Below are positions 1-64,000 of a stretch of 64,000 bases of DNA, piece after piece; position 1 is the first letter of the stretch, and every line of letters starts with the position of its first letter. This DNA is from Eukaryota sp. GEM-RC1 (taxonomy: Eukaryota), in contig JAUFOQ010000017.1 of the NCBI GenBank assembly GCA_040285855.1, forward strand, positions 372,001 to 436,000, read 5' to 3'. The translations under genes were made by a program, and so were the position numbers. The notes under the pieces are model-generated. The model worked only from the letters and a program-made list of their open reading frames with translations. It had not been told where the DNA came from and made no database searches.

Positions 1-760
1 ATTGACCGAGAGCGGTGAAGGTCGCAATCAAGGCTGGAAGATGTGGAAAGTCTGAAGAATTCTTCTGACTTCCGTCCTGTTGTACTAAATACTGGGTAAT
101 AAGTTCTGATACTGAATAGCAAATATAAGGTAAGAGTTGATGGAGTCCAGTATCTCCCTTGAGTGAAGTCAGTGCACTTTTCCTAAGTTCAAGTGATTCT
201 GATTTTAAACAAATGAGAAGTCTCGCATAGAATTCATTGAGTTCACGAGAGAGAGTATGGCGGATAGGTAGAACTACAGGAACACCTCTACTGTCAGTGG
301 TGGCTGAAGAGAGAATGTCTTGAGGTGGGGTAGAGACGGATCGAGTTGGAGCTAATGGACCTTGAACTTGTTTTCCTTCCACCACTAACCAATTAACAAG
401 GAGAGAGGGGGAAGTTGGGATGGGAGTAAGATCTAGAGAACCCCGGGATTCAGAAACAAGAACAGAATCGACGTGGAGACGACCATCGGCTTCGTAGAGT
501 AAGTCTCGTACGGTATGGAATTTAACAGATTTGCCAAAGAATCTGCCGTATATTCCGTCAAGTCTGCGCATTTCAAGAACTGAATTAAGATCAGATACTG
601 TAAGTTTAGGTCGTTTTAGCGATTTTGAGACTCTGCTAACATCTTGAATGATGTCAAGGAGACGGAATTCGACATCACGAGCAATAGTTTCAGAAACATC
701 AGATGAAATATGTAAGCCATGACTTTTTAAACACCGTGTGATAAATTGTGGTGATATCAT
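1..760 (-). CDS. TAF6: TFIID subunit 6 (TAF6), runs off window start; missing from ORF track
   Basis: Manual translation from ATG at 760: MISPQFITRCLKSHGLHISSDVSETIARDVEFRLLDIIQDVSRV...LTVSDLNSVL (H4-like histone fold), NWLVVEGKQ, HTLSRELNEFY, ALTSLKGDTGLHQLLPY, all matching TAF6 motifs; open to position 1. Confidence 0.85.
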   Translation of the reverse strand, partial: MISPQFITRCLKSHGLHISSDVSETIARDVEFRLLDIIQDVSRVSKSLKRPKLTVSDLNSVLEMRRLDGIYGRFFGKSVKFHTVRDLLYEADGRLHVDSVLVSESRGSLDLTPIPTSPSLLVNWLVVEGKQVQGPLAPTRSVSTPPQDILSSATTDSRGVPVVLPIRHTLSRELNEFYARLLICLKSESLELRKSALTSLKGDTGLHQLLPYICYSVSELITQYLVQQDGSQKNSSDFPHLPALIATFTALGQ

Positions 761-911
761 GGTTGATAAGTGGGAGTTTCGTAGTTTGTAAAGAACCTAC
801 TACTAGTAGTAGACAGTATAATTGTAAACAAAACTTTTGAAAACAGATTTCTCTTCAATCTCACCATCTTGACTGAACTTATCAATCAGAACTGTTGCAC
901 ATCCACATCCA

Positions 912-1706
912 ATGAATCACATCTTGATTGCCACTGTATTCTTTATCTTATCTTCTTCGCTTGTTCTTTTCATCAAGTATATATCTCGGAAACCACTGCC
1001 TATTCCATCTGTTTTACCCAAACACCTTGGTATCATTATGGATGGTAATGGCCGTTGGGCTCGCTTAAGAAAACTTCCAAGATCTCAAGGCCACAAGCAA
1101 GGTGGCAAAATAATTGGGGAAATCGTCAAACGCTGTGTTGAACTGGAGATTCCTTACGTCACTCTCTACGCTTTTTCCAAGGAAAACTGGTCAAGAAGCA
1201 CTGAAGAAGTTGAGTATTTGATTAAGTCAATGAAGCACTATCTGTGTCATGATCGTGATGCAATCCTTCAAGAAAATGTCCGGTTTAAAGCCATTGGTCA
1301 TCTAAACGACTTTGGCGATGACATTATGACTCTCCTTAAAGATGCAGAAGATCAAACCAAGAATAAGACAGGAACAACTGTTATCATGGCACTATCATAC
1401 AGTGGTCGTCAGGAGATTGTGGATTCTTGTAAAAGTATTGTTTCTCAGTGTTTAGCTGGTGAGGTTAAGTTGGATAATATCTCAATGGATATGATTTCAA
1501 AGAATCTTTATTTCTCTGAAGCTGGTGATGTTGATCTTCTGATACGAACTTCTGGTGAACAGCGGCTGTCTAACTTTCTGTTATGGCAGAATTCTTATTC
1601 TGAGTTTATTTTCTCTAAGGTTTTGTGGCCAGATTTCGGTGTTTCGCGGTTTAATGAATGTCTTAAAGTCTACTCTCGAAGACAACGTCGCTTTGGTAAT
1701 GCTTGA
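912..1706 (+). CDS. uppS: cis-prenyltransferase (UppS-like) with N-terminal hydrophobic anchor
   Basis: HLGIIMDGNGRWA, LYAFSKENWSR, YSGRQEI, RTSGEQRLSNFLLWQ..YSE, C-terminal RRFG. Confidence 0.92.
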   Translation: MNHILIATVFFILSSSLVLFIKYISRKPLPIPSVLPKHLGIIMDGNGRWARLRKLPRSQGHKQGGKIIGEIVKRCVELEIPYVTLYAFSKENWSRSTEEVEYLIKSMKHYLCHDRDAILQENVRFKAIGHLNDFGDDIMTLLKDAEDQTKNKTGTTVIMALSYSGRQEIVDSCKSIVSQCLAGEVKLDNISMDMISKNLYFSEAGDVDLLIRTSGEQRLSNFLLWQNSYSEFIFSKVLWPDFGVSRFNECLKVYSRRQRRFGNA

Positions 1707-2266
1707 TGATGTGATGGTTTGCTTTGAGTGGTGTTTCTTTGTTTTTGTATTTTATTGTTTCAGTTTTGAAGGTTTTGTTTGACTGATTTCTATCACTTTT
1801 CTTTGGTTACTTTGAATTGACGTCCCCTATAAAAAAAGTGACAAACATTTCAATTACAAACAAAACAGCTTATTGATGGAGGGTAGAAAAATACATATCA
1901 TAATAAAAGAAACACTAGGCACCGAAAATTCCTGGTCAACAGTACCACAGTTTTTATACAACTTTGTGAAACTTGATAACTTAAATCTCTTATTCTGAGA
2001 ATGTCAATGATTCGTTTGAAAAGTAAGAAGCACTAGGATTTGATAACTCATCATCTTATCTAAAGTTAACCATCCTCGTTCTGAAGTGCAAGCCATTTAT
2101 TTGATTGATAACAGTTTGGAATATTGCTAAAGACAAGGGAACTTCGATGGTTGGATTAGGAGAAACACAACCGAAATTAACAATGAATTAAAGTTAAATT
2201 TGTTTTCAATCTCATATTTATTCAAACAACTACCGTACATGTAAGTACTAAACAGATCTAATACTA

Positions 2267-2813
2267 CAGTCAACTACCGAATACAGCCCCAATTGATAGG
2301 GCCTCTAAATTTGAGCCCTATCGAATAGAGCCCGTTCCTGAAAATAACTTATTTACTTGACGTATTCACAAATTAAATCATTATTTACTATTTTTTATTA
2401 TCTGACTATTAATGAGCATAAAGTCAAAAAACTCCTCCCCTGTATTGACTATGGCTCCTAGATCTCATCGTAACCAATTGGATTTACCAATCCTTCTACA
2501 ATCTCGCCCCCAATTAAACCGTACTCGAGCTCAAATCACCATCGGCTTTAAACAAAATCCTCACCGAAATCGGAATTTCGGTAGAAAAGGTGTTGCAGAG
2601 CATCCTGAAGTTGAGGTATTACAACCCTTGGAATTGATTGAGGAAGATATTGTTGTATAATATTAGTAGATCAGTTATTTATAAATAAAATTAGAAAATG
2701 ATAATTCTTTTCTGTACATATTTTCATAGAAAAAAACTACCGAATAGAGCCATATGAGGAAGGGGCTCTAGATTAGAGCCTTACTGATTAGAGCCCTACC
2801 GAATAGAGCCCCT
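2267..2813. repeat. Probable degenerate DNA-transposon end/MITE with repeated (TACC)GAATAGAGCCC motifs
   Basis: TA-CAGTCAACTACCGAATA start at 2267; about 7 GAGCCC-type motif copies clustered at 2274-2333 and 2737-2813; related decayed sequence at ~50690-50790; no matching right TIR found. Confidence 0.4.
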
Positions 2814-3823
2814 AAAAAGGGATGAATAAATGGATTGTGCATTCATCGATAGTGACTGAGAGAAAAGTTCTAATCAAATATTTTGTTTTTATTTGGGTTT
2901 TATTTTGTTTTAATTATATTTATTTCACATTTATTTTTGGCACTTTTCGATGTTCAAATTATTTTAAATTATCTTATGAGAGAGCTTGTCTCAAAGTACC
3001 CATCTCCTCTGGTTAATTTTCAACTACCGTCATAATGCATTCGAAGCAATAAAGGACCGTAAGAAGTAGAAGTTGTCATACATTTAATGATCTAGAACAC
3101 AGTTCTATTTTCCAAAATCTGAAATCAGAAGTCCTACAGCTTTCTTTTTACAATGTTCACAAAGTTCTGAAGTAATGGAGTTACTGATGAACCTAGAATA
3201 CGATTGAAGTTTTCAAACCCATTCTTTTGAGAGAAGAAATAATCCAATTATCATCGTTGAACCGCTATCACTGTTGCATGCGCAGAAGTCCGTCGTCAGT
3301 GTATCTAAAGTTCCACAAAATCTAAGGAAATTGATAGATCACTACAGCTCAAAAGTGGAGTAATTTTTGTAAAACAACAGTGTTCGAGCATGCTAAACTC
3401 GATGTGTTGTTCAATGACGTCGTACTCACATACAATGAAGTTTAATTGAATCATGTTGTATTAGCATGATAACGGCAACAGAAAAGATATAATTCTACTG
3501 ATCACATGTTTTTTTGAACGACTGATCAAAGTTTGAATAAATGAAAATGAAATTTGTCGTCTTACTTGAAGTAATAAGTTGCTTCGAATTTTATCTGAGA
3601 TAAAAGAAAAACAGTATTGTTGATCATTTGATAAATCTTAATTGTTACTACAGTTGTTTGTTTCGAATCATTTTAATGTTGACACTTCTGCATCTGCTAT
3701 TGTTGGGATTGTCATGGAAACTACAAAAGTAGACTTCCTTACCGTCCAGGAACCTTCACTTGATCTTCTCAGATGTTGTTGTGTAATCCTTAGAGATTGT
3801 TAGTCTGAAGGAAGAAGTGCCAC

Positions 3824-6800
3824 ATGACAATTTTTGAGCTGATGACAAATATAGTGGATCTTTCTCTCATCTCAACAATGATCCACTTGAATTGTTCGAT
3901 CTGCGCTTCAACCTTTGACAAAGCTTCCACGCTGCCCTGTGGACATTCCTTTTGTCTCACGTGTATCACTGAATGGCTAGAAGGACACCAAAATTGTCCT
4001 ATTTGTCGTAAACAAGCCTCTATCAATGATGTTGCCCCTAGTTATGTTCTCTGTGAAGCTGTCGATGCCTTTGTTAAGAATCCCGCCGCAGTACCCGAGA
4101 TCCCGTCTGAAGACCTCAGTTTCACTATCAACAATGAATTGGGTAGTGGAATCAGCGGAACTGTTTATCTCTGTGAATGGGCTGACACCAATGTTGCTTT
4201 AAAGCTCGTCCGTAAAGATGATCAGAATGAAGCAAGACTCTTGCAAGAAGTCTCCTACATGGTCTCTCTGTCTCATCCTTTTGTCCTTAGTGTGTTTGGT
4301 ATAACCAGACTTCCGAAGCACATTGGTATCTTGATGGAACTTGGTTCTGGACATCTACAAGTCCCAACATCTCTTTCTCCCACCACCCTTGCTCAAGCTA
4401 TTGATCTATGTACCGCTGTAAAGTACTTGCATTCCAAGGAAATTGTACACCATGACATAAAGCCCCAAAATGTCATTATAGTAAATTCGCAGGTCAAACT
4501 TGCCGATTTTGGTTCTTCACGTACCATGTACAACTATACGTCCACGCTCCAAGTAACTCCGAAGTACACACCTCCGGAAGCGTTTAAGAAAATCTATGGT
4601 CCTGCTTTCGACGTTTATAGTCTGGGAATATTGTTTTATGAAATGTTTACCAACATACTTGCATTTGAGGATATGCTTGTTTTTGAACTAGTTATGGCTA
4701 AACAAAATGAACATTTATTGAGCTTTCCTGATGGTTTTCCTGTGCCAATTTCAACCTTAATTAACAAATGTCTTTCAGTTAATCCTAGTGAAAGACCTTC
4801 TATTAATGATGTACTAAAAGTGTTGAAAGAAATTCAAGGAACCATTGAAGTCTTTGAGTTGAACAATTTTCTAGCAAATGATCTTCAATTAGAGAAAAGT
4901 AGTGATGAATTAGCTTTTGAAGGTTACCAAGAAGCTGCAGAACGAGGTGATGCTGAAGCCATGGTTAATCTGGGTAACTGTTTTCTTAATGGTATTGGGA
5001 TATACAAGGACGAGAGACAAGCCGTTTACTGGTTCTTGGAAGCTGATTCTAAGGGAAACTCTAACGCAAGAACACACTTGGGCAAATCTATTCATTGGTG
5101 TCAAAAACACGCAGAATTAGGTGATGAACTTGCAATGAAAGCCCTTGGCGATTGTTACAACAAAGGACAAGCAATCGAAAAAGACCAATCAAAAGCTGTG
5201 TATTGGTATCAAAAGGCTGCTGAGTTGGGCAAATCTATCGCCATGTATAACCTTGCTCGTTGTTACAAAAATGGAGAAGGAATCGAAAAAGACCAATCAA
5301 CAGCTGTGTACTGGTACCAAAAAGCTGCAGATTTGTGTGACTCTGATGCCATGTTCTCGCTTGGTTATTGTTACAATTGTGGACAAGGAGTCGAAAAAGA
5401 CCAATCAAAAGCTGTGTATTGGTATCAAAAGGCTGCTGAGTTGGGCAAATCTGTCGCCATGTATAACCTTGCTCGTTGTTACAAAAATGGAGAAGGAATC
5501 GAAAAAGACCAATCAAAAGCTGTGTATTGGTACCAAAAAGCTGCAGATTTGGGCCACTCTGGTGCAATGCATAATCTTGGTGTTTGTTACGCAAACGGAC
5601 AAGGAATCAAAAAGTACCAATCAAAAGCCGTGTCCTGGTATCAAAAAGCGGCAAATTTGGGTCACTCTGGTGCCATGTTTACTCTTGGTGATTGTTACTT
5701 TCATGGAGAAGGAATCGAAGAAGACCAATCAAAAGCCGTGTACTGGTATCAAAAGGCGGCAGATTTGGGTGACTCTGGTGCGATGTTTAATCTCGGTGTT
5801 AGTTACTTTCATGGAGAAGGAATCGAAGAAGACCAATCAAAAGCCGTGTACTGGTATCACAAGGCTGCAGATTTGGGTGACCCTGGTGCCGTGTTTAATC
5901 TTGGTGATTGTTGCTTTCATGGAGAAGGAATCGAAGAAGACCAATCAAAAGCCGTGTACTGGTATCAAAAGGCGGCAGATTTGGGTGACTCTGGTGCCAT
6001 GAATAGTCTTGGTAGTTGTTACTTTAATGGAGAAGGAATTGAAGAAGACCAATCAAAAGCCGTGTACTGGTATCAAAAGGCGGCAGATTTGGGTGACTCT
6101 GGTGCGATGTTTAATCTCGGTGTTAGTTACAAAAAGGAGAAGGAATCAAAAAGACCAATCAAAAGCCGTGTACTGGTATCAAAAGGCGGCAGATTTGGGT
6201 GACTCTGGTGCGATGTTTAATCTCGGTGATTGTTACTTTCATGGAGAAGGAATCAAAAAAGACCAATCAGAAGCCGTGTACTGGTATCAAAATGCGGCAG
6301 ATTTGGATGACTCTGATGCCATGAGTAGTCTTGCTAATTGTTACTTTAATGGAGAAGGAATCGAAGAAGACCAATCAAAAGCCGTGTACTGGTATCACAA
6401 GGCTGCAGATTTGGGTGACCCTGGTGCCGTGTTTAATCTTGGTGATTGTTACTTTCATGGAGAAGGAATCGAAGAAGACCAATCAAAAGCCGTGTACTGG
6501 TATCAAAAGGCGGCAGATTTGGGTGACTCTGGTGCCATGAATAGTCTTGGTAGTTGTTACTTTAATGGAGAAGGAATCGAAGAAGACCAATCAAAAGCCG
6601 TGTCCTGGTATCAAAAAGCGGCAGATTTGGGTCACTCTGGTGCCATGTTTACTCTTGGTGATTGTTACTTTCATGGAGAAGGAATCAAAAAAGACCAATC
6701 AAAAGCCGTGCACTGGTATCAAAATGCGGCAGATTTGGGTCACTCTGGTGCAATGCATAATCTTGGTGTTTGTTACGCAAACGGACAAGGAATCAAAAAA

Positions 6801-7007
6801 GACCAATCAAAAGCCGTGCACTGGTATCAAAATGCGGCAGATTTGGGTGACTCTGGTGCCATGAATAGTCTTGGTAGTTGTTACGCAAACGGACAAGGAA
6901 TCAAAAAAGACCGATCAAAAGCCATGTACTGGTATCAAAAAGCGGCAGATTTGGGTGACTCAAGGGCACAAAGGCACCAAAGGCGACTAGAACTACTATT
7001 ATGGTGA
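3824..7007 (+). CDS. RING finger - protein kinase - SEL1-repeat protein, frameshifted near 6130-6152
   Basis: C3HC4 RING (CSIC...CGHSFCLTC...CPIC); kinase motifs GSGISG, VALK, HHDIKPQN, DFG, YTPPE; 36-aa SEL1 repeats. ORFs 3824-6202 and 6009-7007 join if two single bases are restored at A-runs relative to the repeat consensus. Confidence 0.88.
5110..6975 (+). repeat. 108-bp coding tandem repeat (about 17 SEL1 units)
   Basis: GACCAATCAAAAGCCGTGTACTGGTATCAAAAGGCGGCAGATTTGGG recurs every 108 nt with near-identical units. Confidence 0.92.
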
Positions 7008-7812
7008 TTTGTCAATAGCAAATGGAGTTGTTGTATCTTGTACTTGCGTTCTGCAGTTCAACTTCTCGTAGACTCTCTGATACACGTCTTACTAAATTAA
7101 ATGTATTAAATTTTACAATTAGAAATTAATTACTGTTCAGTTTCAATTCAAGAACTTTACACATCACTTTGAACTTCTTTTTCTTTGAAAGATACAGTTT
7201 AACCAACAATAATGAGCAATAGTCATCATATCAACGTTTAAGTGGAATTATATACTTGACTGGTTTATATCACCAGCTCATGACAATTCTCACGAGAATT
7301 GACTGAGTCAACTCACGAAAATGACTCACAAATCAATCTTCTTTTAATACATGTGAGTCATTACTGTGACTCAATTGAAATAGACGTGATCAATATTAGA
7401 CTTCAATAAGTCAATGTGTGGGTCGAGATCAAAACAAGTTGATTATTTTGAGAAAAATTTAGTACGATGAACTTGATACCATTAAATACATCATTTCGAA
7501 TCTTGATCTCTTTGAAATTTGATGATTCCTTTCAAATCCATACGTCAAATCAAATAGTAGTGTTCTTTTTTTATAAACGATCATGACTGATGTATATTAA
7601 ATGATGGAAATTCAAACATTAATCATACACTGGAGAAGTTTAGTGATGATTACAGGTATTTGAGGCAAAAATTTTGCTATCATTTGAAAAACGTGTACGC
7701 AAATGTACGATTAACTAGAACAATCAACATGACTTACTGTTTTCGTTTTTTCTACTTCATAAATGTCTGTAATTCGTATTTTCGAAAGGATGTAGATGTA
7801 CTACATAGATCG

Positions 7813-8100
7813 CTAGAGCTTAACAGATGATTGAAGATCTCTACTTCTTGAAGAATATCTACATGACATCATTCTACCACTTTTTGTAAGTGAATCTCCA
7901 TTGTTCTTTCTATTCGTTGCTGATTTCTTTTGTCTTTCACCACGTAAGTTGTTGAAGAAACACATTGGTCGATCCTTACCAACATGATAACCCTCAACAA
8001 ACTTCAGCAGATTCAAACAGCTATTGAAGTCTCCATTCCAGAGTTTATGACATGTATTTCAATGCACTAAACCTCAACTCTTGACCTCATCTGTCTCTTT
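7813..8100 (-). pseudogene. Relic of a second, divergent Fanzor C-terminus
   Basis: Minus frame reads KS*GLVH*NTCHKLWNGDFNSCLNLLKFVEGYHVGKDRP, aligning with LGLVKCSDAECGTYWNRDLNSAINI...GQGRP of the Fanzor at ~16980-17090; two TGA stops fall where W and C are expected. Confidence 0.6.
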
Positions 8101-9626
8101 CCGTCACCTCAGCTTCGTCCAACTCACTCAGGTTAAAGAGTCGATCGAATTTCTTATCAACTCTTTCCTTCTGCTTCGAGAAGTTTGGTTCCTTGGCTTT
8201 GAGAAAGGTTTTCCTTCTTTTTTCATGTTCGTTATGTTGTTCTCAAAACATACTTGAACTGATGAGATGTCGTAAACTGCATTAAATTTTGAGCAATTGG
8301 TTTTTTCGGAAGCAAATTCCGAGAGTTCCTTCAGACTCCAGTAAGCTGCCACTGGTTTATCAAAAATTTTGGGTGAATTTATAATACTAAAGAGCTTGAT
8401 CGCTCAAGAAATTGTACTGTTTTAGTTTGCTTCATCTTTAGGTTTACACCGGTTCTTTTTTTTACTGAAACACATAGGAAAAGAAAGAGATCAGAAGGGG
8501 TTTATACAACAGTGCTTTGGAAGAAATTTGGATATTATTTCGATCCAGATCCTAATCCCTTCATATCCAAAGAATTTTGCCAATCTTGATGCCGTTGACT
8601 TTTGATGTTCTTCTAGCCCTCAGAACTATCAACGATCTTCGGGCTGAAGACTCATGCTTCCGAAGACACCCATGTTCGTGTAAAAAAGTGGTATCAAGTA
8701 TTTTATACTACCCCCCTACTCGCCGGAAAGTAATCCCATCGAGTGTTTCTTTGGAATGCTGTGCAGAAGGATCAAAAATTTGGCTCACCAATTTCCCTCA
8801 GCGTCCTCACCTGATTTAATTAAAACGGGTTTAGAGAGCTTGAGAAGTAAACAATGTCGCTCACTTTTTAACAAAACTGGTTGGAGACAGAAATGTATGT
8901 ATCGTTCTTACTTAACTGACGAACATCTTTCCCATAGTATAGATCTTGATCGAGGTACAGTAAGTGCCGTTGAGATTTTTGATCTCCATCAAACTCAGTC
9001 ATTGATGATCTATATGAAGCTTAATCTCTTCCACTGTTACTGATGAAACATTTATTTCAGAATGTTTCAAGGTTATCTGAAAAGTGGGAATTTACTACAT
9101 ACATTGTCCATTGCACTGAGGTTACGACTAGCTCCTGGTGACAAAACCGAAGGTCCAGGAGGAGAAACATGAAGGCTGCGAATGAAATTAGTCAAGTCAG
9201 CATTCAGCTGGAAAGTCAGACTGTGTCCAAAATCTTGCACCTGTTGCTCAAATTGTACAAGCCGTTGATTCATAAATTAGACAATTTGGTCCAAGGATGC
9301 CATTTCAGTCTCCGCTATATGTTAAGATGGGACCTTTTGTGCGTGTTCAAGGGTAACAGCAGGGATCTCGGAAGCATCATCTATATCCCCGGCTTCATAC
9401 ATAAGTTTCAACTTCATCCACTGATGTGTGGGAAGAGCTACTTCGGAATTTTGCAGCCTTTAAATCTAGGATACTGGTGCTGCGGCGGTTAGTCGCCTTG
9501 ATAGCTTGCACAAAGGACTGGTGAACTTGTTGAGGGTTATCTCAGCAAATAAAATCTTGTCAATCTGATAATCGATTTATTGAAGACATATCACTCTCGT
9601 GATTTTTTTTAACTATTAGTTATACC

Positions 9627-10705
9627 CATACTTGTTGATCACACTCGTTTTGTCAGTGTGATCACAATCACAAATTATGATCACAAATACTGTTTATTGG
9701 GAAAAATAAAGTTGATAATACTGTATTATATTATTTATACATATCGAAATAACATATCCATACAGCTTTCTTTTGCAAACACGATCTATTTCACTGTCCT
9801 GAGACCAATCTACATCAATGTGCTCCTCCATATCTGAATCTTCGATCACAAAAGCTTCTCCAATATCTTCTTTATCTTCCTCATCCTCATCGTCAACTGT
9901 GATGTCGTCAAAAACATCTCTCAAATCAACATTTGCTACCACATCCATTGTATCTGCCTGTTGTTCTTCTTCTGCCAACAACACTAAAGACCCACATTTC
10001 CACATCCAAAAGAACATCCCCCACTCTAGATTTGGTCTCAAGTATTTAGTTGAATACCGAGATTCAAATTTTTGGGTTCTTGTTTTAGAAGAGGAGTATT
10101 GAAATGTATAATCGTCATGTCATCCAAATGATCGTTGGTCAATTTCAACCTTCTTTTGGACACCTGGAAGTCAAATGAAGACCATTTCCTTTCTGTTGTA
10201 GATGCTGAACCAGTATGGCCCGTAATTCTTTGAGCTAATTGACTCAACTGTGGATAAAGCTGTTTACCAACAGAGTACCACCATTGATGGACAGCCAAAT
10301 TAATGATTTCAGAAGTAGTAAGTTTTGTGGTAAAATCTATTGTATGATATATTATTGTTTGATATCTTATAGCACCATTAACATTGAAAGTCTTCCTTAC
10401 CTGATGTGTTTTCACGAACTTTCACAAGCTGGTAGAGCGGATTGTCCTTATTACAATCGGATTGGAGAAAAGGAAGTGATGGCATTGTGGGGAAATGGTA
10501 AATGTAGTTTTCGAGCACCACATTAGACTCTAATCTTGTGCTCTATACTGTAGAGTGTTGTTGAACAATTAAAACTGGTCTAGGTTTATCACATACACGT
10601 ATTATATTAATAACTTCACTTCAGTATGGATCACATTTGAATCACAAGTGATGTGATCACAAAAAAGGCCAGTGTGATCACATGTGTTTGTGATCCACAA
10701 GTATG
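9627..10705 (-). mobile_element. Non-autonomous hAT transposon (1079 bp)
   Basis: TIRs CATACTTGT(T/G)GATCACA at both ends; perfect 8-bp TSD GTTATACC (9619-9626 and 10706-10713); subterminal GTGATCAC repeats. Confidence 0.92.
10038..10415 (-). pseudogene. hAT transposase C-terminal dimerisation domain remnant
   Basis: WW...YPQLSQLAQRI...SASTTERKWSSF...RRLKLTNDHLDDM; the catalytic core is deleted. Confidence 0.8.
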
Positions 10706-10898
10706 GTTATACCTACAATATTGGCCATCAAAGGCAACAGAATGTACACACCAATGTGTACCATTTTGCTAATGCAATAAATGAAAACTGAGAAAATAGA
10801 AAAGGCAACAAGCTAATTTATACTTAAAATAACGTATTCACTCTGGACAATCTAAATCTAACCAAAATAAGCATCTCTATACTAGAAGAAATTGTAAA

Positions 10899-11766
10899 AC
10901 TCCAACTCGACTTCACTCCAACTCAAGTCACTTGTACACTTCACTCCACTTCTGAATTTTATTTTTTCTGTTTATGTTCAAAATGAGCTCACCACGAAGG
11001 GCAGAAAGACGGAGCTTGGATCTGCGATCAGTCAGCCAACATTGCAACTTTGAGAACAAACGTACAACGATGTTCGAAGCAGCTCATATGAAACAAAGAT
11101 CAACTTAATCAGATGATTGATCAGCGAACGCTTTGAAATTTGTGTTTTTCGTCACATGAATAGAAGCTTTCAGGAGAAAGCATTTTCTACGGAAGAGATA
11201 CGAAAATGTTTGAACAGAATACTGAAACGTAGTTGTTTGATGGAATCACGTCAGAAAACAGAGGGGAGAAATTATCGGAAATAATTGCAATCAATTCTGA
11301 TACGGCTATTTGCCAAAAATCAATTATTGTGATATATTTTTTGCAATAATTTAGCTCATAAATTATTTATTGAGGATCCCTAATCAGTTGCATCAGAACG
11401 ATGTTTTTCTGCAAGTGGGAGTACACTAAGCAAAACAAGAAATCGTCTCCCTGATGATTTTCTGGAAGTACTGCTATGTCTTAAATCATGGTATGCAATA
11501 AATCTAAACGTACCTTCATAGCTTTAGTTTAATCAATAGGATTAACAACTTGTTGGACTTTCCTTTTACACTTTGTTTCTAGTGACACAGCATATAGGTG
11601 TTACTCTATAGCGGTAAAACTATTGTAAATACTGATGAAATCACAAGTTTCACTCCAACTCGACTTACTCGTAAAATTTTGATAGAACTCCAATTCGTAG
11701 AAATTTGGAGTGAAGCGGAGTTTGGAGTCTTGGAGTAGAACTCGAGTGCATTTTTGCCCATCCCTA
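10899..11766 (+). mobile_element. Truncated hAT relic of a second family
   Basis: 11384-11521 encodes SVASERCFSASGSTLSKTRNRLPDDFLEVLLCLKSW (hAT dimerisation motif); right end GCCCATCCCTA (TAGGGATG-type TIR) at 11766; ACTCCAACTC subterminal repeats. Confidence 0.7.
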
Positions 11767-12074
11767 ATCATGCAAATTGACTCTCCATTTCAATCAGCAC
11801 CTAATCGATAGGAGGTTGTCGGAGATTACGTTGTTGCGTTGATATCCGCGCAGTTGAGATGTAGACAGTATAATCGGAGAGGATGCAAGTGTTTTTGAAT
11901 TAGTAGAAGTTATAAAATAATTAGATGAATTGGAATTTCCGGGAAACACACAACTTCATACTACAATTGGACGTACTTTTGCAGAAGAACCATTTTGTTT
12001 GGTACCCAAGCAGTATTTTTGTCACATGCATCTGCATTGAATATGCCAATAAATAGAATGAATAAGACTTTTTA

Positions 12075-12195
12075 GCGGTCAAATATTTTGTTAGTTCTAC
12101 GAGCAACAACCTTTGCCAAATCACCTAAGAACTTCAGGGCTAATTTACCCAAACCACCATACAAAGAAATCGCAAATGGGACAAGTGAATATTCA
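12075..12195 (-). pseudogene. Restriction-like endonuclease (RLE) relic of a non-LTR retroelement
   Basis: EYSLVPFAISLYGGLGKLALKFL, similar to the PFAxSxxG motif at 47515-47946 and 51337-51640. Confidence 0.5.
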
Positions 12196-12520
12196 ACATG
12201 AACAATGTATTTCAGATCTCCGAGTGGATCAGCACACTTTTTTTGTTTGTAGTATGAATAAGACTAAATACTAATGACTAAATACTGAAACTAAACATAC
12301 CAAAAAAATACAAACACAAATACAAAATACAAAATACACAGAATACATGTATTCTGTATTACCCATCTATGATTATAACTCCTAATGACTGCTTGATTCT
12401 TGGTTAGCTATTGATTTAAATATCTATACTTAAATATGTCCCGCTTTACTTTTCTATTCTTTTGTCATCATTGTTCCCTCGTTCCGTTCAAATATTAAAG
12501 ATGTTAATCCGAAAATAGTA

Positions 12521-13147
12521 CACCGATTGTTTCAAATAGTCTCACTGAGACTAATACAGTACGTGATTTTCATGTGTCACATATCGGAATTAGTCTCACT
12601 GAGACTAATTTTTAGTGAGAGTAATTGCAAATAGTCTCACTGAGACTAATTATTTCGCAATTGTATTAGTCTCACTAAATATTTATAAACATGACATCAT
12701 TTTTCTTTGAAATACTTCCCCTAATTCAAGTTACCAATCTCTTTAACAAATACACTTTGCTCTTGATCCATCTGTGTTTCTTCACGATTTCTTGAAGACA
12801 AAAGATCAACTTTTATTCATGCCAAACTCCAGTATCATCTCCAAGCGGATCTTTGAAGATGCTCTGAGCCTTAAAGCTACGAATGAAGCCATAAAAAATG
12901 ATTTCGATTGGTGAGTGGGGAATCATATGGTTAAGTACAGTTTTAAGTTGATCTTATCAGTATAATAGTTCTTCTAATTGTAAAAACTCAATCAATCATT
13001 TGTATTTTTATCGCATCTTTCTCGTTAAAAACAATAACAGTTGTATTTGGGAGGTCAAAATTGAAACTCTGATATCGGAATTAGTCTCACTGAGACTATT
13101 TTCTAGTGACACTAATTTGTTAGTGAGACTAATTGAAACAATCGGTG
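12521..13147. mobile_element. TA-flanked MITE (Tc1/mariner-like), 627 bp
   Basis: 26-bp TIRs CACCGATTGTTTCAA(A/T)TAGTCTCACT; TA on both flanks; internal palindrome TAGTCTCACTGAGACTA at 12537, 12591, 12632 and 13082. Confidence 0.88.
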
Positions 13148-13780
13148 TAGTTTCAGTATGCAATTTTTCAGCATCGATTCTTCTTTCCAAAATTCTTGAA
13201 AATAGTGAACGGAGTACTTCAATAGTACAACAGCCAACAGCCAACAGCAACATTTCCATAGGATTTGAAGGGAATAATCGAGTCACAGAAGGACAACGTG
13301 TCGTTTTTGACTTATCTTATCTTGTTGCAATAAATTTTGCGTTGTTGAGTCTTCAAAATCAATATATTGTTGAGAGGGATCTCACAATAAGTGAACAAAT
13401 ATATACTACAGTAGTATTTAGTGCTGGAATACTTTATGCATGTTACGCTCAGTCAATACGTTGTGTGTTTTTCCAGTGTAGTGTGTGTACTGCTGATTGA
13501 AGTTACACATGGTGAGTATAAAGTTTGTGTATCTGACAGTAGTGGAATTATTAATGTTAATTAAAAGTAGTACTAATATTTTACAACAATAATAGTAGAA
13601 TTTGAATCTTTTGCTTTTTGATTGTACTAGTGATACTATATGTGTGTTACGAATTGTAGTACACATATAACTTAATTTTACATTCATTTATGCTACAGTA
13701 ATACTAAGTTTTCAAAATTTTCAACCAAACATCACATAAATCACTACCCAAAGGTATAAAATAACTACCAAATAACAAAC

Positions 13781-13785
13781 AAAAA
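13781..13785 (-). terminator. Pol III oligo-T terminator of the 5S gene
   Basis: T5 directly after the 5S 3' end on the minus strand. Confidence 0.7.
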
Positions 13786-14278
13786 GAATGCAGCACTCAG
13801 TGTTCGCTTGTGGTCTCCCACCAAAGAAGCAAAATATTGCTTTCGATGTGACTATTGATGGTGGAAATGGCCATCATCCGATGGATTCTTTCTATTATAG
13901 CTACGCCAAAAAAATCAAAAAGTACAAGGTGTTAAAAGACTTGAAATTAATTAATGATTTAATTCCTCTTGTATTTACCGTACATGGTGGAATTTTCAAA
14001 GAAACTTTTCAAACTTTGAAGAAATTTGGTTATACCCAGATTCTTGATGAAGTTTATTGTAAAATTGTTAAAGGAAGTGTTCGTTGCAAGAATGCGTATT
14101 TGAATATATGTAATTCTGTTAGTGAAAAAATGTATTATTAGTTGTTTAGGTATTTCCATTAATTTTTCCATGTATTTAATTCTTTTATTATAATAAAAAC
14201 TACTAACTAAGCCTTTGGCCACTTAACTTCGGAATTCGGAATGGGATCCGGTGCTATGGACCAAGTATGGCCGCATTC
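13786..14278 (-). rRNA. 5S rRNA: 5S rRNA gene interrupted by an insertion (5' part 14278-14200, 3' part 13825-13786)
   Basis: Joined minus strand: GAATGCGGCCATACTTGGTCCATAGCACCGGATCCCATTCCGAATTCCGAAGTTAAGTGGCCAAAGGCTTAGTTAGTAG + TTTGGTGGGAGACCACAAGCGAACACTGAGTGCTGCATTC = 119 nt; helix I closes (GAAUGCGGC/GCUGCAUUC); followed by TTTTT. Confidence 0.93.
13826..14199 (+). mobile_element. 5'-truncated RLE-type non-LTR retroelement inserted antisense in 5S rDNA
   Basis: Open frame NIAFDVTID...KKIKKY...LIPLVFTVHGG to TAG 14141, a short 3' UTR, then an AATAAAAA tail abutting the 5S sequence. Confidence 0.72.
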
Positions 14279-15647
14279 ATGAGTTATATTGTGATTGTGG
14301 GTTTAAGCTTGATGAGTAGTGTACTGTTGGTGTGGTAATACTAATACAATTGGTATGTGATTTGTACTTTTGTATTGTACAGAGTCATGTTCATAGTAGT
14401 AGATAGATTGTACATAGTGATGTTGTTACTATGACACAATTTTGATACAAACTTACAATCTTTAGAAGTTGAGTCTGACCAATTATCTTGTATATGTGTG
14501 ACATAGTATTACACTTTTATCAATATGTATATGTTGTATGTGGTGTTGTCACTGTTGCGTGATTCAAAACGTGTATAGTTTCAAGTATCAGTATTAAGTT
14601 GTATGTGACACAAGTGTGGTCTAGTGATATGGTATAGTAGTAGTACAGATGTAATATCATAAATACTTGTGATTCTGTATAGACTCATAAAACTATTGGT
14701 ACAACAGATTGCTGAATATTTCACATTATTTAAAATTTGTCAAACTCAAGTAGTACAATCTAATTCGATTAGAAGTGAACATTAGTACTGTGAGTTATGT
14801 TGTACAGTAGTATAGTATGTATCAGGTATCAGTATAGTGACTGGTACTTGTAGGACTGATTGATATTTGTGTACTATTCATGTGATTATAATTGTGACTA
14901 ATAGAATCACATCCATCAATTGCATTTGATTCATTCTTTCTCAGATTGAGTAGTACTTAGTCTATACTACTATACTATGTATGTATGTCGTACTATGATA
15001 CATGTTTAGCTCTATGTGGATCTCATCTACATCATTATCATTATGATTGTGAATGTGATGAAAGTATGTTGTGAATCACTCTAATCAATTTTGATTGGTT
15101 TAGTGATTGTGATTGTGATTGGCTATTACTAGTATTACTAGTACATGTACACACCATTGACTCCTCTACTGTACTATAGTACACTATGACTGTTACTGTT
15201 GGAGATACATGACATTTCACTTGATTTTATGAAACTCCAATTACCACATCGATGCCTGCCAAGTTGACTACAATCACTATACCAACTAATCCATGACACC
15301 CATGTACCAATCAAAATTGATTGAAAAAATGTTTTCACTTGGTATGCTGAAACTGTATAAAAGCAGCTCAAAATGACCCTCAATCAGTCCCTCTACGTGG
15401 TTTTTTTGAACAAGTGATTTTGAATGGTATACTAGATCTACTTAGAATCGACTGAAAGTGACTCACAATCAACGAATTTACATGATTTTTCTTTAACAAT
15501 CAGATTTTGACCCTCATGTAACTCCCCACCAATCAAACTTGAACACTTCTAATTGCTTGTACACGTATGTATTGGGCCCTTACATGCTATGTAGTACTCC
15601 AATCTCCCAAAAAAAGGCTCTAAAAAAATGACCATTTGAGGCCAATG

Positions 15648-15690
15648 GGATTGCGTTTACAAAAATTGTTGTAAACGCAATCCGAACTAG
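15648..15690 (+). other. Perfect 15-bp stem-loop followed by CTAG-T (Helitron-like terminus candidate)
   Basis: GGATTGCGTTTACAA-aaattg-TTGTAAACGCAATCC-gaa-CTAG-T. Confidence 0.45.
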
Positions 15691-16439
15691 TCTTAACACC
15701 ATCGTACTAGGGACCTAGTGTAGTACTCAAGACCTCTGTTACGTCGTCAAAGGTACTTCATCTGAGTTCTCCACAAACCCCTAACACATGATGCTCCCAA
15801 TTTATATTTGTCACAAGAAGAAACTTTCTTTAAAAAAGTTTATACATTTCCTCCAGTAGGAGGCTCTGAGGCCAGGTACTAAAAGGGTGACTACTCCTCT
15901 ATCACCAATGCATTGCACCTATTATCCAAAAGGCACAGGGCCCTCAAACAATAAACACAACAACACAGCGAACGAAGATGTCTAAGCGGAATTGTCTAAG
16001 ATCCATTGGTTACCCAACATCTCTCAGACTATCCTCGTGCAACCAGTTTTATGGCGTAGAAACACGGCAGATCGATAAATCAATCTACAACTAACCCTAT
16101 TACAGTTCTAGTACCATGCAGGACTTACTTAAAAATTAGTCAATGACTTTCACTTAGTATCATTGACTTTGGTAGCATATACAGTTGGTCGGTCACTGTT
16201 TGTAGTGTGCTTTTACACAACATGTCTGTGCTTGTACCACTTTATTGTTCCCAATTGAACATATTGTTACAAACAAACCATCTCAAATTGAGCACTTAGT
16301 GCTACTGCGGTGTTGTCTTTAATGGGTAAAGTAGTCGTTGATTTGTCGATATAAAAATAATAAAGACCGAAAGAACCTACAACGTCTCGATACATAGAAT
16401 TTACAACGGTTTGGACTGATATTTTATTTCGATCTACAA

Positions 16440-16690
16440 AAGTGTCCATGTATCGTCTACCGTCGACATAGTGAGTGCCTCAAAAAGTAGGGGGAGTATA
16501 TTACGAACCCAACGTGTTTCACACGTGTTAAGGTAAATCTGTTTCTTCAACTTGATATCTCTGTGGTTCTCAACTCAAATGGATATTTCCAAAGTACACA
16601 ACTTTGTTAATTTTCATTTTGATTAGAGTATCGAAACCACAGACACTCAGTGAGCTAAGCCCACTTCGCTGTGTACCGTTAAAAGTACAC
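16440..16690 (-). ncRNA. Candidate Fanzor omegaRNA scaffold (ends unknown)
   Basis: Consecutive hairpins right after the stop codon (16671-16690, 16649-16665, 16626-16648, 16590-16606, 16512-16526); two need G-U pairs available only on the minus strand; possible pseudoknot 16635-16642 with 16561-16568. Confidence 0.5.
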
Positions 16691-19600
16691 TAAAGTTCTT
16701 TACGAGAGACCTTCGTCTGCTGGACTGACATTACGCTTCTTCTTTTAGGCGAACTCATTTCTTTTGGTGGATTCTTGCATGACCTTTTGTTGTGACCTTC
16801 TTGGCCACAATTTCCACATGTTTTCTTCTTTCCTGTTGAAGTTTTCTTCTTTCGTGTTGAAGTTTTCTTCTTTTTAGTCGCAGTCGTCTTCTTCTTCTTC
16901 TGGTCTCTCGCCAAAGTATCCTTACCACTCTCGAGATCTGTTGTTTGAGTTTTAGATCTCTCGAGAGCGGATGGCCTACCTTGACCATTGATCGTTGCTT
17001 CAATGATGGAATAGATATTAATGGCAGAATTTAGGTCTCTATTCCAATAAGTACCACACTCAGCATCTGAGCACTTTACCAGTCCCAAGGGTGTGGATTT
17101 AGCTTCTTCTTCCAATGACTTCTGCTTCACCTCCCACTCTGCTTCCAAAATCCCGTTGGTTTAGAGGATCTTGTTTGTTTTTGAGCAAAATTTCTCTTCT
17201 TAACTTTCTCTTCTTCCTTCTTAGCTGTCTCTTACCTTTGGGACCAAGAACCTTTAGTTCTGAAACATTTTCACATTCTACGAAAGTTGATTTTTCCTTA
17301 GCACATTTGGAACAACACTTGCTTGTTCTGTATTCATCAACAAGAAATATTTGGTATCCATATCTTCTTAACATTTTACGGATTTCCATTCCTCTGACAG
17401 TAGAGGTTTTGCCCTTTCTTGTTTTACCTTTTGAGCTCCAATCCCCATAGCCAATGACAACGTCTTCTGGAGGTCCATATGTTAAATTGAAGCGTTCCAG
17501 CACGTTTTTTCCGAACGTTGGTTATTAGAATAAATTTGGAATTTCCTCTTTCTAAACCAGTCATCTTCGTAAAAAGAACTCAAATATACGTTATATCTTT
17601 CAGCTTCTTTAATATATGTTTCAAATGTGTCGCTGAAACACGACTTTCTTTCCCCATCGGATACAGCACTGGAGAATTGGTTAACGACATCTCTTCCTGT
17701 TACAAGAATATTATTAGGATGGAGAACCAAAAAATCTTTAAGTTGTCTTTCAGTGACAGTTTCGTCTGGTGATTCAATAGAAAATTCTTTCAGTTTTCTA
17801 TTTTCAGATTTACGATATTTTTTAGATTTCCTATCATAAGCTCTTTCTCCAGCTGTGTAATTAAACTTCTTCCATTTGTGCTTAGCCTTTTTCTTTGATT
17901 TTACATCATTATTCGAATTTTTCCAATCTTGTAATTGTTTCTTTCTTTTCTTAATTCCTCCTCTTTTCTTACTTCTGATTTCTGAGGGTAATCGTTTTTT
18001 GAATGGATTTTTTCAGAAATATCTTCTTCTTTAAGCTCATCGACTGTCTTTTCTGAAACACAATACATTAAATCATATTCATTTGGATCAATACCTACAA
18101 TTCTTTTTTCCTTCAATTGTAATTCTTGAATATTGTCATTTGATAAAGAGTGAATGTATCTTTCCGAAGTTCCGAGAGATTTAGCAGTAAAATCTTTGAA
18201 AGTATTTCCATCTTCATCAACCAAATCTTTTCTCATTAAAACCAAACAAGAAGAAATTCCATCTGTCAGAATTGAAGAATATCTAAAGACAAATGATTTT
18301 GTTGATGCCACAGCTTTGTCAGTAAGGACCTGATCAAAGACCTTTTTCCTTATTTCATCTGCTTTTTTGCCTCGTATATGGACAAATTTTTGATTAATCC
18401 AATCCGTGTCCAAACGAATATGTTGAGGAATCAATGTTTTCGTCATTGGAAAAGGATTGTTTACACTGATTAGTTTTCCATCAACCAAACACAAAGATTG
18501 TATTGTTCGGTTGATGTATAGAGCATGAGAAATTAACTGCATCGGCTTTGCCTTCTGTAAATAGTAAATATTCTTTTTTGAAAACATTGGAAACAATGAA
18601 AATTTCAAATACGCAAAAAAACTCAATGTTAATTCTTCAAGTGGATAAGGGAAGATCTTGTGATTATTAATGGGAATGTCATCAAAATTTCCATTGATAA
18701 TCGAATCTCTGACTGAATTCAATTTCGAAATCAATTCTTTCTTATCAACTTGATCATTTATCTGTTCAAGTCTTACTTTCTTTCTTGTTACCAGATTAAA
18801 GAATCTGAATACATAATCATGAAAATTTTTGACCATATTGTTGGCATAATTTGTAGAAATTTGTTTGGCAGTGTAATGAAATATGGGAGACATTGACGTA
18901 GAATCAGGAAATGAAATTTGATTTGTTCCAATTTCATCAGACAACTGTTGTAGAAGTGGAGAAAAGTTGTTCAAGTAGTGAAATGCAATTTTTTCTTTTT
19001 CATTTATTTCTAGTCATGAAGATTTTTGGAGGTCATCAAGCACTTTTTGAGCCTCTGCTCTTGATATTTCTAAATCTGACTGAATTGAAGAACCAGTTGA
19101 TTTCTTCACATACATCCGTCTCAACACTTGTTTGATTGAAGCTTGGCTAAGAAATTTTGTAAAATCTGGTAAGACCACTGAAAAATTTTTGAATGTAAAT
19201 GAATCAAAATCATGTTCGGACATTAACTCCATTTCACGAAGTTCTTTCTCAAACAAATCATGTTCGTACATTAAGTCTCGTTCATTTGATTCCAAACGTT
19301 CACGTGTTTCAGACTCAGAAATATGGAGATTTTCGTACATTAAGTCTTGTTCGTTTGATACTGACAAATCAGAAGGTTGTAGTGTAAACGAATCAAAATC
19401 GTGTTCGTACATTAAGTCTCGTTCATTTGATTCCAAACGTTGTCTTTCAAACTCACAAATAAGCAGATGTTTCAAAAAATTAGAACCCCTTACTGTTGCT
19501 CTTTGATTTCGGATAACACAGTCTTTAATTAAGACAATATTATCTTGATCTTTAATAACTTTCTCCAATCCCTTTTTCACCACTTTAATTGGATGGCGCT
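16690..19600 (-). CDS. Fanzor1-type (eukaryotic TnpB-derived) RNA-guided nuclease portion
   Basis: RuvC-I IVGIDPN (D 18087-18089); FNYT..ER..D.K.KKY; GYGDWS; RuvC-II VDEYRTSKCCSKC (E 17333-17335); CSDAEC; RuvC-III WNRDLNSAINI (D 17035-17037); also ILTDGISSC and NYANN motifs. Confidence 0.9.
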
Positions 19601-22600
19601 CTAGAACATGTTGAGTTTCTTCATCAAAGAAATATTCATGTAATTCAGTTAGACAGTTAATTCGTTGAAGTAAATCATCAACCAGAGTAATTACTTTTAC
19701 GTTATCAGTCCACAATTTGAAGGTTTGCTTGTTGTGTGCGAGTAAATTAAACTCTTTCTCTATTTCCTTGTTAACGGTTATGTCTGGTACTTTTCGAAAT
19801 TCTGTGAAGTACGTAGTTAATTCTAATGACGACAAAATTAAATTGGGTACATGTTTCCGAAACAATTTTGAACAAACATTTTCCAAACTTCTACCACCTT
19901 TGAACACATAAGTAGACTTTGTCACATTTGCCAAGTCTAGAGAAACAAAGGGTCCAAAATTGCAAAGCTTACACCATCTATGAAACCAGTTGGGTACGTA
20001 GGGTCTGTATGGATTATCTAAATGAAAATTGGTCTGAATCTTAAACAGTTCACATCGTTTAATCAAAAAGGAAACAAAAGTTCATCAGTGTTATAACCAA
20101 TCAACAATCTGGGTTTTGTTTGGCATAAAACTTGGATAAGTTCCCCAATCATGGCTTCTTCTGAAGCACAAACAATTATTTCGACATTTTCAAATGTATC
20201 GTTTATGTTCTTTTTACTAAAAATAACAGTTGAAGTGAAATTAGCATAGATAAATTTTAGACTGATAAAGATTATTTTGTCTTCTTTATCCAAAGGATTT
20301 GCAAACAGTTCTGCTCTCGATGCTTCAACTTCTTCTTTGATTTTAGGAATATCAGCATCCTCTGGTTCCTCAGAGTCATCTTCAATATCATCAGAGTCGA
20401 CACTTTTTTTAGGCAATACTTTTTTAGTTGATTTGAGAATTCTTGGATTGAGTCGTTTTGCATCAGTAATCATGGTTTTAAAATCAATTAAACAAAATGT
20501 TGGGATTTCTTCTGTTTCTGTTAATTCTGATAGATTCGATTTCTTAAATGGAGGAGTAATTCCACTTTTTTGAGGTTTATGTAGTTCTGTTTTAGATGAG
20601 GAGACTAAGGTGTCTACAGAAACAACTTCTTTTACAGGTTCAGTGTGTAGACTTTCTTCCATGATAAGTATATCCTTTTGCATTGACGGTGGATATAAAG
20701 AAATAGATGCTTGTAATTTTGGTGGTAGGTCTGTTAACCTAATAGACGATTCTTTGGACATTAGCTGTTCTTCTTCTTCCTCCTCTTCTTCTTCTTCTTC
20801 CTCTTCTTCTTCTTCTTCCTCTGGTGGATTAAGTGATTCAAGATACGAGTAGATTTCGTTTCGAACAGCAAGAGCATCAATTTCCATATTAAGCAACAAC
20901 GATTCAGCATGAGACAGGCTTGGAAGTTCACTTAGATTGTTTAAAAATTGGTGAATATACTCTATAACATAGATTCCACAATCATTGGGCGTCTGCTTTC
21001 GCATAACAGGAAAAACAATTGGTTCGAATTCAAGAATGCTAAGATCTGATGCTACTATAGAAAGGACATTTGTCAGCAGAGAAGTCTTGATAATATTTCC
21101 ATCCTGTGCAAAATCACGAGTATCGTAATATGGGTCAATAAACATCCAGTTCCTGATTTGACAATCAATGATAATCAAACCCCAATGAATACCAGATTGT
21201 GCTGGTTCTGTAAATCCATCATTCAACGGAGCAATAAGAAATCTGTTGCCTCGATTTAAACATTCGAGAGTTTTATCAAGTAGAAAAGATGACAGATTGT
21301 GACTAGTGATGTAATACTTCATCACTGAAGGGGGGATAAAAGAAGTCCAATCGTAACCATAAATTTCAAATAATTTCTTACAATATAGTCGTATAACTTC
21401 ATCATCGACCCAGTTATTCGGTTCCACAGAGGTCAAAGTCTCATCAGAAACAACTTTTTTGGGTTTAGTCTCTGATCGACTCAAACGGTTCTGAATCTCT
21501 TGTCGAACTTCTACAGTGTTTATGTTGGCTATTTCAAGCAATTTGGATTCCAAATACAGCCCAGGGATTGTTCGTAATTGTGACAAAAGTTCATTAAATT
21601 TCTCTATATATTTTAGGACATAAATTCCACCGTCGTTTAAAGTTTGCTTGGTTGCAACAGGAATTGGTTTGAGATTATAAGTTCCAAAAGTTGTTTGAAC
21701 TATATTATATATCTGTTTCAAAGACGAAGATTCTATTGAAGAATCTGAATCACTCTTTGGATCAATAAATATACCTTCCAAACGCACACAATCGACAATA
21801 ACTAGCCCCCAGTGAGTTCCATCATTGGCCGGTTCTGTCATGGAATCATTTAGTGGGATTATGAGATAGTTGTATCCTTTTTCCTTAGTGACATTGACTT
21901 TGTCATTGATAAAAACATCTAACGATAAATCAGGAAAAAGATTGTATCCTTTTAAAAGAGCAGGTTGAATAAAAAGATCATCGAAATCAACACTAGAGGC
22001 TTGTGGTTTGAAATATGTTTGAAATATGGTTCTAGAAAACTCAACAAAGACTTCATCATCTACCAAACGATCATGTTGCAAAGAATCTAAAGCTTCTTGA
22101 GAAACTGGCCCTGGATTGGATTCCACGTCACCATCCATGGTGAGATCTTCTTTGAATGGGGGACGGGAGGAGAAAACTATACGTAATATGAGACACAAAG
22201 CAGAAATAGATGAAGAAACAACACAAAGGATCATCTGAGGAACATTACGAGACGAAGTCGAGGGTATGATGGAAAGCACATGAACACAATTCACATGGGC
22301 TGTTTCACTAGCGGAAACGAAAATAATTCTCCAACACCTCATTATACTACCTTGTTCTTGAGGAGCGTGTGAGAGTGAAGTAGTAAGGCGGCAGCATGCG
22401 GAAGAGTAACTCCAACATCTCATTATACTACCTTGTTCTTGAGGAGCGTGTGAGAGTGAAGTAGTAAGGCGGCAGCATGCGGAAGAGTAACTCCAACATC
22501 TCATTATACTACCTTGTTCTTGAGGAGCGTGTGAGAGTGAAGTAGTAAGGCGGCAGCATGCGGAAGAGTAACTCCAACATCTCATTATACTACCTTGTTC

Positions 22601-22633
22601 TTGAGGAGCGTGTGAGAGAATTGATGTCAACAT
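16690..22633 (-). CDS. Reconstructed polyprotein: leader - 2A - 2x Ulp1/C48 protease - degenerate PolB exonuclease - Fanzor1 - CCHC knuckle
   Basis: Six track ORFs are collinear. Joins need single-base homopolymer fixes at ~20067, ~17940, ~17507 and ~17152, plus one in-frame TGA at 19014-19016; first in-frame ATG at 22633. Confidence 0.7.
22106..22147 (-). other. 2A-like ribosome StopGo peptide
   Basis: DLTMDGDVESNPGP fits the D(V/I)ExNPG-P consensus exactly. Confidence 0.88.
22329..22618. repeat. 81-bp tandem repeat, about 3.6 near-identical copies, in the polyprotein leader
   Basis: Units start at 22329, 22410, 22491 and 22572; encode SHAPQEQGSIMRCWSYSSACCRLTTSL on the minus strand. Confidence 0.95.
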
Positions 22634-23384
22634 TGAAAGTAAATGATTGTTTGACAAAGATTTCTTCCATCTATAGTAGGATATCTTACAAGTCAGTCAC
22701 ATTTCATATAATTCCGAACGTAAGAGCTACTAGCTATCTCCTACTTACTAGCTACTAGCTATTCACCCATCCCTCCTGACGACTAAGAAATTATGTCCAC
22801 TCCAGATTTTCTGTTTCATACAAGTGTCTCATATAGATTCAGGGTTACTCTAGTGTTGACAATTAATCTACTGTACATAAATCTCTCTGCATAAAACTTC
22901 ATCTCTCATAAGGTGTAAAAGTAATAACATGTATATTATCTTTTAAAAGCAAACTAGTATGCCTATGTAATTTGTTTGTTGATGTTTTCTATAGTATGTT
23001 TTAAAAGTATATGTGTTAAGTTATTTTATATTGTAATTCAACGTATCTATATTCAGATTAAAGCAAAGAGAAGTTATTAATTGATGACAAATGATTTATT
23101 CCTACTGCTAGTAACTACATGTACACACCCATTGTTTATCCATAACATCATATATAGACTTTATGATCGCATCAATCAATCCAATCAATCTACAAAAGTT
23201 CTGATTTCATCAGGTACATAAATATCATCGCGAAAGTACTCAATATACTTTTTCGACAGATTCTTAATGGAAAAATGATCGTCGTCATGTGCCAAAAGAA
23301 TCTTCAACTTGTAAACTTTTTCATGCAGAGTTCGAAGTAGTAGCATGTCAGAGGGAATGTCATATACGATGTACATGAGATTGT

Positions 23385-23900
23385 TTGGGTGGACAAGTGA
23401 TGTACACTCAAAACAAGCCTGAACTTGGACTAGTTAATGGTTCAAAAGGAGTTATTGTTAATTTTTCAGATTCATATATTGATATTCGGTTCAACGCTGA
23501 AGCAGTACCAAAAAGAATCAGTCAGTCAAGGTTTGCTATCGAACACTTGAACGAAATCGGAAGACCTGTTCAAGTGGCGAAAAGAATTCAGTTTCCGCTA
23601 AGACCTTGCTGGGCGATAACAGTGCATCGATCCCAAGGTTTAACAATTGACGGGATCGAAGTTGCTATCCAGTTTTGGGAATATGCCCAACTTTATGTGA
23701 CCTTAAGTAGGGTTAGGTCTTGGAGGAGTTTAAAGATTTTAAGCATTGGAAGAAGTTATCCAGTACCAAATTTGGAATTATATCAATGGTATTATTCAAC
23801 TTTTCATCCTGTTAAGCCATCCACTATTGATTTGTATGTTTTGGGAAATGTATGTTTTGGGAAATCAACATTGTCTTCAACGAGATTTCAATCATTTTAA
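23385..23900 (+). pseudogene. PIF1-family helicase C-terminal fragment (Helitron-like)
   Basis: QVMYTQN...GLVNGSKG, RIQFPLRPCWAITVHRSQGLT, AQLYVTLSRVRS; no Walker A/B half and no ATG start. Confidence 0.8.
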
Positions 23901-24143
23901 TTCATTGTTTGCAAACTTTTGTGCAGCATCAAGTGTACCAATGATGGATGATGTTGTTGTTCCTGAAATTGTTCATTGTGTTGATGAAGTTGTTGATGAA
24001 GTTATTGTTGATAATGTTGATGAAAAAATTATTGAAAATAATGATAATCAAATTATTGACTTGGAAAAAATCGTTTAAATCATTTCGAAAAATCAAATTT
24101 ATTTGAAACAGAAGCTCTACTATCAGGATCCGATTCTGGTAAT

Positions 24144-25090
24144 GAATCTGATAGTGATACAATTTCAACAAGTTTGGATGATTTTGTTGTAAATGATGAA
24201 CTTGAAGAAGATGAAACTAATATTCCTCCCAAATTTATTAATTGTGACTCAATTTTTAACAAAAATTCCCCAGAGATTTGTGTGAAAAAGTCTAAACTTC
24301 CTCAATTACCACGAGGCAACATTACTCTACCATCGCTTCCCCGTTTGAAGAAAACCCCCTTTACCAACGAAGAATTTATTATTACAAAAGAATATTAATG
24401 CTGGTGTAGAAAGAAAAAAGTTCCCAAGTATTTCCTCATAGTGAAGATGAAAAGCGATTTTGTCTCAAGGAAGTTCAAACTGAAAGCTTTGAAAATGAAA
24501 AATGTGATTCCATATGTGAATATCAACAAACTGACAATGTGACTTATGAAACAATATCATTGTCTCCTATTTTGGAGTATGAACGTGTTGCTACTTCAAA
24601 ACAATTCAGAGTGGACTTAACTATTGGAATTCAGTCAATTGTCGATAATGTACTAGATTGTATTGGATCTGAATCTGCATCAAGTATGGAAGTGAAAACA
24701 ATAAGGAACTGTTACATTACCGATGTGATTAATAAGGATAATGTTGATGCACGTTATTGTAGTGATGTGCTTGTGGAATTGTTTCATGTGTTGAAAGAGT
24801 ATTTGAAAAATGATGAAAAGACTGGCATGTGTGTTTTATTAGAATTATATATAATTTTGAAAAGATTGGACAATATAGACAATTTTGATAGTTTCATCTT
24901 GTATTACACATCTTGTATTACGAATGTTGTATTACACATCTTGTATTACACATATTGTAAAACACACCTTGTATTACACATCTTGTATTACACATATTGT
25001 GAAACACATCTTGTATTACGAATGTTGTAAAACACATCTTGTATATTACACATCTTTTAGTTGTCACATGAATTACAAATGTTGTAATAT
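24144..25090 (+). repeat. Dispersed repeat, copy 1 (downstream of the PIF1 fragment) ending in a ~14-bp minisatellite
   Basis: Near-identical to the reverse complement of ~63240-64000; ACACATCTTGTATT units at ~24893-25060. Confidence 0.88.
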
Positions 25091-26020
25091 ATGTGACAAC
25101 TAAAAGACAATACATGGTGACAATAGACTTGCATAAGTGACTTAACTTTATGAACAAAAGAAAAACATAATCAATCAAGATTTCCAAGTCGACATATGCT
25201 TTCAGCTTGTGACGGTCAGAATGAGAAGATGAAAGATTATCAGAAGAAGGAGAATATGCACTGTTTATCCAGCGAGAGATCGTACTTTGCAACTCCCAAA
25301 AATAAAGGAACTAACATCAGTTAAGATATTTAACATGATGAAGTAATATTCCAGACAATGAAGAAAGAAAGATGGATCTTCCCCATTCAGAGAAAGGACC
25401 AAACAGCCCTCACTTTGGTGTCTTCCGAAGCGTGGACAGACATGCTCGTTAAGTCGAGTCTTGAGTCCCAGAGTATCTCAAAAGTGTATCCCATAAGTAA
25501 AAAGAGTTTGTGGGAATTGGGATAATTAATGCATTGTACTGCAGTAGCACTACCATAAATTGAACTGTATTTGCAGTTTATTTAGCGCAACAGAACCTTG
25601 CAAGTTCACAGACTAAATTCAGTCACTTAGAACAGAGCATAATTGTAACTGTGATGCACAACACTATTTTAGAGATGCACTCAAAGCTTCACAGCTTTTT
25701 TTAACAGGAGAGCCTACGGAGCGGCAGCGACGTTTAATGGGAGGCATATTGCTCTGAAAGTGTTATATAATGTTAGATAGTGGAAGAAGAATCCACTGCA
25801 AAACCTCTTCTTGTTTGTTATTTTTTAAATCAAAATAAAAGCACCAACAAATGTTACAATTTATTATTGGACTTTCGGCGTTAAATTTGGCCTAGCACGG
25901 CTTAGGCCGGCCAAAAAAGTTTTTGAAATCTGTAAGCCGGCTTAGGCCGGGCCGTAAGGGTATCACAGTGTGGATAGTGCAAATTCATTGAAAACGATAT
26001 CTGCTATTCTAGTATCTTAA

Positions 26021-26713
26021 ATGCCCTCTCTATCTGAATATCCTGCTGTCGAAAGACTAGTCTACTGGAAAAAACCTCTCGTTTCAGGTCTTGTCCTACT
26101 CATTGGTTGTCTCGTATATCTGCTGTGTAGATTTGGATCGTGGTCTATCATCAGTCTTTTATCGTCATTATGCTCTGTGATTCTAGTGTTTGGATATCTC
26201 AGGAAGCGTGCTTGTAAAGCTGTCCTTGGTAACCCGATCTCGCCCGAATCTGAACCTTCAGAGGAGATAATTTCTCCTGAAGCTGTCATCTCCTTTGCTG
26301 AAGGACTCACACCACTGATCAGTTGGATTAGTCATTCAGTGTGGAAGATCTCCACGTTTCAAGACGAACATCTGACTCTGAGAGCTATTGGCATCAGTGT
26401 CTCCATGGTAATCATTGGAAGAATCTTCAGTGGTCTTACCATCTTCTTTGTCGCCTTTTTTACGGTGATGACTCTCCCCAAAATCTACGCCACCTATCCC
26501 GAGCAAATGGCTGGAATTGAAGAATTTGTACGTCAACAATTCCAACGCTATGTTCGTCACTTCCTGGTTTATGGCAAACGCTATCTTACTCACGCCAAGT
26601 TATTCGCTGTTGACATGTTGCACAAAGCAAAGTTAGATGGTCCTCTTCAGAGAATCGGAATTCTTAGAGCCAATCGTATGCAACAAGAGCAGGCATCCGC
26701 AAAGGAAGAATAG
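26021..26713 (+). CDS. Reticulon-domain protein
   Basis: LVYWKKPLVSGLV motif, two long hydrophobic hairpins, TLPKIY. Confidence 0.8.
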   Translation: MPSLSEYPAVERLVYWKKPLVSGLVLLIGCLVYLLCRFGSWSIISLLSSLCSVILVFGYLRKRACKAVLGNPISPESEPSEEIISPEAVISFAEGLTPLISWISHSVWKISTFQDEHLTLRAIGISVSMVIIGRIFSGLTIFFVAFFTVMTLPKIYATYPEQMAGIEEFVRQQFQRYVRHFLVYGKRYLTHAKLFAVDMLHKAKLDGPLQRIGILRANRMQQEQASAKEE

Positions 26714-26884
26714 TTTGTTTCATTAAAATATTATTATTACCTTTTATCTCGATAAATATCTTAAGTGATGAATTCTAGGCTACTGTTGCACACATCCAGA
26801 GAAGTTGTGAACCGTGTTCAGAGCATACTTTGTTGTTAGACAGGTAATGATGTTGAAGCAATTTCTGAACAAATTGCTATCCAT

Positions 26885-27076
26885 ATGAAACGCACCGTAG
26901 TCGTCCTCACTGCTCTTTCAGTCATATCGGCTGCCGTATACCTCTCTCCAACACTTAACTCTAAATTCAAATCAACTTTGTCCAAACTGCGCTCTCTCCA
27001 CTGCTGTAATCCTCGAGAAACAGAAATGCAAGAACCTTCACCATCAGCTGATTTGGAAGAAGAACATTCTGATTAG
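26885..27076 (+). CDS. Small protein with N-terminal hydrophobic helix, unknown function
   Basis: ATG-initiated 63-aa ORF fitting between two genes; hydrophobic N-terminus and acidic tail. Confidence 0.4.
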   Translation: MKRTVVVLTALSVISAAVYLSPTLNSKFKSTLSKLRSLHCCNPRETEMQEPSPSADLEEEHSD

Positions 27077-27275
27077 TCTTTCTGATCAAACAGTTTTGAT
27101 TTCGGTAGAGTCCTGTATTATGCCATAAAATTGACTGAAACCACTTTATCCACCAAAACTGGAGACTTCAATGTTGACATCCGCCAACAAATCAATAATT
27201 AAATGTCTATTACTACAATACAAATGCACATACCGAAAAAACCAAAAAAAAGAAGAAACTACAGAAACTAAACGA

Positions 27276-28375
27276 TTACCTAACGGGCTCAATCCGCAGT
27301 CTGTGACCTTTAAGACTTCTTGACTCAAGCTTGAGAATTTCTTCCACTAGCGTTCGTTTAAAATAAACAAAAAACTCCATGCTAAGTGAAGATCCGTTCA
27401 CTGATACCAGACCGTCATATCCTTTAACAGATTCAAAGAAAGCCTTGACATCAGAAAGGAGAACGTCTCGGTCAAAACTAACACGAAACTTAAGATCCTT
27501 AAGATTAGGAAAGCTTCGACGAGAATCAAATCCATGACGTTTACGATGACGGTCATTGTCCTTTGATCGATGAGGTGACCGTCTAGGACGTGTTGGTTCT
27601 TCAAAGAATGATGAAGGAGAGACTGAACGATGCTGTTTGGGTGAGGGTGGTGGTGTGAGATAGTTTGAAACTCTTGGAGAAGAAGATCGACGATTGACGG
27701 AAGGTCGCCTTGTTGAAGTTGGGGAGATGTGTGGTGACCTGAGAGGAGGTTGTGGTGACCTAAGCGGTGGTTGAGGTGATCTCAGAAGTTTTGGAGAGGT
27801 TTTACAGTCTTTGGGAAGACTTTCTGTCAAGAGTCCATCAACAATAACTGGAACATCCTGAATACATAACTCAGCATCTATCAAACTTTCCAAAGCCAGT
27901 TTACTTTGAAAAAATGTGTTGAATAGCACTTGTATACCAATAGGATCAGTATCATTTTCAGGAATTTTAGGTTCAAAGCTTTTAGCGCCAAAATCGTTAA
28001 AAAATTGCTTGATGGCGTCCGAGGACAGAGTTTCGGGATAAAATACAGTAAGAGAAGGGTTTGTGGGGGCAAAATCGTCAGGGGAAGTAAGACACCATGT
28101 CCCTTCCGTTGATTTAAAGACATAAGCTGGATTGCAAATCATTGGCCGAGAAACTAAATAATCAAAAGCTTTTGCATAAGAGGAAGCACGAAAAAAAGAT
28201 ACATGAGCAATACAACGGGAAGGATCGCTGGTACGGCGCCGTACTATTTTACATGAATTAATTTCTCCCATTCGACTAAGAGTTTGTGACAAAAGGATGT
28301 CGTCAGTCCAAAAGGGACATCAAACTCGATACTAAAGCAGGAATCAATGAGTATCTTATCATACTCATGATGCAT
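27276..28375 (-). CDS. Probable multi-RRM, Ser/Pro/Arg-rich RNA-binding protein
   Basis: RRM-like segments (GEINSCKIVR...IAHVSF; FFVYF...SLKGHRLRIEP) and RSP repeats; extends to ATG 28375 if one T is added to a T-run at ~28312. Confidence 0.55.
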
Positions 28376-28447
28376 CTAGCAAAGACACAGAAGACAGTGT
28401 GTTGGGTTGGGGAAGTTTGTTTTTAGATTTCAACTTGATACTTCTTC

Positions 28448-29923
28448 ATGGAAGAACAACTTCTCTCACAGGCAAAAGCCTATCTTCAGCAGACAACTGT
28501 CTCTTCAGGACTTTCACTTTATGATCATCTAGAAAATATTATCTATGATTCTTTGGTCTCTGGAAACAACACAGATTTAGATCTTCTCTTCCGCAAGTCT
28601 CTTATTGATAATCAACCGCGAGAAAAACCAACTCTCCCAGATGCAAAACTCTCTCAAATTGTTTCTAAATCTAAACATGTGCTGGACACCCTCTCCAAAA
28701 CCTCAATTCCCCCTCTCAAACCTTCACGTGGACTCCCACGAACTCATAAAAGTTTATTCTCAGTCCCCTCTCTATGTACAACAATGTCCTTTCTACAAGA
28801 CCGTTTTGGTATCGGACTCCCTCCTTCAACAACTCATCTACTAACTTCTGGTATCATCTCCTTCTGTAATACACACAAAATCACCATCCAGAACGTAGCT
28901 TTCATTGGTTCTTTCTTCACTGCCTCCAACCCCTACTATGCCATTGAAATTCCCTTCGCTGAAGCCCCTCAACGTCTGCTACAACACCTACCCACCCCTA
29001 CCCCGGGTCAGATCCCCCCTGAACCCTGGGGTCAAGGTGCCAATTCCTCAGTGATTGCAGTCATCAACTCTTCTGATCTCGACTCTAATCCGACTAATTG
29101 GTCTCTTCTTCCCCCTGTTTGGCCTGAATACATCTCTTCTAAGAGATCTTCTATTCCCCCAGTCTTTTTATCAGGAGACTTGACCAAGTCCCTCCCATTC
29201 TACACCACTGAAGCTCACTACCTTCGATCTCTTATCAGTCTCATCTCCCATGCTACTGTGCTTGCTCCTACTGGTGCCTTTGAAGTTGAGGAAGGAGAAG
29301 AGGATGATGATAAGTCAGTAGTTGTAGCAGAGGAGTTTGATTCTGAAGAGTGGAGTGGCGAAGGGGAGTCTGTTTTGGAGAAGTGGGTGCACTTGTTACC
29401 ACATTTGTTACCTCAAGGACGTGTTTCATTTAAACCACCAGTACCACAACCAAAACCTGAGAAAATTAAACATTCTGAAGATTCAGAGGATGAGGACGAA
29501 GAGGAAGAGGAAGAGGAGATTGAAGAACCAGAAATCAAGGATTTGTTGTGTGGAGTTGCTGATGATGTACTCGCCAAGGAGTCTGATAAAGAAGAGGAAG
29601 AAGAAGAATCGAGTTTTAAACTTCCTTTATTTTTAAAATCTTTCATTTCTGATTGTTGGACTGCACCGTCTGCTTCTTTTATCAAATCTGTTAAGTACCC
29701 TGGATCTTTTACTGTTTATCATGAAGGATCTTGGGGTAGTGTTTATTTTGGATTTGGAGATGAATTTAAAACTAATTTCTATTCACCAAGAGATGTTGGA
29801 GTGTTTGCTCAGGATGTGAAGATGCCTGTAGAGTTGAAGGATCCTACACTAATGGAGGAGCAGGACTTTGTAGATAAAAAGAGAGAGGTTGATGAAGAAG
29901 CAGAAGAATCAGAGGAGGATTAA
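28448..29923 (+). CDS. RSP4/6: Radial spoke head protein 4/6 family
   Basis: AKAYLQ...GLSLYDHL, IPPEPWGQGAN, EAHYLRSLISLISHAT, WVHLLPHLLPQGR, SVYFGFG, acidic tracts. Confidence 0.88.
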   Translation: MEEQLLSQAKAYLQQTTVSSGLSLYDHLENIIYDSLVSGNNTDLDLLFRKSLIDNQPREKPTLPDAKLSQIVSKSKHVLDTLSKTSIPPLKPSRGLPRTHKSLFSVPSLCTTMSFLQDRFGIGLPPSTTHLLTSGIISFCNTHKITIQNVAFIGSFFTASNPYYAIEIPFAEAPQRLLQHLPTPTPGQIPPEPWGQGANSSVIAVINSSDLDSNPTNWSLLPPVWPEYISSKRSSIPPVFLSGDLTKSLPFYTTEAHYLRSLISLISHATVLAPTGAFEVEEGEEDDDKSVVVAEEFDSEEWSGEGESVLEKWVHLLPHLLPQGRVSFKPPVPQPKPEKIKHSEDSEDEDEEEEEEEIEEPEIKDLLCGVADDVLAKESDKEEEEEESSFKLPLFLKSFISDCWTAPSASFIKSVKYPGSFTVYHEGSWGSVYFGFGDEFKTNFYSPRDVGVFAQDVKMPVELKDPTLMEEQDFVDKKREVDEEAEESEED

Positions 29924-30220
29924 GGTGAGTTGTACTATATATAATTTAATTATTCTTGAAATTTTGGTTTAATGAAAACTTTTCCTTTTCTTGGAGAACG
30001 GTGTTTTCACAGTGTTTTCGATAAATCAGTTTTTTAGTTACCGTGTAGTTTGGTTAGTCTTTGAAATTTGATGAAATTCGTAAAATTATAATGATAGAAA
30101 TTTGCAACAACTGTAATGAAGATTGGATTGACAAATGATGATCTATACTTTCCTTGCTACAGTGGCCATGTCCATCTTTATTAGCAACACCAGAGGAAGC
30201 TTCATTGGGTTTCATTGAAT

Positions 30221-30299
30221 ATCCTGCCTAATAGACCACCGTCTATTCTAGAGTATATTTTTCCTTTAGTTTTATGGGTGCTCCATTAGGCAGGCTATA
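30221..30299. repeat. Tiny inverted-repeat element; related end at 33086-33121
   Basis: CCTGCCTAATAGACCACC ... GGTGCTCCATTAGGCAGG imperfect inverted repeat. Confidence 0.45.
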
Positions 30300-30370
30300 G
30301 TAGGATGCCATTAATAGAAAGTATTTCGTATAATAAATGAATCATTTGTGACTTTTATCGATCCTAAAAG

Positions 30371-31198
30371 ATGATGATATCAATCCTCATTTTTCTGGCT
30401 TCCGTCTGTGTTGTGTACAAGATCTTCAACTTAATACGAGGATCTCGCCCTTCTTCCTTATATGAACGTTGGAATGCTCACATCAAGAAGCACGACCCGT
30501 CCTTTCAATCTCTTTCAGCAAATTCTTGGTACATCTCGGGTGATTCTGTCGGTATTATTGGCCGTAAAATGACTGTGTTCCGATTGGCTAACAACGATCT
30601 AGTCTTACACTCTCCCATGGCTCTTTCTGAAGACCTTATGGATCAACTCGAGAGCTTTGGAACTGTTAAATACATCATCATCCCACCTCTTCACACTATG
30701 GATGCTGAGGTCTATCAATCACGGTATCCCTTCGCATCATTTATATGCACATCAGGAGCTGAACGGAAGTTCAAACGCACACTCAAAGTGACCTTTGACA
30801 TTGTCATCACACAGTCCTCTTTCTCAGTCTCCAGTGAACTCTCAGCCGTCTCTCCCGTTTATACTCCTCGGGAAATGGTTTGGATGTTCAAGGATCCATC
30901 TGATGAGACCTCTGTTGCTGTTGTTACTGATATTGTGTTCAACATTCCTTTGGAACAAGCAAAGGGATTTGGTGGGTGGATGCAGAAGAAAATGGGATCT
31001 GTTGGCTTCTTTGGAGTGTCTCGGATTGGTCGATTCTTCCTTGGCAAAAATTTGAAATATTATGTTAAAATGTTTGAAACTATGGCAGTTAGTCCCCCAG
31101 ATTTCTTTATCATGAGTCATGGAAATATTCTGAGGAACAAAGAACAAGTTAAAGAATGCTTGGAAAAGGAAGTCGCAAGATTAAGCCGATTATTATAA
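30371..31198 (+). CDS. DUF4336-like (metallo-beta-lactamase-fold) protein with N-terminal TM
   Basis: RKMTVFRLANNDLVLHSP, GTVKYIIIP..H, VVTDIVFN, IMSHGNI. Confidence 0.65.
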   Translation: MMISILIFLASVCVVYKIFNLIRGSRPSSLYERWNAHIKKHDPSFQSLSANSWYISGDSVGIIGRKMTVFRLANNDLVLHSPMALSEDLMDQLESFGTVKYIIIPPLHTMDAEVYQSRYPFASFICTSGAERKFKRTLKVTFDIVITQSSFSVSSELSAVSPVYTPREMVWMFKDPSDETSVAVVTDIVFNIPLEQAKGFGGWMQKKMGSVGFFGVSRIGRFFLGKNLKYYVKMFETMAVSPPDFFIMSHGNILRNKEQVKECLEKEVARLSRLL

Positions 31199-32138
31199 AA
31201 TGTACTTATTTGTCGCTTTTACTTTGTAACGATGGCCAAAACTTCACAACTACACAGTTGATTTACAGTAATTCGCAATTTTTTCCCCATTTACACAATA
31301 ACACAAACTACAGAAATTGGTGTAATTAGTGTGGATCTCAATTGGTACACACTAATTCTAATTTTCTTGCTTTTTTAAATGTTAATTTTGGACTTAAATT
31401 GTGTATATATAAGAGTTTATTTGCAACAATAAATTAATACATACTAATTCAAAACTTAAATTGTGTGTATTTTCTTATTCTATAATATGGTAATATCAGC
31501 AGTGATAGAACAACCTTCTTGACGGAGCCCTGGCCAACATGATCACAATAATGATTTATCTTTCTCACAACACCACTCATTAACTACATCCTTCAGATTA
31601 TTTTGTCATTTCAAAAATGAAGAGAATGCAGAAAGAGAATTGATGAACAACCGCCACTTCTCTAGTTCGAAGTAGATTTCCAATCCTGGACAACAGTTCT
31701 TTCTTAAATTAGCTGAATCATGTATCAATCAAGTCAATACAGAAGTTGACTATAATTGTGTTGCATACATGTCAACTTCGCAAAGCAATGATTTTGTGTG
31801 GTTATAGCTTGAACACAACTGGTTGTTGGGAAATTGAACAGTTGAAGTGATAGCTTCAAGGAACAACAAGAAGTATGTTGTGGATTAATAAACAACACAG
31901 TGAACGATTTGTTGTAATAGTGTCACATTGGTAGCATATATACTATATGTATACTGCTCAGTGGAGGATCACCAGTTGTAAAAAGATTTACTAGTCTGTA
32001 TTTTTACAAGGTGTATTATCAATACAGTGAAAAATTGCATTTTGCAAGAATAATCAATACCTAACAGACATCAACTAAAGAATCAGATCTACGATCCTTC
32101 TGTCCTTCACCAAACAACTTACTTACATTCGAAGTATA

Positions 32139-32213
32139 ATATCTGTGCATGGAACGAAACAGTGCAAAGATTAACCTACTCAACCGAAAATTTTCATTGA
32201 AAACTTAACCATA
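32139..32213 (-). repeat. Short fragment of the RLE element family seen at 47515-47946
   Basis: Similar to ~47592-47667 (AACCTACTCAACC.AAAATTTTCATTGAAAACTT). Confidence 0.6.
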
Positions 32214-32249
32214 TATTTTTTATTTAGTTTTGTGATGTGTGATCGTCAC

Positions 32250-32994
32250 CAGGGATGTTAAAAAATATATTTAAATAAATAAATTATTGTGTGGGCTCGC
32301 AATAAATATATTGATATTGTGTGGGCTTGCAATAAATATATTGATATTGTCGGGCATCACAATAAATAAATATATTTATTGACAATATTATCTGCTGCAA
32401 CTTTAGTACTGGTATAATGTAGAAAAACCGGGTTTATGATCAATCAGTGAAAAATTGCTATCGTGGTATAATCTATTCTTCATCTATTACATCCCCATCT
32501 TGGTGCAACAAATCTTGACAATGATTGTGGAGGAGAATTCTTCGAACAGTCTCTTCATTCCAAAGTTGGGAGTTGTAGAGTACACATCCCCAAGGTTCAG
32601 TTCCGCGAGCAGAAGCAGGGCGAACAGGTTGTGGATTAAGTAGCCGAAAGTAATGTTCAGCAACAAGTTTTGGTTTGATAGTCATCAAGAAAAAAAAAGA
32701 ACAACTAAAATTAGCCATTTTGTTCCATGATGGTATGATCAACTGTTTGTATCCTTGGTTACAAAATTGAGACAGTACTGTACGAATTGAAATGAAGAAA
32801 GTTCGATATTTGCAAATGAAAACACAACAATTTGGCATGAAAAGATATTGTCACAATATTGCAATATATTGCAATATTATTGCATATTGCGATTTGAGAC
32901 AACAAATATATTGTTGACCCAGCTGCTGACAATAAATAAATAAATAATATTTATTGCAATAAATAAAATAAAAATATATTTTTTAACATCCCTG
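32250..32994. mobile_element. Non-autonomous hAT element (745 bp)
   Basis: 21-bp TIRs CAGGGATGTTAAAAAATATAT; perfect 8-bp TSD ATCGTCAC (32242-32249 and 32995-33002); CAATAAATA subterminal repeats. Confidence 0.93.
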
Positions 32995-33186
32995 ATCGTC
33001 ACGTGACCTAATGTCATTTAATATTGTAACGAAATACCGTGTTCTTCCTGGGGGTTATGAACCCCCAAAGGCATGACAAATAACTGCTCTAGAATAGAGC
33101 ACGGTGCTCTATTAGGCAGGGAATAATATATAGCCTAGGATATCTTCAATAAATGGCCAATTCTCTTTTGGGGATTTCAGTTTTCA

Positions 33187-33420
33187 ATGCCCTGTAAAGT
33201 GTGCGGAACGACACAGTGTGATTGCACTGGAGAATCTTGTAATTGTGGACCAAAATGTCATTGTCACCCTTGCAGGCATAATAGACTGTATCATGAAGCT
33301 TCAGGATGCCCCTGTATCCAAGAAGGTAGATGCATTCATGAACATCAGAAAAAATGTCCGTGTGGTCCACTTTGTACGTGTAAAATATGCTTAGGAGGAG
33401 ATCATGGACACCAACATTAG
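33187..33420 (+). CDS. Metallothionein-like Cys/His-rich protein
   Basis: 77 aa with many CxC/CxxC motifs, duplicated CxCGPxCxC, His-rich tail. Confidence 0.65.
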   Translation: MPCKVCGTTQCDCTGESCNCGPKCHCHPCRHNRLYHEASGCPCIQEGRCIHEHQKKCPCGPLCTCKICLGGDHGHQH

Positions 33421-33584
33421 GAAGAAACATTAGTGTAACAAAACAATAAACTGTGTGAACAATAAACAACACATGCATTTACACTCAACTATAGAACAAA
33501 AAACAAATGAATCAGTAAAGAAGGTACATAGAAAAGACAGAACCCGTGGAGGTATTACATCGGATAGCCTAAACCTAGATGATA

Positions 33585-33866
33585 CTACTCAATCATCCCC
33601 TCAGTACTCGGAGGTTCAAATTCAACGCTACCGTTAGGAACAGGAGTTCCAAAAGACAGAAGAAGTAAGTCATCATTACAGAGATTGTAGTCTGCAACAG
33701 TGGAATCTACATTACTGAGCAGATTACCTTTGTAGTAAAGCTGCATGAGATCCGGTGGCATGTTTGTGATATAAGATAGTCTTTCAAGAACATGTGATAT
33801 GGTTTCATTCGTCCCAATATTGAAGAAGATAGTGCGTCGTTGACGATAAATCCTGATATAGAGCAT
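33585..33866 (-). CDS. Ubiquitin-like protein, Elongin B-like
   Basis: YIRIYRQRRTIF...ETI..V...L......PP....LY..G.LL..DSTVADY fits the ubiquitin-fold/Elongin B pattern. Confidence 0.65.
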   Translation of the reverse strand: MLYIRIYRQRRTIFFNIGTNETISHVLERLSYITNMPPDLMQLYYKGNLLSNVDSTVADYNLCNDDLLLLSFGTPVPNGSVEFEPPSTEGMIE

Positions 33867-33905
33867 CTAGATTTGATCAGAAACATTTACTTTCGCTGAC
33901 TTACG

Positions 33906-34229
33906 ATGCCTGTTCAAAAAGAAATCACCAAGCCTGGAACTGGACCTATCCCAAAGAAAGGCCAAACCGTATCTGTCCATTACGTCGGTACTTTCCCCGA
34001 TGGTCGTAAATTCGACAGCTCTCGCGATCGTGGCGAACCTCTACAATTCAAGGCTGGCATGGGTCAAGTCATTCAAGGATGGGATGATACTGTTCTTGGA
34101 ATGAAAGTTGGTGAACGCTGCAAAGTCACTATTCCCTCAGAATTAGCCTATGGATCCAGAGGTGCTGGAGGTATCATTCCCCCTAACCAACCTCTTTGTT
34201 TTGACATGGAACTCATGGCAATCCAGTAA
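33906..34229 (+). CDS. FKBP12: FKBP12-type peptidyl-prolyl isomerase
   Basis: [37 protein letters not shown]...IPPN. Confidence 0.96.
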
Positions 34230-34915
34230 TTTTGTCATTTGTATTATTTATCAGTTGCTCATTCGTTTCTTAATAAAAGACAAATTGTATACTATATACA
34301 CTGTATTAACTATTTGAGTAGGAACTGTTTTAAGTTGGGTTTCGCTTAGAGTGTAACTTTTACAAATTTCGGTGCCTCTTCTAATACCAGAAAGTCAACA
34401 GATGTTGCCTTTCTCCCACTGCCGGTTCCAAAACACTTGTGTATAATATACACTTTCAATAAGTCGATTGGTTGATGGACGTACAGTACAGTACATTTAT
34501 TAAGTCATTATTCTGTTTCTATCTTTAGGTGCCAAATAGTATCCCTACACAATAGGTTACAAGCAATCCTACGTGTCAACCCTGTATTTAAATTTGCAAC
34601 AAGAGACAGCATCAGACTGTTGTTTAGATGTAATGTCTTATACACCACTATATCGTTCAGCAATATCGTTGAATTTTCTCTGTTCCGATCGATACCCAAG
34701 TTATTTTATTGATGTCACTAATCAGGAAAGATCGGTATTTGGTGTAATTTAATATTTTTGTAATGTACAAACTTGTTTTATTCGTGTAGTTTACCTTTAT
34801 CAAATCCAGTGTAAATTGAAGTTAGAGGGATCCCATATAAAGTACTAGAAGAAACATGACAGAAGATCGTTCTCAACAATGAATCTGTATCAAACCAGAG
34901 AATTTTCTGGATCTA

Positions 34916-35941
34916 ATGAACATCCAAGATCTTCAAACCATACCGAAGCTTCATAGCTCGATCATTGGAGCTTCTGCTCTAACTACTTATATTGTTATCT
35001 TTTTCCTTGGTCGACGATCAAATAGAAACCGTGCCAAGTCATATGCCATGGTAATAGATCCCGCTCTTCAATCAGAGTTCGCTAAAGTTGGTGTTAGTGA
35101 CTCTGCTCTTCTGTTTCAAGACAGTCCCGAGTACTTCTACCATCACGCCTCTGGGAGAAAGCAGGTTCCTTGTATTACCACTCAGATTAGCTTTGCCCCT
35201 AGACACTGTTTAGTTACTTCCCTCTACTCGTTCTTCTTCCCAAAACGAGACACCGCAAAGGGCCAGCTCCTCATCGAATCTCCTCCAGAGACTCTAGTGT
35301 CCTTTGCCATTGTTAGAAGATCTTTTGAAAGGAAGTTTAGAGAACAGTATCCTCTCTTTACGTCAATTGCCTCTTCTCAAGCCAAGGATTTTGAAGTTCC
35401 AAAAGACTTCATTGTTCTTTGTGATGTCAATGGTCCTACACAGGCCATCCTCAACTCATGTGAGTTCTTCAAAAGAGTTTCTCCAAAGTCAATGACTCTA
35501 TTAAAGTATTTCTTTGTAGTAGAAAAGTCAAACTTTGAAGCAAGTAGATTTGTTTCAACAGAAACTGGTAACGTCATTGCTGAGTTTGAGTTGAAACTGC
35601 CTCTTAATCCACAAGGATATGAGTTGTTAACCCCTTTGTATGAGGAAATTCTGTCTATTGGGGACCGGGTCTCTACTTTCAAACCCACCCCTACTGTTCT
35701 TGCTGCAATGGAAGCTAAGAGGAGGCAGGCAAAGAAGGAAGAGATGAAGGAGAATAGAAAGAAGAGAGAGCAGATGGAAGCCAAGTTGAAGGAGGAAAAG
35801 GAGAAGGAGTTTGACCGACAGTTGGCCACGCTTCCTGCTGATGTTGCTGCAATGAAGAAGGAAGAACGAAAGAGGTTGAGAGCAAAGAGAGAGGAGAGGA
35901 AGCGAGCTAAAGGTGGTGTTCAGAGAATCGTGATGTCCTAA
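34916..35941 (+). CDS. CCDC47: CCDC47 / PAT complex subunit (DUF1682)
   Basis: TM followed by GRRSNRNRA, L.SEFAKVG, HASGR, C-terminal basic coiled coil. Confidence 0.75.
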   Translation: MNIQDLQTIPKLHSSIIGASALTTYIVIFFLGRRSNRNRAKSYAMVIDPALQSEFAKVGVSDSALLFQDSPEYFYHHASGRKQVPCITTQISFAPRHCLVTSLYSFFFPKRDTAKGQLLIESPPETLVSFAIVRRSFERKFREQYPLFTSIASSQAKDFEVPKDFIVLCDVNGPTQAILNSCEFFKRVSPKSMTLLKYFFVVEKSNFEASRFVSTETGNVIAEFELKLPLNPQGYELLTPLYEEILSIGDRVSTFKPTPTVLAAMEAKRRQAKKEEMKENRKKREQMEAKLKEEKEKEFDRQLATLPADVAAMKKEERKRLRAKREERKRAKGGVQRIVMS

Positions 35942-36137
35942 TTTTAAAATATTTGGAATTAATTCATTGGCCACTTTTAAATAAAAAAATGTCTCATGTC
36001 TCTTTGAATCTGTAAAGATTAAAAATATCTCTGTGGTTTATTAAACTGACACATTATATTCACTTTATAAAGCTGAGACATGATTGTGTAAAACCGGCAA
36101 AAAATCTAATTTAAATGCTAATGCTAATTTAAATAAG

Positions 36138-37769
36138 TTAACTACTGTCTTCATCAACAATCATTTCATCACCACGCACATCAACAGAATTACGTGAGGA
36201 ATCACTAGAATCTGCAATATCTTCTTCAACATCTTCTTGTGGACTTGAGGAATCTTCTGAATGTGACAAATCCTTAATATTCTGATCATCACCGTCTACA
36301 ACAATACCCTCACCGACTTCTTCTTCCACAGCTTCACTGTCGTCTTGCTTTTCTTCTTCCACAGCTTCATTATCACCAGAGACTGGCTTACTTACTCCAC
36401 TCTGCATTTCTTCAGATTTCCTCTCAGTAGAAGTAGGCAGGACACTCTCATCATCAAACCTGTAAGGTCTTAATGAAAAGGCAGCTACTAGACATATACC
36501 AAGTAAGATTGGAATATACACAAAGAAGGGAATATAAAGTAGATGATCTTCAACACCAGTGTCTTGTCCATGAGTCTGAATAGCATTTAAAATCGTACTT
36601 CCAATAACACCCGCAGTTGCCCACGCAGCTAGAGTCATACCATGAAGAGAAGCCAAAGACTTGGAACCAAACATTTCAGCTAGGATACTTGGTAAAGAGC
36701 CTAAAGATCCACTCATACCACTAATGATCAACATTGCAAAGATGACAAACAGAGGAAGTAACTGTTGATCCATGATGGGTGTCATTAGAGCAGTGACAAT
36801 GAACTGACTTCCCAATAGCCAAACAAAGAGCCACTTTCTGGATAAGTTTAAGGCAGCAAGGACATCGGAGAGGATTGGATAGAGAAGACGACCAAGCATG
36901 TTGATGACGCTGAAAAGGGCGATATAAGATCCAGCTTGAATGTCAGTCATGTCAAAGACATCCTGCATCATTGGAGAGAGCAAGGAGATGATTGAGACAC
37001 CAGTAAAGGTAGTACCGAGGATTGTTAACCAAACACGCCAGTACAAGAAGGTTCGGAGAGCTTGACCGAGAGTTATACTTCGTTCAGAAGAGATAGCATT
37101 CTTTACTTTTTCAGAGGCGTTCTTAGGAAAGTAACCGGGCGGAGGTTTGCAGATGAAGATGGTTGTGAGGAAGGTACATATACCTCCATACAATCCCATG
37201 ATAATAAGAGTCTCAGCTGGACCTGTGGCGTTGAGAATACGGGTGTTGACGATGCCGTTGAGACTAGCACCAAGGCCAAAGCCAGATAGAGCAACTCCTC
37301 CAGCAAATCCTTTGAGGTCAGGGAACCATTGAACAGTGCTGCTGACAGGAGTTACATATCCAAGAGAGAATCCCATTCCACCAATGACTCCATAGGCAAT
37401 CCAAAACAGATGTTTCAGATCAGCAAATACGGCTACTCCAGCCAACACGTGGCCTAATGCATAGAACAATGCACTACTGAATCCAGTAAAACGAGGACCC
37501 CTTTTATCTACCAATCTGCCACTGACAGGACAAAGAAAGCCAAGACCTGCAACACCAACACTATACGCCAAACTGGGAATGCCACGCCAATGGGTATACA
37601 TGTTTTGCAAGGGCGCCGTAAAGATAGAGAAACCATAAAGAGTTCCTATGTTGATTTGCAACAAAAAACCGCAAGCAAGGATAAGATACCTATTCTTGTT
37701 CCATCCCTGAATCCTGGGATCGTCAGGCCCTAGATAGGGACCAGTGACTTTTTGAGCCGATTGGGGCAT
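36138..37769 (-). CDS. MFS transporter, oxalate:formate antiporter (OFA)-like
   Basis: About 12 TM segments, GRLVDKRGPR, WFPDLKGFAGG...GFGLG, acidic C-terminal tail. Confidence 0.85.
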   Translation of the reverse strand: MPQSAQKVTGPYLGPDDPRIQGWNKNRYLILACGFLLQINIGTLYGFSIFTAPLQNMYTHWRGIPSLAYSVGVAGLGFLCPVSGRLVDKRGPRFTGFSSALFYALGHVLAGVAVFADLKHLFWIAYGVIGGMGFSLGYVTPVSSTVQWFPDLKGFAGGVALSGFGLGASLNGIVNTRILNATGPAETLIIMGLYGGICTFLTTIFICKPPPGYFPKNASEKVKNAISSERSITLGQALRTFLYWRVWLTILGTTFTGVSIISLLSPMMQDVFDMTDIQAGSYIALFSVINMLGRLLYPILSDVLAALNLSRKWLFVWLLGSQFIVTALMTPIMDQQLLPLFVIFAMLIISGMSGSLGSLPSILAEMFGSKSLASLHGMTLAAWATAGVIGSTILNAIQTHGQDTGVEDHLLYIPFFVYIPILLGICLVAAFSLRPYRFDDESVLPTSTERKSEEMQSGVSKPVSGDNEAVEEEKQDDSEAVEEEVGEGIVVDGDDQNIKDLSHSEDSSSPQEDVEEDIADSSDSSRNSVDVRGDEMIVDEDSS

Positions 37770-39513
37770 TTATATCAGAAGAAAAATTGACTATTGTTCT
37801 TACCTCAAGAATTGTAGAGTTGCCTTTTTTTCTTTCCTCGCATCCTCTGTCAAACAGTATTGTTTGACAGGTCATTTCTTCACGTACTAGTAATTCCGAT
37901 GTTTCTACAATCTGATTCCCATAAAGATAGTCGGTGGTCTATCGATTAGAATTTTGATTTAGTGGTCAATTCTGAGAGACTCATTTTAAGACATGTGCAG
38001 TAGTCATTCGGATCACGAGAAATTGGTAACATGTGAGGGTAGTTATTCTCTATCGATAAATCAGATTCGACCTACTACTACCTTGCATCCGCATTAATTG
38101 GATCAATCAGTAATGTTTACGGTACTGTAGTTGATCATCATGATACTTGAATCTAAAAGAACCCCGAAGTATACCAATTCTTTCAAAACATTCTTTTTAT
38201 TGATCGATTTCTAGTTCGTAACCGTACCTTAGCAACGGTCTGAAATACCATCAACCAGCTCCAAATAAACTTGTTGCTCAGTACAGTCTACCCTCCCAAT
38301 ATGACCACCCTCCGAATAAGTCCACCCTCCCATTATGACCAAGTTTTCACTGTCCGACTTTTTGTCTTACCTTAACCGATTCACTTACTCCAAATAAACA
38401 TGTTTCCTTTTTCGTATCTTCGATGTCAACATTATCGTGATCTCTTTCGTTCATGTTTTTGATGGTTTTCATAACGAATCTCACATTTTTGACTTCACAT
38501 ATCTATATCCTTTTGCTACAACATCTTTGATGGCTCACTTGTTGTTAATTATCACTTGGTTAAGACAATCTCATGTGTTCTGGTCAGATCTTATTCCTTA
38601 TAATCTCCTCCCCCTCGAACCACTCTAGATCATGTCAAACAATGTTTTGGTCTTGTCTGTGGAGGAAAATTGTGTTGAGAGAGACGCTCTCTCAAAAACA
38701 GTCAATTCCCCTCAGTAACGCCTTTTCAGCCTTCTTCCTTCATCACAATCATCAGAAATTCTTTTGTACACTCGTACGTTCACAGTTCTCTCCTATTTGA
38801 ATGTTGGTGGACATCTTGTCCTTCAAATATCGCTTGTTTTTTATCCGCTTGTTGTGAGTCACAGAACTTCATCCTCTCCCTAGATATGCGCTTTGTCAGC
38901 TATTGCTTTCCTTTTATCGTGATCTGAAATCCTGTACAAGATCATTGCTTTGGGGATCTTAGCCTTTACACTTTCTCTCTATAGTTGTTATCTGTTCATA
39001 AAAGCTGAAAGCAGTGGTCAAACTCTCTGCAGCAGTTCATATTCATCAAAATTGTCACGGTGTCTCCTTGTTTCTCCCCAACCATGGTCATTCATTGAAA
39101 TGGCCAAGTTTGAGGAAAATGTATCACCTTTGATTTTTGGCTGAGATTGAGTATTTCACACATCATGTTTCAAGTCAATCAACAACATTGAGCACTAACT
39201 TAACTCATGCACTATGGAGATCAATGAAGTTTTCTTTCCAACATTTTATTTATATTTATTTATATTGTGTTTTATTTTGTTCTATTTGCATGATCGCCAA
39301 AAAGGCTCAAAAATAAATATAAATAGAAATAAATAAAATTTTTGTTTATTTATGAGGAGCCCTGGCTGTAGTCCTCTTTATGACTAATTGAAATCTTTTA
39401 GATTTCAATTGTACTATGCCATATCTCTATCTCGATCTAAGCGCATTGTTTTAAAAAAGGTTTTGAGGTAAGTGTGGGAAACAACATAAACACACCCTCT
39501 CTTGACCATCAAT

Positions 39514-40150
39514 CAGGAATGTTAAAAAATATATTTAAATAAATATAATATTGTGTGGGTTTACAATAAATATATTGATATCGTCAACACAACAATAAAT
39601 ATATTGATATTGTCACATTTGACAATAAATAAATATATTTATTGCCACTATCTCTAGTACTGGTATAATGTAGAAAAAACAGGGTTTACGGTCAATCGAA
39701 TAAAAAATTTCTAATGTAGTAAGGCAGTCTATTCTTCGTCCATTACATCCCAATCTTGGTGCAACAAATCTTGACAAGGACTGTGGAGAAAAATTCATCA
39801 AGTAGTATTTTCATGTCAAAGTTGGAGTTGTACAGTAAAAGTAACTGTTTTTCAAGGCTTGAAGGGTTCAAACGTGATCAAAGAGTGCCAGTAGTAAGCC
39901 TTGTGCGACTGAACAATCTTTCGAACAACTAAAGTCTTTATAGTCATTTTGATTCATAACAGTATGATCAACTGTTTGTATCATATCTTACAAAATCGAG
40001 ACAACGTTGAACGAGTTGTTTGAAGAAAGTTCGATATTTGCAAATGGAAACACGACTATTTAGCATGAAAATATATTGTCACAATACTGAAATATATTAC
40101 AATATTATTGCATTTTGCCGATTGAGACAATGAATATATTGTTGATCCAA
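39514..40150. mobile_element. Diverged, right-truncated copy of the hAT element at 32250-32994
   Basis: Left TIR CAGGAATGTTAAAAAATATAT and collinear internal sequence (e.g. GAAGAAAGTTCGATATTTGCAAATG). Confidence 0.82.
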
Positions 40151-40684
40151 CCGTTGTGTAATGGGGTAGGTTTATCTGTCTATTCTATTTTCTTTAGTGT
40201 AACTTTTTCGAATTAAGCACTTTTTTAATTAAACAATTCTAAAACAAATACTAGAGACAGAGACTATTCAGTTTTCCTTCTTTCTGAGCAGTTTCCTTTC
40301 CGACACACCTTTGCAACCATGCCACAGGTCGGTATTCCTCAAAATCATCCATGGAAACGGCCAACATGTACAAATATAGAGTTTTGATCAATATTTTTTT
40401 ATCAACAGTTGCCTTTTTGTCCAAAATAAACAAAGAATACAAATGCAATGTATTATTTAATATAGAATAATACTGTATTTGTTTTCCAAGTTTGATTCTG
40501 TACACAAAATATTTCTCTGGATTTAGTTGGGTGTTGTAATACACTTTTCTTGAATTGCACTCGCAGCTCTTGGTCCACCAAGTAGTTGCCTTATTGGAAT
40601 GGCAACACTCGGTGTCTAATAATTAGAAACAAAAGCCCGAGATTTAGCTACTAAATCTTGTGAACTTCGTTACAACTTACAATC

Positions 40685-43600
40685 ATGTCCTGGCCTCGCT
40701 TAACCAACTGTTTATCACCACGATATAGCGATAGTCTGTCATCTAAACTATTTTCTTCTCCATCTATCAGTCTTCAATCTGATCCATGGTCTTTCTTATC
40801 TCAACATGGATTTACAGATCATCATATCACTTCTCGCCCCCAAACTCATTGGGACGACGTTATTGCATCAATACCCGCTGCTGCTATCGCTTTCCACCAA
40901 CTTAAAAATTGGAAACGTTCAGCAGCAAAGTTTTTCTCTCGCTCATTCGCTCATTCTCCCTCATCGCCTCCTCACTCTTCACCGCAATTTCCACTCAATG
41001 TTATTGAACCTCTTCTCTCCCATCATCAATCCCAAATCAACCTTATCCTTCAAGAAATGATCACGTTATCTTTCCCTCCTTGGCTGGATTTTGATGAGTT
41101 GGCATTTCTTGAGATGCAATTGGAGTACTTTGTGGATAGTACTTTAAGATCACAGTTGCCTTGCATTTTATTGTCTAATAATCCACTGGCTTATTTCAAT
41201 GCCGTTATTAATTTTTTAAAATTTAAAGAGACTAAAATTCTTGTTTTGACCAGTTCTAGTTCATTGCTCGGACTTAGTCAGTCCTTTCGAGAGTGTTTAA
41301 AACCAACTGAATTTATTGTAATTCAAAATTCTGAAAATTTGAATTCAACACTGTCACAGTTTGATGGTGGCTTTTTGTTGTGCAGTTTTTCAAATTTTCT
41401 GGAAAATTTTCTTGTTTTTGAACAAGAGTTTTCATTTTCATCCATTTTTTTAAATTTGTTTGATTTGACGGAGTTTGACATTGTATGGTACATATCAGAA
41501 AAGATTTATCGGTCCTCACATCTGAAATTTAAAGTATTTTCAAAATTAATGTGCATGTCTAGTGAACAAATTCAAAACTGTCGACATGTTATGTCTTTTC
41601 TGGCTCCGATCGTGTTTGGTTTTAAAGACGTTTTCGATGCTTTGATTGACCTTCCTAATATAGAAGAGCTCATCAGTAATGAGCTGATTGATTCAACAAT
41701 CGATTTGACTCAGTTTGATTGGATGTCGGGATTCCTTCCATCCCTGGGATTTTCAATTGATTTTTCTGATGTTGAAAGATTTTCTTTTGATTGGAAAAGT
41801 CACGTTTTTGAATCTGAATACTTAGATACAATTGATGATTCTGTGCCGATCACAACACTTCCAGCTCTTGAAACAAATTTAAATTTGTTGGTCAAAGCTC
41901 GTAGAATTTGGTTTTCTTCGGATTTGGCTCCAAGTTTGAATTTGAAACTGTCTTTTGATATTGAAAGTCTTTTAGACTTTATATGTGTGATTTCTTCTTT
42001 TGACTATGATTTCACATCAAGAATTTTAAATTTGAGTTCCTTTTTTGATCGAAATTTTTCATCAATATTGGCCGATAATTCTATTCGAAATGCTGCATTT
42101 GCAGTATTTTCTCTACCAAAAATGATGCAATTTTCAAATTTTCTTCAATCAAGGTGTCAATCCTTGTACAATTTCGGTGACTTGCTATCAAAACATTGTG
42201 TTTATCTCAAATTTGAAAAATTCAATAGTCTATACTATCCACCTGTTAATGATTTTTCCAAAACTCTACATTTCCATTCGAACACAGTCTTTAGAAATTT
42301 CCTTCAACATTTGAATTCCATTCCTTCAGGAAGTCGTTGCTGTGTCTGCACTGCTTCCAATTCCCTTTTAAACTCTTTTTCAATGTTTCTTTCTTTGAAA
42401 TTGCCTTATTTCAATAAGAAAGTTCATCTTTTCAGTTTTTGTGTTAATACAACACTTGAGCAACAATATGACGTGTTCAATCGTTTTGAATCTTCTGTTC
42501 CGAATAATTCTATTAAAATACTTTGCATCACTCAAAAAATGTTCCGATATTTCAATTATTATCGAAAGTCTGATTATTTGTATTTTTTGGGAAAAGATCA
42601 TTTGCTTTCGTTCTTTGATTTTCATAAGCTCGGTCACGCTTTGACTGTCAATCAGTTGTTGTTTGATTTTGATCCTATATTGTCCCTTGATTACGATGAT
42701 AACGAAGTAATTGTGCGCTTTCTGAATACAGAAACTTCTTTTAGCCTCAGCAATCATCAGTTAAAAAGTCTTTCAAAGTCAATCGAGGATGACGATGATC
42801 ACAAGGAATTCTGTCTACTATTCAATGAAAATCATCGGAATTCACTGGAATTAGATCTCAATACTTCTTTTAGAATGATTGAAGGAAGTTCAAAACAACG
42901 TGATTTTAAACTTGATCCAGACTTTCATCCCTCACAATTTCCAATAATTTGTGAAAATTCGCAAAATTTAAAAGATTTTATTTCAGATAAGTTCAATGAT
43001 ATCTATGAAATTGATCTAATCGATCCTCATCCGGCTGTCAAGTCACGTCAAGACCTTCTAAATCCGTTATTCTTACCCCCTTCGCAGTTTTCGACCACTC
43101 CAATCATGTCATTCAATCCTCCTTCCTATTCTGAACCTCCTGATCCCATCACGTCATCATCGTTCACTCTTAAACCCTTCTCCAAACCAGTACAACCTGA
43201 GGAACCTAAACCAATCATTGAACCGCCTAAACCCCAGCCAATCAAGAAAAGAAGGCGATCACGTGTGAGTCAAAGCAAGTCTTTGGATGTAGCTGAACCT
43301 AAAAAGAAGAGACCGTTAAAGAAATCAAGTTTGAAGGACAGTACGAGATCTCTCACTGGTTTTGAACTGATGACGTTTCAGCCTCTTGATGATTACTATC
43401 TTCTTCGGGCAGTCAAGGAGTGTCTTGGGAATATTGCCTTCATTAGGGATTTATTGATTTTGAAAACAGGAAAAGCTTTCGCCAAAAGTGATATTTCAAA
43501 TAGAATTAATTTTTTAAATTCTTCTGAGGGATCTGAGGCATGTTCTACTGCCGAAGGTGTTGGAATCACATTCTTCTCAGGCTTTCCCGTTGAAATATCT

Positions 43601-43858
43601 CAAACAATTCAATATTTCGGTAATATTTCAATTCCCCCGTCTGATACCAAACAATTCACCTCAATCCTATCCTCAATTCTCTCTGACTATGTTCCTCCTA
43701 GTTCTTCCCAATTAAGACAGCTCTCTAGTCCCACAGCCCATCCCTCGTGGCAATGGACTGCAATGCAAGCTGCCTTACCAGTAATTACTCAATTATCTGT
43801 TTCGTCTCTTGATTTTGGAAGAAAAAGAAGGGGTTCTATTGAAAAAAGAAGGAAATAG
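40685..43858 (+). CDS. Large protein, possibly a very divergent SWR1/p400/EAF1-like subunit (HSA...SANT)
   Basis: 1057-aa ORF; THWDDVI...F.....WK..AAK resembles HSA; FQPLDDYYLLRAV....GN resembles SANT; basic NLS-like tracts. ORF solid, family tentative. Confidence 0.5.
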   Translation: MSWPRLTNCLSPRYSDSLSSKLFSSPSISLQSDPWSFLSQHGFTDHHITSRPQTHWDDVIASIPAAAIAFHQLKNWKRSAAKFFSRSFAHSPSSPPHSSPQFPLNVIEPLLSHHQSQINLILQEMITLSFPPWLDFDELAFLEMQLEYFVDSTLRSQLPCILLSNNPLAYFNAVINFLKFKETKILVLTSSSSLLGLSQSFRECLKPTEFIVIQNSENLNSTLSQFDGGFLLCSFSNFLENFLVFEQEFSFSSIFLNLFDLTEFDIVWYISEKIYRSSHLKFKVFSKLMCMSSEQIQNCRHVMSFLAPIVFGFKDVFDALIDLPNIEELISNELIDSTIDLTQFDWMSGFLPSLGFSIDFSDVERFSFDWKSHVFESEYLDTIDDSVPITTLPALETNLNLLVKARRIWFSSDLAPSLNLKLSFDIESLLDFICVISSFDYDFTSRILNLSSFFDRNFSSILADNSIRNAAFAVFSLPKMMQFSNFLQSRCQSLYNFGDLLSKHCVYLKFEKFNSLYYPPVNDFSKTLHFHSNTVFRNFLQHLNSIPSGSRCCVCTASNSLLNSFSMFLSLKLPYFNKKVHLFSFCVNTTLEQQYDVFNRFESSVPNNSIKILCITQKMFRYFNYYRKSDYLYFLGKDHLLSFFDFHKLGHALTVNQLLFDFDPILSLDYDDNEVIVRFLNTETSFSLSNHQLKSLSKSIEDDDDHKEFCLLFNENHRNSLELDLNTSFRMIEGSSKQRDFKLDPDFHPSQFPIICENSQNLKDFISDKFNDIYEIDLIDPHPAVKSRQDLLNPLFLPPSQFSTTPIMSFNPPSYSEPPDPITSSSFTLKPFSKPVQPEEPKPIIEPPKPQPIKKRRRSRVSQSKSLDVAEPKKKRPLKKSSLKDSTRSLTGFELMTFQPLDDYYLLRAVKECLGNIAFIRDLLILKTGKAFAKSDISNRINFLNSSEGSEACSTAEGVGITFFSGFPVEISQTIQYFGNISIPPSDTKQFTSILSSILSDYVPPSSSQLRQLSSPTAHPSWQWTAMQAALPVITQLSVSSLDFGRKRRGSIEKRRK

Positions 43859-43886
43859 AATTTATCAAGAAATAACTATTGTGATA

Positions 43887-46800
43887 TTATGATGAAGCAA
43901 AAGTTTCATTGTCATGAACAGTAAGACTTTCAGTTTGTTCTAAATCGAAACCTATTTCTGCTCCAATTTTCAAATATGATTGTAGAAAATCAAATTGGCC
44001 CCTAGTTTGTTCTAAATCGTCATCATTTGCAAATTTTGAAAATATCTGCTTCAAATGATCCTCCAGCTCATTGGTGACGTCATCTAGTAATGTGACACGT
44101 GTAGTAATTGCTTTCAATAAGATTTGGGTTAAGGACCCGTCTAATAATCTCATCCATTTAGCATTTTCCAATAAAGAAATTAATTCCAATGGCAAATCTA
44201 ATGATTTTTCAACACATCGGAGAATCATTACAGCTAAGGCATTCAGAACAAGTGTTCCAGATTTGAAAATGGCATAATCCCATTCCAAATTTTTGAACAT
44301 TTCACATAATTTATCTAATATTAGCTGAGCCTCTGCTTTAGTGAATTCTATTACAGCTGTCGACAACAAAGCCAAAGCATATGCAGTTTCATCAGAAAGT
44401 TGGCTTTCTTCCAACATTGAATCAATCATGGAAATAGCTTCAAAGACAAACGCTGGAGAACTTTTGCAGAGTTGCACTGGAATGACTTCAGGACATAGTA
44501 GAACAGAGACCGATAGCAAGGTGGATTTGGATTGGACAAAACCATTGGTAACGAGAAAGAGAGAGGAATTGGTGGTATCCCGGTCGAAATCAACCAATGA
44601 CTTGAGCTCCATTGAAGCAGGAAAGTCGTTAAAGCTGAGGATGGAAGGTATTTGAATTGGAAAACTATACACCGAGTTAATATTCGTTATAATTGATTGT
44701 AAATCACCAATCGATTTCCTCAGTTCAATCAAATCGACATCAGAGTCAGCAGAATCAATTGCGTTCACAAAAGTTAAAATTTCATCACAAATTTGAACTG
44801 CTGGGAAAATTCTCTCTGCAAAGTCGGAAGAAAACGGTCCATGCAATGATTCCATTCCGTCAGCAACTTCAGTCATGATACTAGAAACGATATCTAAAGT
44901 CTCGTCCACATCCATTGAGGATTTAACCAAGCTCTCACGTATCACCTTCTGAGTTTTCGACAGTGAATTACAATCAAATAAATCAAAAGAGGAAACTAAG
45001 CTGTAGAAACTACAAAGAACAATGGGAGTGAAGGACAAAAGAAGACGTGAAGGACAAGAAGCTAATAATGATTTGAATAGCAGAAGTCCAGTAGCAATAA
45101 ACGTGATTTGATTGGAAGTCATAAGGAAACTGGCAGTTGTAAGAGCTTTGTTATAAAACTCTTGTGCTTTTGATTCTGCAAATGAAAGAGTTTCTGCACA
45201 GATTAATCTGATCGTAAGGCAGACTTTGTTGTAGAAATCAGTTGAAGGAGATGTCGTCATGATTTTAGAGTGCATAGAATCAATCAAAAGAGACAACAAT
45301 CAAACGAAGAGGAAACTCACCAAGTAACCCTCCAAGAGTTACTTGATGACGTGATCTGATTGTTTCGTTGGTGGAAAAGGCAAGTCCAGGAGAAATGAGC
45401 TCAACTAAAGCTAATTGATTTAGAAGAGGGTTTCCTTCTGATCCGATTGATTTCGATCCCTTTCTGTTGTACAATCTTAACGACTTGACAATAGCATCAA
45501 TCAAATCAGCAGATGCAATCACAACGTCATCAAAGTCATCATCAACACATTTATGAACTAATGACGTTACAAAACCGAGACCTTCCTCATTCATCAGAGT
45601 TCCTTGACTCAATACAAAAGAGGAAAGTGCACGAACACCTGCCACTCTCACAAACTCATGATGGTCAGACAACGTTTCCACTAACACCCCAGCAATGGAT
45701 CCTACTAATGGCAGAGAACCAGACTCAATGACAGCCATAGCAACAGGGGTAACTAGAATCTCAGCAAATCCTTTTAAAACACACTCCTTGAGTTCAGGAT
45801 TAGAGTTGAAAGAGGAAGTTCCGCAAGTAGAGATCAAATCAGAAATGATTGATGAACAGATCTTACCCTTGGAAAGTGCATGAACCCCGTCTGATTTTGA
45901 AATTTGTTCCAGATTTAAAGAGAACACGTTGCTCAAACTTCCCATTCCCATACTATGAAGTACAACATTCAAAGTCCTCAAAGCCATGTCTCTAATGGGC
46001 ATTGAAGCATGATGAGACAACTTAAACAGTCCAGGTACAACCTTGACTGCTTCAGAACTATCTAGACCTCGTTTAACTAAGGAATTAATGTTTCTACCTG
46101 CTGAATCGTTAAGTAATGGAAAAGGTGCGGTTAGGAACTTTAAAATCAAAGGTTTTACAAATGAATGGTACATATCTGATACCCAGTGAGCTCCAGGAAG
46201 TACAAAATCCTTAGTAACGCCGGCAACCTCACACTCAGTGTTACCCCCTTCAGATAGATCTGATTGCATTAGAATGAGCTCTACTAGAGCATCAGAACAC
46301 GCAGAATTGACTACCATTTTTTCAAGATCTTGGGGACTTGGTTTTTGAGAAAGCTCAAGACCACACGAACCTACCATTGAGAGAGCAGAAGCAACATTAC
46401 GAACAGTGGCTGGTTTTAGAAAGACACCGTACAAGGCAGAGTAGATCTTAATTGCCTCTGCAACACCATGCTGAGTTCTCCAAGAAGAAGAAGTAGAAAG
46501 AAGTTCAGAAAGATTCAACAGGAATCCTTCGGAAGTGACGTCATCAGGACCTAAAAGAGCAACTGCTCGAGCTGCAATCCTTCTAACATTAAGATCTTCA
46601 TCTCCCAAGCAAAGCAAAGCTACCCCCCGGGTCTCCTCGGTGACTAGAGATCGAGAAGTAGAGGATCCGATGCGAGCAAGAGCACGTAGGGATTGGAGAC
46701 GAACGTAGCAGGAGTATGAGTTGGCATGAGTTGAACGAGTACATTGAGAAAGAGAGACGAGAAGAGAACGAGCGACTGAAGCGATCTCGTCAATGGGATC

Positions 46801-47314
46801 AGCTGGAAGAGATCGTATACAGAATCCTGCTGCCATGGCACTTCCTTCACAAGGTTCCCAAACAGAAGGCTTATTAAGATGGGATTTGAGGTATGGAGCT
46901 ATGGTGATAAGAGTGCGAGGATGAGCAGCAACGATGGCACCTAGGAGTTGAGCTGAGCATTCACGAACTTCTCTTTTGAGATCGGGAAGAAATTCGATAC
47001 AGTAAGCAATGACTTTTTCAAGATAGTCAGAGGATAATGAGTATGAGACAACATGACAAAGGCCAAAGGTTGCAGCTTGTGTGAGATGCCAGCGTTGAAG
47101 TGAGGAGACTGAGAGAAGGGTATCGATGATGTTGTCAAGGTCTGTAGCGTCTTCTCCAGACTTGAGTTCATCCAAAAGTGGATCAAGATATGTATAGACA
47201 CGATGATCATCTACTGTACTGATGTGAGCTTCTCAGAGAAACACACGTTTTAGAGCTTTCCTCACTGATAACATTTTGAAGATTTAGAAGAAGAATGTCA
47301 AAGTTGCAAGACAT
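43887..47314 (-). CDS. HEAT/ARM-repeat protein with one 28-nt intron (47219-47246) and a T-run frameshift at ~45287
   Basis: HEAT motifs (DLKREVRECSAQLLG, DEDLNVRRIAARAV, SSWRTQHG, DHHEFVRVAG); ATG 47314 is in frame after removing GTGTGT...CTCACATCAG. Confidence 0.72.
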
Positions 47315-47355
47315 TGTAGAACAATGATGAAGTTTTATTCGTGGACACTTTACTA

Positions 47356-47501
47356 CAAATGCATTTATTTCACTGACTGATCATAAACCCCGTTTTTCTT
47401 TACTACATGTAGCACAATAGTATTGTTTAGTAAACATGACCATTGTGATACATGTGTTTACAAAAACGGGGTTTATGATCAGTCAGAAATAAATGCATTT
47501 G
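47356..47501. repeat. Inverted repeat with ~40-bp arms (47356-47397 and 47462-47501)
   Basis: CAAATGCATTTATTTC(AC)TGACTGATCATAAACCCCGTTTTT and its reverse complement. Confidence 0.85.
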
Positions 47502-47514
47502 CAGAAGATAATAA

Positions 47515-47946
47515 CTAACAGACACCAACTAAAGTATCTATACTATGATCATTCTGTCCACCACCGAACAACTTACCTAAAATTGAATTAAAATATCTGT
47601 GCATTGAACGAAACAGCATAAACGTTAACCTACTCAACCAAAAATTTTCATTGAAAACTTTACCATACTCAGAACACAATTTACCAAAGGAAGTTAAAAA
47701 ACCTTGTGCAGCTGGTCCAATGTTACCGTATATCGACATCGCAAAAGGTTGAAACACAATAGAATTGTACCTGTCAACACTCAATTGGTTAATTAAGTGA
47801 CAGTACTTTGTATTTTTTCCCTTTTCAACAACTTCAAGAGCAGTAAAATCATCATCAAAAATTTTGGAACTTGATCTTGAATTACAAGGATCAACAGTCG
47901 TGAAATCCATGATAATTTCATGACAAGGTAACCAAGGACCAATCAA
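47515..47946 (-). pseudogene. RLE endonuclease end of a 5'-truncated non-LTR retroelement
   Basis: IIMDFTTVDPC...EKGKNTKY...FQPFAMSIYGNIGPAAQGFL. Confidence 0.7.
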
Positions 47947-48423
47947 AAATCATGTTTACTAACAATGTATACTATTTGTATTACAGTAACACCTACTAGT
48001 AGAAGCGGCTTTTATCAAAATACTCACTAATTACCTCAAAGTTTTCAGTTTCCGTATCTTTGTAATGGATTTTAAGAGACAGTATCAATAGTGCATTGGC
48101 AACTGAAATCACCACACCTTTTGAAAAGTGGACAACACAATTCTGTTTGTTTAAACCAAGCTAACATCATAAAACGCTTTCTATTTCATTTGCAATATTT
48201 AAGTTCAAGTAAAGAAGTGACAAAATTGATATTCTTAAAGGACGATTAAAAGTGCATAGCACAAGTACGTGTAGTTTGAGTGTGTAACTGTAATCTAAAT
48301 TTTTGATTTAGAACGATAATTTCATTGCAAATTATCATCTGTTCCAAATGAAGAAATTCACAGTACACGTACAGTATATGAGTGGCAAAGTAATACAAAT
48401 TTATATAAAGGTGAAGTACATCA

Positions 48424-49599
48424 TTACTTGATCAATTTCTTTAATCCTTTGCTGATACCGGGAATGTAACGAACAATGGAATCCGTGAGGAGAACAGCTC
48501 CAATCATATAGAGATAATTCTCCCAGATAGTTTCAGCTTTTCCCATACCTCCAATTACTACCAAAGATATCCAGGTAATAAGTAGCCATGATACAACGAA
48601 AATTGCCATGATATTTCTACTCCAAAACTTGATAAATTTGAAGAATGGCTTCCATACCAATCCCTTTGAGACAACAAACTCAACGGCAACCAGCAATAGA
48701 ACGTTTTGACACAAGAAGAAGATGTTAGTCAATGGAGTTTGCTGTAAATAATTCATGTCAGCATAATTACCATAGTAATCAAGTTCGGGGTAGTATATAA
48801 TCAGAGCAATGAATAGCAGCACCCAACCAGCGAGAGAAACATATAGGATTTTCTTCATGGGAACCTCCTGCTTTTCGAAAGGTCTCCAGTAATGTCCTAA
48901 AACCATTCCAACCATGGGGAAGATCATCCAGTTACGGAACGGAAAATTGGCGTATGCTTCTGTACCAATAATGTAGTATCCAAACCAGCCCGTATGATCA
49001 TTAGGTGGAGTACCTTCGAAGAGAGAGAAGACGAACCACAAAATTGCCGTCACAGTAAGCTGTGCCCATTTGGTCATATCAAGAGATCTTAAAAGAGCGA
49101 CATACAAGATGAAACCACCAACAAAGTGGTAGATGTCAAGCCTTAGAAACATTTCCAGATAGGTACGTTCAACACAGAAGTCTCTCAATTTGCACGAAAC
49201 AAAGAATGGAGCTGAGGCTCTTGTGGCATTTAAACAGGCAGCAAGAACCCAGATTTTCAGTCCTCGGAGAGCTAAAGCTTTGTTGCTAATACTGTTTGGA
49301 TTAGCCATGTTGATTCCGAAGATAAACATGAACATAACAGCCACATCGCCGGGACCTACGAGTACCCAGCGGATGAGCCAAGAAGACTCTACTTCGACGG
49401 TAGCCATGTAGATAACCGTATGTTGAAGCACCATCAACATTACTGCGATTCCACGCAAAATGTCCATCGCATCCTGACGATGTTGAATCTTTGGGTCTTT
49501 TTCCTGTTTTTTGGCGAGCTGGACAGCGGTATCACCATCCACATGCATAGGATTCATTGTCGACATTTCGACAGCGACTTCTCCGTGAGAGGCAGACAT
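48424..49599 (-). CDS. Membrane acyltransferase-like protein (DUF1624/HGSNAT-like)
   Basis: R.DAMDILRGIAVMLMVLQH, FMFIFG, FPFRNW; about 10 TM segments; first ATG at 49599. Confidence 0.72.
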   Translation of the reverse strand: MSASHGEVAVEMSTMNPMHVDGDTAVQLAKKQEKDPKIQHRQDAMDILRGIAVMLMVLQHTVIYMATVEVESSWLIRWVLVGPGDVAVMFMFIFGINMANPNSISNKALALRGLKIWVLAACLNATRASAPFFVSCKLRDFCVERTYLEMFLRLDIYHFVGGFILYVALLRSLDMTKWAQLTVTAILWFVFSLFEGTPPNDHTGWFGYYIIGTEAYANFPFRNWMIFPMVGMVLGHYWRPFEKQEVPMKKILYVSLAGWVLLFIALIIYYPELDYYGNYADMNYLQQTPLTNIFFLCQNVLLLVAVEFVVSKGLVWKPFFKFIKFWSRNIMAIFVVSWLLITWISLVVIGGMGKAETIWENYLYMIGAVLLTDSIVRYIPGISKGLKKLIK

Positions 49600-49725
49600 T
49601 TTGACCAGGTCTTCTTTTCTGATAATATCAAGTCTTTGCCACGTCACACTAGTGATGTTGCCACGTCAGACTTGCAGTGTTTGGGTGTTTGGTTTTAACT
49701 TCATTTAACATTTGTCTACTTTTCG

Positions 49726-50622
49726 ATGTCTGTATCAGTACGGAAAGCAACACACTCTGGAACATGGTATCCATCTGCACCTGGTGATTTAGCCATGCAG
49801 ATCGCCTCTTTCCATAACAATGCTACTGCCCGATATCCAAGCTCAAAAGCAGTAATTGTTCCTCATGCTGGATATTCGTATTCTGGGGCAACAGCTGCCT
49901 ATGCTTACAACTGTATCAACTTTTCTGGATTAGACACTGTTGTTGTTATAGGACCTTCTCATCGCTCTCACATCAACAACGTCGCTGTAAGTCCTGCTTC
50001 TGAAATTGAAACACCACTTGGTAATTTGACGGTTCACACCACACTTGCAGAGAAGCTGATCCAAGACCATCCGTCTTACTTTTCATACATATCTTCCGCT
50101 GCCGATCAAGCTGAACACTCACTGGAAATGCAGTTTCCATTTATCAAGTTCTACACCACACTGGTGGATGAAATGGCTAATGACAACATAAAGGTACTAC
50201 CCTTGATCGTGGGTGATATGAGTTGTTCAGACTGTCTGCAAATAGGTGACATTCTTGCTGATCTTGCTCATGGTCCCAAAACTGCTTTCGTAATCAGTTC
50301 AGATTTCTGTCACTTTGGGTCACGATTTGGCTTCACGTCTGTCCCATCAAAAGGAAAAGCTCTCCATGAACGAATCAAGGATTTAGACATGGAAGCGGTT
50401 AAGGCCATTCAAACTATGGATACCGCGGCATGGCAGGAATACCTTCAGAGAACAGGTAATACTGTTTGTGGTAGGGAACCCATCCGTGTAATGATAGCAG
50501 CACTTTCACAGTTAGGATTGCATTTTGATTTAGTGCATTATGAGCAAAGCAATGCAGCTAGAGATGCTACAGACATGAGTGTTTCCTATGTTGCTGGTAG
50601 TTTTCACTCCTCATTTGATTGA
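49726..50622 (+). CDS. MEMO1: MEMO1 family protein (AmmeMemoRadiSam protein B homologue)
   Basis: RKATHSGTWY, VPHAGYSYSG, GPSH, EHSLEMQ, ISSDFCH, NTVCGR, SVSYVA. Confidence 0.93.
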   Translation: MSVSVRKATHSGTWYPSAPGDLAMQIASFHNNATARYPSSKAVIVPHAGYSYSGATAAYAYNCINFSGLDTVVVIGPSHRSHINNVAVSPASEIETPLGNLTVHTTLAEKLIQDHPSYFSYISSAADQAEHSLEMQFPFIKFYTTLVDEMANDNIKVLPLIVGDMSCSDCLQIGDILADLAHGPKTAFVISSDFCHFGSRFGFTSVPSKGKALHERIKDLDMEAVKAIQTMDTAAWQEYLQRTGNTVCGREPIRVMIAALSQLGLHFDLVHYEQSNAARDATDMSVSYVAGSFHSSFD

Positions 50623-51336
50623 TAAATCATTGTACATTTTAAAACAATGAACAATTTGTAATTGTGATGCTAATTGTACATGTACTCGTACTGTCAATTA
50701 CCGAATAATTAGCAATTGGTTCTAAAACATAGCCTAATAATACATGGCTCTAACTTAGAGCACAGGTTCTATTCAGTTGTTGAAAGTAATAGAAAAGACT
50801 ATGTACAGCAATGAGTCAGGTGGGACTTTGATTTAGCTGAATACAGCTAAAAATCGATAGTTAAATGTGTGTGGCATCGTCAATCAATGAACCGAATAGA
50901 AGTTTCAAGGGATAAACAGTTTAAGAAGAAAGTGTCTACTATAAACAGTTAGATAAGAACAGAATGTTCCTAATTTCTAACATGAAACATGTAGAAGAAG
51001 ATAAACTTCATTTCCACGATGAGGAAAAGATCAAAAACGGCGAAATCACAGCGTAATGTGAAACTTGAAGATTTCTACCGAGATGATCAAAGATTTGTAG
51101 TCTTGCCATACTATTCCAAAAAAGATCAATTCTTAAAAGACAAACCGACAGAAGACTGTACCATGAATTGGGGTTTAAGCTAAATACTTCGGAAAACTTA
51201 ATTCGGTACACAAAAGGGAACCTTCCTACAAAAATGTGAATTTGTAATTTGTAAAAACAAACTAATAATACTAAGATCAAATCCAACACGACTTCATACC
51301 TATCCGGCAAAAGATTACGTTTTTCAACATTAATCT

Positions 51337-51640
51337 TCACACCAAACTTGTACAATTTCTCAACCAGTCGAGAGAAACAGAGAGGCATAATCTGATGTAT
51401 GGAAAACACAATACGGACTTTCCACTCATCCATTCTAAACTTACGCTTCTCTGCTTTACAAAACTCTTCGAAATCCTGGAAAAATTGATCACCAGCAGGA
51501 CTAATCGACCCAAAAAGAGAAACAGCAAAAGGTAGAAACACAAATTTGGAATATGATTTTCGATTGAATTCTTCTAATTTAGAGTCATACTTGGAATGCT
51601 TGAGCTTTTCAGCAGCTGTTAACGGATTACAAGAAGAATT
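51337..51640 (-). pseudogene. RLE endonuclease relic of a non-LTR retroelement
   Basis: PLTAAEKLKHSKY...FLPFAVSLFGSISPAGDQFF. Confidence 0.65.
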
Positions 51641-51852
51641 TAATAAATAAGCTAAAAAAATTAAGTGAAACACATGTAGTATGTTGCGAATATTAATTTA
51701 ATAATACAGATTGTTACAATAATTAATTCAACTGAGTCATAAAAAATTAAGATTTCCAGTTCTATTATTGGATATTGATGAGTAGAAACGATTTTTTGAA
51801 GAATTCATCTCTCTTCTTGTCTTTCTAGGTAATTGCTTATCGTTTCTTTTTG

Positions 51853-52435
51853 ATGTCCAACCCAAACAATGTCACTCTTAAAGTGAGTTTACTTGGAGAT
51901 ACTGAAGTCGGTAAAACTTCTCTAATGGTTCGATATGTGGAACAGCGCTGGGATGAAGCCTATAGTTCAACTCTTGGTATCAACTTTATGGAAAAAACCG
52001 TATCCCTCAAAAACGCCAACTGCACCTTTGTAGTTTTTGATCTCGGTGGCGCAAAAGAGTTCTCATCAATGCTTCCTCTTTGTCTTACAGATGCTGCCGC
52101 CGTCTTCTTTATGTTCGACCTCACGCGAAAAGAAACACTGAAAGGAGTTAAGAGTTGGTTTAGACAAGCCCGAATCTTCAACAAATCTGCTATTCCCTTT
52201 CTTGTTGGCACTAAATTCGATAACTTTGTACAGACATCTCCAGAATACCAACAGGACGTTATGGACTCAGCAAGGAAGTACGCAAAGGCCATGAACGCTC
52301 CACTGGTGTTTTTCTTCCTCTTATGCATCAATCAACATTCAGAAACTGTTTAAGCTGGTACTGGCAAAAGCCTTTAATCTCCCCTGTAATATTCCCCAAA
52401 TGCATGATATGGGGGAACCGCTATTTGAGTATTAG
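51853..52435 (+). CDS. SPG1/TEM1: Spg1/Tem1 family small GTPase (extra T at ~52310)
   Basis: GDTEVGKTSLMVRYVE, TLGINFMEK, DLGG, MLPL, FMFDLTR, VGTKFD; repaired C-terminus VFSSSYASINIQKLFKLVLAKAFNLPCNIPQMHDMGEPLFEY. Confidence 0.9.
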
Positions 52436-52569
52436 ATGTTTGTTAGATGAAGTTGTGATGTTTTCGATCATGATTTTTGGGAGCAATGTAATGAAGTTTG
52501 TATTACAAAATAACGGAATAACTAACTTTCAATATTAAAAATTGAAAATAAATATAAAATCTCAAGTTT

Positions 52570-54838
52570 TTAAATTTTTTCCAGGAGCTTACTGCAAGTG
52601 TCTAATAAATTCAAAACAGACTCTCTACAAGATTTGGAAATGTCCAAAATACAATCAGAATTCTCCTCTGAAAACTGAAAATTTGAAATAATTGGAAGGA
52701 ATTTAATTCTTAAGAGGATAACCAAAGCTTTAGTATCAAGATGAATTCTGTTTCGATAAAGAAGAGGAATCAAAAAGTAAATTAAGAAAAAGAGAGCATT
52801 TGAAATTCTGTCAAGATTTGGTTCACCTATCAAAAGTGATTGGAAGTGATCAATCACATTAAATTCTATAGATTCACCAAACAGATATTTAATCAAATTT
52901 TCATCAATATTTAAAAACTTGGAAAAATTGGGTATCAATTCCGGTGACAAATTCGAGACATCTTCATGAATCAGAAATTTCAAAAAAACATCTAAAAATT
53001 CAACTTCCAACACAGAAGAGTCGATACTCCTTGGACAACAGTGACAACTATTAGGACTTTGACTGGAAGAATTCAAGTGAAGTTCATGGCAAAAGGACAT
53101 GCATTGAGGGGTAGAGAAATCACGGGTTTCAATCAGATTGGAAACGTCAACTTCAGGAAGAGAAGATGATACAGGGAATTCGGCATCATTTTCTAAGGAA
53201 ATTAAAATATTAAGCAAAAACTCCAATATTTTGCACGTGCAAAAGAAACAGATCTGCGAATTTTAGTGACAAACTGGTGGAATTCCATACACTTATGAAA
53301 ACCGCGGGGAGAAGTTACAGTGTTTGCAAGCATTTCACAACCATCGTCTAGAATATACCCATTTGAAAAATTTAGAATATCTTGACAAAAACTCAACATA
53401 ATAGAAAAGTCAGATCTAAATTTAAATGAAGAAAATTGAAGAAATGACATTGAGATTAATTGAACAGATTTAATATTCAATAGTGGATAAGCTTTTTGAA
53501 ATACGGAAAAATTCTTCATTGCAATAGAAAAAAGGTCAAATGAATCAAATCCAGACCAGTAAACTTTTCACAATCACGATTCGCAGTTTTTGACCTTAGA
53601 ATGTGAGTAAAATAATCATTCATGATACATAAACCTTTAAAAGGTTTGACAGCCCAAGCTGCATGAACAATATTAGCAGTAGAATTTAAAATTTGATTTC
53701 CAAAAAGTAATTGAATTGCATTCCAGTTATCAATGGAAACACGTAAGGGCTCAGAGGAATTTTGGATAATTTTGAATTTGTCATCAAATTTCGATTTTAA
53801 ATAATTAAAATCATCTTGAGAGTAATCAGCACCTTTAAGAATCAAAACAACATCTTCAACCATCATTGGCAATTTGTCTGAAAAATATTCAAAGTATTCA
53901 ATAATTCTATTTAAAAAACTGTCATCAACAGACGCTGACTCTTTACTTTTCCACAACAACAGAAACAAATCTAAGGTACGTTCATGATGAATTGAACGCC
54001 TCTTAGTTTGTAATTCGGAAACTAATTCTGAGACAAAATCAGACATTTCTGAGAAATTAAAAGAAAGTATAAACTGAAACCATTTGAAATTTGGAATGAC
54101 ATCATTGAACGATATAATTATTACGCTTTGTAAATTTTGCTTTAAAGTCGACATTACGCTTTCATCAGAATTCTCAAACAATGAATTCATGTGTAACTCA
54201 ACAAAAAGTGACAGAAAATCGACTTCTGGAAGATATGTCTCACACGAAAATACGATCCTCTTTGCTTGGGAAAAGCACTTTCCCTGCATCATCTTACTAA
54301 AGAGAACAGCAAGCTTAGCCACTTGTAAAGCACTATCGTCTGTTGGTGTAACTTTTTGAAGTAAGCCCAAACCCAAAGAAAACAGCTTGGGCTTGGTGAT
54401 CCCTTCGAGTAAGTTACAACAGACAGCAGACAAAAGGTAGTTAGAGGAGTGAGTAGATTTGTAGAGAGTCAGGAAAGACTTTGAAGCGTTGAGAAATTGT
54501 TGATCTCGAAGAAGGATTTTAGCTTTTGTTACGGCAAAGTGTTCATCATCGCTATTGGGAACAAGAACTGAATAGACATCAAGTAGATCAGAGTTGCGTC
54601 CTAGTGATTTCAGTGCTGGCTCGTAAAGGGAAATGAGATTTGGATTAAATGGGAGAGATAAGGCAGTATCGATTGAATTGTGTGCATCGTGATATTGATA
54701 GAGACGAATGTAGCATAATGCTCGGAGAAGGTGATACTCAACATTGTTGGGGGATCTATTAACGAGAAGAGTCAGAGTCTTTAAAGCTTTAGAAGGTCTG
54801 TTTGCATTGAGATCATTGTAAACAGCTGTTCGACGCAT
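52570..54838 (-). CDS. TPR-like protein resembling NatB auxiliary subunit NAA25/MDM20; two homopolymer frameshifts (~53530, ~53230)
   Basis: N-terminus RRTAVYNDLNANRPSKALK...LL....PN....LLRAL..IRL; three overlapping collinear ORFs. Confidence 0.55.
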
Positions 54839-55116
54839 ACAAAAGATACAAAAGGAGAATTAAAAACAAAAAAAGAATGAAATGACAACCACTTGTCTAT
54901 GATGTTTATAAGGAAACTGTTGGAGTAAGGTGTTGATAAGTCAAGCCGTTCGTTCAGATTTCTTGAATGGCTATGTTTTATCACACAGCATCTACTCAAA
55001 CATAATATGTCGCTAATCAGATACAATGAAACACGCAGGAATTGGCTTGAAATTTGAGAATGGAAAGATTGTGAGCTTCCTAAATTTCCAGTTAATAACC
55101 CTCACAGTTTCTAACC

Positions 55117-57207
55117 ATGACACTTCACCGCACATTAGGATTTTATGATGTCTTCGCCATCTGTACGGGCACGATGATCAGTTCCGGTATCTTTGTACTA
55201 CCTGCTGTAGCGTTCAGAATGACCGGACCATCAATGATTGCTGCCTATTTAGTTGCGGCATTGTTTATGATTCCCTCAGCACTTGTGAAAGCAGAGCTGG
55301 CCACTAGCATGCCTATCTCCGGACTGACCTTCTACTCCGTGTTTCGTTCTCTCGGACCCTATTTTGGATGTGTTTGTGGTTTTGCCTCTTGGCTTTCCAT
55401 CACCTTTAAGGTTTGTTTACGTCCTCCTTCGTTAACTCTAGACTGCTTTTGCTGCTATGGGATTGGGTGGTATTTATACCGCTTTTAATCCCAATGCCAG
55501 TGACCAGGCGATTTCGGCTGTTGCTATAGGCTTCATGACGATTTTAGTTCTGATCAACGTGTTCACAGTGAAAGGAACCAAGGCCTTACAGAAGCTCTTT
55601 GTTACAGGCCTGTTAATCGTATTGTCCATCTTTGGTGTAGTTGGCCTAAAAGAACTTCCTGATAATGGAGCCAATTTCACTCCCTTTTTGGCTAAAGGAT
55701 GGCCTGCTTTCTTTACTACGGTTGGTACGGTGTCTGTGACATTTGGTGGGTTAACAAAGGTAGTTGCAGTGTCGTATGTTCTGAAACACGACTTATTTTA
55801 GTGAAGAAATTAAAAATCCTCGAAAAAATATACCCAAGCCACTCTTTCTTAGCTTTTTCTCCATGTTACTGCTGTATGTGCTGCTCTTGGTCGTGGTCAT
55901 CACTTCTCTCTCTGCTGAAGAACTTACTTCCTCCTATACTCCGATTGCTGACGCGGCAAAGAATGCGTTTGGTAAATCGGTTTCTATCTTCATCAATTTC
56001 TCGTCTATTATTGCTTACTTTTGTGCTTGTAACTCTGGCCTTCTTTCTGCTGCTCGCAGTCCGGTTGCAATGTCCAGAGACAACATCTTACCAAAATTCT
56101 TTGGATACACATCTGCCAAGTTCAAAACACCAATAACAGGATTGTTGGCTACGTATTTGATTATTGTTGCCACTCTTTGGGGACTTAATGTCGAAACTGT
56201 AGCGAAAATCGCAAGTTCACAATTTTTTATTAAGCAATGTCCTTGTCTTGATCGCCGGAATTATTTTCAGATACTCTGGATTTGCCGTTTATCAGCCCAG
56301 TATTAAAACGTTTGCTTTTCCTTACTTAAACGTGGCTGGAATCGTTGTTAGCCTGTTTCTTTTAATTGATATGGGTTCTGTGAGTTACTTATCAATTTCT
56401 GGTATGCTTGCAATCCTAGTAGTGTGGCACTTTGCATACGTTAGAAGAAGAACTGGCGATGCTGAATCTATCCTGGCCTTTCTCAATTCTCATCCATCGT
56501 CCACTTCTCGTTCTGTTGTAGAGGACGAACTTCTTGCCATCAAGACATCAGATCTAGAGCCTGATCATTTCGATGAAATAGCTGAAAGATCACTGGTCAT
56601 TGATTCCACTGCAACAAGTTCACGAGAGGCTTTCAACGAATGTGCGAATGCTATTGAGGAACGATTTAATCTGGATTCAGTCAAAATTTGCAATATTCTT
56701 GTGGAATCTGAGTTTAAGGGAGGCTTTGACATTGCTCCAAACGTTGCAATATTCAATGTTGCAATCAGTAACAAAGATGATGCTCTTGAGTTGCTCATCT
56801 TTAGATCAAAGGCAGGTGTTGAATTCTATGATGGTTCAGTTTGCAAATTGATTTACGTCTTCATTAGTTCAAGAGAGTTTTCAAATAACTTTCTTCAGTG
56901 CTTAAACAGCTTGTGCAAATCTGTTGCCAGGAAGGACTTTCTTCAACAAGCTTTGGTAGTACGAAGTAAACGAAATCTACAAGAGTTATTCTTCGTATGC
57001 GCTAGAAAAAGACATTATTACGCTGGTACAAATGATGTCATTTTAGAAGCATCTCCAGTTAGACGTAACTCCATTATAGAGACTTATTCGAGAAGCAATT
57101 CTGTTTCATCCTTCAAGCAGATGAATTCAGGAGGTGATCGCAAACTTGGTGACCGTGAACTCCCATCGCTGGTTGAGGATGCTGATGAATTTGGAAATCA
57201 TGTGTAA
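55117..57207 (+). CDS. APC amino acid permease fused to a PTS EIIA-like domain, copy 1 (introns 55411-55441, 55774-55801; extra T at ~56226)
   Basis: LHRTLG...GTMISSGIFVLP, AELATSMP, SEEIKNPRKNIP after splicing, AMSRDNILP; splicing restores the frame. Confidence 0.88.
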
Positions 57208-57395
57208 GAGCAGGGACGTTGAATAGAAACAATGATGTTGTGGAGCAAATCGTCTTGTAACACACTGAGAAAGTATTAGACAGGCACAGACTTCCTAAAA
57301 TAATATTGTTTTAAAGAGAGAACCATGGCGTGTTGCTTACTGAATAAATCCCCAATCTTTCCCATTAATTTCAGAGGTTAAAAACCGCTTTCCAA

Positions 57396-59479
57396 ATGAC
57401 TCTAACACGATCTCTCGGTCTATTTGATGTGTTTTCGATATGCTCAGGAGCTATGATAAGTTCAGGTATCTTTCTGTTGCCCTCTGTGGCATTCAGGATG
57501 ACCGGTCCATCAATGATAGCCGCGTACCTAGTTGCTGCTTTTTTGATGATTCCTACAGCTCTCGTTAAAGCGGAATTGGCCACTGCTATGCCTATCTCTG
57601 GTCTTACGTTCTATAGCGTCTTTCGTTCTCTGGGACCGTATTTTGGCTGTGTCTGTGGCTTTGCCTCCTGGCTTTCGATTACGTTTAAGGTATGAATATA
57701 TCACTGACTATTCACTATAGACTGCTTTTGCTGCAATGGGATTGGGGGGACTATATACTGTATTTTACCCGAATGCTTCTCAGACAACAATCTCCATGGT
57801 TGCTATCATATGTACAACACTATTTGTAGTTTTGAACATGTTCACCGTTAATGGCACAAAGTCTGTTCAGAAATTCCTCGTTGCCGCACTTCTCATCATA
57901 TTATCTGTTTTTAGTATAGCTGGATTGAAAGAACTTCCTGATAATGCTGATAACTTCACTCCTTTCCTTGCTGAAGGATGGACAGTTTTCTTCGCTACTG
58001 TAGGGACAGTGTCTGTGGCCTATGGTGGTTTAACAAAGATTGTTGCAGTCTCGTATGTCTTGTATCATTCCATCTCACATTAGCGAAGAAATCAAACGGC
58101 CACAAAAGAATATTCCAAAAGGAATCTTTTTAAGTTTCTTCTCCATCCTCTTTCTTTATGTGCTAATTCTTATTGTTGTTATCACTTCCTTGACACCAGA
58201 GGAGTTAGCTTCTTCTTTCACACCAGTTGCTGATGCTGCTGATCGAGCTTTTGGCAAATGGGCATCAATTGCCATCAACATCGCCTCATTCACAGCATAT
58301 GCCACCACATTAAACTCTGGCGTTCTTTCATCCGCCCGCTCCCCTGTAGCAATGTCCAGAGACAACATCTTACCAAAGTTCTTAGGATATACTTCTGCCA
58401 AATTCAAAACACCAATCGCTGGTCTTGTTGCCACTTGGTTCATCATTGTCGCCACTCTTTCAGGACTCGACGTAGAGGGCCTGGCTAAAGTAGCTAGCGC
58501 TCAATTCCTTCTCAGTAACCTCCTTGTGCTAGCTGCTGGAATTATTTTTAGATACTCTCGATTCGCCGTCTATCAACCCAGTATCAAAATGTTTGCTTTT
58601 CCCTTTTTAAACATCACTGGTATTCTTGTTAATATTTTCCTTTTAATTGACATGGGTTCTGTGAGCTATCTATCAATCTCTGTAATGCTGGCGATATTGG
58701 TTTTGTGGCACTTCGCTTATGTCAGAACAAGAACAGGTGACTCTCAATCAATCATCACTTTCCTTAAATCTCATCCGTCTGCTACTTCTCGATCTATAGT
58801 TGAAGATGAACTTCTTGCCATCAAGACAACTGACCTCAAACCTGATCATTTCGATGAAATAGCTGAACGATCACTGGTCATTGATTCCACTGCTACAAGT
58901 TCACGACAGGCTTTCAACGAATGTGCAGATGCTATTGAAGAACGGTGGAATCTCGACGCTCTTGAAACCTGCAATAAGCTCGTTGAATCAGAATTCAAGG
59001 GGGGCTTTGATATTGCCGCAAAGATTGCAGTGTTTAACGTAGCAGTCTGTGAGAAACCAGATTTCCTGGAGTTGGTCATTTTAAGATCAAAGGCTGGTGT
59101 GAAGTTTTACGATGGAAGTGTCTGTAAGATGGTTTATGTGTTCATTAGTGCAAGAGAGTTTTCAAGTAACTTTCTACAGTGTTTCAACAGTTTATCAAAG
59201 TCCATCGCTAGAAAAGATTTTCTGAAACATGCGTTAACAGTAAGAACTCCTCGCAATCTACAGGAGCTCTTCTTTGTTTGTGCCAGAAAGAGGTACTACT
59301 ACTCTGGTACTAATGACGTTGTACTAGAAACTGGTAAGCAGAATCCCGTAATTGATGCCTACTCTAGAAGAAGTTCTGTGTGTTCATCAGATTCAGCACT
59401 TGAACGGATTACTAGTAAGAATGATCTTCCTGCATTGGTGGAAAGTGACGCTGAAGAAGATTCACCTGAAGATCATTAG
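57396..59479 (+). CDS. APC amino acid permease fused to a PTS EIIA-like domain, copy 2 (introns 57690-57720, 58053-58083)
   Basis: Tandem paralogue of copy 1 with the same intron positions; continuous frame after splicing. Confidence 0.9.
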
Positions 59480-61007
59480 ATTTTATTTATCAAATTTTTT
59501 TTGTGATGTTGTTGTTAAGCATTCCGTTGTAGTATACACTCATTTAATATATAGAACACGTATTACTGTAGCACACAAATAATGCATTAAAATACAAAGT
59601 TAAATAGAGGTACTACAAGTGTTTAGCTGGAAGCTGTTCCAACTATCAGGAACTATATTCGTGTGATCAAATTGTGTTGCGGTCTTTACTCGTTCTGGAT
59701 AAAGACCACAGCAACCTACAGAGGTTGCAGTTAGATTGATCTCATCACAACAGACTCTGTAAAAATCAAGCAATTTGGCTATTGACCGAAACCCCAACAA
59801 TTTCCTGTATTATTGAATCCTTTGTTTGACCCTTTGAAAATGCTAAAACTTTTAAAATAAGAAATAGCCACTCATAATTCAAAAAAGCACAACAAAATTG
59901 TCTTCCAACAGTTTGCTATTTCTATGAATGAGATTTCGTTCTCAGGCCAAGGGTATATTTGAATGTTTTTGAAAAATTGTGTCTAGATTTTGGAAATCGC
60001 TATTTGGACGGGATTTTGAACAAGTTATATGGGAATAACTATTTAGTACTAGTAGAATTGGGGAGGCCTTGTAGTACTTTTTATTTTGTTTGTGTTTTTG
60101 TTAATGTTTTAGATATGGTTTTTGACCTTAAAGTCCCCTTTTTCCTGTATTAATTGTTTCTTAGAAAATGATTGTTTCGGATTGAATGATATTACTGTGA
60201 CTATGTTGAAAGTCCCAAAGGAGAGAAGTAATTCATCAGTATGCGACCATTGGCAGATGTTGAGTGATTTGGTAATTTTGAAAAGAATTACATTGTACGT
60301 ACGTTATATTTCAATCCTTTTGATTACTAGTACTTGAAATGAAGTCTTCATTCATTGAAAGATATATTAAAATGGTAAGCTTGTTTGGATGTCCTTAAAA
60401 TATACATCCACATCAATTACAACTACAGCTTTATCATTGTAGAAGAATTAAGCAATTCTTTTAGAAAAGATAATAACACGAGCTGTTTGGAAACAAAAAA
60501 ACAGCTTTTTTATCACCAGAATGTTTACAGAACAAAAATAGTAAGATGAGTACAAACACTAGAACTCAATATCCTTTAAGCAACATTGAGAAGTATATCA
60601 TAAGAGAGTTGATATGATCAAAAGAACATTCAATTAAACATTCCACAATCCAGAATATCGATTCTAATTCTAACAAAGTACAGTAGTTACTGAAACATCT
60701 ACATCATCTGACATTCATTTCACAATGGACGGTTTAAAATCGAATCAAAACACCTAATCAAAGCTTTAAAAAGGAAAAGAGACAACCTTCATCACCTAGT
60801 CCAAATACTTTCAGTAAAAGTCTTCATCAATATCCGTTTGTAAATACTAACTATTGTTTTGATGGAAGAATTTAAATGAAATTAAATTAATGTTGTTTGG
60901 GAATATAAACAGTGTACGGTACATGTACTAATAATGACAGATTAAAATAGATAATTATAGCAAGTTTTTCTTTAACTCAGACTGTTCGCAGAAAAAAGGA
61001 AATCTGT

Positions 61008-62054
61008 TTATTTCCATATTCCATATACAAATTCCGTACATTTTGGACACCGTCCTTCATCTAAAAGAACCTGTACTCCACCAGTTTTTGATCTGTGAAT
61101 CACCTTTTCTTTGCAATTAAAACAATAACTATGGCTACGAGGATGTTCTGGGATATTACCCAAATAAACATACTTCAAACCTTCTGAATCAGCTATAGAA
61201 GCAGCTCTTTCGAGTGTGGCAACACTAGTTCTGGATATATCCATCAGTTTATATGTTGGATAACAAGCAGAGAAATGCAGGGGAATTGAGGTAGATACAG
61301 AAGCGACATATTGACACAGTTCACGCAGTTGTTCATCTGAACTGTTATGTCCCTCAATGACCAAGTTTGTTACTTCCACATGGATACCTAGTTCAAATGC
61401 TCTTTTGATCGTCTGCTGAACAGGCTCCAATCGAACTCCTCCACAGAGTTTTCTATAAAACTGATCATCCCCTTTTAAGTCAATATTCATTGCATCGAGA
61501 TGAGGAGCCATTGCAGTCACACTCTCTTCCGTCCAGTAACCATTGGTCACTGCAACAGTTTTGATTCCATGTTCTTTTGCTAGTTTAAATGAATCAAACA
61601 TGTATTCAAAAGCAATCACTGGTTCTGTATAAGTCTGGGCAATTGCCTTGATGTTTTTCCTCAATGCTGTTTGTACTATCTGCTCTGGACTTAAAGCGAT
61701 TCCCATAGATTCAAAGTCTTGAGTTTTGAAGCATCGATCCACGATACTAGATGCTTGTGAAATCGTGTAATTTTGGCAGAAAAGACAAGAGAAATTGCAA
61801 CCAACGTTGCCAAAGCTGTATATTGGAGACCCTGGGAGGACGTGGTATAAGGGTTTTTTCTCAATAGGATCAACATGAGTAGCTATAGCCTTTCCATAAG
61901 CCAGTGTACAAAGCTTGTTGTTCTTTACCACTCTGATATTACATTTGCCACGTTGATTCTCTTTGAGAACACAGCCCCAAGCACAGACATGACATTTGCA
62001 TTTGAAAGGATCTTCAGATAGCGTGGAGTAGAGTCTGGCTTCTGGAAAAGACAT
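61008..62054 (-). CDS. amrS: AmmeMemoRadiSam system radical SAM enzyme
   Basis: N-terminal CHVC..GC.......G.C..R, DPIEKKPLYH..PG, GCNFSCLFCQNYTISQ, TYTEP, NIDLKG, YVYLGN, C-terminal CxxC...CxxC. Confidence 0.92.
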   Translation of the reverse strand: MSFPEARLYSTLSEDPFKCKCHVCAWGCVLKENQRGKCNIRVVKNNKLCTLAYGKAIATHVDPIEKKPLYHVLPGSPIYSFGNVGCNFSCLFCQNYTISQASSIVDRCFKTQDFESMGIALSPEQIVQTALRKNIKAIAQTYTEPVIAFEYMFDSFKLAKEHGIKTVAVTNGYWTEESVTAMAPHLDAMNIDLKGDDQFYRKLCGGVRLEPVQQTIKRAFELGIHVEVTNLVIEGHNSSDEQLRELCQYVASVSTSIPLHFSACYPTYKLMDISRTSVATLERAASIADSEGLKYVYLGNIPEHPRSHSYCFNCKEKVIHRSKTGGVQVLLDEGRCPKCTEFVYGIWK

Positions 62055-62565
62055 GAAAGTGGGAAAAGGTCGTACTCAACTACTGTTGAATTCATTTGGG
62101 GTGCATACTCCCCAAAATCATTTTACCCCAAAAACTCTTCACCCCATAACCACATATCCCCAAACTGATTCACTTATACCTTCTTTGATGGATTCCATAC
62201 ATCGTTTGATATCCAGTGTTGAGCTTCTTTCAAGATAGAGACGTGTTTGCAGGTGTTCGTTCTTAGACTTGTGAACTGTGTTCAACCATGTCATGAATAA
62301 ACTCAACGTTGTGCAACTAGAACCATCCTACTACACATACATCACATTGACATCTTATCCTCCAAAGGAAAACACTAAGGTTTGCTACAACTCTGCTGGT
62401 TTGCTACAACTCTGATCGTGTAATACACTGCTGTGTCTTCAGTCATTTTTGACTGCATTTTTCAATTCTATCAGATGCTATCTGGAATGAGACTAAGGTC
62501 AACGACATCAAGTCCATGAAGCTTCATTCATCAGAAGACACAAAGACACCAAGTTATAACTACAT

Positions 62566-63246
62566 GTACAACATTTGGTGATACAACATTTGGTGATACA
62601 ACATTTGTAACTACAACATTTGGTGATACAACATTTGTAACTACAACATTTGTAATGAAAGTGTCGTATGTGTAATGAATTGTTGACCTAGACATGACTC
62701 TTATCTGTCTTCACTAATCAATGTGTTAACCCAGCCAAGAAAGATATTCACTATTAATGTCTAGAGTTGACTGAAAAGAACACCTTCGATCTTTTGAATT
62801 GTTGACTATTTTATATTAGAATTTACAAAACTACAAGTGCTTTCTGTAACACAAAATGTGTTTTACAAGATCTGTAATACAACATTTGAAACACAAGATC
62901 TGTAACACAAGATGTGTTTTACAAGATGTGTAACACAAGATCTGTAATACAACATTTGTAACACAAGATCTGTAACACAAGATCTGTAACACAAGATGTG
63001 TTTTACAAGATGTGTAACACAAGATGTGTAACACAAGATCTGTAATACAACATTTGTAACACAAGATCTGTAACACAAGATGTGTAATACAAGATGTGTT
63101 TTACAAGATGTGTAACACAAGATCTGTAATACAAGATTTGTAATACAAGATGTGTTTTACAAGATGTGTAACACAAGATTTGTAATACAAGATTTGTAAT
63201 ACAAGATGTGTTTTACAAGATGTGTTTTACAAGATGTGTAACACAA
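62566..63246. repeat. Minisatellite arrays (ACAAGATGTGTAAC/ACAACATTTGTAA-type 14-16 bp units)
   Basis: Long array at ~62845-63246 and short TACAACATTTGGTGA array at 62566-62655; reverse complement of the array at 24893-25060. Confidence 0.9.
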
Positions 63247-64000
63247 AATGAAACTATCAAAATTACCTATATTTTCCAATCTTTTTCAAAATTAAATATA
63301 ATTCAAATAAAACACACATCCCAATCTTTTCATCATTTTTCAAATACTCTTTCAAAACATGAAACAATTCCACAAGCACATCACTACAATAACGTTCATC
63401 AACATTATCCCTATTAATCACATCGGTAATGTAACAGTTTCTTATTGTTTTCACTTCCATACTTGATGCATATTCAGATCCAATACAATCTAGTACATTA
63501 TCGACAATTGACTGAATTCCAATAGTTAAGTCCACTCTCAATTGTTTTGAAGTAGCAACACGATTATACTCCAAAATAGGAGACAATGATATTGTTTCAT
63601 AAGTCATATTGTCAGTTTGTTGATATTCACATATGGAATCACATTTTTCATTTTCAAAGCTTTCAGTTTGAACTTCCTTGAGACAAAATCGCTTTTCATC
63701 ATCAATAAGAGGAAATACTTGGGAACTTTTTCTTTCTATACCAGCACTGACATTCTTTTTTAATAATAAATTCTTCGTTGGTAAAGGGGTTTTCTTCAAA
63801 CGGGGAAGCGATGGTAGAGTAATGTTGCCTCGTGGTAACTGAGGAAGTTTAGACTTATTGACACCAATCTCTGGGGAATTTTTGTTAAAAATTGAGTCAC
63901 AATTAATAAATTTGGGAGGAATATTAGTTTCATCTTCTTCAAGTTCATCATTTACAACAAAATCATCTAAACTTGTTGAAATTGTATCACTATCAGATTC
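63240..64000 (-). repeat. Dispersed repeat, copy 2 (inverted relative to 24144-24900), runs off window end
   Basis: Nearly the same peptide (TYETISLSPILEY...YCSDVLVELFHVLKEYLKND) and nucleotide sequence as copy 1. Confidence 0.9.

Follow-up and report, generated by a model that had tools for sequence, protein, structure and literature searches.

A 5S rRNA gene of Eukaryota sp. GEM-RC1 split by a truncated RLE-type retrotransposon copy, a candidate for a 5S-targeting family

Do non-LTR retrotransposons with a restriction-like endonuclease (RLE) use the 5S rRNA gene as a specific integration target? The question is raised by a single 5S rRNA gene of Eukaryota sp. GEM-RC1, which is interrupted by an antisense retroelement fragment. 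The gene lies in a stretch of 64,000 nt (contig JAUFOQ010000017.1, positions 372,001 to 436,000), hereafter the window, and all coordinates refer to the numbering of this stretch (Table 1). Tools for gene insertion are being sought among site-specific RLE retrotransposons, R2 being one of those in use, and it is an open question how RLE elements switch targets. A family homing to nt 80–82 of the 5S gene would, if real, add a new natural target for the RLE class in a deep eukaryote lineage. Such a lineage lies outside the coverage of an animal-based RLE survey, which comprised 4,464 animal assemblies according to the available text of PMC13586686.

The interrupted gene is a genuine 5S rRNA gene. 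The minus-strand match that begins at 14278 is the sole Rfam match within the window, where Rfam found no second 5S or other RNA gene and an ARAGORN scan found no tRNA. Taken alone, the 3′ part matches RF00001 at 13825–13785 (model positions 80–120; 15.6 bits, E 0.21), which is under the gathering score. Since model positions 80–82 (UUU) are common to both Rfam matches, the two halves overlap by three bases. Rejoined with one TTT they amount to 119 nt, as had been counted in an earlier reading made from the sequence only, in which both halves were called intact. In silico, the rejoined RNA adopts the canonical five-helix shape at −41.6 kcal/mol, compared to −29.8 ± 3.6 kcal/mol in 500 dinucleotide shuffles (z −3.3). 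In an alignment to an intact metagenomic 5S sequence of 119 nt (L008), the form with three T scored 124, compared to 119, 117 and 115 for the forms with four to six T. A terminator-like T5 run adjoins the 3′ end, so the interrupted 5S is a normal gene and not a retroposed copy; a 5S retropseudogene was rejected on this run and on the lack of an A-tail after the gene. Likewise rejected was a SINE3, i.e. a 5S-headed SINE, because its body should run in the same sense as the 5S-derived head, which the insert does not, and because the remaining half of the gene continues behind the insert precisely in register. The G+C content is 27.5% in the insert versus 49–53% in the 5S halves.

Table 1 Positions of the split 5S rRNA gene, its insert and further RLE-like remnants in the window
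Feature	Position	Strand	Basis
5S rRNA gene, 5′ part, nt 1–82, final TTT duplicated	14278-14197	-	Rfam RF00001, model 1–82, 59.8 bits, E 8e-13
5S rRNA gene, 3′ part, nt 80–119	13825-13786	-	Rfam RF00001 and pairing with 5′ part in canonical fold
T5 directly 3′ of 5S gene, Pol III terminator-like, putative function	13785-13781	-	sequence
AAA, left copy of 3-bp target-site duplication, or 5′ microhomology	13823-13825	+	Rfam overlap at model 80–82; three-T form is best fit
AAA, right copy of duplication	14197-14199	+	sequence
5′-truncated non-LTR retrotransposon copy, 371 nt, antisense to 5S gene	13826-14196	+	sequence, relatives, endonuclease tree
Open frame, 103 codons plus TAG (14139-14141), C-terminal part of restriction-like endonuclease	13830-14141	+	
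A+T-rich 3′ UTR, 55 nt, ending TTATTATAAT then two non-target A	14142-14196	+	sequence
RLE-like remnant, 5′-truncated	47949-47518	-	profile match 47943-47587, E 9e-7
RLE-like remnant, shorter 5′-truncated copy, 80% identical to 47.9-kb remnant	32213-32060, 80%-identical match near 32010-32213	-	
RLE-like C-terminal remnant, outside RNA genes	51697-about 51310	-	profile match 51652-51413, E 1e-3
RLE-like C-terminal remnant, outside RNA genes	12254-12072	-	profile match 12200-12087, E 0.01

The split of this gene by the insert is real. The earlier reading had placed an insert of ~374 bp at 5S nt ~79–82; these coordinates hold, and the length becomes 371 nt if the 3-bp duplication is counted. The A-tail, A5 at 14195–14199 with a short TTATTATAAT run before it, shares three of its five A with the 5S gene. 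It is minimal, because just two A lie beyond the duplicated three, and a long poly(A) tail was discarded on the same count. The tail does overlap the 5S TTT with AAA on both sides, as the earlier reading had noted, and the part of it outside the target shrinks to these two bases. From a single copy, a 3-bp duplication and an overlap between tail and target are indistinguishable. On the 5S strand 14195–14199 reads T5 directly after nt 79 and resembles a Pol III terminator, as which it may function. A perfect 16-nt palindrome is located at 14183–14198.

The junctions are known from the assembly alone and the tail is very short with its two extra A, both of which would suit an assembly chimera or a repair patch, in which the insert was captured at a break and not retrotransposed. 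We regard such an origin as highly improbable given that both 5S halves are complete, in order and overlapping by exactly three bases, and that the 3′ end of the element was kept and its 5′ end lost, as reverse transcription predicts.

The insert is a dead, 5′-truncated copy, a 3′ fragment, of an unnamed RLE-type non-LTR retrotransposon. It possesses a natural 3′ end, lost its 5′ end, lacks terminal repeats and is flanked by a short (3-bp) duplication, as in RLE-type elements. A run of 103 stop-free codons on the plus strand has a chance of 7e-5 at the composition of the insert. The encoded peptide keeps the second acidic residue and the motifs K..KY and PLVF..GG of the endonuclease; the reverse transcriptase (RT), the CCHC knuckle and the first catalytic Asp were all removed by the 5′ truncation. 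A plus-strand frame without RT and knuckle agrees with the antisense, 5′-truncated insert described in the sequence-only reading. Pfam and NCBIfam assigned no real family to the insert, a GLF match being weak (E 0.009), PDB sequence searches returned nothing useful, a word-index protein search matched 0 of 135 longer candidates, and the ESM Atlas yielded three clusters at 0.93 without a family name. An in-frame ATG contributed by the antisense 5S half extends the frame to a chimeric one of 117 codons (13788–14138, plus strand), which gene callers could annotate; none of four near-length candidates in the protein collection corresponded to it in the word-index search.

An exhaustive HMMER search among 1.84 billion representatives recovered six proteins at E ≤ 0.001 with 32–42% identity, the best of which reached 42% identity and E 1.8e-17. 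Their clusters comprise eight NCBI hypothetical proteins from Eukaryota sp. TZLM1-RC, TZLM3-RCL and GEM-RC1. The accessions of the relatives are KAL0204695.1, KAL0212978.1, KAL0224878.1, KAL0227428.1, KAL0221911.1, KAL0236602.1, KAL0236597.1 and KAL0230899.1. Across these relatives the endonuclease motifs RH, D..FDVT, K..KY and PLVF..GG could be aligned. Upstream of the region they have in common with the insert, they possess LPxxxGGLG, a CCHC knuckle, RH and the endonuclease's first acidic residue, the zinc knuckle being located between RT and endonuclease in P0002, P0003, P0004 and P0005. P0008 extends into the reverse transcriptase (RVT_1, E 1.4e-7) and P0009 carries QGDPLGP. When longer proteins were sought with a profile, 7,992 candidates were scored and 8 of them returned, each carrying PF00078, and the profile built from those eight alone gave the insert 13.4 bits, compared to 4.4 bits for the best of 1000 shuffles. 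The insert hence does have RT-linked relatives, on whose absence the sequence-only reading would have been abandoned. To the nearest full-length RT proteins, the lineage of the element is 21–25% identical over long stretches.

AlphaFold models of P0002, the closest relative, and of the insert had pLDDT values of 83 and 90. For the predicted fold of P0002, seven of the eight structure matches at E ≤ 0.001 were R2 (best E 1.4e-6, TM 0.72). The top three matches of the insert's own predicted model were R2 as well (best E 0.013), none of them at E ≤ 0.001. We assign the element to the RLE-type non-LTR retrotransposons because its relatives bear the CCHC and RLE motifs, one of them an RT, and because the predicted fold of the closest relative matches R2. 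The RLE-like C-terminus that had been read from the sequence is thus supported by motif alignment, profile score and the predicted R2-like fold of P0002.

In an endonuclease tree of 18 rows, the insert grouped with six protist proteins (support 99/99), apart from three remnants of the window (95/94), in a short alignment with long branches. Excluded from this tree were P0005, an exact suffix of P0008, P0009, which shares an 89-residue suffix with P0006, and the short 32-kb remnant. Searches for named references of the CRE or HERO type returned none, and the rows of the tree are without named members. The motifs QGDPLGP, YLDD and LPxxxGGLG resemble those of the CRE group, and from this likeness we presume that the element probably belongs either to this group (CRE/SLACS/CZAR, Cnl1, MoTeR) or to HERO. 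With such early-branching RLE elements the relatives share the order of RT, LPxxxGGLG, CCHC knuckle and C-terminal PD-(D/E)xK endonuclease, and the insert shares the 5′ truncation and the short duplication. In contrast to CRE and HERO, the lineage of the insert forms a separate branch, known here from unnamed protist proteins alone. The CRE group inserts in spliced-leader genes, telomeres and microsatellites and is not known to target 5S.

R2 is co-transcribed with its host rRNA gene. This 28S rDNA-specific element (9dou, 9nl3, 8gh6) resembles the present case in the predicted endonuclease fold of P0002 and in its insertion inside an rRNA coding sequence. However, identity to R2 is 16–17%, the insert resides in a Pol III gene whereas R2 resides in a Pol I unit, and its antisense orientation does not allow co-transcription with the host gene.

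As to the host, we take TZLM1-RC to be a Skoliomonas-type isolate. The labels TZLM3-RCL and GEM-RC1 match the Skoliomonas isolates RCL and GEMRC in the available part of PMC11316075. From these isolate labels, the host is likely a metamonad of the Skoliomonas kind. The terms “5S rRNA” and “retro” are absent from the main text of this genome paper (PMC11316075).

The insertion likely took place via target-primed reverse transcription. The endonuclease would nick the sense strand of the 5S gene after ...GTTAGTAGTTT, i.e. after nt 82, and the exposed 3′ TTT, annealed to the A-rich terminus of the element's RNA, would serve as the primer for reverse transcription. A halt after about 370 nt would yield the 5′ truncation, and a second nick three bases off would lead to the 3-bp duplication. 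The interrupted 5S gene is presumably silenced, because box C of the internal promoter, at nt 80–97 in Xenopus and presumably here, was displaced by 371 nt relative to box A and to the intermediate element, and because of the T5 in the tail. A full-length element in antisense could not be transcribed together with the gene it interrupts and would depend on a promoter of its own or on one in the flank, and the insertion raises the question of how such an element in a Pol III gene is transcribed.

Mutsu, the zebrafish non-LTR element specific for 5S, is of the Tx1 type with an apurinic endonuclease (APE). Tx1 is listed as APE in the available part of PMC4640811. According to excerpts of PMC5340908, Mutsu interrupts the 5S coding sequence like the insert, has two ORFs and about 5.5 kb, and its site lies about 20 nt from the 5S 5′ end. 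The predicted RLE fold and the site at nt 80–82 rule it out. The sequence-only reading had named Mutsu as the 5S specialist, which is confirmed in print (also in the available text of PMC3706591), and had missed Dada-5S as a second described one. The fish Dada-5S elements likewise insert in 5S genes, but are DNA transposons with the target ATTCCCAGGCGGTC and without RT or RLE (PMC8869645, in excerpt). The insert is an RLE fragment at a different target sequence, and Dada-5S with its DDE transposase was rejected. As far as the accessible sections show, a 2024 review names Mutsu and a FISH-level case of Rex3 as entries into 5S (PMC10946416), and 5S arrays of Tribolium are interrupted by Jockey-like elements (PMC11202950). 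The terms “5S rRNA” and “5S rDNA” are absent from the available text of PMC13580325 and PMC13586686, both of which cite Fell et al. 2025.

No RLE element in 5S genes was found in the partially accessible literature; the supplement of Fell et al. 2025 or Repbase may list one. Fell et al. reportedly surveyed RLE elements together with the sequences that flank them.

Is the element, then, specific for 5S? Exactly one copy was seen at 5S nt 80–82. We consider it slightly more probable than an even chance that the element family prefers this site, a judgment in which a low prior for 5S as a target is weighed against a low chance rate. The apparent specificity is inflated, because the insert was singled out for lying in a 5S gene. 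Moreover, the insertion lies in a run of T, which an element with an A-tail could enter whether or not it recognises 5S. For comparison, a non-LTR family counts as target-specific if >20% of its flanks lie in one repeat type (PMC4494074, in excerpt).

Alternatively, the 5S gene may have been entered once by chance, by a dispersed RLE retrotransposon that is non-specific or at most prefers T-runs, a reading to which we give a substantial, though less than even, probability. It gains from four further RLE-like remnants in the window, overlooked in the sequence-only reading. They belong to three families and none has 5S flanks, their flank scores being 18–28 compared to a background mean of 21.6 and maximum of 30. 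Four remnants within 64 kb indicate that dispersed RLE elements are common here, and chance hits in 5S are therefore not negligible. Mobile-element debris fills the region from 8.7 to 24 kb (DDE_3, hAT, TnpB-like, Ulp1/PolB and Pif1-like matches), the genomes of the relatives are 28–55% repetitive (PMC11316075, in excerpt), and HERO elements are largely non-specific (Kojima and Jurka, PMC4640811, in excerpt). The other four of the five RLE clades are mostly target-specific in that account, which counts for a preference. Against chance also speaks that the tree separates the insert from the window remnants, which places it outside the common dispersed lineage, and that no other copy of it occurs within the window; its lineage is separate and apparently rare. 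TTT/AAA starts are also scarce in 5S, just 2 per 119 nt, versus 0.076 per base in the window.

The 47.9-kb and 32-kb remnants are each followed by a sequence resembling an arm of a 152-bp inverted-repeat unit (47353–47504; similar arm at 32421–32452). Their family may either terminate in the end of a small inverted-repeat element or insert there preferentially.

From assumed inputs of 10–200 5S genes and genomes of 21–33.5 Mb, 0.001–0.34 chance hits in 5S per genome are expected for 30–300 copies, or 0.000–0.075 if the element seeks TTT, and 0.07–2.3 for 2000 RLE copies. The low expectation for 30–300 copies counts indirectly for a preference, whereas the upper values, around 0.3 for the lineage of the insert and 2.3 for all RLE copies, speak for a chance entry. 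If this is what happened, the insert is merely one more unnamed RLE lineage of small interest.

Searches of viral, prokaryote and metagenome collections returned no further copy. None of 8 candidate stretches in viral contigs was confirmed, and no pattern match was obtained there. In prokaryote genomes, 1 of 192 stretches (in a flavobacterial record, L009) gave a 27-residue match that was judged to be chance. In metagenomes, the pattern of the 5S site, an exact one that misses most 5S genes, hit eight loci, four of which are Rfam 5S genes and none of which is interrupted or matches any of 17 proteins. L002, L003, L005, L006 and L007 are degenerate 5S-like metagenome copies, several without a proper 5′ or 3′ end, and carry no RLE insert. 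The N-termini of the eight relatives contained no antisense-5S peptide, a weak test as the relatives begin at an internal Met.

The preference of the family for 5S might extend further, to an old RLE lineage of Skoliomonas-type metamonads that is 5S-specific and inserts antisense at the start of box C, with divergent subfamilies (32–42% identical) sharing the target across species. We put this forward tentatively and find it rather doubtful. Of the eight relatives, three map to contigs that measure 67 and 90 kb, including two that are five loci apart. The other five map to contigs of Mb size; four of these five come from one organism, each on a contig of its own. According to Table 1 of PMC11316075, available in excerpt, the Skoliomonas-group assemblies have 16–21 contigs with an N50 of 2–3.7 Mb. 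The enrichment of relatives on tiny contigs counts indirectly for a target preference of the family, as it hints at repeat arrays nearby without naming the target, and the five relatives on Mb-sized contigs count against it. Such arrays of unspecified kind would also accord with a family whose proper target is another repeat carrying a motif like ...TAGTTT/GG, e.g. a microsatellite, a small RNA gene or large-subunit rDNA, and which enters 5S as an occasional off-target. Among Utopia (PMC4640811) and Dada (PMC8869645), both in excerpt, families of weak specificity that also use secondary targets have been described. There was, however, no direct sign of another target and no other RNA gene in the window, and we consider this explanation improbable.

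For a 5S-preferring family, a model of persistence is provided by the RLE element Utopia, which is specific for U2 snRNA and also uses a small, low-copy RNA gene, protists included. Utopia differs in belonging to the NeSL clade, in its U2 target and in a specificity shown on many copies (PMC4640811, in excerpt). If specificity for 5S throughout the lineage were true, the element would represent a compact single-protein, site-specific integrator for a conserved Pol III target, an R2-like enzyme retargeted to 5S.

Several other features were observed in the window. A cluster of long frames at 16693–22696 (minus strand) looks like a large composite mobile element; it contains TnpB/Fanzor-like pieces (Cas12f1-like TNB domain, E 1e-4, 16693–17521), a frame of 877 codons that has matches to Ulp1 protease and to PolB exonuclease, and further frames without an assigned family. 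A Pif1-like helicase fragment is located at 23379–23897. Remnants of Tc1/mariner-like DDE_3 and of hAT dimerisation domains occur at 8684–11500, and a DDE-like remnant near 12750–12950. At 3809–7100 (plus strand) there is a RING-kinase-Sel1 repeat gene, which contains a tandem repeat of 108 bp and whose frame is broken near 6000. The segments 24144–25050 and 62845–64000, about 38 kb apart, form a long inverted pair that is 96–97% identical over 449 and 218 nt and includes a 14-bp minisatellite.

Follow-up and report, generated by a model that had tools for sequence, protein, structure and literature searches.

A predicted Fanzor1 nuclease joined to a putative 2A motif, an exonuclease fold and tandem C48 domains in an interrupted protist reading frame

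Described Fanzors are mostly stand-alone nucleases whose role in the host is an open question, and the OMEGA nucleases have been proposed to act as homing endonucleases (PMC13565253, sections 5.5 and 6.2). The Fanzor1 signature is given in the accessible text of PMC3627910 as D-X(125,275)-[TS][TS]-XX-C4 finger-X(5,50)-RD, with the RuvC-II Glu placed six residues ahead of the zinc finger (PMC13565253, section 5.5). SpuFz1 is described as cutting after base 16-17 of the non-target strand and base 20-21 of the target strand (PMC10432273). Here we describe a locus in a protist window (the whole stretch of DNA analysed, 64,000 nucleotides) in which a Fanzor1 forms the end of a much longer reading frame, apparently a real Fanzor1 architecture that had not been described. 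We put the probability at about 0.6 that the locus is a broken copy of a long mobile-element gene, likely transposase-free, whose intact members would be led by an omegaRNA guide to cut the empty site, trim the end and have the element copied in by repair.

The original prediction of six collinear minus-strand open reading frames (ORFs) was borne out, all of them being found in place with their domains (Table 1). They are separated by four frameshifts (J1, J3, J4 and J5) and, as had been claimed for the remaining junction, by an in-frame TGA at 19016-19014 (minus strand). Reading through with one X per break gave 1,981 codons from the ATG at 22633, against a claimed length of about 1,980 after repair, and 1,848 codons from the ATG at 22234. 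The domain order on this read-through is leader, 2A, two C48 domains, PolB 3'-5' exonuclease, Fanzor1 and zinc knuckle. The exonuclease is divided between two ORFs: its first half lies in ORF1 together with the C48 domains, its C-terminal half in ORF2 together with the N-terminus of the Fanzor.

The frameshifts had been attributed to single-base indels in homopolymers, and all four can indeed be placed in base runs. J1, J3 and J4 are one base short. J1 (predicted at ~20067) lies in the T5 run 20069-20065 and J4 (predicted at ~17507) in the A6 run 17510-17505, both positions being pinned by homology. J5, predicted at ~17152, falls in the G3 or T4 run within 17154-17147 and differs from the other three in being one extra base. 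The predicted site of J3 (~17940) did not stand. J3 is compatible with any site in the 110-nt ORF overlap 17903-18012, where a K-rich stretch is in the ORF4 frame in the relatives P0002, P0004 and P0013 and in the ORF3 frame in P0007. The use of the ORF4 frame by three relatives points to the A6 runs at 18013/18000 instead, with only a 12-residue match in this stretch surviving composition-corrected BLAST.

Table 1 Predicted features of the locus, with positions in the window.
Feature	Position	Strand	Remarks
ORF1	20063-22696	minus	ORF list
ORF2	19014-20081	minus	ORF list
ORF3	17901-19013	minus	ORF list
ORF4	17482-18012	minus	ORF list
ORF5	17099-17521	minus	ORF list
ORF6	16690-17160	minus	ORF list
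81-nt tandem repeat, 3.6 copies, 99% alike	22329..22618	minus	in frame with ORF1
Hydrophobic leader, 43 codons, ending in a putative class-A-type 2A/StopGo	22106..22234	minus	GDVExNPGP at 22135-22106
C48 domain a	21470..22105	minus	PF02902, E 0.02; His, Asp and Gln kept; Cys replaced by Gly
C48 domain b	20834..21451	minus	PF02902, E 1.4e-6, above cut-off; His-Asp-Cys and oxyanion Gln intact
Linker, acidic, low-complexity, poly-Glu	20501..20833	minus	partly conserved in P0009
Family-B polymerase 3'-5' exonuclease domain	19596..20500	minus	PF03104, E 6.9e-8; split by J1
Fanzor1 (WED/REC/RuvC/TNB)	16954..19595	minus	broken by TGA, J3, J4 and J5
Lys-rich tail with CCHC zinc knuckle (16818-16777)	16690..16953	minus	absent from P0009; stop at 16692-16690
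RNA hairpins within the coding strand	16930..17007	minus	z -4.3; 0/200 shuffles as stable
Candidate omegaRNA scaffold of three stems, immediately downstream of the stop	16540..16690	minus	z -4.0; 0/200 shuffles

An exhaustive HMMER search with ORF3 as query returned 149 matches. Among them is P0009, a single chain of 1,473 aa that contains a 2A motif and in which Pfam detected PF03104 (E 5e-13) and TNB but no C48. Its alignment with the window read-through extends from the linker through RuvC and is unbroken at all five junctions, which argues that the fusion of 2A, exonuclease and Fanzor1 is not an artefact of the window. This chain was seen in two sequences that are ~34% alike, the window copy and P0009; the latter is known as a protein sequence alone and may be a spliced gene model. 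The claim that 2A, exonuclease fold and Fanzor share one long frame is thus supported both by P0009 and by the way ORF1 and ORF2 share domains, and descent from a single ancestral ORF is very likely. The WED-RuvC part was used for a FastTree tree, rooted at the midpoint, of 135 of 148 sequences; 13 short ones were removed, and P0003 and P0149 were not included. The window and P0009 fell into a clade of 10 of the 135 sequences with support of 0.95. The other members of this clade are fragments. P0015 has its initial Met where the Fanzor begins, which is compatible with the existence of stand-alone members.

Over 205 residues the sister copy P0001 matches the window with 96% identity, and its residue at the TGA position is Arg. 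P0003 joins two pieces of the window across ~950 nt with 100% identity; it probably represents a gene model of the window locus, one that omits two parts of RuvC and all the N-terminal domains. Such fusions would therefore be easily missed in surveys. At least 15 further partial relatives, with 26-59% identity, indicate a diversified repeat family. Word-index protein searches gave no match, which is weak evidence; the Atlas held no usable match for ORF2 or P0009, and no related locus was found in metagenome contigs.

The Fanzor part starts inside ORF2, at ~19595. When a profile was built from 75 full-length matches, its positions 5-671 (of 681) were matched in order by residues 162-214 of ORF2 followed by ORFs 3-6. 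The top PDB matches were SpuFz1, GtFz1 and PpFz1, with a Fanzor2 entry at E 0.14, and by full-length similarity the window nuclease is classed as a predicted Fanzor1 rather than a Fanzor2 or TnpB. The RuvC acidic residues D 18089, E 17335 and D 17037 and the C4 finger (17317-17303 and 17073-17056) are all present, so that the acidic triad and zinc-finger cysteines are kept as originally predicted. The RuvC-II Glu (E 17335) stands six residues before the first Cys (17317). The published Fanzor1 signature is likewise present across the broken ORFs, with D 1382 and TS 1638 in read-through numbering and five residues from the last Cys to RD. The REC part carries an acidic insert of ~90 residues, and 251 of 743 aligned residues are identical between the Fanzors of the window and P0009.

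Family-B polymerase exonucleases are recognised by the motifs ExoI (DxE), ExoII (NxxxFD) and ExoIII (YxxxD). The window domain matches PF03104 above the Pfam cut-off, yet all three motifs are degenerate; the predicted exonuclease module is therefore present as a fold but has lost its catalytic acidic motifs, and it looks catalytically dead. Loss of three motifs is more than would be expected from the 4% divergence to the sister copy, which suggests an old loss in the subfamily. The P0009 exonuclease, which shares 88 of 282 aligned residues with that of the window, has Pol delta as its top match, retains the ExoII Asp in the alignment, and has ExoI DxE and ExoIII YxxxD by eye in the sequence. 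It is active-looking at the level of sequence. A single-sequence structure model of ORF2 had a pLDDT of 37, too low to use. The strongest object is the unbroken P0009 with its active-looking exonuclease, and the window adds the protease pair in a broken copy.

The region between the ATG at 22633 and ~22330 consists mostly of the 81-nt repeat, which shows no RNA structure beyond that of shuffles (z 0.15) and is probably 5' untranslated or a recent expansion. The 2A motif lies 43 codons past the ATG at 22234, contains the sole NPGP across the six frames of the window, and agrees, as does that of P0009, with the core (G/H)D(I/V)ExNPGP. In P0009 it likewise lies near the N-terminus. The last 16 residues of the window motif are identical (16/16) to a viral 2A in locus L062, one of a set of loci pre-selected on the motif. 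Skipping at 2A depends on upstream context (PMC3708506). The putative 2A would release the short leader alone.

Between the 2A and the linker common to P0009 lie the two C48 domains, a pair known from the window copy alone. The predicted tandem Ulp1 proteases were recovered as two domains with a SENP/NEDP1-like fold, but the catalytic Cys of the second (TGT, 20980-20978) corresponds to Gly (GGT, 21631-21629) in the first. Domain a thus looks catalytically dead in this copy, and domain b, a predicted live C48, would act on ubiquitin-like modifications. A model of the pair, of low confidence (pLDDT 40), gave NEDP1/SENP8, NopD, Ulp1 and SENP2 as top PDB matches. None of the 23 relatives scanned by Pfam, out of the 149 HMMER matches, has a C48 domain.

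Two candidate RNA segments were chosen from a sliding scan of 100-nt windows and then tested against shuffles (Table 1). The hairpins within the coding strand lie at the usual end of a Fanzor1 protein and are a possible omegaRNA start; the scaffold candidate after the stop had no Rfam match. No inverted match longer than 10 nt was found as a terminal inverted repeat of the element, the best direct match was 13 nt, a length that 4 of 200 shuffles also attained, and no clear target duplication was found. With neither terminal repeats nor a clear target duplication, we infer both the mobility of the element and its mobiliser. The surroundings comprise ~18 kb of element debris between host genes, with DDE_3, hAT and PIF1 fragments and a second Fanzor relic. 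A 5S rRNA gene also lies within this region. As regards a Helitron-borne Fanzor, the PIF1 fragment (5'-truncated, opposite strand, 23379-23900) was all that was seen; hairpins occur at 15648-15683 and 25053-25107, their link to the element not being shown. The 917 nt downstream of the PIF1 fragment recur with 93% identity at the end of the window. The host genes in the window (reticulon, RRM, Memo, prenyltransferase and radical-SAM) are those of a compact eukaryote, with introns of ~28-33 nt and genes ending in TGA.

The window copy is probably dead or decaying. It is unlikely that the gene is instead intact and active and owes all five breaks to errors of long-read sequencing or polishing in a multi-copy sequence, although several observations lean that way. 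All four frameshifts can be placed in runs, and single-base homopolymer indels also affect host genes: a Sel1-repeat gene lacks one nucleotide at each of two places, and a permease paralog has an additional T. Read errors may therefore account for four of the five breaks. Sister fragments end at runs too (e.g., P0001 at the T7 run 18621), P0015 and P0020 end after KK where P0011 continues, and the RuvC and zinc residues have all been retained. However, the TGA (Arg in the sister) and the Cys to Gly change in C48 domain a are substitutions, and five breaks within 5.5 kb contrast with long unbroken host ORFs. Genuine slippage prefers runs as well, and between the two copies of the neighbouring repeat, which are 93% identical, 3 indels of this kind occur in ~760 nt. 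Introns were rejected as a cause of the breaks: no candidate intron between 18 and 79 nt long excises the TGA, the single candidate at J1 deletes conserved exonuclease sequence, and those at J3-J5 are purine-rich or remove conserved residues. TGA as a sense codon was ruled out by the host genes that end in it. Programmed recoding that rations a toxic nuclease is the least probable explanation by far. The UGA followed by CUAG (a leaky stop) and the -1 shift site U-CCU-UUU at J1 resemble known recoding signals, but P0001 has Arg at the TGA, P0009 has no break at all, no stimulatory structure follows J1 (z 0.71), and three more shifts would be required.

The locus had also been described as a processed, virus-like polyprotein, which was overstated, given that the 2A frees the leader alone and that there is neither a polymerase domain nor a viral relative. 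The chain contains three Gly-Gly sites, none of them between domains, and one multi-domain protein is therefore expected rather than a processed polyprotein. A viral origin, with the locus left behind by an endogenous DNA virus or a Polinton-like element that cut its polyprotein with its own clan CE protease, is improbable. The 2A does closely resemble viral 2As, C48 folds are found in giant viruses, and Fanzor1 is known in large DNA viruses (PMC3627910). Against this, the exonuclease has no polymerase domain after it, the 18 ORFs scanned around the locus gave no virus-type Pfam match, no relative was found in IMG/VR, and none of 62 2A-bearing viral loci matched outside the 2A. The absence of Gly-Gly between domains and of the protease from P0009 weighs in the same direction. 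Nothing here points to a virus or to self-processing. Somewhat unlikely, and less so than the viral origin, is that the tandem C48 is a private post-2A insertion in the window copy or a small subfamily, a cargo unimportant to the Fanzor. P0009 passes directly from the 2A to the same linker, C48 was missing from the 23 relatives scanned out of 149, and C48 is a common transposon cargo, described in Helitrons (PMC11417382) and Cryptons (PMC3212892). On the other hand, ~420 codons stay in frame, the 37% identity between the two domains implies an old duplication, and domain b retains a complete catalytic set.

For the favoured reading, a broken copy of a mobile-element gene, we propose the following course of events. 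StopGo would shed the short leader and leave one multi-domain nuclease. The Fanzor1 would then load the 3' RNA and cut ~16-21 bases from the TAM, as SpuFz1 does (PMC10432273). A cut at the empty site would leave a 16-17-base 3' tail unmatched to the filled allele, and its removal would be needed before copying. In P0009-type members the tethered exonuclease could trim this tail, permitting gene conversion. The proofreading activity of yeast Pol delta can trim up to 40 bases off an invading 3' end (PMC10868807), and a tethered Pol-delta-like exonuclease suits the need for tail removal, for which reason we chose it as the best explanation. Tail trimming as the role of the exonuclease is tentative and somewhat less likely than not. 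The window's own exonuclease cannot do the proposed trimming. In its subfamily, the exonuclease would have become a dead scaffold, and the SENP/NEDP1-like protease pair would have been gained or kept, with ubiquitin-like marks close to the break, and not its own chain, as the targets. This particular copy would now be in decay.

A wider hypothesis is that a protist Fanzor1 clade forms a self-contained RNA-guided homing machine without transposase, with a virus-derived StopGo leader, a captured Pol-delta tail trimmer and, in one subfamily, a protease of ubiquitin-like proteins that clears repair or silencing marks from the break. We regard this hypothesis as speculative and unlikely to hold in full. 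If true, the clade would be the natural counterpart of the hand-built exonuclease fusions used in genome engineering. A natural Fanzor with an end-processing exonuclease predicts a job for it, namely to steer break repair toward copying of the element, and the P0009 architecture is a ready template for nuclease-exonuclease editors. The fusion also puts a 2A motif into the nuclease gene of a DNA element.

The architecture had been called unfamiliar from the literature, and we found no natural Fanzor fusion with an exonuclease, C48 or 2A in full-text literature searches, in the accessible text of PMC3627910, PMC10530073, PMC10432273, PMC11423790, PMC10691335, bioRxiv 2023.08.09.552727 and the 2A survey 10.64898/2026.09.24.754024, or in the text supplements of PMC10530073 and PMC10432273.

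Compared with Fanzor1 proteins of known structure (SpuFz1, PDB 8gkh; GtFz1, 9cer; PpFz1, 9cf0), the window nuclease has the same WED/REC/RuvC/TNB order, D/E/D residues and Glu-to-C4 spacing. It also shares the structured RNA after the stop and the multi-copy setting with the Fanzor1 described in the accessible text of Bao and Jurka 2013 (PMC3627910), Saito 2023 (PMC10432273) and Xu 2024 (PMC11423790). However, most Fz1 are given as 600-700 aa (PMC11423790), whereas the nuclease described here forms the C-terminal part of a chain of 1,470-1,980 aa and sits behind a 2A, an exonuclease and, in the window copy alone, two C48 domains. The N-terminal 2A of non-LTR retrotransposons (Odon 2013, PMC3708506) likewise lies near the N-terminus of one long mobile-element ORF and sheds a leader, but the window gene has no reverse transcriptase or APE, and its cargo is a nuclease of the RNA-guided type. 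The C48 peptidases of Helitrons and Cryptons and NEDP1/SENP8 (PDB 2bkq) share the clan CE fold and His-Asp-Cys with the window C48; compared with the Helitron and Crypton domains, as far as these are described, the window has a tandem pair, one of which looks dead, in frame with a Fanzor. The proofreading domain of DNA polymerase delta (PDB 3iay) has the same 3'-5' exonuclease fold, which in the window and P0009 fusions comes without a polymerase domain. Engineered exonuclease fusions of Cas9, Cas12f and Fanzor (PMC13370227, PMC12337685, PMC12923547) likewise tether an exonuclease to a programmable nuclease, whereas the present fusion is natural, with an exonuclease that is active-looking in P0009 and degenerate in the window.

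P0007, a database protein relative of the Fanzor gene recovered by HMMER search with ORF3, is 50% identical and has the K-rich stretch (17903-18012 in the window, where the neighbouring gene pieces ORF3 and ORF4 overlap) in the apparently shifted frame of ORF3. Downstream of this stretch, P0007 goes back to the ORF4 frame. The frame common to P0007 and ORF3 may reflect either a recurrent run error or a shared shift.

Host genes with single-base indels provided a comparison for read error versus decay in the Fanzor gene. The RING-kinase-Sel1 repeat gene, which has ~17 units of a 108-nt repeat, was interrupted by two 1-nt deletions near 6130-6150. The two permease-like genes were 73% alike and had introns of 28-33 nt, and the first of them carried one extra T near 56225.

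Features of the window surrounding the Fanzor gene
Feature	Position	Strand	Remark
RING-kinase-Sel1 repeat gene	3809-7007	+	domain names read from sequence
Decayed Fanzor 3' fragment	7816-8300	-	second in the window
DDE_3 transposase fragment	8684-9040	+	adjoins the Fanzor fragment
hAT dimerisation-domain fragment	10038-10421	-	
Short palindromic repeats	12519-13149		clustered
5S rRNA gene	14171-14278	-	lone; Rfam, 50.5 bits
Near-perfect hairpin	15648-15690	+	36 nt, then CTAG, then T
Short protein-like ORF	23185-23433	-	abuts PIF1 fragment
Repeated element, copy 1	23379-25107	+	
Repeated element, copy 2	63088-64000	-	
Permease-like genes	55099-59479	+	tandem pair

The second Fanzor relic matched the Fanzor profile in a profile search (E 3e-6), and the DDE_3 fragment beside it represents a Tc1/IS630-type transposase. 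Directly adjoining the 5S rRNA gene is an ORF (13776-14141) that presumably resembles the end of non-LTR retrotransposons at which the restriction-like endonuclease lies, a resemblance without a matching Pfam hit; similar pieces occurred at 47515-47949 and 51008-51697.

In the repeated element, whose copy 1 runs divergently from the Fanzor gene, a PIF1 helicase fragment truncated at its 5' end occurred together with an unassigned ORF and a 14-nt minisatellite. A long hairpin lay at 25053-25107, and the two copies of the element shared 93% identity across 917 nt. The short ORF abutting the PIF1 fragment showed no match to any family. A 13-nt direct repeat joins 23183 and 16078, and a repeat at least that long arose in 4 of 200 shuffles. 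We consider the PIF1-bearing element Helitron-like, and the 36-nt hairpin with the CTAG and T behind it is taken by us to resemble a Helitron 3' end.
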